This document shows, piece by piece, positions 1-32,000 of a stretch of 32,000 nucleotides of DNA. Origin of the DNA: Alkalilimnicola ehrlichii MLHE-1 (GTDB lineage: Bacteria > Pseudomonadota > Gammaproteobacteria > Nitrococcales > Halorhodospiraceae). The stretch spans positions 1,980,001-2,012,000 of the forward strand of contig NC_008340.1 in NCBI RefSeq assembly GCF_000014785.1, read 5' to 3'. Position 1 is the first letter of the stretch. Each line of letters starts with the position of its first letter. The translations under genes were made by a program, and so were the position numbers. The notes under the pieces were generated by a model. It worked only from the letters and a program-made list of their open reading frames with translations, was not told the DNA's origin and did not search any database.

Positions 1-417
1 AACTTCAACCGGCTGCGCCGCTACAGCACCGAGCTGACCCTGACCTACCCCGATGCCCCGGCCGGCGACAGCCGCCACACGGTGCGCATCCGGGTGGTCC
101 GGGTACACCCCCATGTGGCCATCCACTACTTCAAGCGTGACCGTGACGCGTACATGTACCTGAACCACGGCCTGGACGACCGGGGCTACCGCTACTACCA
201 CGCGGTGCAGTTCCCGGTGATCGGGATGAAGACCTACATTACCGAGCACGCCATGGACAATGACGGGGAGATCGCACCCCGCGAGCTCCTGGACGAGGAC
301 GCCCGCCGCATCCTGGCGCTGCAGCTTTCCGAGATCGACCGCTACGGCGGCATCGCCGCCTATGCGGCCATGCTGGAGAAACGCGGCTACTTCCCGGCGA
401 CGGGCCCGGGCATCTGA
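1..417 (+). CDS. Hypothetical protein, C-terminal fragment (5' end outside the window)
   Basis: Frame 1 is open from base 1 with no stop before 415-417, so the GTG at 82 in the ORF track is probably not the real start. Codons 1-81 show strong G/C third-position bias. I recognise no family motif in the 138 aa. Confidence 0.6.
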   Translation, partial: NFNRLRRYSTELTLTYPDAPAGDSRHTVRIRVVRVHPHVAIHYFKRDRDAYMYLNHGLDDRGYRYYHAVQFPVIGMKTYITEHAMDNDGEIAPRELLDEDARRILALQLSEIDRYGGIAAYAAMLEKRGYFPATGPGI

Positions 418-476
418 CAGGCCGCAATGAGGCGGCCGCAACGCCAGACGGGCAGGGACGACCACAGGGTGAGCCG

Positions 477-1454
477 ATGAAACTGTTCGCACTCAACGCC
501 AGTCGGGATTTCGGTGCCCGCGTGGCCGAGGCCCTGGGATCGCCCCTGGCCGAGCACGAGGAGCGCGAGTTCGAGGACGGTGAGCACAAGGCGCGCCCGC
601 TGACCGGCGTACGCGGCGAGGACGTCTACGTCCTGCAGAGCCTGCACGGCGACCCGGCGCAGGGGGTGAACGAGCGCCTGGCGCGCCTGCTGTTCTTTCT
701 GGCCACCGTGCGCCAGGCCGGCGCGGCCCGGGTCACCGCCGTCATCCCCTACCTCGCCTACGCCCGCAAGGACCGCCAGACCAAGCCGCGCGACCCGGTC
801 ACCACCCGCTACCTGGCGCAGTTGCTCGAGGCCATGGGCATCGACGCGGTGATCACCCTGGAGGTGCACAACCGGGCGGCCTTCCAGAACGCCTTCCGCT
901 GCCAGGCCCATCCGCTGGACACCCGCCGCTTGTTCGCCGCCCACATCCGCGGGCGCTGCGAGAACGACCCGGTGGTGGTCGCCTCCCCCGACCCGGGCGG
1001 CGTCAAGCGCGCGCAGGGCTTTCAGGAGACCCTGGCCGCCCTGCTGGACCGGCCGGTGGGCGCGGCGTTCGTGGAGAAGCGGCGCAGCGAGGGGGTGGTG
1101 AGCGGTGAGGCCCTGGTGGGCGACGTGGCCGGGGCCTCGGTGTGGCTGATGGATGATCTGATCAGCAGCGGCGGTACCCTGGCCCGCGCCGCCGCGGCCT
1201 GCCGGCGTCAGGGCGCAGCGCGGGTGGTCGGGCTGGCCGCCCACGGGCTGTTCACCGGTGACGCCGGGCGGGTGCTCAGTGACTCCGCGCTGGAGCGGAT
1301 CCTCATCACCGACACCGTCCCCCCCGACCGCCTCGACCCCGCGGTGGCGGAGCAACGCCTGGAGATTGTCAGCGCCGCGCCGCTGTTCGCGGAGGCCATC
1401 CGCCGCACCCACAAGGGCGGCTCGCTCACCGAGTTGCTGGAGGGCCCAGGTTAG
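477..1454 (+). CDS. prs: Ribose-phosphate pyrophosphokinase (PRPP synthetase) family protein
   Basis: ATG at 477 preceded by AGGGTGAG. 325 aa with the Prs layout: FEDGE..., VYVLQSL, IPYLAYARKDRQ (Prs-type YARQDR region) and the PRPP-binding loop VWLMDDLISSGGTL. Probably a paralog rather than the essential prs. Confidence 0.88.
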   Translation: MKLFALNASRDFGARVAEALGSPLAEHEEREFEDGEHKARPLTGVRGEDVYVLQSLHGDPAQGVNERLARLLFFLATVRQAGAARVTAVIPYLAYARKDRQTKPRDPVTTRYLAQLLEAMGIDAVITLEVHNRAAFQNAFRCQAHPLDTRRLFAAHIRGRCENDPVVVASPDPGGVKRAQGFQETLAALLDRPVGAAFVEKRRSEGVVSGEALVGDVAGASVWLMDDLISSGGTLARAAAACRRQGAARVVGLAAHGLFTGDAGRVLSDSALERILITDTVPPDRLDPAVAEQRLEIVSAAPLFAEAIRRTHKGGSLTELLEGPG

Positions 1455-2487
1455 CCGCGGCCCTTTCAGCCAGGGACAGGTAGTCGGCGGCCAGCGGCAC
1501 CCACCGCTCCGGGCTGCGCGGGTCGGGTTCCAGCAGGTGGGCGAGCGCCAGGCGCGCCCGCAGGCAAGCCCGGTACGCAGTGTAGAAGGCCAGCAGCGGG
1601 GCGCCGGGGTGGTCATCCAGGGCCTCGCCGCACTGGCGGATCAGTCGCGGGCCGATCCAGGGCGCCCCCAGCCGGTCGCACTCCATACCCAGGAAGGCCA
1701 GCTCGTCGAAAGGGTCTACCTGACGGAGGGCAAGGCTGAACTCCAGGCCGTCGATCACTACCGGGGTATCACACAGGCAGACGTGCTCCGGGCGCAGATC
1801 GCCATGCCCCTCCACGATTCGCCCCGCCCGCGCCCTCTCACGCAGGGCCGGCGCCCCCGCCTCCAGCCACCGGTCCAGCGCGTCCAATACCCGCTGGAGG
1901 GCGCCTTTGGGCAGCGCGAAACGCGGGTCGGTGAGCACCGCCCGATTCCTCGCATGCTCGCCAGCGAAACGCTGCAGATACGTCTGCGGCGAGACCGGCT
2001 CCGGTGCCAGGCCTCGGTAGAACCCTGACAGCCGCTCACCAAGCCGGTCGATCCGCTCCCGGTCCACCGCCCCGGCCGCGATGGCGTTATCCAGCATCCG
2101 CTCCGCCGGCAGCCGCCGCATGACCACCAGCCAGTCCACCGTCCGCCCCCCGCCCTGCAACGCCAGCCGCCCATCGGCCGTCACCGTCAGCGCCGAGACA
2201 CCGAGGTAGACATCCGGCGCCAGCCGCCGGTTGAGCCGGACCTCCTCGCGGCAGAGAAACTCCCGACCCCACAAAAAGCGCCCATCACGGCGGGGATACC
2301 GCAACGGTTTCTTCAGCTTGTAGACCCGATCTCCGGCCAGGAACACCCAGGACATATGGGTCTCGCGCACCGTTACCCTGCCCTGGACGTCGGGGTAGGC
2401 ATCGCTGTCGGCGAGAAAGGCCACCTTGTCCCGCAACGGGACCGGACCCGGACCATCGGACGGGCTGTCTATCCATTCCTGTGCCAT
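1426..2487 (-). CDS. Kinase-fold phosphotransferase (aminoglycoside-phosphotransferase-like) family protein
   Basis: Carries the catalytic-loop motif HGDLRPEHVCL typical of the APH/choline-kinase fold. ATG at 2487 (MAQEW...) has a GGAGA about 14 nt upstream; the alternative start at 2544 adds 19 aa. The 3' end overlaps the convergent prs by 29 nt (1426-1454). Confidence 0.72.
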   Translation of the reverse strand: MAQEWIDSPSDGPGPVPLRDKVAFLADSDAYPDVQGRVTVRETHMSWVFLAGDRVYKLKKPLRYPRRDGRFLWGREFLCREEVRLNRRLAPDVYLGVSALTVTADGRLALQGGGRTVDWLVVMRRLPAERMLDNAIAAGAVDRERIDRLGERLSGFYRGLAPEPVSPQTYLQRFAGEHARNRAVLTDPRFALPKGALQRVLDALDRWLEAGAPALRERARAGRIVEGHGDLRPEHVCLCDTPVVIDGLEFSLALRQVDPFDELAFLGMECDRLGAPWIGPRLIRQCGEALDDHPGAPLLAFYTAYRACLRARLALAHLLEPDPRSPERWVPLAADYLSLAERAAANLGPPATR

Positions 2488-2618
2488 GGGCGCGCTGTTG
2501 TCTCCGGGTTCAGACGGGCGCACACCGCCGGTGCGGTGCCGCATTGCTGCTAATCTTCATAGTAGGCGTCTACCCGCGGTATGCCCCCCTACCCATGCTG
2601 ACAGCAGCCGGTGATACC

Positions 2619-3284
2619 ATGAACGGCTTTCAGGGATTCAGTGACCGTACCGAGGCCGGCCGGGCCCTGGCCCGGGAGCTGGTGGCCCGTGACTACCCCC
2701 GCCCGGTCGTCTACGCCCTGCCGCGGGGGGGCGTACCGGTGGCCTTCGAGGTGGCCGAGGCGCTGGATGCGCCGCTGGATTTGTTGATGGTCCGCAAGAT
2801 CGGGGTGCCCTGGCAGCCCGAACTGGCCCTGGCGGCCGTCGTCAACGGGGATCGACCGGAGGTCGTCATCAACGAGGATGTGTGGCGCGCCGTGCGCGTG
2901 AGCGAGGAGGCGTTTGAGCGCGCCAAGGCGCAGGAGCTCGAAACCATACGCCAGCGCCGCGCCCTCTACCTCCAGGGCCGCGAGCGCCCCTCCGCGGCCG
3001 GGGCCACCGCCATCGTCATCGACGACGGCATCGCCACCGGCGCCACCATGCGGGTCGCGCTCAAGGCCCTGCGCCGTGCCAGCCCCGAGCGGCTGATCCT
3101 CGCCGTGCCCGTGGCCCCCGCCGATACCGTGGTCCGGTTGCGCGCGGAGGTGGACGAGCTCATCTGCCTGGCCACTCCGACCCCCTTCCAGGCCATCGGC
3201 CTGCACTACCGGGACTTCCACCAGGTGAGTGACGACGAGGTCATCGTCCTGCTCGACCGGCGCCAGGGCGCGGCGGCCCGCTGA
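2619..3284 (+). CDS. Phosphoribosyltransferase family protein
   Basis: From ATG 2619 (MNGFQGFSDRTEAGRALA...) the protein shows the type-I PRTase pattern: VYALPRGGVPVA and the PRPP loop AIVIDDGIATGATM. The ORF-track start at GTG 2481 adds a Cys/Arg-rich extension that looks non-coding. Confidence 0.85.
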   Translation: MNGFQGFSDRTEAGRALARELVARDYPRPVVYALPRGGVPVAFEVAEALDAPLDLLMVRKIGVPWQPELALAAVVNGDRPEVVINEDVWRAVRVSEEAFERAKAQELETIRQRRALYLQGRERPSAAGATAIVIDDGIATGATMRVALKALRRASPERLILAVPVAPADTVVRLRAEVDELICLATPTPFQAIGLHYRDFHQVSDDEVIVLLDRRQGAAAR

Positions 3285-3308
3285 CCCGGCCTGGCCACCG
3301 GGCCGTTC

Positions 3309-4436
3309 TCACCGCCAGTGCAGCGCCAGGCGACCGTCCGCGCTCACGGTCACCGAGGTGCCCAGCGCCCGTCCCTCGCGGTCCAGCACCGCGGCCAGCC
3401 ATTCGGCGTCCGCCCGCTTCGCCCGGTGCAGCCGGAAGTTCCGGATCTGCAGCGGTACCAGGGTAAGGGCCCGCAGCCGGCCGTCGGCGAGCGCCAGTGC
3501 TGGGAGGTACATCAGCACCAAGTCGCCGCGGAAGGCCTCATGGCCACCGATCCCCTCGTAGTCATTGAGGAAATCACCACAACCGTAGAGGATCAGGCGG
3601 TCCTTGTAGACCTCGATACCGCGCACATGATGGGAAGAGTGACCCCAGACCAGATCGACCCCGGCCCGATCGATCAGCGCGTGGGCAAACACCCGATGTG
3701 CCCGGGGGATGGCGTAGCCCCAGTTGGAGCCCCAGTGCAGCGAGACCGCCACCACGTCGCCGGGTCGGCGCTCACGGCGGACGGCCTCGGCCAGCAGGGT
3801 CACGGCCTCATCCGAGGGCCGGGGCAACACATTGACGCCCGGCTGCTCCTCGGTGGCCGCCCAGGCCGCCGGCACTCCGCTGCTGGGCATACCCAGCGCG
3901 TACAGCACCAGCCGCCCACCGGGCACCCCAAATACCGTCGGCGCCGCCGCCTCCCGCCGGTCCCGACCGGCCCCGACATAACGGATGCCCGCCCGGTCCA
4001 GTGCCTCCAGCGTCTCCAGCAAACCGGCCCGGCCCCAGTCCAGCACGTGGTTGTTGGCGAGGACGCAACCGTCCACGCCAGCCGCCTGCAGCAGCGGCAC
4101 ATTACCCGGGTGCATGCGGTAATGGATGCCCTTGGGCTCGGGGTCGTCGCAGGTGGTGACCGCCGTCTCCAGGTTGATCAGGCGCGGCGCCGGCGCCCAC
4201 GCCCGCAGCTCCGCCAGGGCATCGCCCCAGACATAGGCGTAATCCACCGGTCTGGGTATCGGCCCGTTTGCCCGCTCCGCGAGCGCCACATACCCCTCGG
4301 CCGAGTCCATCACCGGCTCGTAAATCCGCGGATCCACCGAGTGCGGCAGCACCTGGTCGATGCCACGACCGGTCATCACATCCCCCGCGAGGAAAAGCGT
4401 TGCGCTGTGCTCCACCGGACGACTCCATCGACCCAT
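3309..4436 (-). CDS. CapA-family (poly-gamma-glutamate capsule synthesis-like) metallophosphatase
   Basis: 375 aa with FLAGDVMTGRGID, INLETAV, ANNHVLDWG, VGAG and HWG/GHSSHH motifs characteristic of the PGA_cap/CapA calcineurin-like family. Confidence 0.82.
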   Translation of the reverse strand: MGRWSRPVEHSATLFLAGDVMTGRGIDQVLPHSVDPRIYEPVMDSAEGYVALAERANGPIPRPVDYAYVWGDALAELRAWAPAPRLINLETAVTTCDDPEPKGIHYRMHPGNVPLLQAAGVDGCVLANNHVLDWGRAGLLETLEALDRAGIRYVGAGRDRREAAAPTVFGVPGGRLVLYALGMPSSGVPAAWAATEEQPGVNVLPRPSDEAVTLLAEAVRRERRPGDVVAVSLHWGSNWGYAIPRAHRVFAHALIDRAGVDLVWGHSSHHVRGIEVYKDRLILYGCGDFLNDYEGIGGHEAFRGDLVLMYLPALALADGRLRALTLVPLQIRNFRLHRAKRADAEWLAAVLDREGRALGTSVTVSADGRLALHWR

Positions 4437-4488
4437 GACGTTACTATGGCAGACAGCCTGGGACCGTGGGGACGAGCCGGGCGGGGGC

Positions 4489-5379
4489 TTACAGGTTCAC
4501 CCCCGCATCCTCGATCTCCGGCAACGGGGCGGCCTCGCCCGCCGCCGCCTGGCGCAGCCATACGATCTCACGCGCCCAACCCTCCGGTCCGGCCGGGGTC
4601 TCCAGGAACATGGGCAGGTGGCGGGTGCGCGGGTCGGTAACCGCGCGGCGGAAGGCCTCGGCGCCGATCTCGCCCCGCCCGATCAGGGCATGGCGGTCCT
4701 TGCGCGAGTCGAAGGGCACTTTGGAGTCGTTCAGGTGCAGCGCCACCAGCCGATCCAGGCCGAGGATGCGGTCGAACTCGCTCCAGGTCTTTTCCCAGCC
4801 CGCCTCGGTGTGAATCGGGTAGCCGGCGGCAAAGGCGTGGGCGGTGTCCACGCAAACACCGAAGCGCTCCGGGCTCTCGAGCAGGTCCAGGATCGCGCGC
4901 AGTTCCTCGAAACTGCGACCCAGGGTGGTGCCCTGCCCGGCCACATTCTCTAGCACCAGGCAGACGTCGGTCTTGTCCGGGTGGGCGCGGCAGATCTCGT
5001 TGAGCGCGTGGGCAATCTGCTGGATGCCGGTCTCCACCCCTTTGCCCACGTGGGCCCCGGGGTGGAAGTTCAGCAGTTCCACGCCCAGCTTGTGGCAACG
5101 GAGCAGCTCCTGCTCGAAGGCGTCATAGGTCTTGGCGAACTTCTCCGGATCGGTGGTGCCCAGGTTGAGCAGGTAGGAGGCGTGGCTCATCACCGCGCCG
5201 ATCCCACAGGCCTCGCGGTTGGCCCGGAAGGCGGTGGCCTCCTCGTCACTGATGGGCTTGACCCGCCACTGCCGCTGGTTGCGAGTGAAGATCTGAATGC
5301 AGTCGCAGCCGATCTCCCGGCCCCGCTCGGGGGCGTTCTGCGGGCCACCGGCCGCCGATACATGGGCGCCTAGCTGCAT
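4489..5379 (-). CDS. nfo: Deoxyribonuclease IV (endonuclease IV, AP endonuclease family 2)
   Basis: From ATG 5379 (GAGGA upstream) the protein reads MQLGAHVSAAGG...IQIFTRNQRQW...HASYLLNL...NFHPGAH...VLENVAGQG...VCVDTAHAFAAGY...LHLNDSK...DRHALIGRGEIG, the full set of Nfo metal-binding motifs. The ORF-track extension to 5493 is Arg/Pro-rich and unlikely to be coding. Confidence 0.92.
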   Translation of the reverse strand: MQLGAHVSAAGGPQNAPERGREIGCDCIQIFTRNQRQWRVKPISDEEATAFRANREACGIGAVMSHASYLLNLGTTDPEKFAKTYDAFEQELLRCHKLGVELLNFHPGAHVGKGVETGIQQIAHALNEICRAHPDKTDVCLVLENVAGQGTTLGRSFEELRAILDLLESPERFGVCVDTAHAFAAGYPIHTEAGWEKTWSEFDRILGLDRLVALHLNDSKVPFDSRKDRHALIGRGEIGAEAFRRAVTDPRTRHLPMFLETPAGPEGWAREIVWLRQAAAGEAAPLPEIEDAGVNL

Positions 5380-5474
5380 GGTTGAGTCCTCTTCTGCCGG
5401 CTTCGGCCACCATGGCCGAGGAACGAGGCGGTACCTTACCGGGGCACCCGGTTTCAGGGAAGCCCGCCGGCCCC

Positions 5475-6428
5475 TCAGCCGCCGCCGGGCCAAACCTCCG
5501 GAAAGGGGGCCGGGGACGGTTCCGCCTCCTGCAGCTCTCGCTGGTGGGTGTATTCCTGCTGCTTCTGCTCGATATAGGTATCGCGCTCCAGCTCGCGCAA
5601 CTGGTGGGCGTAACGGTCGGTGAGCTCAAACCAGCGCTCCAGGCTGGCCGGCAGGCGCTCCGCCTCGGGCAGCGCCCGGGTCTCCAGGTGAGTCTGCAGG
5701 GCCAGGTAGAACCGCATGACGTTGCGCTCGAACATCCCACGCGCGCCGTCCACGTAGACCGGCTCCCCCGCCTCGTCATGGGACATAACGGTGAAGCCCA
5801 CCTTGTCCCGGCCGGCGGTGGCGAAGTAGACCCGCATGGCCAGGCGGGCGCGCACACCGAACGACAGGGCGTAGCGCAGTCGCAACAGGCTCTGGTCGGC
5901 CCCGTGCGGCACCGCCTCCAGGACCAGGCGGTAATCGCGGGTGCCGTAGGGGCCGCGGTCGCCCTCCAGCACCACCTCCAGCCGCTGCTCGCTGTCCACC
6001 TGCAACCGCATCTGCAGATCCACTGCATTGGCCTCGGCCGGCGGATGGTAGTGGCGACGACCGACGTACAGGCGCAGGGCGGCATCGGCCCCGTCCACGG
6101 GTTGGTGCACACAGGCCTTGACGTTCTGGTGCAGAAAGACGATCTCGCACCAGGCGGCCGGTTCGCTGAGCACCGATTTGAGCTCCGGGAAGGGGAACGG
6201 CACCCGGGCATAGGCGGTGCCCTCAACGGCGTCATGCCGTTGCTCGGAGACCACCTGCAGCGGCTCGTCGAAGGGGGTCTCGGCGATGGCTTGCAGCCAG
6301 GTCGCCGGCTCGTCCCGCGCCATGACCCCGGTTGCCAAGCCCAGTAGAATGATCAGCAATACGCCGGCCGTCCGGCAGGCCCACACGCGGGCCGTTTGCG
6401 GCCCTGAAGCGGTAAGGCGCTCGTGCAT
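5475..6428 (-). CDS. Hypothetical exported protein
   Basis: ATG at 6428 gives MHERL...RTAGVLLIILLGLATGVMARDEP, a signal-peptide/anchor-like N-terminus, and avoids the overlap with the divergent peptidase gene that the 6806 start would create. The C-terminus is charged and coiled-coil-like (ELERDTYIEQKQQEY). No family recognised. Confidence 0.6.
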   Translation of the reverse strand: MHERLTASGPQTARVWACRTAGVLLIILLGLATGVMARDEPATWLQAIAETPFDEPLQVVSEQRHDAVEGTAYARVPFPFPELKSVLSEPAAWCEIVFLHQNVKACVHQPVDGADAALRLYVGRRHYHPPAEANAVDLQMRLQVDSEQRLEVVLEGDRGPYGTRDYRLVLEAVPHGADQSLLRLRYALSFGVRARLAMRVYFATAGRDKVGFTVMSHDEAGEPVYVDGARGMFERNVMRFYLALQTHLETRALPEAERLPASLERWFELTDRYAHQLRELERDTYIEQKQQEYTHQRELQEAEPSPAPFPEVWPGGG

Positions 6429-6521
6429 GGGGTTCACCGTCGGGAATGCCGATTTCCACTTCCAGAGTAGCCGCATTCCGCCGCCGACGCCCGCCACTCC
6501 AGCAACAGGGACACCAGGACC

Positions 6522-7946
6522 ATGAGCAGTGAAGCGATCCGAAAGTACGTGGACGCCCTCTGGGGCGACACCATCACAGAGGCGCTCAGTGAGTTCATCC
6601 GCATCCCGGCCAAATCCCCTCACTTCGACCCGCACTGGGCGGAAAACGGCCACCTGGACGCCGCCGTCGCCCTGGCCGAGGACTGGTGCCACTGCCATGC
6701 GCCCACCGACACCCGCATCGAGGTAGTGCGCCTGCCCGGGCGAACGCCGCTGCTGCTGGTGGACATACCGGGCCAGGCCCCGGGCGGGGTATTGCTCTAC
6801 GGCCACCTGGACAAGCAGCCGGAGATGGCCGGGTGGGATGCCGACAAAGGCCCCTGGACCCCCGTGGTCCAGGACGACCGGCTCTACGGCCGGGGCAGCG
6901 TCGACGACGGCTACGCCCTGTTCAGCTCACTGGCCGCGGTGCTCGCCCTGCGCGACCAGGGCCTGCCCCACGCCCGCTGCACGTTGCTGATCGAGACCTG
7001 CGAGGAGAGTGGCAGCTACGACCTGCCCCACTATCTGGAGGCCCTGGGCGATCGCCTGGGTCAACCGGACCTGGTGGTCTGCCTGGACTCGGGCTGCGGC
7101 AACTACGAACAGCTCTGGTGCACCACCTCACTGCGCGGGGTGGCCGCGGGCACGCTGAGCGTGGAGGTGCTGACCGAAGGGGTACACTCCGGTGACGCCG
7201 GCGGGGTCATCCCCTCCAGTTTCCGGGTGGCGCGCCGATTGCTGGAGCGGCTCGAGGATGCCGGGGACGGGCGCATCCTCCCGGCAGCCTTCAATGCAGA
7301 GATCCCGGCCACCCGGCGCCGGCAGGCGGCCCAGGCCGCCGGGGTATTGAGCGATACCACCTTCCGGCGCTTTCCCCGGGTGCCCGGCCTGCGACCCGAT
7401 GTGGAGGACCCGGCCGAGCTCATCCTGAACCGCACCTGGCGTCCGGCACTGGAGGTGGTCGGTGCCTCGGGCCTGCCCGAGCCGGACGACGCCGGTAACG
7501 TCCTGCGCACCGGCACCGCCCTCAAGCTCTCCCTGCGACTGCCACCCACCGTGGATGCGGAGGCGGCCACCCGCGCCCTTGATGAACTGCTGACCAGCGA
7601 CCCGCCGGCCGGCGCCCGCCTGCACTTCGAACCCAGCCAGGCCTCCAATGGCTGGCATGCGCCGGACTTCGCCCCCTGGCTGGGCGAGGCGCTGGACCGC
7701 GCCTCTCGACGGCATTTCAACGCCCCGGCGGTGCACATGGGCGAAGGCGGCGCCATCCCCTTCATGGGGCTGCTGGCCGAGACCTTCCCGCAGGCGCAAT
7801 TCCTGGTCACCGGTGCGCTGGGCCCCGGGGCCAACGCCCACGGCCCCAACGAATTCCTGCACCTGCCCATGGCCCGCAAGCTCACCGCCTGCGTGGCCGA
7901 GGTGCTGCACGAGCACGCCGTCCAGGGACTCGCCCGGGCCGACTGA
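6522..7946 (+). CDS. M20/M25/M40 family metallopeptidase (dipeptidase-like)
   Basis: 474 aa with LLYGHLDKQP, LYGRGSVDDGY, ETCEESGS and GEGGAIPF motifs typical of the M20 dimetal peptidase family. Confidence 0.87.
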   Translation: MSSEAIRKYVDALWGDTITEALSEFIRIPAKSPHFDPHWAENGHLDAAVALAEDWCHCHAPTDTRIEVVRLPGRTPLLLVDIPGQAPGGVLLYGHLDKQPEMAGWDADKGPWTPVVQDDRLYGRGSVDDGYALFSSLAAVLALRDQGLPHARCTLLIETCEESGSYDLPHYLEALGDRLGQPDLVVCLDSGCGNYEQLWCTTSLRGVAAGTLSVEVLTEGVHSGDAGGVIPSSFRVARRLLERLEDAGDGRILPAAFNAEIPATRRRQAAQAAGVLSDTTFRRFPRVPGLRPDVEDPAELILNRTWRPALEVVGASGLPEPDDAGNVLRTGTALKLSLRLPPTVDAEAATRALDELLTSDPPAGARLHFEPSQASNGWHAPDFAPWLGEALDRASRRHFNAPAVHMGEGGAIPFMGLLAETFPQAQFLVTGALGPGANAHGPNEFLHLPMARKLTACVAEVLHEHAVQGLARAD

Positions 7947-7970
7947 ACCGTGTTCGGGAACCGCAAGGCC

Positions 7971-7997
7971 CGGGTGCCGGGCACCACGCCCGGCACC
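7971..7997. terminator. GC-rich perfect hairpin between convergent genes (candidate bidirectional terminator, no U-tract)
   Basis: gggtgccgggc (7971-7981) and gcccggcaccc (7987-7997) are exact reverse complements around a 5-nt loop. The hairpin lies between the peptidase stop (7946) and the PhoU-like stop (8021). Neither side has a T-run. Confidence 0.4.
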
Positions 7998-8020
7998 CAA
8001 CGCTGGGCGTACCGCCCCTG

Positions 8021-8713
8021 TCAGCGCCGGGCCCGTTCCGAGGCCTCCTTCTCCGGATAGAAGTCCAGATCCTCGAGCCGCCCCAGCACCGCGGTGGCGA
8101 TATTGGCCAGGTGCCCGGCCACCCGTTTGTAGTGACGGGCGAGCAGCGAGTAGGCCATGGCCTCGTGGAACTCGATCTCGCCCTCGTCGTGGAAGAGCTC
8201 CGCGATCACCTCGTCGCAGCTCCTGCGGATCTCCCCGGCCTGCGCCAGCGCCTTGCCGGCCGCCGCCTCATCGGAGCGGGCCGTGGCCGCGATCACCCGG
8301 CTGAACATGCCGCGCATCGCCTCGGCCATGCGGTCCAGCGGGGCCTGATACTTGTCCACGTGGAAGCCCTCGGTGTAGAGGCAACCGATCTCGAAGACGT
8401 TCTTGCAATAGTCGCCAATGCGCTCGGCATCCTTCGCCACGCTCATCAACGCCAGGCAGATGGCCACATCGTGGCCGGGGTTCACGGTCAGGTGGCGCAA
8501 TACCTTGCGCCGAATGGAACGCTCCAGCTCATTAATGGACTGGTCGCGGTCGTAGAGCGGCTGGCGCACCTCGTCGGCCGGGGTCTCGCTGTAGAGCACC
8601 TCGTTGGCGCGGGCGAACATCCAGGCGCCGTGTTCCAGCATGCGGGTCAGGTCCTCAAAGGCCCGGTCCAGGGTGTTCTCCGAGGTCAGCGCGCTGTAGA
8701 GCTGTCGAAACAT
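8021..8713 (-). CDS. PhoU-domain protein (Na/Pi transporter-associated regulator-like)
   Basis: 230 aa with two PhoU-type repeats (AKDAERIGDYCKNV and ARHYKRVAGHLANIA). It lies 27 nt downstream of the Na/Pi cotransporter gene on the same strand. Confidence 0.8.
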   Translation of the reverse strand: MFRQLYSALTSENTLDRAFEDLTRMLEHGAWMFARANEVLYSETPADEVRQPLYDRDQSINELERSIRRKVLRHLTVNPGHDVAICLALMSVAKDAERIGDYCKNVFEIGCLYTEGFHVDKYQAPLDRMAEAMRGMFSRVIAATARSDEAAAGKALAQAGEIRRSCDEVIAELFHDEGEIEFHEAMAYSLLARHYKRVAGHLANIATAVLGRLEDLDFYPEKEASERARR

Positions 8714-8740
8714 GGGGAAAACCTCGCGTCAGGCCGCGCC

Positions 8741-9982
8741 TCAGCGCAGGCCCATGAACAATTCGATGGCGCCAATACCCAGTAGCGGTACCACCAAGAA
8801 TACGCCAAACAGGAACAAGAAGGCGTAGCGCGGCTTGCGTCCGGCCAGATCGCCGTACCAGAGGGCGAGCTTCAACGGGATGCGGCGCAACGGGTACCAA
8901 ATCATGGTCCCGGTCACATTGAAGGTGACGTGGAACAGCGCCACCGTCATGGCCGCGGCAATGGGATTGGCGGTGGCCGCCAGCACGCTGGTCACCGTGG
9001 TGCCCAGGTTCGCCCCCATCATGAAGGGCAGCACCCGGCGGATACGCACCACCCCGGCGCCGGCCAGAGGCACCATCAGGCTGCTGGTGATGGTGCTGGA
9101 CTGCACCAGCACCGTGGAGACCACCCCGACTCCGTAGGCGCGCAGGTCGGTGCGGAAGAAGTAGGTGCGGAACAGCCCGTCCATGTGGCGCAACAGGGCC
9201 CCGCGCAGGTTGTGCACCATGAAGATCAGGGCGATGAACATCAGCGCCAGGCCGATGGCCGCCACCAGCAACCCCTCGCCGGCCGTGGTCGGCATCACCC
9301 AGGCCCCCACGGCGTCCACCGCCTCCACCACCGGCCGCGTGACCACCTTGACCGGGCTGTCCGGGCGCGGCACCTCCTCCAACCCGATCAGGCCACTGAC
9401 CCAGGCCGCAAACTGGGTAAACACCCCACGCCCGGTCTCGTGGGCCAGGCCGGTGAGCCATTCGATCGGGAAGATCAGCATGACCGTGAGGATATTGAAG
9501 AAATCGTGCAGGAGTGCGGCGGTGAACGAGCGGCGGAAGTTGCGGCGGATGCGGATGTTGGCCAGTGCGACGATCACGCCGGTCACCGCGGTGCCGATAT
9601 TCGCCCCCATGATGGCGAACACCCCGGTGCCCAGCGTCATCTCGCCACTGGCCACCAGGGTGACGATGAGCGCCGAGGTGAACGACGAGCTCTGCACCAC
9701 CATGGTGACCATTACCCCGGCCAACAGGGCGATGAAGGGGTTCTCGCCGTAGGCGAAGGCCCGCACCAGGAAGTCGCTGTCGCCGCCGAAGGTGCCCAGA
9801 CCAGAGCCCAGCACATTGAGGGCGGCGAGGAAGAGGTAAAGACAGAGCCCGGCGTAGAGGCCGCGCATCCAGGCAGGCACCTCGCGGCGCTGCTCACGGG
9901 CCAGGGCCGGGCTGGCGGCCGTCGGGGGCGGGGGTGAATCGTTTTTCAACATAGGCACGCTGTCTGTCCACGGCAAGACCAT
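8741..9982 (-). CDS. Na/Pi cotransporter family protein
   Basis: 413-aa polytopic membrane protein with the duplicated Na/Pi-cotransporter signature (VQSSSFTSALIVTL... and VQSSTITSSLMVPL...; GANIGT / GANLGTT). An alternative ATG is at 9952. Confidence 0.87.
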   Translation of the reverse strand: MVLPWTDSVPMLKNDSPPPPTAASPALAREQRREVPAWMRGLYAGLCLYLFLAALNVLGSGLGTFGGDSDFLVRAFAYGENPFIALLAGVMVTMVVQSSSFTSALIVTLVASGEMTLGTGVFAIMGANIGTAVTGVIVALANIRIRRNFRRSFTAALLHDFFNILTVMLIFPIEWLTGLAHETGRGVFTQFAAWVSGLIGLEEVPRPDSPVKVVTRPVVEAVDAVGAWVMPTTAGEGLLVAAIGLALMFIALIFMVHNLRGALLRHMDGLFRTYFFRTDLRAYGVGVVSTVLVQSSTITSSLMVPLAGAGVVRIRRVLPFMMGANLGTTVTSVLAATANPIAAAMTVALFHVTFNVTGTMIWYPLRRIPLKLALWYGDLAGRKPRYAFLFLFGVFLVVPLLGIGAIELFMGLR

Positions 9983-10115
9983 GACAGTTCCGTGATGGAA
10001 CGGTTACCGGCGCGCACGGTACCCTGCTTTCATGACAGTTTCATTACAAACCTGAAACAAACCGATCCCTGCCAGCAGCCGGCCGGGGAGCACTGAGGAC
10101 GCGCCGGGGCTGAAC

Positions 10116-10121
10116 TATACT
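10116..10121 (+). promoter_or_regulatory. Candidate -10 element (TATACT) for the CBS gene
   Basis: TATACT lies in a locally AT-richer patch 37 nt upstream of ATG 10158. AGGAGG at 10144-10149 is a clear Shine-Dalgarno. The -35 region matches only weakly. Confidence 0.3.
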
Positions 10122-10157
10122 TGTCAATGCGGTCCCCGCAACAGGAGGGTGATTGAC

Positions 10158-10574
10158 ATGAAAGTGAACGCAGCCATGCATCGTGGCGTGGAGTGGTGTG
10201 CCCCGGACACCCCCATCATGGAGATCGCCCGGCTCTTTCGCGAGAAGGATATCGGCGCCATTCCCATCGGTGAGAACGATCGGCTGGTCGGCATGCTGAC
10301 CGACCGAGACATCGTCTGCCGGGGTCTGGCGGAAGGCCGGGACGTGGCCTCCATGACCGCGGGTGATGTCATGACCCGGGACATCATCTATTGCTGGGAG
10401 GACGACGACATCGAGGATGCCGTACACCTGATGGAAGAGCACCGGGTGCGCCGTGTCCCCGTCCTCAACAGCGACAAGCGCATGACAGGCATGCTGTCCA
10501 TGGGTGACATCTCCCACGCCGCCAACCCGGAACTCTGCCGCGAGTTCCTGGGCGCGGTCGCCGCGCACCACTGA
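10158..10574 (+). CDS. CBS-domain pair protein
   Basis: MKVNAAMHRGVEW... with two CBS-like repeats (...IGAIPIGENDRLVGMLTDRDIV... and ...VRRVPVLNSDKRMTGMLSMGDI...). ATG 10158 sits 8 nt after AGGAGG; the ORF-track start at 10149 is a GTG inside or adjacent to that SD. Confidence 0.85.
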   Translation: MKVNAAMHRGVEWCAPDTPIMEIARLFREKDIGAIPIGENDRLVGMLTDRDIVCRGLAEGRDVASMTAGDVMTRDIIYCWEDDDIEDAVHLMEEHRVRRVPVLNSDKRMTGMLSMGDISHAANPELCREFLGAVAAHH

Positions 10575-10582
10575 CCCCCACC

Positions 10583-10607
10583 GGCGGGTGCGCCCCACGC
10601 GCCCGCC
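10583..10607. terminator. GC-rich hairpin at the convergent junction of the CBS gene and the tail-like operon
   Basis: ggcgggtgcg / cgcgcccgcc form a 10-bp stem (one G-U pair) with a 5-nt loop, 9 nt after the CBS stop. A weaker 6-bp hairpin (ccccga...tcgggg, 10630-10654) follows the minus-strand operon stop. Neither has a U-tract. Confidence 0.35.
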
Positions 10608-10655
10608 CCAACCCGACCTCTAGCCCAACCCCCGATTCAACCGCCGAGTCGGGGC

Positions 10656-11033
10656 TTAATCGCCTGCCTCTCCGGCGGGCCGGGGGACCTCATGAGCGCT
10701 CTCCGGGGGGCGAAAGAGCGCGCGCTGGGCCACGTAGAGCAACAGCAGGGTAGCCGCCAGCCAGGCGAGTACCCAGGGGCCCGGGTGCGCCCAGTAGGCG
10801 CCGGCCACGGTGAGGTTGCTGAGCAGCATGGCGTTGCCGAAGGCGGTGCGGCCGGGGCGATCACCCGCGTAGGCGGCCAGCAGCATCAGCGCCAACCACA
10901 GGCCCAGGAGGATGGTGAGCGCCAACCACCAGCCCTGGTGGCCCAGGGCGAGCAGGCCCAGCGTGGCTGGCCACTGCAAGAGGGCGAAGGCGTAGGGGTC
11001 GGCGAGTCGTCGTTCCAGGTGCGAGCTATCCAT
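10656..11033 (-). CDS. Small integral membrane protein (about 4 predicted TM helices), last gene of the operon
   Basis: 125 aa. Hydrophobic stretches lie at about residues 14-31, 35-56, 64-82 and 86-103, followed by a hydrophilic charged tail (RPPESAHEVPRPAGEAGD). ATG 11033 lies 9 nt after the toxin's TAG (TAGGGGACCTGAATG, with GGGGA as SD). Confidence 0.6.
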   Translation of the reverse strand: MDSSHLERRLADPYAFALLQWPATLGLLALGHQGWWLALTILLGLWLALMLLAAYAGDRPGRTAFGNAMLLSNLTVAGAYWAHPGPWVLAWLAATLLLLYVAQRALFRPPESAHEVPRPAGEAGD

Positions 11034-11042
11034 TCAGGTCCC

Positions 11043-14000
11043 CTAGCTGCGTCGAAAGAAATGGACATGAAAGGCATCGGTCTTGCGGGCCGCCTCCCAC
11101 TGGGCGTCGGTCATCCTGGCCTCCTTCTTCAGCGTAGCGCTCCGCCGGTAACCGCCATCCGGCCGATTGTCGACAATCGCCCGTGCCAGGTCGTGATCCA
11201 CCCCGTCCAGCTCGGCCAACCGGCCGACATTGTCCGCACGCTTGGCCGCAAGGGCCTCGTCGTCGATATAGAACCGGGTCTTGGGCCGGGCGCGGATGCT
11301 GTAATCATCCAGGGCGTTCGCCTTGAAACGGTTATCCACCTGATGGCTCGCCACCGTGCCGGCGGCCTTGCCGTCCGGCGTTATCTTCTCCGAGCTGCAG
11401 TCGAGGGTCCGGGGGATCCGCTGCTCCGCCTGGATGATATCCGCGATCACGTCGGCGTCGGTATCGCCCTCCTCCGTCCGGTGGGCTTCGGCCTCCGCCA
11501 CCAGCGGGTGTGATACGCCATAGTTGGCGGTGACGATGTAGTTAACGGCCTGTCCCCCTTCCACCGCGTCCTTGACCGGGTCTTCAAACCGGTGAAGCAT
11601 CGATTGTGAATCCCGGTTGTTGGCACCCTGCGTGAGCGGCGTCAGGTTGTCCCAGGTATCCCCCGGGCCGCCCAGATGCTCATTCAACAGGTGCCCACGG
11701 ACATAGTAGGTACCCCCGCCGTCCATGCGCCGCCGCAACAGGTTCCAGCTCTCGTTCTCGGGCGCATTACGCGGCGTGCTGCCGGTCGGATGGTCGCGGG
11801 TCAGCAACTCCACCCGCACCGAGCTGCCGAAACCCGCCGCGGTTCTGGGGCCGTAGATGGCCGGCGTGGAAGGCAGGTCGGCGACCGAACCCCCGGTGGA
11901 CTGCTCCAGCAGCTCCCGGGTCAGGGTCGAGAGCTGGTCCATGGCCTCATCCATCCTGTTCTTGAGTGCCTTGCGCTTCTCCGTGTAGGTCGGCTCGTCG
12001 ATGGCCGAGGCCTCCAACTGGCCCTCCAGGTCGCGGGACTCCCCGATAAGCCCCTCCACCGCTTCCGCGGCCGCCAACGCCCGTCGGCGGGTGTCGGCGG
12101 CGTCGTCCGGCAGTTTCAGGGCGGCGATGAATTCGGCGTAGGGGGTGGGCCGCGACTCGATGGTCAGCGCCTGGCGCTCCTTCTCCGCGTCGATGGACAG
12201 GGTATGCCGTTCCCCGCCCTCGGTCTCCACCTCGCGCTCGGCCTGCCACCAGTTGACCAGGGCGCGGGCCCCGCGCCGCACCGCCCGCCCCCCGCGGCGG
12301 GCCAGCTCCACGAAGCCCTCGCCCAGGCGCAGGGCGCGCTCGATGAGCCAGTCGAGGGCGGCGTCGACCCGCTCGCGGATCCCCTCCACCATCTCGCGGA
12401 TGCGGCTGCTGACATCCCCCAACCCGGCGTAGTGGGCCAGGAAGGCCAGCGCCGGAGGCACCGCCCGGCCCAGGGCATCCTCCAGGTAGTCGGCGGCCTT
12501 GCCCAACGCCCCGGAGGCGATCTCGGCCACCCCGGCCAGGAAGCGGTTCGCCACCTCCAGCAACGCCCGCAACTGGGCGGTCAGCGCCGTGATCACCCGG
12601 TAGAGCTCCATCACCAGGGCGATGACGTTGGAGACCCCGGTGGGGGCGAGCAGCGGGGTGAGCCGGATACTGGCCTGCTTGATGATGGTGACGCTCACCC
12701 AGTTGATGATGCTGTCCAGCACCTGCCCGCCCAGATCGCTCAAGCGCTCCCGCAACGCCGCCCACAGCGCGCCCGGCCCCTCCTCGACCAGGGTGCGCAG
12801 AAACTGCCAGGCGCCGGAGGCGTGTTCCAGCATCCGCCGCATGCGAAGCGCCACGCCGGAGCCCACCTGGCGGCCGATGCGGTCGAAGATCCGGTCGGTG
12901 GTGATATCCAGGATCTGCAGCACCACCCCGAGGATCGAGCGCAGGGAGAAGTCCTCCGGCGGCTCGATCCCGCCCTTGCGCAGGGTGCCGAACAGCCAGC
13001 CGGCTATCCCCGCCTTGAGGTGGCCGACGATGTTGCTGAAGAACTGGGAGAAGCCGCGCCCGGCCGCCCGCACCAGGTTGAGCAGGAAGCCGATGGGGTC
13101 CTGCAGGATATGCCCGATGGCCGCCGCGGCGTTGGCCAGGAGGCTGACCACCAGCTCGGGCGGCAGCCCGATCAGCCGCAGTGCGGCCTGGAAGAAGGCC
13201 CAGGCGGCCGCGGCGAGATCTCCGTCCACGAACAGCTTGCGCAGTATCTCCATGGCCTTGGCCTTGACCTTCTCCCAGAGGTCCGGGAGGGCCAGGAGCT
13301 GGCCGAAGACCGGGATGCGCGCCAGTATCTGGTTGACGATGAAGTCCTGCACCGGCTTGCGGATGCACTCCGGGATCAGCCGCCAGGCCGCGGACAACAC
13401 CAGTTGCGGCAACTGCATCAGGTCGGTCACCACCGAGAGCAACCGGCGCACCACGCCGATCATCCGCTCGATGAAGGGCGTCAGCCGGTCAAAGCCGGCG
13501 ACCAGGCCGTCGAACAGCTGCTTTACCCCGCTCTCCGCCCAGCGGCTGAGCCCGGCGATGCCCCGCTCCAGCCAGCCCAGCGCCCGCGCCAGGGGCCGGG
13601 TGATGTCCAACTGGCGCAGACCGGAGAAGAAGGCCGCCACCTTATCCCCCACCCCGCCAAGCCGCTCCACCAGCCAACGCCCGGAGTCGACCAGGAGGCC
13701 CCGCACCCGCGCTAGCACCGCTTCCACGGTGGGCAACGCGTTGGCCAGCGCCGCCCGGTTCTCCGCCACGCCAGCGCCCGGCCCGCCCTCCTCGCCGGCC
13801 CCCGCCATCTGCTGCTCGGCCGTGCCCAGGTCGTTGCTGAGCGCCTGCATGTCCTCGCCCAGGCGCTTGACGAAAGCGGGCGGCACCAGCTCCCGCAGCC
13901 ACTCCACGCCCTGCTGTATGGGCTGCCAGAGCGGCCGGGTGCGTGCCTTGATCCAGTCCCACGCCTCGCCGGCCTTGTCCTGCACCCAGCCGACCAGGCC

Positions 14001-15389
14001 GCCCTGATCGTTTCCGCTGCTGTCGTTGCTGGATCCGAATAGCTTGCCCTTGACCCAGTCCCAGGCCGCACCCAGGGTCTCGCGAATGGGCCGCGTCCAG
14101 TTCCAGATCCGACGGCCGAGGGCCTTGATGCCGTCCCAGAGGTCACCGGCCACCCCGGTGATGAAGTCCAGGGCGCGGGCACCGGTGCTCTCCCAGAGAT
14201 CGGCGAAAAAGTTACCGACGGGGGCGAGAAAGTCGGTGAGCCGGTCCCAGGCCGCCCCGGCCGCATCGGTCACCAGGGTGCGCAGCCGCCGGATGGCATC
14301 GAACAGCGGCCCGCAGTCCCCCGAGGCCAGCGCCTCCACGATGGCGCCCGCCCGCTCGAGCATGCCGGAGAAGAGCTCGCTCAGACGCTCCACCGACCCC
14401 TCGGGCGTGAGCCGGGTGACCGCCTCCACCAGCCGGTCGAATACGGCGGCCACCCGGTCCTTGAGCCACCCCACCGGGCCCTTGTCGATGATCTCCTGGA
14501 GTATGGGGGCCAGGTTGGGGGCGAGCTTCTCCACCACCGCCATGCCCTTGGAGGCAATGAAGTTGCCGGCCTTGTCGAAGATATCGCCCACGGCCCCGGT
14601 GAGGCGGTCGTACGCCCCCTTGGCCATGTCGATCCCGGCCCCCACCAACCGGCGACCACCTCGGCGCAAGCTGTCAATCCAGGACCGCCGCACCGGCGGG
14701 GCAGTGGCATCCTGATGGTCCACGCCCGCACTGCGCTGCTGCACCACGTGGGTCAGTTCGTGGGCGATGAGCCGCCGGCCGTCACGGCTGTCGGGCCGGA
14801 AGGCGCCGCGGTTGAAGGCGATGTGCTCGCCCAGGGTGAAGGCGTGGGCGTGGATGGCCTCGGAGAGGCGGGCGGCCTCGTCGTCGGTGTGTATGCGCAC
14901 CGCGGAGAAATCCTGCCCGAAGCGCGGCTCCATGAAGGCGCGCAGGTCCTCCGGCAGCGGGCGCCCCCCCTGCTGCAAGTGTCCGATGCGCCGGGCCAGT
15001 GGTTCCGGCAGGGCATCGGCCGCGCCGGGGGCTTCCTCCTCCCGCTCCTCCGGCAGGGGGACGGGGGCGTCCGCCGGCGCGGCACCGTGCGCCCCGCTCG
15101 CGACCGGAGCGGTGGCGGGAGGCGCCCGGCGGGCGGCATCGGGCGACCCGGCGCCGGGGGCCGTCGGGTCGTCCGATGCCGGCGCCGGGCCGCGGGTCAC
15201 CCGCTCGGCGGTGCGCTCGGCCTCGCGCTCCAGCGGGTCGTCGCGGGCACCGAGCTTGAGCCGGGGCTGGAGGCCCGCCTGGCCGATCACCGCGGCGATG
15301 GCCGCGCGCTGGCTATGGGGCTTCGCCACCGGCTGCGGGCGCCGGGCCGGTGCCGGTTGCGCGCGCTGTTGCTGGGCGAAGGCCACCAT
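11043..15389 (-). CDS. DUF4157 domain-containing polymorphic toxin with C-terminal DNA/RNA non-specific (EssD/YeeF-like) nuclease domain
   Basis: 1448 aa, ATG 15389 preceded by GGGGGAG. Domain order: a Pro/Ala-rich N-terminus; the DUF4157 signature (EPRFGQDFSAVRIHTD...AFTLGEHIAF...LIAHELTHVVQQ); an approximately 950-aa helical, Trp-rich middle (AWDRL / AWDWVK / AWDWIK); the nuclease motif YYVRGHLLNEHLGGPGDTWDNLTPLTQGANN...AVNYIV; and an HhH-like tail. Confidence 0.85.
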   Translation of the reverse strand: MVAFAQQQRAQPAPARRPQPVAKPHSQRAAIAAVIGQAGLQPRLKLGARDDPLEREAERTAERVTRGPAPASDDPTAPGAGSPDAARRAPPATAPVASGAHGAAPADAPVPLPEEREEEAPGAADALPEPLARRIGHLQQGGRPLPEDLRAFMEPRFGQDFSAVRIHTDDEAARLSEAIHAHAFTLGEHIAFNRGAFRPDSRDGRRLIAHELTHVVQQRSAGVDHQDATAPPVRRSWIDSLRRGGRRLVGAGIDMAKGAYDRLTGAVGDIFDKAGNFIASKGMAVVEKLAPNLAPILQEIIDKGPVGWLKDRVAAVFDRLVEAVTRLTPEGSVERLSELFSGMLERAGAIVEALASGDCGPLFDAIRRLRTLVTDAAGAAWDRLTDFLAPVGNFFADLWESTGARALDFITGVAGDLWDGIKALGRRIWNWTRPIRETLGAAWDWVKGKLFGSSNDSSGNDQGGLVGWVQDKAGEAWDWIKARTRPLWQPIQQGVEWLRELVPPAFVKRLGEDMQALSNDLGTAEQQMAGAGEEGGPGAGVAENRAALANALPTVEAVLARVRGLLVDSGRWLVERLGGVGDKVAAFFSGLRQLDITRPLARALGWLERGIAGLSRWAESGVKQLFDGLVAGFDRLTPFIERMIGVVRRLLSVVTDLMQLPQLVLSAAWRLIPECIRKPVQDFIVNQILARIPVFGQLLALPDLWEKVKAKAMEILRKLFVDGDLAAAAWAFFQAALRLIGLPPELVVSLLANAAAAIGHILQDPIGFLLNLVRAAGRGFSQFFSNIVGHLKAGIAGWLFGTLRKGGIEPPEDFSLRSILGVVLQILDITTDRIFDRIGRQVGSGVALRMRRMLEHASGAWQFLRTLVEEGPGALWAALRERLSDLGGQVLDSIINWVSVTIIKQASIRLTPLLAPTGVSNVIALVMELYRVITALTAQLRALLEVANRFLAGVAEIASGALGKAADYLEDALGRAVPPALAFLAHYAGLGDVSSRIREMVEGIRERVDAALDWLIERALRLGEGFVELARRGGRAVRRGARALVNWWQAEREVETEGGERHTLSIDAEKERQALTIESRPTPYAEFIAALKLPDDAADTRRRALAAAEAVEGLIGESRDLEGQLEASAIDEPTYTEKRKALKNRMDEAMDQLSTLTRELLEQSTGGSVADLPSTPAIYGPRTAAGFGSSVRVELLTRDHPTGSTPRNAPENESWNLLRRRMDGGGTYYVRGHLLNEHLGGPGDTWDNLTPLTQGANNRDSQSMLHRFEDPVKDAVEGGQAVNYIVTANYGVSHPLVAEAEAHRTEEGDTDADVIADIIQAEQRIPRTLDCSSEKITPDGKAAGTVASHQVDNRFKANALDDYSIRARPKTRFYIDDEALAAKRADNVGRLAELDGVDHDLARAIVDNRPDGGYRRSATLKKEARMTDAQWEAARKTDAFHVHFFRRS
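11142..11225 (-). other. Helix-hairpin-helix-like DNA-binding motif at the toxin C-terminus
   Basis: LAELDGVDHDLARAIVDNRPDGGYRRSATLKK resembles the ComEA-type HhH (L..LPGIG...A..I...R..NG.F.S...L). Confidence 0.5.
11487..11804 (-). other. beta-beta-alpha-Me nuclease toxin domain (Endonuclease_NS_2 / EssD-YeeF type)
   Basis: RGHLLNEHLGGPGD-x3-NLTPLTQGANN matches the RGHLI..LGG.G..NL.P....N core that I recall for EssD/YeeF-type toxins. The RGH triplet is encoded at 11691-11699. Confidence 0.7.
14736..14963 (-). other. DUF4157 (zincin-like) domain with HExxH motif
   Basis: Residues about 143-218 of the toxin. HELTH is encoded at 14748-14762 (cacgaactgacccac on the minus strand). Confidence 0.8.
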
Positions 15390-15413
15390 GGCTCCCCCTG
15401 CCGGCGAGCCGGC

Positions 15414-24577: not shown

Positions 24578-25405
24578 TCAACCGGTCAGCACTTTCATCG
24601 ATAGGGTGCTCATCTCGCCCTGGGGCAGCGGCGGCGAGGTGGGGCTTCCGGAGACGGACGACGTGTGCACATGGGTGGCGAACAGGCTCAGGAAGCTCTG
24701 ACCCTTGATCAGCGGCTCGCCGCCGGCCCCGCCCAGCATCACCTGATTGCCATCGAGCACGATCTGCGCGCCCTTCACGGTCACGCCGCTCGGCGCCATC
24801 TCGATCTTGTTGCCATTGGCGTCCTCCACGGTGGTGCCGGTGGTGGTGAGCACCAGGGTGTTGCCGTTGGCATCCTCCACCCGAAGCTGGTTGTTCTCGG
24901 CGTCCAGCACCACGGTGGCGCCGCCGGCGTCGGTGAGCGTCAGCCCCCCTTCCGGGTTCATGTCCACGTGCGCGCCGCCGCCGTGCTCCAGGCGCACCTG
25001 TTCGGCATCGTCCCGCTCCTCGAAGACCAGCCGGTGGCCCTTGGGGGTGCGGAAGACCCGGGTGCTGGGTGCGGCATCGGACTCGCGCGCCACCTCGTCG
25101 GGCACCTCCTCGGCGTTGCGCCAGAAGGTGCCGGTCCAGATGGGGTGCTCGGTATCGCCCCCCTCGAACTCCACCCAGACCTGGGCGCCCACCTCGGGCA
25201 CCGAGAACAGCCCCTGGCCCTCCTTGCCGCCAAAGGGCAGACAGGGCAGCGCCCAGTGACTGATGCGATCCCCCCAGACGGACGGCACCCGCACCTGGAC
25301 CCGCCCGCGCCGCTGGGAGTCGGCGTTGTCCACCACCACCCCGCGGTACTTGCCGTAGCGCCGCTCCTGGGCCTGCCGGACCAGTTGCTTGATGACATCG
25401 TCCAC
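24578..25405 (-). CDS. Phage baseplate assembly protein V (gp5/gpV-like OB-fold plus beta-helix spike)
   Basis: GTG 25405 is preceded by GAGGAGGA. The OB-fold region reads YGKYRGVVVDNADSQRRGRVQVRVPSVWG...WALPCLPFGG...VPEVGAQVWVEFEGGDTEHPIWTG. A beta-helical repeat region and a C-terminal HVH (24665-24673) apex motif follow. Confidence 0.85.
   Translation of the reverse strand: MDDVIKQLVRQAQERRYGKYRGVVVDNADSQRRGRVQVRVPSVWGDRISHWALPCLPFGGKEGQGLFSVPEVGAQVWVEFEGGDTEHPIWTGTFWRNAEEVPDEVARESDAAPSTRVFRTPKGHRLVFEERDDAEQVRLEHGGGAHVDMNPEGGLTLTDAGGATVVLDAENNQLRVEDANGNTLVLTTTGTTVEDANGNKIEMAPSGVTVKGAQIVLDGNQVMLGGAGGEPLIKGQSFLSLFATHVHTSSVSGSPTSPPLPQGEMSTLSMKVLTG
24810..24880 (-). repeat. Direct repeat inside the spike beta-helix (VEDANGN x2)
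   Basis: ttgccattggcgtcctccac (24810-24829) and ttgccgttggcatcctccac (24861-24880) are 20-mers with 2 mismatches, 51 nt (17 aa) apart. They encode the repeated VEDANGN strand. Confidence 0.7.
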
Positions 25406-25453
25406 CGTCGTCCTCCTCTGTTGCGTTGCCCGTTGGGGCCCGCCGCCGCCCGT

Positions 25454-26608
25454 TCAGAGCACCCCCGCCAGCCGGGAAGCGACCGGGGCGGCGGTCTCCA
25501 CGTTGTCGCCGTAGGCGTTGCGCAGCAGTTGAAAGCGCTGGAAGTAGCCGTCGGGGCTGAAGTGATGGGCCACCCGGTCGACGTAGTAAAGCCCGCTCAG
25601 CCGCTCGCCCAGGCCGTCCACCGGCACCGGCCGGCCCGGGCGCAGCACGTGGCCGTAGAGGCTGCCGTCCAGCTCGCCGTCGGCCTGCAGGCGGTGCAGG
25701 TCGTATTCGTTGATGCGAGCCTGGGCCCGGGCCTCGAGCTGCTCGGCGGCATCGCCCCCCTCCCCGCTCAGGGTGTCTACATTGGGCTCCAGGCCGCCGC
25801 CCCGGCTGTCGGCCCGCTCCGGCCCCATGGGGGGCAGCGTGGAGAACATCTGCAGCGTGCGCGAGTCGTCATCCTCGCGCTCCGCCGGCACCTCCACCTG
25901 GAGCAGGTCCGGCAGGTGGCCGTCGGCGCTGACGTTGAGCCGCAGGCAGTTGGTGGCCTGGCCGGCGTAGACCTGGATGGTGGCCTGGGCCCCGGCGCCG
26001 TCCAGGCGGTAGGGCCCGAAGTAGACCTCGTCCGGGTAGAAGATCAGCTCGTAGTTGTTCTCCTCGGCGCGCTTGCGCAGGAACTGGATATCGGAGCTGT
26101 CCTGCGGCAGTTCCACCAGCCCCTGCTGGCCGCTCTTGCTGTCCGGGCTGAGGGCGAGGCCGTAGTGGCTGAGGATCTCCTCGATGATCACCCGGTCGCT
26201 GACCGGGGCCTCCTCGTCGCCCCAGGGCTCGCGCTGGTGGGTGCGGTCCAGGCGCAGGGACTGGTCCTGGCACTCGACCACGACCTCCGCCTCACCGGCG
26301 CTCTCCGGGAAGTCGGCGTTGACCTCGCGGATATAGCCCTTGAACAGGCGCTCCTCGTCATCGCCGAAGACGATGGCCAGGGTGATCTCCGCCCAGGGCC
26401 GCAACAGCGCGTCGTCCTGGATACCCCAGCTCCCCAGCTCATCGCGCACGGTGGCCAGGCGCAGGGTCGCGGTCCAGGCCTCCTCCCGGCTGGTGTCCAC
26501 CTCCAACTCGCGGAGGAAGGGGTAGTACTCCGGCACCTCCTGGTCGTGGAGGTAGATCCGGCACTCCGCCGGGGCCCGCTGTTCGCCGCTGAGCAGATCG
26601 AGCACCAT
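25454..26608 (-). CDS. Phage late control gene D (gpD / gp27-like hub, VgrG N-terminal-like) protein
   Basis: 384 aa. LFKGYIREV..., ...QDSSDIQFLRKRAEENNYELIFYPDEVYFGP... match the gpD/VgrG-N pattern (SD..FL.RLA...G). ATG 26608 is preceded by GAGGGAG. Confidence 0.78.
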   Translation of the reverse strand: MVLDLLSGEQRAPAECRIYLHDQEVPEYYPFLRELEVDTSREEAWTATLRLATVRDELGSWGIQDDALLRPWAEITLAIVFGDDEERLFKGYIREVNADFPESAGEAEVVVECQDQSLRLDRTHQREPWGDEEAPVSDRVIIEEILSHYGLALSPDSKSGQQGLVELPQDSSDIQFLRKRAEENNYELIFYPDEVYFGPYRLDGAGAQATIQVYAGQATNCLRLNVSADGHLPDLLQVEVPAEREDDDSRTLQMFSTLPPMGPERADSRGGGLEPNVDTLSGEGGDAAEQLEARAQARINEYDLHRLQADGELDGSLYGHVLRPGRPVPVDGLGERLSGLYYVDRVAHHFSPDGYFQRFQLLRNAYGDNVETAAPVASRLAGVL

Positions 26609-26611
26609 GGC

Positions 26612-26911
26612 CTACTCCCTCGCCCGGGGGATCAGCAGCGTCTCGCCGGCGTATTCATCCAGCAGGATCACGCCGGCGAAGAGCAGGTCCGGGTTAGCGT
26701 CGATAATCCGCCACCACAACCGGCTGTCGCGGTAGTAGTAATGGGCCAGGGCGTCCAGGCGTTCGCCCTTGGCGATGGTGTGTTCGATCACGCCGCTGGC
26801 CGGCCCGATGGCGCGTGGCCGGATCCCCGGGAAGTCGGGCTCGCCGTCGGCCCCCGCGCTGAAGCGGCGGGCGGCGCGGGGTTTATGGTAGCGGGACTGG
26901 CGCAACAGCAT
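26612..26911 (-). CDS. LysM / phage tail protein X-like protein
   Basis: 99 aa. HTIAKGERLDALAHYYYRDSRLWWRIIDANPDL is a LysM-type (gpX-like) motif. ATG 26911 overlaps the upstream TGA by 1 nt (TGATG). Confidence 0.78.
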   Translation of the reverse strand: MLLRQSRYHKPRAARRFSAGADGEPDFPGIRPRAIGPASGVIEHTIAKGERLDALAHYYYRDSRLWWRIIDANPDLLFAGVILLDEYAGETLLIPRARE

Positions 26912-27564
26912 CAGCTCATCCCTCCAGACAGATGGCCGGGGGCGGTGGCACTGTGCAGCGCCGCGCTGGCGGCCTGGCGGATCTTCTCCTCGCGGTAGAA
27001 GGGGTTGTTGCCCTCGATGACCTGCAGGCTCAGGGTCACCGTCGCCCGGTAGGGCACCAGGCTGGGCAGGTGCGCCGTCTCCTGAACGTCGATGCCCTTG
27101 AGAAAGACCGGCAGCACATGACTGCCCCAGAGGAACAGCAGCACCGAGGCGCTCTCGTCGCGCTGGAAGGCGCGCTGCCCGCCCATGCCCAGGCTGGCCA
27201 GGGTCTGCATCCCGTCCGGGCCCTGCACCTTGGGCTCGACCATGGAGCGCAGGGTGTCCAGCTCCGGCTCCACCCCGGAGGCGCTGGCCACCGGGTCGCC
27301 CTGCCCCATGCGGTCGGTCGCATCCAGGAGGATCTCCACATCGAAGCCCTCCGGCTCCACGCTCACCCCCTGGGAGACGCGGGGGGTCTCGGAGGGCGAC
27401 TGGAAGTCGTAGCCGCCCCGGGTGGCGGGGGTGTCGGCCAGGGTGATCTCCACGCTGCGGCTGCGCGATAGGGTCTCCGGGTTGAACTCGAAGACCAGGG
27501 TGAGCGGGGAGGCGCTCTGCGCGTACTCCACCAGGACGCCGCGTACATGCCGGCCCATGGTCAC
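26911..27564 (-). CDS. Contractile-injection-system tube-initiator-like protein (Afp7 N-terminal-domain-like)
   Basis: 215-217 aa. VLVEYAQSASPLTLVFEFNPETLSRSRS carries the F.FNPE motif I associate with CIS tube / tube-initiator proteins. Start is GTG 27564 (GTGA overlap) or ATG 27558. Confidence 0.62.
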   Translation of the reverse strand: MTMGRHVRGVLVEYAQSASPLTLVFEFNPETLSRSRSVEITLADTPATRGGYDFQSPSETPRVSQGVSVEPEGFDVEILLDATDRMGQGDPVASASGVEPELDTLRSMVEPKVQGPDGMQTLASLGMGGQRAFQRDESASVLLFLWGSHVLPVFLKGIDVQETAHLPSLVPYRATVTLSLQVIEGNNPFYREEKIRQAASAALHSATAPGHLSGGMS

Positions 27565-27791
27565 ACCGCCCCCGGCAGCTGCGCCCGGATGGCGCGGGCG
27601 ATGCAGTCGGCAGCCTGTCGGTCGCTGGCCCCGGCGGGCAGCGTCACCGGGCCGACCTGGAGCCGGGCCAGGTCCGCCGATCCGGCCGTGGGGGCGTCCG
27701 CCAGTGCCCGACCCAGCAGGCGTACGATATGCGGCGCGCGCCCGGCGTAGCCCTCGGGCAGTTGCAGGCGCAGGTGGTGGATATCAATCAT
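27561..27791 (-). CDS. Small hypothetical protein (76 aa), translationally coupled
   Basis: ATG 27791 lies inside the ATPase 3' end (CATGATTGA, 8-nt overlap), and its TGA overlaps the next gene's GTG. Sequence MIDIHHLRLQLPEGYAGRAPHIVRLLGRALA... No family recognised. Coding status rests on its position and the coupling. Confidence 0.5.
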   Translation of the reverse strand: MIDIHHLRLQLPEGYAGRAPHIVRLLGRALADAPTAGSADLARLQVGPVTLPAGASDRQAADCIARAIRAQLPGAV

Positions 27792-29136
27792 GCAGCACCT
27801 CCTGAGGCAGGTGGGGAGCCAGATCACCCAGCTCCCGGGGGGTTTGTTCCCGGCCGTCCTTGCCCAGCTCCCGCCAGACCGCCAGGGCGACCTCCGCCAG
27901 ACCGATGGCGCACTCCCGCCCGGCGGCCAGGTAGGCGGCGTGCAGGGCGGCATTGCGGATACCGCCGCCGGTGAGGTTGACTGAGCGGGCCAGCAGTTCC
28001 AGATCCAGGTCGGGCGCCCGCGGGGCCCGCGGCGGCAGCAACCGGCCCCACAGTGCGGCCCGCCCGGCGACGCCGGGGCGCGGGAAGGTCACCACCATCT
28101 GAAAGCGGCGGGCAAAGGCGCTGTCCATCTGCTTGCGCATGTTGGTCGTGAGGATGCAAGGGCCCCGGTGGGCCTCGATGCGCGCCAGAAGATGGCTGAC
28201 TTCCATGTTGGCGTAGCGGTCGCGGGCCTCCTTGACCTCGCCCCGCTTGGCGAACAGGGCGTCGGCCTCGTCGAACTGCAGCACCATGGGCTGGCGGTGG
28301 GCGGCGTCGAAGAGCTGGTTGAGGTTCTTCTCCGTCTCACCGATGTACTTGCTGACCAGGCGCCCCAGGTCCACCCGGTAGAGCGGCCAGCCCAGGCTGT
28401 TGGCAATGACGCTGGCGGCCAGGGTCTTGCCGGTGCCGGAGGGGCCGTTGAACAGCGCGATGGGCCCGCCCACCGATTGGCCGCCCCAGCGCTCCACCAC
28501 CGTCTCCCGGTGCTGCAGCCACATCAGATACTCGCGCAACTGGGCCCGGTGAGGGGCCGGCAGCACCAGGTCGTCCCAGCCGGCGGGGTTGTCCACCGGC
28601 ACCGCACCGGGGGGCGCCGGCGGCGCCTGGCGGACGCCGCGCAGGCGCGCACCGAGGCCGGGCTCCGGGGTGAGCGGCGCGTAGGGATCGCCGTCGCGGG
28701 CGCGCAGCAGGCCGCGACGGCGCAGCGGTGCGCCGGCGTCCAGGGCCTGCTCCAGCAGCCGGGCCTGGTGCGGGGCGAGCGCCAGCAGCTCCTGGACCAG
28801 GGCCCGCGAGGGGTAGGGCTGCGGGCTGCCCGGTTGCAGATTCTGGAACATCCAGCCCACCCGCGGCTCCATATCGGGCCCCAGGACGCAGGCCAACAGG
28901 TCCCACTCGACAGGCTCCAGGCCCAGCCCCAGGGCGCGCTCCCAGGCACCGTCCGGGGCCCGTAGCCGCTCCACCTGGTGTTGCAGCCGCTGGAGCTGCT
29001 TCAGTGCCGGCCGATCGGGGTCCTGGCCCTGACGGCTGCGCGACAGGCAGTAACCGAGGTATTGCAGCCGGTCCCACTCCGGCTGCAACTGCTCGGCGAT
29101 GGGCAGGGCCTCGTCGGCGGCGGCCGCGGCGTTCAT
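27784..29136 (-). CDS. AAA+ ATPase (Afp15/Pvc15-like eCIS assembly ATPase)
   Basis: 450 aa. Walker A GPSGTGKT (28423-28446), Walker B VLQFDEAD (28261-28284), then YIGETEKNL and ILTTNMRKQMDSAFARRF (second region of homology), preceded by an approximately 220-aa non-ATPase N-domain. ATG 29136 overlaps the DUF4255 stop (ATGA). Confidence 0.9.
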   Translation of the reverse strand: MNAAAAADEALPIAEQLQPEWDRLQYLGYCLSRSRQGQDPDRPALKQLQRLQHQVERLRAPDGAWERALGLGLEPVEWDLLACVLGPDMEPRVGWMFQNLQPGSPQPYPSRALVQELLALAPHQARLLEQALDAGAPLRRRGLLRARDGDPYAPLTPEPGLGARLRGVRQAPPAPPGAVPVDNPAGWDDLVLPAPHRAQLREYLMWLQHRETVVERWGGQSVGGPIALFNGPSGTGKTLAASVIANSLGWPLYRVDLGRLVSKYIGETEKNLNQLFDAAHRQPMVLQFDEADALFAKRGEVKEARDRYANMEVSHLLARIEAHRGPCILTTNMRKQMDSAFARRFQMVVTFPRPGVAGRAALWGRLLPPRAPRAPDLDLELLARSVNLTGGGIRNAALHAAYLAAGRECAIGLAEVALAVWRELGKDGREQTPRELGDLAPHLPQEVLHD

Positions 29137-30146
29137 GCGCCCTCCTGGTACAGGGTGATCAGCAGCGGGTTGGAGCGCCGCAGCAGCGTGCGGCCGTCGG
29201 TCGCCCGCGGGTAACTGCGCTCGGCATAGAGCAGTAGCTGGCCGGACCGGTCATCGAAGGGCAGCGCCACCGTGTGCAGGCTGGCGTCCGCCAGCCCCTC
29301 GGGGTGGATGGCCGCCTCCGTCAGGGTGACCTCGGTGCCCCCAGGGTGGGGCTGCCAGCCCTGCTGGTCGTCCCAGACCTCCCAACGCAGGGTGACCTCG
29401 GTACCGGGCTCTCCCACCACCCAGACCTGCGGGGTAAACCCTGCCAGTTCGTCACTGCCCACGGCGAAGGTGAGCGACTGCACCAGGGCCCCCTGGTGCA
29501 CCAGGCTCGCGGCCGGGGCCCAGTCCTCGCGACCGGTCTCGGGACGCATGCGGGTGACGGTGGCGCCGGCGGTGGTGGTGGTGCCACCCCCGGCCATGCC
29601 GCCCACCTCCAGGCCCAGGGTGCCGACCCGGGGCGGCTCCACGTGGCGATGTTGCGGGATCACCGGTGCCAGCGAGACCTCGAACAGCACCGACGGGCGG
29701 TAAATGGTGTCGCCCTGGGTGGCCCAGAGCTGGTTGATCTGCTCCACGCCCAGCGTCTGGAAGACCACCTGCAGGTGGAAGGGCTCACCGTCCGCCTCCA
29801 ACTGGAACACCGGCGTCTCCTGGAAGACCCGCAGCACCTCGCCGATGATGCGCAGGTCGTTCTCGCCGCTGCTCACCGCCTCCTCGGCCACCGCGAAGGG
29901 GGTGGCCAGGCAGTACATGCGCAGGTACTGGGTCTCGCCCGGCAGGGTGTCACCATCAAAGCCGGAGGGCTCGAAGCGGAAGAAGAAGAGATTGAGGTTG
30001 TGTTCGCCATCCTGCTCGGAGGTGGCCGCATCCCCCGGGCTGCCCAGGAGCACATGGACCTTGGTATCCAGACCGTCGAACTCGCCACCCAGGTATTGCG
30101 CCAGGCCCTTGCAGACCTGGGCCACGGAGGAGGCCACCAGGGCCAT
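29133..30146 (-). CDS. DUF4255 (Pvc16/Afp16 N-terminal-like) tail terminator/cap-like protein
   Basis: ATG 30146 lies 8 nt after GGAGG; the ORF-track TTG at 30152 is less likely. MALVASSVAQVCKGLAQYL...VHVLLGSPGD...HNLNLFFFRFEPS matches the DUF4255 pattern (...NL.LY.I..N). A C-terminal beta-rich extension follows. Confidence 0.78.
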   Translation of the reverse strand: MALVASSVAQVCKGLAQYLGGEFDGLDTKVHVLLGSPGDAATSEQDGEHNLNLFFFRFEPSGFDGDTLPGETQYLRMYCLATPFAVAEEAVSSGENDLRIIGEVLRVFQETPVFQLEADGEPFHLQVVFQTLGVEQINQLWATQGDTIYRPSVLFEVSLAPVIPQHRHVEPPRVGTLGLEVGGMAGGGTTTTAGATVTRMRPETGREDWAPAASLVHQGALVQSLTFAVGSDELAGFTPQVWVVGEPGTEVTLRWEVWDDQQGWQPHPGGTEVTLTEAAIHPEGLADASLHTVALPFDDRSGQLLLYAERSYPRATDGRTLLRRSNPLLITLYQEGA

Positions 30147-30148
30147 CG

Positions 30149-31201
30149 TCAAAACCTCCGCAGGTAGTTACGGGAGAGTGCGGCGCGATCCGATGTCGAT
30201 GGGCGGCGCCCCTTCCGGGCCGGGGGGTCGGCGTTGACCACCACCACCTCGACCTGGCCGATGCGGACCTGTGGGGTTGACCGGGCCGCATGCGTCGACT
30301 CCGGGCCGGGCTCCGGCGCGGGGCCGGCGTGGAAGGCGGCGCCGTCGCCGGAGGGGTCGCCGGACGGCTCCGCCCGGGTGACCGCCTCGACGGGCTCGGG
30401 TGCTGCCGCCGGCTCGGGCCGGTCCGCAGTGGCGGTGAACCCGCCCGTCGAGGGCGCCCCGACAGGGGCCGGGCCGGACGCCGGAAACCCCTCAGTGGCC
30501 GGGGCCTCCGGCGGGTCGGTCCGGTCGACCCCGCTCGGCGGAGCACCGGTGCCCCGCCGGGGGCGGGTATAGGGTTCAGAAGGGGTGTCGGCTCCCGGAT
30601 TCCCTCTCGTTGACCGCTTGCTCACACTGGCGTTTGAGTCAGCTGTCTCCAGTCGTCTTGCGGTTGAAGGACTTTCCTTTTCATTGCCGGTTTCCGTGAC
30701 TTCAGCCTTCACGCTCAGTCTTTCCTTTTCCAAAGTCGTCGAAGCACTGTGTACGTCTACGGACCGTGCGTTGTCGTCAACCGTTGCAGACCGATCAACA
30801 GATCCTCTTTCACCTGCGATCCCATTGCGGTCACGCACGGCAGTCGCCGGTTTGTTCATCGACCCAGTCTTTCCATTTACCGTAGTTCGACGTTCAACAT
30901 ACTGCTCCCCGGCGACGGGGGGCCCGGCCTCTGCCCTGTGACGGGCGCCGGGCAAAGGGAGAGCGGTATTGCCGGAGGGTGCTCTCCCGGCCGGCTTACC
31001 GCGCTCCGACACCTGGGGAGGTCGCCCCTCCCCGGCCTTCTGAAACCGGTACACGGTTGCTGCACCGTCCTCGTCCTCCTCCGGCGGTGGGGCCGGACTC
31101 TCGTCCGGCTCCGCCTCCCCGGCGGGGCTGCGCCAGAGGGTGGTCCCCCCCGGGCGAAGGGGACGGCGCGCGTCCCGCAGAACATCGTGTAAAAAGCGCA
31201 T
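30149..31201 (-). CDS. Pro/Ala-rich low-complexity protein; candidate tape-measure/length-determining protein
   Basis: ATG 31201 is preceded by AGGAGG. 350 aa, mostly low-complexity, with a charge- and Ser/Thr-rich core and a conserved-looking C-terminus (VRIGQVEVVVVNADPP...). The tape-measure assignment comes from position only. Confidence 0.5.
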   Translation of the reverse strand: MRFLHDVLRDARRPLRPGGTTLWRSPAGEAEPDESPAPPPEEDEDGAATVYRFQKAGEGRPPQVSERGKPAGRAPSGNTALPLPGARHRAEAGPPVAGEQYVERRTTVNGKTGSMNKPATAVRDRNGIAGERGSVDRSATVDDNARSVDVHSASTTLEKERLSVKAEVTETGNEKESPSTARRLETADSNASVSKRSTRGNPGADTPSEPYTRPRRGTGAPPSGVDRTDPPEAPATEGFPASGPAPVGAPSTGGFTATADRPEPAAAPEPVEAVTRAEPSGDPSGDGAAFHAGPAPEPGPESTHAARSTPQVRIGQVEVVVVNADPPARKGRRPSTSDRAALSRNYLRRF

Positions 31202-31220
31202 GCGGCCTCCTTGCGATGGC

Positions 31221-32000
31221 CTATTGCGTCATCCCCCTGGCGCGGTCGATCAGCCTGAGATAGGCCTCGCGCCGTTCCCGCGGAAGGTCCAGGATCTCCC
31301 GCTCGCTCCAGTGATAATGCGTGGCCAGATTGTGCACCTGCGCCAGCAGGCTGTCCGGGGCGCGCCCCAACAGGCTGTAGGGGTTAAGCACCACGCGGTT
31401 GTCGTGTTCGCAGTGCGGGCACGGCGCCTGCGCCTGGCTGACCACCCCGGGCGAGACGGCGTCCATGGCCCGGTCGACGGCCTCGTGCCCCGCCTCACCC
31501 AACTCGGCCACGTCGGCCCCACTGGGGGCGAGCAGGCAGCGCTGCAACAGGGCCTCCACATCACCGGCCTCGGCCAACGACTCCTGGTCAGCGCCGTTGG
31601 GCAGGCGAAAGCGCCAGTTCCGGCCCTGCCAGTCCACCGCCACCTCCGGAAAGGTCGGCCCCGCCGGATCGGTGGGCAGGCAGGCCAGGTCGAGCTGAAA
31701 GTCGAAGGCCTCGCCACAGCCGGCACAGCGGGCCGACATCCAGGCGTGGCGCTCACCAAAGTGCACCGCCAGCGCACGCATGAGGTGCTGGCGGTCGGCC
31801 ACGCACAGGCGGCGCACCCGCTCGGTGCTCGCCGGCCCGCCGGCCAGCGCCTCCAGCGCGGTGGCCAACACCGCGGTCACCGCCGCGGGGGTGGAAGGCG
31901 CGGTCCGGGCCGCTTCGAGCAATGCCATCTCCAGCGCCCCGTCCACCGGCTTGAAGCGGAAGTCCCGTCGCCGCTCGCCCGCCTCCAACAGTCCTCCCGG
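31221..32000 (-). CDS. Zinc-ribbon-containing hypothetical protein of the tail-like operon (5' end possibly outside the window)
   Basis: The frame is open to base 32000; the ORF-track start at 31988 is a TTG. Two CxxC pairs about 100 aa apart (CAGCGEAF and CPHCEH). The C-terminus reads HYHWSEREILDLPRERREAYLRLI. TAG at 31221 is 17 nt before the next gene's SD/ATG. Confidence 0.6.
   Translation of the reverse strand, partial: PGGLLEAGERRRDFRFKPVDGALEMALLEAARTAPSTPAAVTAVLATALEALAGGPASTERVRRLCVADRQHLMRALAVHFGERHAWMSARCAGCGEAFDFQLDLACLPTDPAGPTFPEVAVDWQGRNWRFRLPNGADQESLAEAGDVEALLQRCLLAPSGADVAELGEAGHEAVDRAMDAVSPGVVSQAQAPCPHCEHDNRVVLNPYSLLGRAPDSLLAQVHNLATHYHWSEREILDLPRERREAYLRLIDRARGMTQ

Follow-up and report, generated by a model that had tools for sequence, protein, structure and literature searches.

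Organisation of the locus

The DNA analysed here is a 32,000-nucleotide stretch (the window) in which the minus strand, read from position 32000 to 10656, carries 16 tightly coupled genes (Table 1), and a check of the open reading frames found all 16 where a preliminary description of this DNA had placed them. The junctions quoted in that description were also recovered on the minus strand: ATGA at 20044-20041 and 29136-29133, GTGA at 24187-24184 and 27564-27561, TGATG around 26911 and ATGATTGA at 27791-27784. All other intergenic gaps measure 1-48 nt, in line with the limit of about 50 nt given previously. Although the 4-nt overlaps have the sequences reported, a gene caller applied to an identical contig selects an ATG two codons later for both G3 and G6, so that two of these overlaps become 2-nt gaps.

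Table 1. Genes of the injection system locus within the window
Gene	Position	Strand	Length (aa)	Assignment
G1	31221..32000	-	263	T4 gp26/gp51-like baseplate-hub assembly protein
G2	30149..31201	-	350	Low-complexity protein in the tape-measure position
G3	29133..30152	-		Tail terminator/cap, Pvc16/Afp16, DUF4255 (Pvc16_N, E 2.3e-16)
G4	27784..29136	-		Dedicated single-domain AAA+ ATPase, Cis15-type, with N-terminal winged-helix-like domain
G5	27561..27791	-	76	Small protein, also predicted as a gene on the identical contig
G6	26911..27564	-		Tube-initiator-type tube protein, CIS_tube (PF19266)
G7	26612..26911	-		LysM/tail-X-like baseplate protein
G8	25454..26608	-		gpD/gp27-like baseplate hub
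G9	24578..25405	-		gpV/gp5-like central spike (Phage_base_V, E 3e-24)
G10	24184..24576	-		gp25/gpW baseplate wedge protein (GPW_gp25, E 1.8e-12)
G11	23003..24187	-	394	First baseplate-J-type wedge protein
G12	20041..23001	-	986	Second, large baseplate-J-type wedge protein
G13	18353..20044	-		P2 gpI-like baseplate protein, Tail_P2_I
G14	15414..18317	-	967	Tail fibre/receptor-binding protein with N-terminal DUF6519 (eBAP5) anchor
G15	11043..15389	-	1448	Tme-like cargo/effector, DUF4157
G16	10656..11033	-	125	Small membrane protein of an undescribed family, about four hydrophobic segments

A public contig (L082) that matches the window with 100% identity along 6,539 bp carries the locus past the end of the window. 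Immediately adjoining the window, this contig encodes one tail sheath protein (Phage_sheath_1 and 1C) and one gp19-type tube protein, both of which had been predicted to lie beyond position 32000. G1 extends off the end of the window to its true ATG, 12 nt past 32000, so the TTG at 31988 is internal; the full-length gene (L082 2485-3276) is the same as P0140 of A. ehrlichii MLHE-1. The right side of the locus ends in a non-coding AT-rich leader about 2.1 kb past the end of the window, only 352 bp of sequence being readable 5' of the sheath gene, and the left side is flanked by housekeeping genes. No tRNA genes or Rfam elements were found at the locus. Since sheath, tube and leader are all present on the identical contig, the whole locus comprises 18 genes in about 23.5 kb, of which the window contains 16; it is thus nearly the whole locus and not the downstream half, as had been supposed.

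Of 80 related loci, drawn from many phyla, 77 retain the order sheath, tube, G1-type gene, and in 78 the G1-type gene follows the tube gene. The nearest relative is fully syntenic from G1 to G12 with 50-81% identity, and further relatives are syntenic from G10 to G16. The 18-gene unit is conserved across phyla amid differing neighbours.

Structural components

Families were assigned by profile searches against Pfam, NCBIfam and PHROGs, which upheld the earlier family calls; for the gpD hub and LysM proteins, the matches fall below the cut-off and are supplemented by gene position and synteny. Many homologs of G1 carry the T4_baseplate domain (PF12322) together with DUF6760. The AlphaFold2 model of G1 (pLDDT 95.6) has no fold match in the PDB, and in BFVD it matches T4-like baseplate hub assembly proteins (TM 0.67-0.70, E 1e-12). 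The product of G2 has no match in Pfam, NCBIfam or PHROGs, but alignment with seven syntenic relatives reveals a conserved N-terminal motif and a conserved C-terminal motif (IGxxEVxVV...RNYLRRL) separated by a middle region of variable length, giving totals of approximately 300 to 510 aa. G2 may function as a length ruler.

The ATPase G4 matches the AAA family over residues 228-352 (Pfam, E 2.5e-25), and its best sequence relatives in the PDB are Cdc48/p97 D2 domains; the extra N-terminal domain proposed previously is consistent with a weak winged-helix (WHD) match of 24 bits. The adjacent G5 is retained in three related loci (L002-L004) at 42-59% identity and has no match in the family search. 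In many relatives its slot is occupied by a DUF4157 or Tme-like gene, and G5 itself may be an Afp6-like plug. G6 exceeds the Pfam cut-off for CIS_tube (30 versus 27 bits) and is 64-79% identical to its counterparts in relatives. The Phage_tail_X match of G7 is below the Pfam cut-off (E 0.0016, 18.5 bits), and the LysM assignment is supported by position, synteny and a match to PHROG 7145, a baseplate wedge subunit (E 1.3e-10).

Among the baseplate genes, G8 gives weak matches to VgrG_rel and to Phage_GPD (E 0.005, 16.6 bits, below the Pfam cut-off), its assignment as the hub being supported by synteny and by a position that is conserved in all relatives. Sequence matches of G9 in the PDB are the VgrG/Cis8 spikes of solved contractile injection systems, and there is no separate PAAR gene in the locus. 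The presence of two Baseplate_J paralogs, as originally described, is borne out by TIGR02243, which matches both G11 (E 1e-26) and G12 (E 8e-42). Both also match the PHROG 6 baseplate wedge subunit (E 3e-22 for G12), and G12 in addition matches Baseplate_J itself (E 1.6e-7); its best PDB match is the baseplate J protein of the Streptomyces coelicolor system CISSc (9GTP). G13 matches Tail_P2_I with 27.4 bits (cut-off 20.6) and probably serves as the point at which the fibre docks; a published modelling study proposes binding of Tail_P2_I proteins to eBAP3/eBAP5 fibres (PMC12923769). The fibre protein G14, which is 83% and 50% identical to syntenic relatives, contains DUF6519 (E 4e-11), a domain equivalent to eBAP5, the baseplate-attachment anchor of eCIS fibres (PMC12923769).

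The effector and its partner

The DUF4157 toxin named in the preliminary description can now be refined to a tape-measure-related nuclease effector. G15 (P0001 of A. ehrlichii MLHE-1) comprises a low-complexity N-terminus (residues 1-143), a DUF4157 domain with the motif HELTH (144-221; eCIS_core, E 8e-34), a tape-measure-homologous body (about 254-970) that is matched by eight PHROG "tail length tape measure" families (best E 1.3e-12), and a His-Me nuclease domain of EndA/NucA fold (about 1180-1300; Endonuclea_NS_2, 28.5 bits). The model of the C-terminal region (AlphaFold2, pLDDT 89) retrieves NucA (4QH0) and EndA (3OWV) in Foldseek searches with E values of 7e-6 to 2e-5. The nuclease motif G-H-L, N, N, E, represented here by H1233, N1248, N1257 and E1269, is invariant in 24 homologs. 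These features suggest that G15 is a tape-measure-derived, DNA-cutting toxin resembling Streptomyces Tme, with a predicted nuclease activity.

G16 follows a G15 homolog in all eight examined contexts that contain it, and one nuclease-bearing G15 homolog lacks G16. Its family is small, with 19 clusters (90% identity) and 53 representatives (50% identity), and no Pfam family was found in any of 42 members. The soluble loops are all short. Possible roles of G16 are those of immunity protein, membrane adaptor or release factor. G16 is 60% identical to a homolog where the accompanying toxin is only 36% identical; such conservation above the toxin and a membrane nature are atypical for a nuclease immunity protein, an observation that counts against the explanation of the locus preferred below.

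Assignment as a contractile injection system

The locus encodes a phage-tail-like machine for protein injection that is complete and of a type already catalogued; it adds an example to a known type of system and does not represent a new one. We consider it probable that these genes encode a lineage-II (Afp/PVC-superfamily) contractile injection system of A. ehrlichii MLHE-1, with 16 of its 18 genes in the window. The DUF4255 cap, the AAA+ ATPase and DUF4157 had been named as eCIS markers, a view sustained by the literature on the ATPase and on DUF4157, an eCIS core/toxin marker (PMC8213781), and by the absence of phage matches to the cap described below. The statement that systems of this flavour are essentially uncharacterised is partly outdated, as DUF4157 cargo has been studied in AlgoCIS, S. 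davawensis (Tme) and haloarchaea, and DUF6519 is catalogued as eBAP5. In the literature searched we found no reports of expression, particles or activity for A. ehrlichii, which counts against this assignment.

The eCIS-type gene content postulated earlier is present, but an extracellular mode of action is putative, since the closest solved relatives are either cytoplasmic (CISSc) or membrane-bound (Halogeometricum borinquense). An alternative, which we regard as unlikely, is that the same genes encode a machine that is not released and acts from within its producer, with G16 as a membrane adaptor. It might dock to the cytoplasmic membrane and fire outwards on contact in a T6SS-like manner, as in H. 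borinquense, or fire into the envelope of the producer, leading to a regulated death in which DNA is released, as in Streptomyces. Among solved structures, the sheath is most similar in sequence to S. coelicolor Cis2 (8BKY/9GTP, E 6e-80, full length) and then to H. borinquense 9EZM, the best baseplate-J match is likewise from CISSc, and both systems need cluster-encoded membrane proteins (CisA and Hbor_38620); the locus here includes the conserved membrane protein G16, and no lysis genes are found in the window. Moreover, the Tme-type nuclease of S. davawensis works in the producer's own life cycle. However, a DUF6519/eBAP5 fibre gene follows the Tail_P2_I gene here, whereas CISSc has no fibre and CisA occupies the usual fibre-gene position. 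G16 tracks the toxin gene and not the baseplate genes, and its loops are short compared with the sizeable soluble domains of CisA and Hbor_38620. The double membrane of a Gram-negative cell would also be expected to hamper outward firing without a trans-envelope complex.

A defective myovirus prophage remnant is very improbable, as is an R-type tailocin, a phage tail that would kill by membrane depolarisation and carry no protein cargo. All of the structural genes are phage-tail homologs, the sheath is approximately 30% identical to those of Bacillus phage BCD7 and Streptomyces phages, G1 shares its fold with phage hub assembly proteins, and G15 has a body homologous to phage tape-measure proteins. 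Nevertheless, the Pvc16/DUF4255 cap gave no match in 50,697 phage genomes, the dedicated AAA+ ATPase and DUF4157 effector mark eCIS rather than phages or pyocins, there is no flanking tRNA gene, and the 18-gene unit is kept across phyla irrespective of its surroundings. As anticipated, no capsid, portal, terminase or integrase families were found in the window, nor any holin, endolysin or lysis cassette. Least probable of all is a canonical T6SS (T6SS i-iii): the locus shares with it a contractile machine of sheath, tube, spike and baseplate and an AAA+ ATPase, and the spike has weak VgrG-family matches, but the sheath is of the Phage_sheath_1 and not the TssB/TssC type, the TssJ/L/M membrane-complex families (as expected) and TssK, TssA and ClpV were not found in the window, and the Pvc16 cap, CIS_tube initiator and fibre gene have no place in a T6SS.

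Proposed mode of action

For the lineage-II injection system preferred here, the genes would be transcribed as a single operon from the AT-rich leader. On the basis of their homologies, the hub G8, spike G9, gp25-like G10, J-type G11 and G12 and gpI-like G13 would build the baseplate, and G1 may aid its assembly. The tube initiator G6 and LysM protein G7 would seed polymerisation of the gp19-type tube and sheath, whose length might be determined by G2 or, alternatively, by the G15 body that resembles a tape measure, with termination by the G3 cap. Cargo with a disordered N-terminus and DUF4157 is carried in the tube lumen of known systems, where loading needs the N-terminus and the ATPase (PMC8894135; preprint 10.64898/2026.05.27.728243); by analogy with Alg15/Cgo and Pvc15, G4 may recognise the disordered N-terminus of G15 and load it into the lumen. 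The G14 fibre, docked on G13, would bind the target surface, and sheath contraction would expel the spike and G15, whose EndA/NucA-type domain is predicted from its fold and motif to degrade recipient nucleic acid. The most likely task of G16 is to protect or help the producer, acting either in immunity or as an accessory factor.

Comparison with known systems

The closest solved relative by sequence is CISSc (8BKY, 9GTP, 9GTS), designated type IId eCIS by its authors, as judged from the sheath and baseplate J matches. In those of the 80 relatives that are Streptomyces loci, the genes likewise run sheath, tube, G1-type gene, cap, ATPase, then tube initiator, LysM, hub, spike, gp25 and J. In contrast to the A. 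ehrlichii locus, CISSc is cytoplasmic, brings about death of the producer, lacks a fibre gene and depends on CisA, a bitopic membrane protein; A. ehrlichii, a Gram-negative gammaproteobacterium unlike the CISSc host, has the DUF6519 fibre and a gpI gene, its effector is encoded at the 3' end, and its small membrane protein is a different one.

The effector design is that of S. davawensis Tme, which combines DUF4157, a hydrophobic tape-measure-homologous body and an EndA-like nuclease with an RGH motif and H-N-N residues (PMC11126660), and both proteins are encoded by the largest open reading frame of their cluster. Outside DUF4157, G15 has no BLAST-level similarity to the DUF4157 genes recovered from Streptomyces and distant loci, a set that did not include Tme itself. 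The tme gene lies between the ATPase and tube-initiator genes, where A. ehrlichii has only G5, whereas G15 is located 3'-terminally, between the fibre gene and G16.

AlgoCIS of Algoriphagus machipongonensis is a truly extracellular particle, whose cargo proteins Cgo1 and Cgo2 consist of a disordered N-terminus, DUF4157 and a variable C-terminal domain and are loaded into the tube lumen with the assistance of an AAA+ ATPase. G15 has the same N-terminal layout, although by sheath AlgoCIS is much more distant (E 7e-42, C-terminal part only), its cap is more complex than that of CISSc and, as published, it has a PAAR-like tip protein (Alg10), which has no counterpart gene here. The "archaeal T6SS" of H. 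borinquense, the second-best sheath match (E 6e-79), secretes toxins that contain DUF4157 and whose immunity genes follow directly downstream, but is archaeal, acts through cell contact and is bound to the cytoplasmic membrane via a six-helix membrane protein; its toxins are proposed to be carried by the spike and not in the tube lumen.

Serratia Afp and Photorhabdus PVC (lineage Ia eCIS) have in common with the A. ehrlichii locus the sheath, tube, spike, gp25, baseplate J, AAA+ ATPase, DUF4255 cap and 3'-terminal toxin genes. They possess three sheath paralogs (Afp2-4 and Pvc2-4, which give separate PDB sheath matches) compared with one sheath and one tube gene here and, by standard numbering, a PAAR gene (afp10), an Afp14-type tape measure on the 3' side and Afp13-type fibres. 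In A. ehrlichii, by contrast, the genes for the cap and the ATPase are placed after the tube gene and ahead of the baseplate genes, and the fibre has a DUF6519 domain.

Organisation and extent of the locus

Sixteen ORFs, numbered G1 to G16 in reading order, form an unbroken minus-strand series from position 32000 down to 10656 of the window, in which the G+C content is ~70%. The start and stop junctions quoted in the preliminary description are all found as described on the minus strand (see the table), and the remaining gaps between these genes are 1-48 nt. Such tight coupling, together with a family assignment for most of the products, is a non-chance pattern in GC-rich sequence. A public contig of 9,035 bp (L082), retrieved by an exact-protein match to the low-complexity protein G2, is identical over its positions 2497-9035 to window 32000-25462 (100.000% identity without gaps over 6,539 bp), so that L082 1-2,496 represents the DNA directly past the window end. 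The sheath and tube genes that had been predicted to lie past position 32000 are located on this contig, only ~2.1 kb away, and the start of G1 is also found there. The whole locus thus comprises 18 genes in 23,489 bp. The window was earlier taken to hold the downstream half of the system; it in fact carries nearly all of it (16 of the 18 genes). In other respects both the observation and its interpretation were essentially right. The locus is clean and compact, with only one gene each for sheath and tube, and is apparently intact and fibre-bearing.

The leader that precedes the sheath gene has a G+C content of 48% over its bases 61-352, compared with ~70% for the genome. It contains a sigma-70-like site with a copy of the palindrome CCCCATGGG on either side, and TTCnnTGACGGCGG is present twice, with the copies 161 nt apart. 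These repeats could represent operator sites, or could have arisen by chance. Promoter and terminator scans returned nothing informative.

Coordinates of features of the locus and of related contigs (window positions unless a contig is named)
Feature	Position	Description
ATGA junctions	20044-20041, 29136-29133 (-)	
GTGA junctions	24187-24184, 27564-27561 (-)	
TGATG junction	26911 (-)	
ATGATTGA junction	27791-27784 (-)	
Sheath gene	L082, beyond window	524 aa; Phage_sheath_1 and 1C; PHROG 23, E 3e-56
gp19-type tube gene	L082, beyond window	169 aa; Phage_T4_gp19
True ATG of G1	12 nt past position 32000	G1 of 263 aa, read on L082
Non-coding leader	L082 1-352; 2,145-2,496 nt past position 32000	5' of sheath gene
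Sigma-70-like site	L082 232-259	TTGACG-16-TAGACT
CCCCATGGG copies	L082 169-177, 291-299	
G9 (spike)	24578-25405 (-)	
Flank ORF	1426-2544 (-)	372 aa
Flank ORF	5475-6806 (-)	443 aa
G15 N-terminus	residues 1-143	Ala/Pro/Arg/Gly-rich low complexity
G15 DUF4157	residues 144-221	eCIS_core, E 8e-34; HELTH motif at 210
G15 body	residues ~254-970	tape-measure-like; eight PHROG 'tail length tape measure protein' families, best E 1.3e-12
G15 C-terminus		nuclease domain; Endonuclea_NS_2, 28.5 bits
Maturase-domain ORF	L002 6937-7404	GIIM
Enhancer-binding protein	L003 5786-6901	Sigma54_activat and HTH_8
Enhancer-binding protein	L004 5551-6741	Sigma54_activat and HTH_8
Sigma-54 promoter	L003 ~7083-7098	TGGCACgcatcCTGCT
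Extra DUF4157 gene	L084 8922-10049	
Extra DUF4157 gene	L086 2727-3854	
Extra DUF4157 gene	L091 4468-5955	
Extra DUF4157 gene	L092 4498-5946	
Extra DUF4157 gene	L093 2685-4037	
Gene module with Tme-like gene	L092 10641-14938	

Structural components

The families listed in the preliminary description were matched by Pfam, NCBIfam and PHROGs, although the gpD/VgrG-related match of the hub G8 is weak and the LysM/tail-X-like G7 falls below the Pfam cut-off (PHROG E 1e-10). G3 is a Pvc16_N/DUF4255 cap protein (E 2.3e-16), and G4 carries an AAA domain (E 2.5e-25) behind an N-terminal winged-helix-like region. The best NCBIfam match of G4 is to the anti-phage protein IteA, which at 97 bits against a cut-off of 510 bits was put down to generic AAA similarity. 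A CIS_tube match points to G6 as a paralog of the tube, of the tube-initiator type. The remaining baseplate components are represented by G9 (Phage_base_V), G10 (GPW_gp25), two wedge proteins of the TIGR02243/Baseplate_J type (G11 and G12) and G13 (Tail_P2_I), which directly precedes the DUF6519 protein G14. DUF6519 is the baseplate-attachment domain eBAP5 of fibres of extracellular contractile injection systems (eCIS), for which docking on Tail_P2_I proteins has been modelled (PMC12923769). Neither G14, the G3 cap nor the effector G15 has sequence relatives in the PDB.

The spike G9 has a Gly/Thr-rich repeat region at its end, followed by H-V-H at residues 245-247. Spikes of the P2 gpV type carry an HxH metal-binding apex.

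G1 has no significant Pfam match of its own, but many of its homologs carry PF12322 (T4_baseplate) and DUF6760. The G1 model (pLDDT 95.6) has no fold match in the PDB; among predicted viral structures it matches T4-like 'baseplate hub assembly' proteins of the gp26/gp51 type (TM 0.67-0.70, E 1e-12). The sheath (JN712910.1 63587-65014; 29% identity, E 8e-52) and the fold of G1 (BFVD J9PUD8, TM 0.69) each have one of their best phage matches in Bacillus phage BCD7, a double match that hints at the myovirus tail lineage from which this group of contractile injection systems (CIS) derives. G2 occupies the position of phage tape measures and has conserved termini with a hypervariable, low-complexity middle of varying length. 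In common with the 76-aa G5 and the small membrane protein G16, it remained without a Pfam, NCBIfam or PHROG assignment when permissive thresholds were used.

Relatives and flanking regions

When one genome per species was searched with G1, 80 loci were recovered from many bacterial phyla, including Pseudomonadota, Actinomycetota, Chloroflexota, Acidobacteriota and Nitrospirota. The tube gene ends less than 400 nt 5' of the G1 homolog in all but two of these (78/80), and sheath and tube both precede it in 77/80. In the nearest relative, a Marinobacter MAG (contig L002), G1 to G12 are syntenic with 50-81% amino-acid identity, and sheath and tube lie directly 5' of the G1 homolog with unrelated genes before them. 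Directly 5' of the sheath gene in this MAG is a lone ORF for a group II intron maturase domain, with MtrB and decaheme cytochrome genes further 5'. Among the relatives in general the 5' neighbours vary (chaperonin, TonB receptor, histidine kinase, HipA, RHS), and this variation places the 5' border of the conserved unit at the sheath gene. Additional relatives, found via the effector, keep the gene order between gp25 and G16.

Two betaproteobacterial or unclassified relatives (L003 and L004) encode a sigma-54 enhancer-binding protein just 5' of the sheath gene, and L003 contains a good sigma-54 promoter followed by a small ORF. No site comparable to that of L003 was found in the Alkalilimnicola leader.

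The 10.6-kb left flank is of housekeeping character and encodes PRPP synthetase, a phosphoribosyltransferase, a PGA_cap protein, an AP endonuclease, an M20 peptidase, PhoU, a Na/Pi cotransporter and a CBS protein. It also contains two long ORFs with no Pfam family at E <= 0.001, of which the 443-aa ORF has ~285 nt in common with the start of the M20 peptidase gene on the opposite strand, so that its real start is probably later. Neither a tRNA gene nor an Rfam element is present as an island boundary.

Classification of the system

When the published criteria for loci of the Afp/PVC superfamily (eCIS-type) were applied (Chen 2019, Geller 2021), we observed a phage-type sheath, a gp19 tube with its initiator paralog, a spike, gp25, baseplate-J proteins, a DUF4255 cap and a dedicated AAA+ ATPase (Cis15). 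On gene content, the locus is thus classed as a predicted lineage-II CIS of this superfamily, with a Tme-like nuclease effector (Tme being the tape-measure-related effector of the Streptomyces davawensis CIS) and a DUF6519 fibre. Two features, the lack of a PAAR gene in the locus and its divergent Afp12/13-like genes, agree with how subtype IIb has been described, which we treat only as a lead.

It is unlikely that the locus represents a prophage or an R-type tailocin. Profile searches of the window revealed no head, packaging, lysis or integration genes, whereas an AAA+ ATPase and a DUF4255 cap are present; a search of 50,697 phage genomes gave no match to the cap, and identity between the sheath and phage sheaths does not exceed 31%. 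The absence of capsid, portal, terminase, integrase and type VI secretion (T6SS) membrane-complex genes holds for the genes of the window, including the left flank, and for the 352-bp leader, which is the extent of the sequence read 5' of the sheath. A canonical T6SS of types i-iii is excluded, as the sheath is phage-type and there are no TssB/C, TssJLM, TssK or ClpV families.

The type of locus, its marker domains and the effector class are all known from earlier descriptions, and the genome sequence has long been publicly available. No mention of Alkalilimnicola was found in the CIS papers and supplements searched.

The effector G15 and its partner G16

G15, named 'eCIS core domain-containing protein' at NCBI, is a protein of 1448 aa in four parts. 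Effectors of the Tme type have predicted transmembrane helices; the G15 body has hydrophobic stretches (residues ~683-764 and 908-940), which score only 1.4-1.6 in a hydropathy window. The AlphaFold model of the C-terminal 390 residues is confident (pLDDT 89), and in the PDB it is closest to the His-Me-finger nucleases NucA of S. agalactiae and EndA of S. pneumoniae (E 7e-6 to 2e-5), with EndoG next. The VRGH motif (1230-1233, with H1233), N1248, N1257 and E1269 are invariant in 24 homologs. Assessed by the criteria of Nagakubo 2024 for effectors of the Tme type, G15 shares the published design of Tme, in which DUF4157 and tape-measure homology are combined with an EndA-like nuclease (PMC11126660), including the RGH and H-N-N residues. 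The two differ in position: the Tme gene lies between the ATPase and baseplate genes, immediately 5' of the latter, whereas G15 follows the fibre gene as the second-to-last gene of the locus, and the slot 3' of the ATPase holds only the 76-aa G5. A DUF4157 gene occupies this slot in 32/80 relatives, and the similarity of G15 to these distant DUF4157 genes is confined to residues ~40-235. A related effector class, Sle1, was described in 2026 (PMC13277306). Cargo with a disordered N-terminus and DUF4157 resides in the tube lumen, and its loading needs the N-terminus and the AAA+ ATPase (PMC8894135; 10.64898/2026.05.27.728243).

In several relatives a further and shorter DUF4157 (eCIS_core) gene (375-495 aa), absent from the window, lies between the fibre gene and the Tme-like gene. 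This arrangement recalls the pairing of Sle1 and Sle2 reported in Streptomyces.

G16 is a protein of 125 aa with approximately four hydrophobic segments and the strongly conserved motifs ALLQWPA, FGNAM and AQR. Its homolog comes after that of G15 in all eight examined contexts that have G16, and it is 60% identical where the effector is only 36% identical. It belongs to a small family, with 19 clusters at 90% identity and 53 representatives in a set of 1.84 billion proteins, and no Pfam family was found in the 42 members scanned. An immunity gene just 3' of a tape-measure-type nuclease effector has a precedent. A strict role of G16 as nuclease immunity protein is weakened because one nuclease-bearing G15 homolog, that of Ideonella, occurs without it. 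G16 may be an immunity protein, a membrane adaptor or a release factor. One relative (L092) has, after its Tme-like gene, several family-less genes and a Peptidase_M15_4 (endolysin-like) gene with no G16 homolog; such a set of genes may serve lysis or release and is absent from the Alkalilimnicola locus.

It is conceivable, though we consider it rather improbable, that in this proteobacterial clade the phage tape-measure protein has become dual-purpose, with G15 acting both as length ruler or lumen filler and as nuclease payload in a fixed pair with G16, an undescribed membrane protein with four helices and higher conservation than the effector. G16 would then be either a membrane guard against insertion of the tape-measure-like body or an adaptor for docking or firing. 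If G16 were such an adaptor, the locus would encode a cell-bound or self-directed 'eCIS' in a Gram-negative organism, the first such case outside the Actinobacteria, cyanobacteria and archaea.

Mode of action and comparison with known systems

The basic picture of CIS is unchanged by this locus. Its practical value lies in the compactness of the 18-gene unit in A. ehrlichii MLHE-1, a cultivable haloalkaliphile. With its DUF6519 fibre and Tme-type nuclease, this proteobacterial locus could be used to address whether fibre-bearing lineage-II systems are truly released in Gram-negative bacteria, whether tail length is set by G2 or by the tape-measure-like effector, and what function G16, the small membrane protein of the conserved G15-G16 pair, has.

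The fibre gene is the main argument for extracellular action, and the conserved membrane protein and the lack of lysis genes in the window are arguments for caution. The closest solved sheath by sequence is that of the Streptomyces coelicolor system CISSc (8BKY/9GTP; E 6e-80, full length), which also provides the closest baseplate J protein, and the sheath of Halogeometricum borinquense (9EZM) is likewise among the closest solved systems. CISSc is cytoplasmic and fibreless and needs the membrane protein CisA, whereas the present locus has a DUF6519 fibre gene; the H. borinquense system is membrane-bound and acts by contact. Because the closest solved systems are cytoplasmic or membrane-bound, we only infer that the label 'extracellular' may apply here. 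In the literature searched, the nearest characterised relatives are the Streptomyces and haloarchaeal systems, all of which turned out to be non-extracellular.

Follow-up and report, generated by a model that had tools for sequence, protein, structure and literature searches.

A small four-helix membrane protein encoded directly after a Tme-like nuclease effector in an eCIS locus: a candidate partner of the effector's constant body

How eCIS producers survive their own antibacterial toxins without recognisable immunity genes, which are missing for most such toxins, is an acknowledged and open puzzle (PMC8213781). A locus in Alkalilimnicola ehrlichii MLHE-1 raises this question in a particular form. 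Within a 32,000-nucleotide stretch of its genome (hereafter the window), an eCIS locus with the families Pvc16_N, AAA, CIS_tube, GPD, Phage_base_V, gp25, Baseplate_J, Tail_P2_I and DUF6519 carries a nuclease effector gene as the penultimate gene of the operon, with the Tail_P2_I and DUF6519 genes directly upstream and DUF6519 immediately preceding it. The last gene encodes a small protein with four predicted transmembrane segments (the 4-TM protein). A preliminary description of this DNA had offered three options for it, namely a holin-like release factor, a membrane anchor or trigger for the particle, and an atypical immunity or sequestration factor, an interpretation that is partly supported by the analysis presented here. 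The features concerned are collected in Table 1.

Table 1. Features of the effector/4-TM module and its surroundings, in window coordinates.
Feature	Coordinates	Strand	Description and basis
Convergent CBS-domain gene	10149..10574	+	PF00571, E 8e-31; synteny with Alkalispirillum mobile; marks operon end
4-TM gene	10656..11033	-	ATG start, 125 aa; ORF, codon-position GC, homologs, dN/dS
Effector-stop/4-TM-start junction	11034..11045	-	TAG, 9-nt spacer, ATG; read directly from sequence
Tme-like eCIS effector	11043..15389	-	1448 aa; Pfam, PHROG tape-measure matches, full-length homologs, architecture as given for Tme in PMC11126660
Variable C-terminal cassette (linker, nuclease, HhH tail)	11043..12150	-	DNA identity profiles, aa identities
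Endonuclea_NS_2 match	11517..11723	-	PF13930, E 2e-6
Tape-measure-like constant body	12480..14630	-	aa about 254-970; PHROG matches
eCIS_core/DUF4157 domain	14727..14960	-	aa 144-221, HExxH motif; PF13699, E 8.2e-34

The 4-TM ORF is a real gene under purifying selection. Its GC content by codon position (0.73/0.52/0.87) resembles that of the adjoining genes; the patterns of an antisense ORF (10692..11513) and of an out-of-frame ORF (10637..10864) are those of non-coding sequence. Together with the existence of homologs and with dN/dS values of 0.12-0.41 between close homolog pairs, the codon-position signal identifies a constrained protein-coding gene and not a chance ORF. No further coding-like ORF was found between it and the convergent CBS gene, and the ORF list and the GC patterns agree with the preliminary description that nothing else coding-like lies between the toxin and that gene. 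The effector ORF ends in a TAG codon at 11045..11043, from which 9 nt lead to the ATG of the 4-TM gene (GGGACCTGA). A GGGGA Shine-Dalgarno sequence (11043..11039) is situated 5 nt ahead of this ATG, and since it overlaps the effector stop codon, the arrangement suggests that translation of the 4-TM gene is coupled to that of the effector gene. The ORF, the 9-nt junction with its GGGGA and the eCIS context were thus all present in the sequence as had been claimed. Simple scans around the 4-TM gene found neither an intrinsic terminator nor a promoter.

Judged by its domain architecture, the neighbouring gene encodes a Tme-like effector, in which a disordered N-terminus is followed by DUF4157/eCIS_core, a tape-measure-like body, a linker, an EndA-like His-Me nuclease and an HhH tail. 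Nine PHROG tail families matched the body at aa 254-970 (phrog_305, E 1.3e-12; phrog_58, E 1.9e-11; phrog_1535, E 2.4e-10; and six more tape-measure or tail families), and eight of the nine are annotated as tape-measure. The nuclease motif YYVRGHLLN...NLTPLTQGANN, in which V and not D precedes RGH, is kept in all effector homologs. Among PDB sequences nothing matched the effector. The remaining unannotated ORFs of the operon, over the visible 17 kb, were scanned against PHROG and Pfam, and no separate tape-measure protein was found. Hydropathy analysis of the body gave a maximum Kyte-Doolittle (KD) value of 1.59, so that no segment reached the usual threshold of 1.6 for a transmembrane helix and the helices are only moderately hydrophobic; the body is therefore not claimed to span the membrane. 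The preliminary description had recognised the DUF4157 domain and the nuclease of this toxin; it had missed the tape-measure likeness of the body and the recombining nuclease cassette described below.

Among known proteins, this effector is most closely related to Tme of the Streptomyces davawensis CIS (PMC11126660). Both are the largest ORF of their cluster, and both combine an N-terminal DUF4157 domain, remote tape-measure homology and a C-terminal EndA-like His-Me nuclease (RGH...N...N). The window effector differs from Tme in that it does not lie immediately upstream of baseplate genes, a slot that a relative in locus L018 does occupy, and in that it has an extra HhH tail, a recombining nuclease cassette and a dedicated 4-TM partner. 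A text search of that paper gave no mention of immunity, and the term 'membrane protein' occurs in it once.

By the searches made here the 4-TM gene is a rare, unannotated and undescribed accessory gene. A full HMM scan of 1.84 billion (1.84e9) representative proteins recovered 53 clusters, and a word search found 19 homologs. Profile searches of Pfam, NCBIfam, PHROGs and PADLOC gave no match, PDB sequence profiles gave nothing below E 2, and Foldseek against the PDB returned only generic four-helix bundles (E at least 0.3, TM-scores 0.3-0.4). Neither tblastn against phage and plasmid collections nor a scan of viral contigs found a family member. Three candidate relationships were considered and rejected. 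The Pfam family CDP-OH_P_transf appeared below threshold in 5 of 20 members (best E 0.0044), and since these matches covered only the C-terminal transmembrane part of the profile, they were judged compositional. An NCBIfam match to AmaP had an E-value of 0.18. Finally, hhalign comparison of the family with the effector alignment revealed no similarity of the kind that a decoy or a duplication derived from the effector would leave.

The 4-TM gene is exclusively and tightly linked to one effector family. At about 24 distinct loci it lies directly 3' of a full-length homolog of the 1448-aa effector, with a gap from effector stop to 4-TM gene of -26 to +95 nt and with the two genes often overlapping; the sole exception is a locus with a broken toxin frame. 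Homologs lying mainly outside tail-like loci, unlinked to such toxins, had been named in the preliminary description as the outcome that would speak against its proposals. Instead, wherever upstream DNA was readable, the family member came after a homolog of this DUF4157 nuclease effector in an eCIS locus, and the linkage is kept even for a member that matches only at E 1e-8. It holds across two operon layouts, DUF6519-...-tme-4TM and AAA-tme-4TM.

A gene directly 3' of a toxin gene, and apparently coupled to it in translation, is in the canonical place of an immunity gene, and downstream immunity genes are known for some CIS effectors, as for RS14785 (PMC13277306) and the partner of EAT5 (PMC8213781). 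On these precedents the 4-TM protein could be a classical cognate immunity protein, which would bind and inhibit the nuclease domain. Comparison of close pairs of loci argues against this. In such pairs the effector bodies are 93-96% identical at the amino acid level and the 4-TM proteins 85-97%, and the linker and nuclease modules only 40-57%; nuclease modules of 40-45% identity are found paired with 4-TM proteins of 85-96% identity. Between the window and locus L021, DNA identity is 0.85-0.97 upstream, falls to 0.34-0.67 over the cassette and returns to 0.77-0.89 in the 4-TM gene, where it recovers within about the first 100-150 nt. The same high-low-high profile is seen in the pairs L003/L011 and L012/L014, and when loci are sorted by 4-TM type, nuclease subtypes and HhH tails form a mosaic. 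Since the nuclease module has been swapped while the body and the 4-TM gene were kept, the 4-TM protein is not a nuclease-specific immunity protein, and its gene is independent of nuclease subtype. In the L003/L011 pair the 4-TM gene has 92% DNA identity, below the 98-99% of the body, and hence the history of exchange may exceed a single cassette swap.

Distance correlations gave a corresponding picture. The distances among 4-TM proteins correlated with those of the N-terminal region, DUF4157 and body at r 0.6-0.8 and with those of the nuclease at 0.42; for the constant body alone r was 0.6-0.72, which is evidence of co-inheritance and not a test of specificity. The partial correlation with the nuclease, given the body, was only 0.12-0.17, and that with the body, given the nuclease, was 0.5-0.64. 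On this comparative evidence classical nuclease immunity appears largely refuted by the cassette analysis, and we regard it as very improbable. The mirror-tree and mosaic evidence, which would exclude nuclease-specific immunity, does not discriminate among a tether, an exclusion factor, a holin and an adaptor.

The distribution of the gene bears on all of these readings. Among the 22 effector homologs with readable 3' flanks, 9 (about 40%) have no 4-TM gene and yet retain an intact GH...N...N motif, which further opposes classical immunity and indicates that the 4-TM gene is dispensable. The partner-less effectors are scattered through the effector tree and include sister loci of both operon layouts; the gene appears from this pattern to have been lost several times independently. 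The preliminary description had held in reserve that the producer might cope with its DNase without a dedicated inhibitor, and the partner-less loci support that view for the toxin family as a whole. In a separate comparison, aa 261-325 of the effector showed a modest peak of decay upon partner loss (difference 0.2 versus 0.04 +/- 0.07), which rests on few independent lineages and is therefore kept only as a lead.

The preliminary description had also counted about four hydrophobic helices in the 4-TM protein. Kyte-Doolittle analysis and the AF2 model both give four, the former as hydrophobic segments at about aa 14-31, 35-55, 64-82 and 87-106 and the latter as helices at 20-29, 35-55, 62-82 and 87-106 (mean pLDDT 74, moderate). 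The model and the alignment describe a compact bundle of four helices joined by loops of 4-10 residues, and the protein is almost wholly membrane-embedded, with no soluble domain in most members of the family, which again does not favour a classical inhibitor of the nuclease. Positive charge is distributed unevenly: the mean K+R per family member is only 0.03-0.05 for loops 1 and 3, whereas loop 2 has 1.9 and the proximal tail 2.4. An inner-membrane protein with both termini in the cytoplasm is predicted, on hydropathy and the positive-inside rule alone and with AF2 confidence only moderate. The best-conserved residues of the family fall in P13-A23 (W21 and P22 invariant), Y55-N67 and A102-R104, with the conserved motifs P13-FALLQWPA23, Y55..R59..FGN67 and AQR104; in the predicted topology these residues would sit in the cytoplasmic leaflet or its interface. 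The periplasmic loops measure 4-6 residues, and only W35, P84 and W87 are conserved in them. Some members carry an extra N-terminal folded domain of about 70 aa, which would hence be cytoplasmic (AF2 pLDDT about 87); Foldseek related this long-form domain only to generic RRM/ferredoxin-like folds (Hera RRM, MzrA), which gave no functional clue. The charged hydrophilic tail of the preliminary description is present in the window protein, where aa 105-125 contain 2 K/R and 4 D/E and are acidic (net -2). However, neither its length nor its charge is kept across the family: tails range from 8 to 87 aa with a median net charge of +1, and 48% of members are net zero or negative. Two membrane-proximal arginines in the tail are common among members.

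The tail matters for the proposal that the 4-TM protein is a holin-like release factor, which would build up in the inner membrane, permeabilise it and release particles from the producer. The protein resembles holins in its size, its several transmembrane helices, its hydrophilic C-terminus and its position as the last gene of a tail-like cluster, and a holin would be indifferent to nuclease subtype, as is seen here. Moreover, eCIS particles are generally released by lysis (PMC8213781, PMC12961389), and a holin is part of the lysis cassette in the Afp cluster (PMC12961389). In known eCIS and tailocin lysis cassettes, however, holin and lysin occur together (PMC12961389), and Pfam annotation of the called genes around the 4-TM gene, covering the window and loci L001-L010 and L020, showed no lysin, lysozyme, endopeptidase or spanin gene. 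Nor was there a significant holin match in Pfam, NCBIfam or PHROGs (Phage_holin_3_6 appeared in 1 of 20 members at E 0.28). A tail so variable in length and charge, strongly conserved cytoplasmic-side motifs with an invariant WP that is unusual for holins, confinement of the family to one effector subfamily, always after that gene and in two operon layouts, and absence from sister loci of the same layout all weigh against a holin. This option of the preliminary description is not supported, and we consider it distinctly improbable.

A predicted cytoplasm-facing conserved surface would suit a membrane adaptor or firing trigger that ties the assembled CIS, or else its effector, to the cytoplasmic membrane so that firing takes place inside the cell; one purpose could be the release of DNA that has been proposed for the S. 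davawensis CIS. CisA of the Streptomyces coelicolor CIS is a precedent for a cluster-encoded membrane protein on which firing can depend (PMC12237407), and part of it likewise faces the cytoplasm and has been proposed to touch a component of the CIS; in S. davawensis, Tme-bearing CIS act on the cells that produce them, with release of eDNA (PMC11126660). The likeness does not extend to architecture. CisA is a bitopic, single-pass protein of about 470 aa whose N-terminus, long and disordered, lies in the cytoplasm and whose folded, substrate-binding-like domain lies outside, and it is conserved across its lineage (PMC12237407), whereas the 4-TM protein is a compact 125-aa four-helix bundle with minimal loops, patchily distributed and absent from about two-fifths of sister loci, including loci of identical layout. 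In addition, the Tail_P2_I and DUF6519 genes probably relate to fibres and would then speak for an extracellular particle. The anchor or trigger envisaged in the preliminary description is unlike CisA and missing from sister loci, and the adaptor role, firing for DNA release included, seems to us distinctly improbable.

Pore-forming colicins kill via pores, and their obligatory immunity genes encode inner-membrane proteins with 3-4 transmembrane segments that act within the membrane and not on an enzyme active site. The 4-TM protein is likewise small, polytopic and predicted in the inner membrane, and its gene adjoins a toxin gene; here, however, the toxin carries a nuclease, the partner gene is often absent and homology was not detected. 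A related model is offered by small inner-membrane Sie proteins, such as P22 SieA (3 TM), HK97 gp15 and TP-J34 Ltp, which block injection (PMC10883804). Tape-measure proteins are thought to form a membrane conduit, and Sie escape mutations map to ejection or tape-measure proteins (PMC10883804). By analogy, the 4-TM protein could be an exclusion factor that blocks the tape-measure-like translocation module of incoming particles, an explanation that we think unlikely; in the inner membrane of producers and their kin, it would keep any nuclease subtype out of the cytoplasm.

Several observations are in line with such exclusion. The effector body matches phage tape-measure families, and the 4-TM gene tracks the body and not the nuclease, as immunity at the level of translocation predicts, which would permit free exchange of cassettes. 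The polymorphic C-terminal cassette suggests interbacterial antagonism, and a small polytopic inner-membrane protein is encoded by the same element as the candidate membrane-crossing component on which it would act. As with Sie proteins, specificity would be tied to the conduit or tape-measure component and not to the cargo, for the 4-TM protein on the basis of co-inheritance. In contrast to Sie proteins, its conserved surface is predicted on the cytoplasmic side, where the optional extra domain would also lie, and not in the periplasm, where only minimal loops are found; moreover, its gene is apparently coupled in translation to the tape-measure-like gene itself. Searches of Pfam, NCBIfam, PHROGs, PADLOC, PDB sequences and Foldseek showed no sequence or fold likeness to Sie or colicin immunity proteins. 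Exclusion is also opposed by the repeated gene loss and by the lack of clear transmembrane segments in the body, and it presupposes that this eCIS has a bacterial target.

The reading that we favour, tentatively, is that the 4-TM protein acts at the cytoplasmic face of the membrane, where it would tether or sequester the effector by its constant body. It would be a dedicated partner of the DUF4157 and tape-measure-like body of the Tme-like nuclease effector, produced off the effector's own transcript directly after the effector and lodged in the inner membrane of the producer, its conserved patch and its two termini toward the cytoplasm. Newly made effector would be bound and held there, harmless and at a distance from the chromosome, until its unfolding and its loading into the tube by the AAA+ ATPase. 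A partner whose recognition target is the constant body, not the enzyme, could serve any nuclease cassette, and it would be helpful and not essential. We infer the physical binding of the 4-TM protein to the effector, sequestration as its purpose, and the timing of effector release to the loading ATPase. DUF4157 cargo of eCIS is loaded via its disordered N-terminus by an AAA+ ATPase (bioRxiv 10.64898/2026.05.27.728243), and full-length Tme is toxic in E. coli through its nuclease, more so than the C-terminal nuclease domain alone (PMC11126660). A tether is opposed by the absence of the gene from 9 of 22 effector loci and by the lack of evident membrane affinity of the body itself in the KD analysis; a literature search found no documented precedent of a membrane tether for a nuclease effector. 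The third option of the preliminary description fits best in its weaker sense of sequestration, while in the sense of classical nuclease immunity it is contradicted by the cassette swaps and by the partner-less loci.

For eCIS biology, the locus offers a defined and conserved two-gene module, consisting of a Tme-like effector and its 4-TM partner, together with natural experiments in public data in which partner-bearing and partner-less sister loci can be compared and cassettes have been exchanged against a constant partner. The question of self-protection thereby becomes directly testable. It is conceivable, although we would not call it probable, that a membrane protein recognising the effector body represents the first cargo-independent self-protection in CIS, whether through a tether or through Sie-like exclusion of siblings. 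Should the 4-TM protein instead prove to serve lysis or docking, a widespread CIS group would still be shown to have an accessory component not described before. If the partner is indeed directed at the body, self-protection would follow a new logic, with the delivery module and not the enzyme as its target, and this would explain how nuclease cassettes are shuffled in eCIS loci without co-shuffled immunity genes. It would give a concrete answer to part of the missing-immunity-gene puzzle, and it would bear on efforts, of the kind proposed for Tme, to engineer eCIS whose C-terminal payloads can be exchanged.

The gene for the protein with four predicted transmembrane helices (4-TM protein) starts 9 bases after the TAG stop codon of the effector gene, and a GGGGA sequence overlaps that stop codon 5 nt ahead of the ATG; the ORF, its position and this motif are all present in the sequence as claimed in the preliminary description. 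The codon-position GC content of the gene (0.73/0.52/0.87) shows the same pattern as the adjacent genes, the ORFs that cover this DNA in antisense or out of frame have values unlike those of neighbouring genes, and the stretch between the gene and the convergent CBS gene contains no other coding-like ORF. Since dN/dS was 0.12-0.41 in close homolog pairs, the gene is under purifying selection. It is a real, constrained gene.

Hydropathy revealed four hydrophobic stretches in the protein, and an AlphaFold2 model made with 20 homologs (mean pLDDT 74) contains long helices at residues 20-29, 35-55, 62-82 and 87-106, in agreement with the roughly four helices first described. The charged hydrophilic tail described with them does exist, but its net charge is negative in the window protein, and it is not conserved across the family. 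Among 61 family members, W21 and P22 are invariant and conservation is high at P13-A23 (xFALLQWPA), Y55, R59, F65-G66-N67 and A102-Q103-R104; turns are marked by W35, P84 and W87. Lysine and arginine are rare in loops 1 and 3 of the family (0.03-0.05 per sequence) and more frequent in loop 2 (1.9) and the membrane-proximal tail (2.4). Hydropathy, a moderate-confidence model and this charge bias, read with the positive-inside rule, lead us to infer an inner-membrane protein with both termini in the cytoplasm. Because of this topology the main conserved patch would lie in the cytoplasmic leaflet and its interface, so that the conserved surface probably faces the cytoplasm. Long forms of the protein carry an additional N-terminal domain of ~70 residues with a beta-alpha-beta-beta-beta fold (AF2 pLDDT about 87), for which the only structural neighbours are generic RRM/ferredoxin-like folds and which, given the N-in topology, should likewise be cytoplasmic.

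The surrounding minus-strand genes encode a contractile injection system (Pvc16_N, AAA, CIS_tube, GPD, Phage_base_V, gp25, Baseplate_J, Tail_P2_I and DUF6519). What had been taken for a long linker in the effector gave hits to nine PHROG tail families, of which eight carry a tape-measure annotation (best matches phrog_305, E 1.3e-12; phrog_58, E 1.9e-11; phrog_1535, E 2.4e-10), and this makes the effector Tme-like. In the Streptomyces davawensis system, Tme ("tapemeasure-related effector") joins DUF4157 to a tape-measure-like region and to an EndA-like nuclease that carries RGH and H-N-N motifs, and it shows nuclease-dependent toxicity in E. coli (PMC11126660). The window effector has the same architecture, with the motif YYVRGHLLN...NLTPLTQGANN kept and a C-terminal helix-hairpin-helix-like (HhH) tail, but differs from Tme in its operon position and in its recombining nuclease cassette; it is a new proteobacterial member of this kind. 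No second tape-measure candidate was found in the part of the operon within the window (15.4 to 32 kb). The 1314-residue DUF6519 ORF and the Tail_P2_I ORF share about 1 kb; the true start of the DUF6519 gene is probably later, since the Alkalispirillum mobile ortholog has 966 residues. HhH-tailed effectors end in the conserved motif [FY]x[VLI][RH][LFI][FY][RSQ]R, with the stop either immediately after it or one residue later (e.g. RLRLYRR, HVHFFRRS), and those lacking this tail have different C-terminal ends.

Features of the effector/4-TM region and of related loci (L numbers, loci from other genomes or metagenomes; P numbers, 4-TM family representatives)
Feature	Position	Strand	Details
CBS gene	10149-10574		convergent
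4-TM gene	10656-11033	-	ATG start, 125 codons
Effector gene	11043-15389	-	1448 aa, stop TAG
HhH-tail end motif	11046-11070		also in L003, L006, L009, L011, L014, L015, L016
Variable cassette	11043-12150	-	linker, nuclease, HhH tail; identity profiles of window, L003/L011, L012/L014
Endonuclea_NS_2			effector aa 1223-1291
Tape-measure-like body	12480-14630	-	effector aa 254-970
Candidate contact site	about 14415-14609	-	effector aa 261-325
eCIS_core/DUF4157			effector aa 144-221, E 8e-34
DUF6519 ORF	15414-19358	-	1314 aa
Tail_P2_I ORF	18353-20104	-	
Long-form 4-TM member P0011	L009 2012-2626		other long forms: P0041, P0045, P0046, P0076
Related effectors, no 4-TM gene	L018 3837-6660; L019 5546-6786		
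MazE/MazF-like ORFs	L045 2682-3403		partner-less locus
Lipid A gene trio	L006 1890-6251; L007 2095-3476; L012 10430-14785		Burkholderiales
Additional A. mobile genes	L001 10440-14025		

A word-indexed search returned 19 relatives of the 4-TM protein, the closest being A. mobile DFR31_0516 (90% identity), and when 1.84 billion representative proteins were searched exhaustively with a profile, the whole family amounted to only 53 clusters. Searches of Pfam, NCBIfam, PHROGs, PADLOC and PDB sequences gave no match to the protein, Foldseek gave none that was significant, and phage, plasmid and viral-contig collections contained no family member. Locus contexts were drawn from exact-protein look-up, a one-genome-per-species scan (which added Marinobacter, Roseateles, Pelomonas, Piscinibacter sakaiensis and a Comamonadaceae MAG) and a metagenome scan that used the effector body as seed; metagenome contigs make up most of the loci. 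At about 24 distinct loci the 4-TM gene lies directly 3' of a full-length effector homolog, with gaps of -26 to +95 nt and frequent overlap; the one exception is L030, a locus with a broken toxin frame and a gap of about 820 nt. Even a distant member (L020, E 1e-8) keeps this linkage, which recurs in both arrangements of the operon, Baseplate_J - Tail_P2_I - DUF6519 - (small DUF4157 gene) - effector - 4TM and AAA - effector - 4TM. The 4-TM gene is thus coupled exclusively and tightly to one Tme-like effector family, and homologs mainly outside tail-like loci, which would have spoken against the preliminary description, were not what we found. A holin, the first function proposed there, is left unsupported and improbable: the protein has no holin family match and no lysin partner, its C-terminal tail is variable and its family is confined to one effector family. 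An adaptor resembling CisA likewise has a low probability, as both the architecture and the distribution of the 4-TM protein differ from those of CisA.

In three Burkholderiales loci the pair is followed by three same-strand genes, encoding a lipid A acyltransferase (Lip_A_acyltrans), an Asp/Arg hydroxylase (LpxO-like) and an HTH_77/TPR regulator, so that lipid A remodelling genes adjoin an injection-system effector. Apart from three additional genes that the window lacks, the A. mobile locus is syntenic with it (CBS, Na/Pi cotransporter, PhoU, M20 peptidase). One of the three, with 369 codons and no Pfam match, lies immediately 3' of the 4-TM gene; the others, a 245-codon gene and a patatin gene, lie between the CBS and Na/Pi cotransporter genes.

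Comparison of close relatives separated the two ends of the effector. Amino acid identity was 94% for the body, 87% for the 4-TM protein and 40% for the nuclease module in L012/L014; the respective values were 96%, 96% and 45% in L003/L011, and 93%, 97% and 57% for the window and L021. DNA identity in all three pairs runs from high to low to high, falling from above 0.9 to 0.3-0.6 across the cassette; the drop starts near effector residue 1015-1080, and identity is regained close to the 4-TM start codon, no more than about 100-150 nt into the gene. Moreover, there are two nuclease subtypes (one with ANNRxxxSM, the other with a 4-residue deletion), and both subtype and possession of the HhH tail form a mosaic relative to 4-TM type. 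In pairwise comparisons, whose observations are non-independent, 4-TM divergence correlated with that of the N-terminal region, DUF4157 and body (r 0.6-0.8) more than with that of the nuclease (r 0.42), and the partial r was 0.12-0.17 for the nuclease given the body as against 0.5-0.64 for the converse. These comparisons indicate that the C-terminal end of the effector recombines as a cassette, independently of the 4-TM gene, and that this gene is tied to the constant part of the effector and not to the enzyme. In L003/L011 the 4-TM gene has 92% DNA identity against 98-99% for the body, which may reflect a more complex history of exchange than a single swap; nevertheless, one 4-TM type serves very different nuclease modules.

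In polymorphic toxin systems, the cognate immunity gene moves together with the toxic domain. Since the 4-TM gene does not travel in this way, a classical nuclease-specific immunity protein is effectively refuted and very improbable. The earlier suggestion of an atypical immunity or sequestration factor survives in its second half: we tentatively favour, as a possibility short of even odds, a tether or sequestration partner of the effector on the cytoplasmic face of the membrane. The protein would bind freshly made effector through the constant body and retain it at the membrane until loading by the AAA+ ATPase, which would reduce self-damage whichever nuclease cassette was present. In AlgoCIS, DUF4157 cargo is loaded via a disordered N-terminus and probably unfolded by the AAA+ ATPase (bioRxiv 10.64898/2026.05.27.728243). 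Exclusion of incoming particles would also agree with tracking of the effector body, as Sie proteins act on phage tape-measure or ejection proteins (PMC10883804), but the conserved residues of the 4-TM protein are predicted to lie on the cytoplasmic side; we consider this role unlikely, though it is the leading rival, ahead of the holin and the CisA-like adaptor.

The pairing is dispensable. Among loci with readable 3' flanks in the unbiased effector-body-seeded sample, 13 have the 4-TM gene and 9 do not; in most of the latter a convergent unrelated gene directly follows the effector gene, and no family member occurs in the retrieved flanks (up to 10 kb per side). Partner-less effectors are scattered through the neighbour-joining effector tree, built from one region only, which implies that the gene was lost several times independently. 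They occur in both operon layouts and keep the catalytic motif, supporting the fallback originally offered, that producers tolerate the DNase without a dedicated inhibitor; Geller et al. state self-tolerance of this kind as an open question for eCIS (PMC8213781). At L018 and L019 a related effector occupies the tape-measure slot (AAA - effector - tube initiator - LysM-like - GPD - VgrG - gp25), its frame split into two or three ORFs, probably by assembly frameshifts. Partner-less effectors diverge most from the partner-bearing consensus just after DUF4157 (difference 0.2 vs mean 0.04 +/- 0.07, from few independent lineages), a weak lead to a candidate contact site for the 4-TM protein. At one partner-less locus, ORFs resembling a MazE/AbrB-type antitoxin and a MazF/PemK-type toxin follow the effector gene, and the 4-TM representative P0042 seems to run into a similar MazE-like C-terminus.

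In a text search, the Tme paper (PMC11126660) leaves immunity unmentioned and uses "membrane protein" once; text searches of PMC8213781 and PMC11297309 returned no transmembrane or membrane-protein partner of an effector, nor did a search of a 2026 review (PMC12961389) for holins and immunity. For another nuclease-type effector, an immunity gene that lies downstream, RS14785, is described in a J Bacteriol 2026 paper. In function, the nearest analogies are immunity and exclusion proteins embedded in the membrane; homology places the 4-TM protein in none of those families. We regard the 4-TM protein as a putative accessory or self-protection protein linked to the effector, one whose logic would be unusual in being cargo-independent. 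Naturally occurring contrasts allow its function to be tested directly, and it bears on the acknowledged puzzle of eCIS self-protection.

Follow-up and report, generated by a model that had tools for sequence, protein, structure and literature searches.

The gene that closes an eCIS operon of Alkalilimnicola ehrlichii MLHE-1 encodes a protein of 1448 amino acids, and raises the question of what such a protein does for the particle: is it a payload to be injected, a ruler for the length of the particle, or both at once? Here, we analyse this gene in a window of 32,000 nucleotides (NC_008340.1:1980001-2012000), the whole stretch of DNA under study, from whose first letter all positions are counted. 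A literature search combining Alkalilimnicola with contractile injection returned no paper, and no experiment on this protein or on any A. ehrlichii eCIS. The genus is likewise absent from the supplement of the paper describing Tme, a comparable protein of the Streptomyces davawensis CIS (PMC11126660).

The gene and its operon

The genes needed to place the protein in its operon are the following.

11043..15389, minus strand: complete open reading frame of 1448 aa (translation and protein database identity)
15414..18350, minus strand: tail-fibre gene with DUF6519, the eBAP5 baseplate-anchor domain (domain search and PMC12923769); the listed open reading frame is over-extended at its 5′ end
27784..29136, minus strand: AAA+ ATPase of the same operon, Cis15/Pvc15-like (domain search)
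30149..31201, minus strand: disordered protein of 350 aa with conserved termini (comparison with relatives)

The frame at 11043..15389 is a real gene, for which motifs, database identity, homologues and Pfam matches together go far beyond chance. Its product is 100% identical to the deposited A. ehrlichii MLHE-1 'eCIS core domain-containing protein', and a homologue search returned hundreds of relatives; a scan of the protein against NCBIfam matched no family. A GGGGGAG Shine–Dalgarno sequence lies 5-6 nt 5′ of the ATG, and GC3 stays between 74 and 100% over its length, in keeping with a real coding frame in a genome with a GC content of 70%.

The eCIS operon runs from sheath to fibre and comprises sheath, tube, Pvc16 cap, AAA ATPase, baseplate and fibre components. 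Its last large gene, directly 3′ of the tail-fibre gene, is the one under study, which is also the largest open reading frame of the cluster, ahead of Baseplate_J with 1025 aa and the fibre with about 980 aa. The tail-fibre gene is thus the immediate upstream neighbour of the toxin gene. Synteny of the eCIS operon and the toxin gene is kept in five related loci, and in four further members of the lineage that were reached by a search with the sheath gene. Upstream of the sheath gene, two relatives carry unrelated housekeeping genes, which marks the start of the operon; the boundary is judged from these two relatives, the genome scan with the sheath protein not having returned A. ehrlichii itself. 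The AAA+ ATPase is a candidate cargo-loading unfoldase, by analogy with the result for Alg15 of AlgoCIS. The 350-aa protein adjoins the cap and ATPase genes and has conserved ends around a centre of variable length (320-455 aa in relatives), and is a rival candidate for the ruler of particle length.

N-terminus, DUF4157 domain and helical middle

The N-terminal and central parts of the protein contain the following features.

15015..15389, minus strand: Ala/Pro-rich, mostly disordered N-terminal segment, aa 1-125 (composition and AF2)
15192..15260, minus strand: conserved acidic helix motif L-x-x-G-x-x-x-D-x-x-E-R-E-A-x-R-x-A-x-x-V, aa 44-66 (family consensus)
14727..14960, minus strand: DUF4157/eCIS_core domain PF13699, aa 144-221 (Pfam)
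14748..14762, minus strand: HELTH, an HExxH zinc-binding motif, residues H210, E211 and H214 (conservation across homologues)
12255..14630, minus strand: tape-measure-protein-like all-helical region, aa 254-1045 (PHROG and AF2)
13899..14255, minus strand: Trp-rich repeat block, aa 379-497, with AAWDRL, AAWDWVK and EAWDWIK (sequence and family conservation)
12324..13154, minus strand: most conserved hydrophobic sub-module, aa 746-1022 (homologue searches)

The original prediction had described a DUF4157-led protein with a Pro/Ala-rich N-terminus and an intact HELTH motif at 14748-14762, and all three were recovered. The first 143 residues contain 24% Ala and 15% Pro, and AF2 pLDDT is below 50 at aa 1-41 and 71-124. 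Embedded in this disordered N-terminus is the acidic helix motif, which is present in 71 of 145 representatives and whose helix (aa 52-66) is modelled with a pLDDT of about 89. The domain that follows matches PF13699 with E=8.2e-34 (116 bits, gathering score 22) and is modelled with a pLDDT above 90, while a PDB sequence search with the DUF4157 region found nothing significant. The residues H167, H210, E211, H214 and Q217 do not vary among 55 homologues or among 34 more distant ones; because the metal and catalytic residues are invariant, the HExxH centre can be argued to be an active metallopeptidase, the likeliest job of which would be processing or activation of the effector. The same prediction had labelled DUF4157 a loading module, and this label is unsupported, since AlgoCIS, the one system tested, has its loading signal in a disordered N-terminal segment and can load without DUF4157 (bioRxiv 10.64898/2026.05.27.728243). 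By the AlgoCIS analogy, the disordered aa 1-125 form a candidate loading signal.

For the middle of the protein, a helical, generic 'translocation-like' domain had been proposed. The helical character stands, with long helices throughout aa 254-1045 in the AF2 model. The generic assignment does not, as eight tape-measure PHROG families match the protein (E from 1.3e-12 to 6e-4) and its relatives behave likewise, phrog_58 (tape measure) being matched by 31 of 34 with a best E of 6e-32. The Trp-containing motifs AAWDRL, AAWDWVK and EAWDWIK were found where they had been reported, at 13947-14255 (aa 379-481), in a block with 12 tryptophans in aa 381-497 that are nearly invariant in the family. 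The several hydrophobic stretches that had been noted were located at aa 657-673, 739-762 and 918-940; their Kyte–Doolittle values of about 1.5-1.6 are marginal for transmembrane segments, and the family consensus places charged residues in them.

These matches show aa 254-1045 to be homologous to phage tape-measure proteins at the level of profiles. The similarity is visible at that level only, because a tblastn search of 50,697 phage genomes with aa 222-1170 found no match at 1e-3. Pfam returned no family at E≤1 for the middle region of about 850 residues. Foldseek with the model of aa 1-1170 found nothing significant in the PDB (best E about 1), and in BFVD a best E of 4.6e-3, with tape-measure entries among the non-significant matches only; the model is of low confidence (pTM 0.36), which makes this global fold comparison uninformative. 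Tape-measure homology also answers the question, raised in the original prediction, of how the particle could take a protein of such length.

The most conserved sub-module, aa 746-1022, is common to actinobacterial CIS-linked helical proteins and to an orphan on the Streptomyces clavuligerus plasmid pSCL4. In Mycobacterium and Mycolicibacterium, it occurs (E about 1e-34) in helical proteins of 1274 aa encoded beside small DUF4157 and sheath genes. Scanned individually against the PHROGs, and thus for the tape-measure signal too, the actinobacterial 1274-aa protein, the 1322-aa protein of pSCL4 and two short DUF4157 neighbours gave no match.

Conservation of this kind bears on the 'long linker' view, according to which the protein would be ordinary lumen cargo and its middle a mere spacer or solubility element, without a part to play as a tape measure or in the membrane. 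Although Geller 2021 (PMC8213781) described DUF4157 and toxin domains separated by linkers longer than 1000 aa, and the middle has no structural match to solved tape-measure proteins, conservation is highest in this part of the protein, with 50-60% family identity over aa 650-825 and many invariant Trp, Pro and Gly residues. The family that it defines comprises 2,260 clusters at E≤1e-30, and tape-measure profiles match it across relatives. A passive linker would not be so conserved, and we therefore regard a spacer as improbable.

A tape-measure-like protein may itself be the tape measure, and in Afp/PVC gene order afp14 follows directly after the tail fibre, the slot that the toxin gene occupies here. 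It is possible, if somewhat doubtful, that the protein is the length-determining tape measure of this eCIS (the equivalent of Afp14/Cis14) with an acquired toxin, ruler and payload at once, which overlaps with the explanation preferred below. From sheath to operon end, it is the sole protein with tape-measure homology, the other unannotated open reading frames having no tape-measure PHROG match, and it is the product of the largest open reading frame of its cluster, as is Tme. Phage tape measures span 1.5 Å per residue. At this rate, about 790 helical residues would extend over some 119 nm, which is a typical length for an eCIS. The calibration is different in AlgoCIS, which has a separate and verified tape measure, Alg14: its 526 residues serve a particle of 121 nm, or 0.229 nm per residue, by which the 1448-aa protein would be far too long. 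The DUF4157 cargo of AlgoCIS is moreover dispensable for assembly, and the 350-aa disordered protein provides a second ruler-like candidate within the operon itself.

C-terminal toxin module and the genes that follow

The features of the C-terminal part and of the adjoining downstream gene are as follows.

11880..12254, minus strand: pre-toxin unit, aa 1046-1170, a three-stranded sheet and helical hairpin (AF2)
11280..11864, minus strand: non-specific nuclease domain, aa 1176-1370, PF13930, with EndA/NucA-like fold (Pfam, AF2 and Foldseek)
11616..11708, minus strand: ββα-Me catalytic core, aa 1228-1258 (invariant columns, and strand-strand-helix in the AF2 model)
11046..11267, minus strand: ComEA-type helix-hairpin-helix (HhH) tail, aa 1375-1448 (family profile and AF2)
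10656..11033, minus strand: small membrane protein of 125 aa, co-transcribed (conserved 3′ of the toxin gene in relatives)

The pre-toxin unit, modelled with a pLDDT of about 90, contains a recombination breakpoint, from which identity to one relative (P0003), 90-98% up to that point, drops to 54-64% and further on to 20-29%. The C-terminal toxins of relatives include other nuclease alleles, APOBEC-like deaminases, Ntox15 and AHH. The C-terminal module is exchangeable, and the scaffold from the N-terminus through the tape-measure-like region is kept in thousands of protein clusters.

In the window, the module is a nuclease. The original prediction had named it an EssD/YeeF-type nuclease, which agrees with a match to PF13930, the Pfam family of EsaD/EssD, YeeF and RhsA (PMC9990079). 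The match scores 28.5 bits against a gathering score of 27 and covers profile positions 50-115 of 132, about half; relatives match the family down to E=3.9e-13. AF2 models the C-terminus with very high confidence (pLDDT 94.8); the best Foldseek match of this model is EndA 3owv (E=1.8e-6, probability 1.00, target TM-score 0.50), with NucA 4qh0 and Anabaena NucA 1zm8 among the further top matches. The two C-terminal sequences quoted in the prediction are both present: the nuclease core, YYVRGHLLNEHLGGPGDTWDNLTPLTQGANN, at aa 1228-1258, and the HhH-like LAELDGVDHDLARAIVDNRPDGGY at aa 1391-1414. Across 49 homologues, H1233 of the RGH motif, G1241, N1248 and N1257 are invariant, while G1232 and, just downstream of the ββα-Me core, E1269 are nearly so. 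Model and conservation together identify the C-terminus as an EndA/NucA-type ββα-Me nuclease with its predicted H-N-N(-E) residues intact. A PDB sequence search with the C-terminal 285 aa alone gave one chance match only, and a homologue search with the C-terminal 289 aa added eight proteins, mostly fragmentary, with T7SS, Rhs and CDI relatives absent at that sensitivity.

A degenerate, catalytically dead nuclease fold that only binds DNA or something else would account for a PF13930 score barely above threshold and for an HhH that reads GVD where the canonical motif is GIG. It is nevertheless highly improbable in view of the invariance of the three H-N-N residues, the near-invariance of G1232 and E1269, and the confidence of the EndA-like model.

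The tail had been predicted to act as a DNA clamp. A profile built from 19 tails finds EEPD1 (2e-16), ComEA 8dss (2e-10) and Tex (4e-7), PF12836 (HHH_3) is matched by 14 of the 19, and the model consists of five helices with a pLDDT above 90. At the family level, the profile evidence assigns the tail to the ComEA-type HhH, and there the prediction stands; the copy in the window itself is below threshold against PF12836 (17.7 bits, gathering score 27, E=0.004). The pair of an EndA-like nuclease and a ComEA-like HhH mirrors two DNA-handling proteins of natural competence.

No cognate immunity protein of the EsaG/YezG-like kind, covarying with the toxin, was found adjoining the gene, and the downstream open reading frames have no Pfam match. 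As an immunity gene, the 125-aa frame (10656-11033) was rejected: its product is of integral-membrane type and shows no covariation with the toxin module, its identity staying at 87% where that of the toxin C-terminus has dropped to 20-64%. The 184-aa frame (10044-10598) was also rejected, being without relatives in any related locus. At one related locus (L003), no same-strand gene lies 3′ of the toxin gene at all.

A missing immunity gene is what would be seen if the system acted on the producer or its kin and, like CIS/Tme of Streptomyces, caused regulated cell death or the release of extracellular DNA, instead of injecting foreign cells. Tme-dependent extracellular DNA release and developmental phenotypes have been reported in S. 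davawensis, and the pairing of EndA-like and ComEA-like parts recalls DNA-processing machinery. However, numerous validated eCIS toxins come without an immunity gene, and the operon has what is typical of eCIS that are released and bind to external targets, namely a tail fibre carrying an eBAP5 anchor, a cap and an AAA+ loader, which makes action on self or kin unlikely. A further proposal joins this theme to that of the ruler: in a lineage without a separate helical tape measure, the effector itself would be the ruler for tube polymerization, the HExxH centre would process it, and the EndA-like nuclease and ComEA-like HhH would release or process DNA at the target membrane, not simply kill. 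We hold this combination to be doubtful; if it is true that the ruler is the weapon, thousands of database proteins listed as 'DUF4157 + long linker' are mis-described structural/effector hybrids.

A probable Tme-like effector and its relatives

The domain order of the protein is a disordered N-terminus, DUF4157 with HExxH, about 800 residues of tape-measure-like helices, the pre-toxin unit, the ββα-Me nuclease and the ComEA-type HhH. Tme (BN159_7576) combines DUF4157, a tape-measure-like region and an EndA-like nuclease, with toxicity dependent on the catalytic His, and tme-like genes occur across phyla (PMC11126660). [quoted passage not shown] They differ in length (1448 aa here, 2247 aa in Tme), in the gammaproteobacterial host, in a nuclease that here scores as PF13930 and in the extra ComEA-type HhH tail; the gene here follows the fibre at the 3′ end, whereas tme lies immediately upstream of baseplate genes. 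We conclude that the gene probably encodes a tape-measure-derived eCIS effector of the 'Tme-like' kind. The protein would be a proteobacterial counterpart of Tme, a likeness based on architecture as described for Tme. Counting against this explanation are the position of the gene 3′ of the fibre, unlike tme, the PF13930 score only 1.5 bits above threshold, and a tape-measure similarity that is confined to profiles.

Other systems share parts of this arrangement. DUF4157 EATs (Geller 2021, PMC8213781; Danov 2024, PMC11297309) have a near-N-terminal DUF4157, a very long intervening region and a C-terminal toxin, and are likewise found at the 3′ end of the eCIS operon, often without an immunity gene; the intervening region is a 'linker' in those papers and a conserved tape-measure-like domain here. 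Cgo2 of AlgoCIS (ALPR1_12690, 1228 aa) resides in the tube lumen and has the same succession of disordered N-terminus, DUF4157 and large C-terminal region, and its loading needs the N-terminal domain and the AAA+ ATPase (PMC8894135; bioRxiv 10.64898/2026.05.27.728243). In EsaD/EssD, YeeF, Dickeya RhsA and Pne1, which are modular secreted effectors, PF13930 with its ββα-Me fold likewise forms the C-terminal toxin, and Pne1 is eCIS-delivered, by MACs (10.1101/543298). Unlike these, the protein here has another scaffold (no LXG/WXG, Rhs or PAAR), no EsaG/YezG-type immunity gene and a fold closest to EndA/NucA. Sle1/Sle2 of Streptomyces lividans SLP (PMC13277306) pair a DUF4157 protein with a tape-measure-related helical effector in association with a CIS, whereas both functions are fused here in one polypeptide together with a nuclease; the mycobacterial 1274-aa proteins are likened to them by description, without a tape-measure PHROG match.

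By analogy with AlgoCIS Cgo1/Cgo2, S. davawensis Tme and MAC Pne1, the AAA+ ATPase of the operon would recognize the disordered N-terminus, and the protein would be threaded in extended form into the tube lumen, as a phage tape measure lies there. Contraction of the sheath would then expel it. The hydrophobic helices may help it to cross or sit in the target membrane, and the nuclease, which would depend on Mg2+ and be kept in place on DNA by the HhH clamp, would degrade the target nucleic acid. The original prediction of a candidate injected payload is supported by the operon position and by the precedents of Cgo2, Tme and Pne1, and the protein is still a candidate.

The architecture has already been described (Geller 2021, PMC8213781; Nagakubo 2024, PMC11126660), and the protein is a typical member of a large known effector family. 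It constitutes no new category, and the role of DUF4157, the choice between ruler and cargo, and the target organism are questions already posed in the literature. It does provide a clean and compact proteobacterial example, of 1448 aa and with every catalytic residue intact, of a DUF4157/tape-measure-like/toxin architecture of which only one member, Streptomyces Tme, has so far been characterized experimentally. The 'long linker' of Geller 2021 is shown to be a conserved domain of about 850 residues with swappable C-terminal toxins, which is of practical use in annotation and in the engineering of eCIS cargo through exchange of C-terminal domains.

The toxin gene and its operon

The reading frame and motifs on which the original prediction rested are real. 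The frame encodes a protein 100% identical to the 'eCIS core domain-containing protein' of Alkalilimnicola ehrlichii MLHE-1, keeps a GC3 of 74–100% along its length, and begins with an ATG that lies 24 nt after the upstream stop codon and is preceded by a strong Shine–Dalgarno sequence (GGGGGAG). The Ala/Pro-rich N-terminus, HELTH (14748–14762), the AAWDRL, AAWDWVK and EAWDWIK repeats, three hydrophobic stretches, the RGH...N core and an HhH-like string were all located where predicted.

Features of the locus (window coordinates)
30149–31201 (-): 350-aa, apparently disordered protein, Pro/Ser/Thr/Glu-rich, encoded after the tube genes and before the cap gene
11043..15389 (-): toxin ORF, 1448 aa
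10656–11033 (-): small membrane-type ORF, 125 aa, four hydrophobic helices
10044–10598 (-): 184-aa ORF, past the operon end and before the Na/Pi cotransporter gene

The toxin gene is the last of a canonical operon on the minus strand encoding an extracellular contractile injection system (eCIS); the start of the operon lies outside the window and was read from an identical metagenomic contig. The operon runs from the sheath through a gp19-type tube, a 263-aa zinc-ribbon protein, the 350-aa disordered protein and the Pvc16_N cap to an AAA+ ATPase, CIS_tube, a LysM-like protein and a GPD-like hub. These are followed by a VgrG OB-fold spike, gp25, a baseplate wedge with Baseplate_J, Tail_P2_I, a DUF6519 protein and the toxin gene. 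The DUF6519 domain is eBAP5, which anchors eCIS tail fibres to the baseplate (PMC12923769), and the toxin gene therefore comes directly after the fibre gene. Ideonella, several MAGs and metagenomes contain related loci with an identical gene order, which is also kept in remoter members of the lineage (Marinobacter, Opitutales, Desulfopila and Chloroflexota). Because unrelated housekeeping genes lie upstream of the sheath in two of the remoter members, the operon begins at the sheath; 3′ of the cluster are unrelated genes for a Na/Pi cotransporter and PhoU.

In a mechanical ORF listing, the 1314-aa frame at 15414–19358 (-) overlaps the Tail_P2_I gene (18353–20104, -) by ~1 kb. Since its similarity to the fibre proteins of relatives starts only at ~aa 340, the real fibre gene spans about 15414–18350 (-), roughly 980 aa. 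The 263-aa protein (31221–31988, -; also L001:2485–3276) carries two CxxC pairs, is conserved across this eCIS lineage directly behind the tube gene, and has no family assigned. Relatives encode a second, shorter DUF4157-only protein of 375–495 aa between the fibre gene and the large toxin gene (L002:8498–9946, L003:8468–9955, L005:8922–10049), which A. ehrlichii and the related locus L053 lack.

Domains of the toxin protein

Domains of the 1448-aa protein
aa 1–125: N-terminal segment, Ala/Pro-rich, predicted disordered
aa 144–221: DUF4157
aa ~254–1045: helical middle, nearly all long helices in the predicted structure
aa 1046–1170 (window 11880–12254, -): pre-toxin unit, a three-stranded sheet and helical hairpin, confidently predicted
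aa 1176–1370: nuclease
aa 1375–1448: HhH tail, five helices, pLDDT >90

Within the N-terminal segment, an acidic helix (aa 52–66; predicted, pLDDT ~89) is conserved with the family motif LxxGxxxDxxEREADRxAxxV. The proposed DUF4157 domain was confirmed by its match to PF13699 (E=8e-34). All of 55 close and 34 more distant homologs share H167, H210, E211, H214 and Q217, and the invariance of HExxH argues for a real metallopeptidase activity. Among related DUF4157 domains, catalysis is required in VgrG2b.

The middle of the protein had been called a translocation-like helical domain. It is indeed helical; its character is instead tape-measure-like, with matches to eight PHROG (phage protein) families of 'tail length tape measure protein', among them phrog_305 (E=1.3e-12), phrog_58 (E=1.9e-11) and phrog_1535 (E=2.4e-10). 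Most of 34 relatives match too (phrog_58 in 31, best E=5.9e-32; phrog_1272 in 28; phrog_1535 in 26), making the similarity a property of the family. The similarity is at profile level only, tblastn of the region against phage genomes giving no match, and fold searches with a low-confidence model were uninformative. No Pfam family covering the middle was found. Conservation within the family is highest in this region, where numerous Trp, Pro and Gly residues are nearly invariant.

The toxin might also be the true tape measure of the particle: from the sheath to the operon end no other tape-measure homolog is encoded, and a place right after the fibre gene would suit that role. However, the verified eCIS ruler, Alg14 of AlgoCIS, has only 526 residues, and the cluster offers an alternative in the 350-aa disordered protein, whose gene adjoins those of the cap and ATPase. 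Relatives of the disordered protein are 320–455 aa long (L008:11143–12165, L009:3961–4923, L010:13267–14634, L011:3981–5282); the ends are conserved (N-terminal MRFLxxxLxDARRP, C-terminal VxIGQVEVxV...SRxYLRR[FL]) and the centre is variable in length, with neither a Pfam nor a PHROG match. The disordered protein resembles a molecular ruler and is a rival of the DUF4157 protein for the part of tape measure; we consider it unlikely that toxin and ruler are one protein.

Parts of the tape-measure-like middle also occur elsewhere. On Streptomyces clavuligerus plasmid pSCL4, a 1322-aa 'hypothetical protein' (L007:10537–14505, WP_009999482.1) carries the aa 610–1022 module (29% identity, E=1e-33) and has no DUF4157. 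Its gene is followed by a DUF6301 gene, with no CIS genes in the neighbourhood; it may be an orphan effector that uses a CIS from another locus. In Mycobacterium and Mycolicibacterium CIS loci, 1274-aa helical proteins (L019:5216–9040 (-), L026:1554–5378 (+)) carry the aa 746–1022 module (E ~1e-34) and on their own match no tape-measure PHROGs. They adjoin small DUF4157 ORFs and a CIS sheath gene, an arrangement that resembles the Sle1/Sle2 pairs of Streptomyces lividans (PMC13277306).

The pre-toxin unit has a conserved signature (WWxxRxxF...GExHxL.F..G....L...S.P), matches no Pfam family, and lies exactly where close homologs drop from >90% to <60% identity; a pre-toxin or processing role is possible. 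The ββα-Me nuclease predicted to follow it is borne out by PF13930 (Endonuclea_NS_2; 28.5 bits, gathering score 27) and by an AF2 model of aa 1160–1448 built with 49 homologs (pLDDT 94.8, pTM 0.81). The top PDB match of the model is EndA of S. pneumoniae (3owv; E=1.8e-6, probability 1.00), followed by NucA of S. agalactiae, NucA of Anabaena, and then EndoG and EXOG. In the model, strand 1 ends with the catalytic-motif His and the helix starts at N1257, as in the ββα-Me arrangement; H1233 (the RGH His), G1241, N1248 and N1257 are invariant, and G1232, P1251, E1269 and K1273 nearly so. The HhH claim holds for the family, the window's own tail matching HHH_3 (PF12836) weakly and under the gathering score (E=0.004). 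About half of close homologs have the tail; PF12836 is matched by 14 of 19 tails, and a profile of all 19 matches HhH repeats of EEPD1 (2e-16), ComEA (2e-10, 1.8e-8) and Tex (3.7e-7).

Exchangeable C-termini and downstream genes

An exhaustive HMMER search with aa 222–1170, clustered at 50% identity, gave 4,680 clusters at E≤1e-3, of which 2,260 reached E≤1e-30; the best 150 matches align over ~800 residues, in proteins mostly of 1,200–1,500 aa. Custom HMMs built here detected DUF4157 in 123, the same nuclease in 83 and the HhH tail in 14 of the top 145 representatives. Applied to 36 members negative by the nuclease HMM, Pfam recognised APOBEC-like deaminases (five), divergent PF13930 nucleases (four), Ntox15 (one) and AHH (one), and nothing in the rest. 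The nearest relatives show a sharp breakpoint (close homolog P0003: 90–98% identity over aa 1–1050, 54–64% over aa 1101–1300, 20–29% over aa 1301–1448), and the scaffold thus behaves as carriers of polymorphic toxins do, its C-terminus being exchangeable.

In 50-codon windows, GC3 is only 74–84% at aa 1251–1300, 1351–1400 and 1401–1448, 90% at aa 1301–1350, and 80–100% (mostly 88–100%) in the remainder of the gene. The lowest GC of the locus (0.651) falls in the 1-kb window over the same C-terminal region (aa ~1251–1448; window 11043–11640, -), consistent with a more recent acquisition of the toxin module.

The 125-aa ORF, translationally coupled to the toxin gene, starts 9 nt past the toxin stop codon. 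It is kept 3′ of the toxin gene in several loci (63% identity in L005/L006, 87% in L053; 44% in L002, as the C-terminal part of a 202-aa protein), and its family comprises only 19 proteins, all unannotated. It is probably not a cognate immunity protein, since it does not vary with the toxin module (still 87% identical where that module has diverged) and is absent in Ideonella, where a convergent gene stands after the toxin gene; it could be a holin-like release factor or membrane accessory. eCIS toxins commonly lack immunity genes (PMC8213781). The 184-aa ORF has no Pfam or PHROG match and no relatives in any related locus compared, and may be spurious or strain-specific.

Known systems and a proposed mechanism

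The original prediction identified the parts correctly and overrated their novelty: Geller et al. 2021 (PMC8213781) gave a generic description of DUF4157 joined to a toxin by a linker of >1000 aa, and Nagakubo et al. 2024 (PMC11126660) a specific one for Tme, the CIS effector of S. davawensis, stating that tme-like genes occur across phyla. Compared by published description, the A. ehrlichii protein has most Tme-like features: its ORF is the largest of the cluster, DUF4157 lies in its N-terminal part, it shows tape-measure homology, and its nuclease is EndA-like. The differences are the position of the gene, the size, the Pfam family to which the nuclease is assigned, and the HhH tail as an addition.

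Tme co-purifies with the spike and tube initiator, its toxicity acts through the catalytic His of the nuclease, and its DNA degradation is Mg2+-dependent (PMC11126660). AlgoCIS carries the DUF4157 proteins Cgo1 and Cgo2, which fill its tube lumen (PMC8894135; bioRxiv 10.64898/2026.05.27.728243); their loading needs a disordered N-terminal domain and the AAA+ ATPase, DUF4157 being dispensable (bioRxiv 10.64898/2026.05.27.728243). Pne1, an effector that MACs inject into eukaryotic cells, is a PF13930 nuclease (10.1101/543298). The domain architecture, operon position, intact catalytic residues and polymorphic C-terminus observed here can be set beside these characterised relatives, by analogy with which the N-terminus of the A. 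ehrlichii toxin would be recognised, the protein would be laid extended in the tube in tape-measure fashion, contraction would expel it, and the nuclease would cut target DNA with the HhH tail as a clamp.

The gain is modest: the 'linker' of these effectors is a large, conserved, unannotated tape-measure-like domain with swappable toxins.
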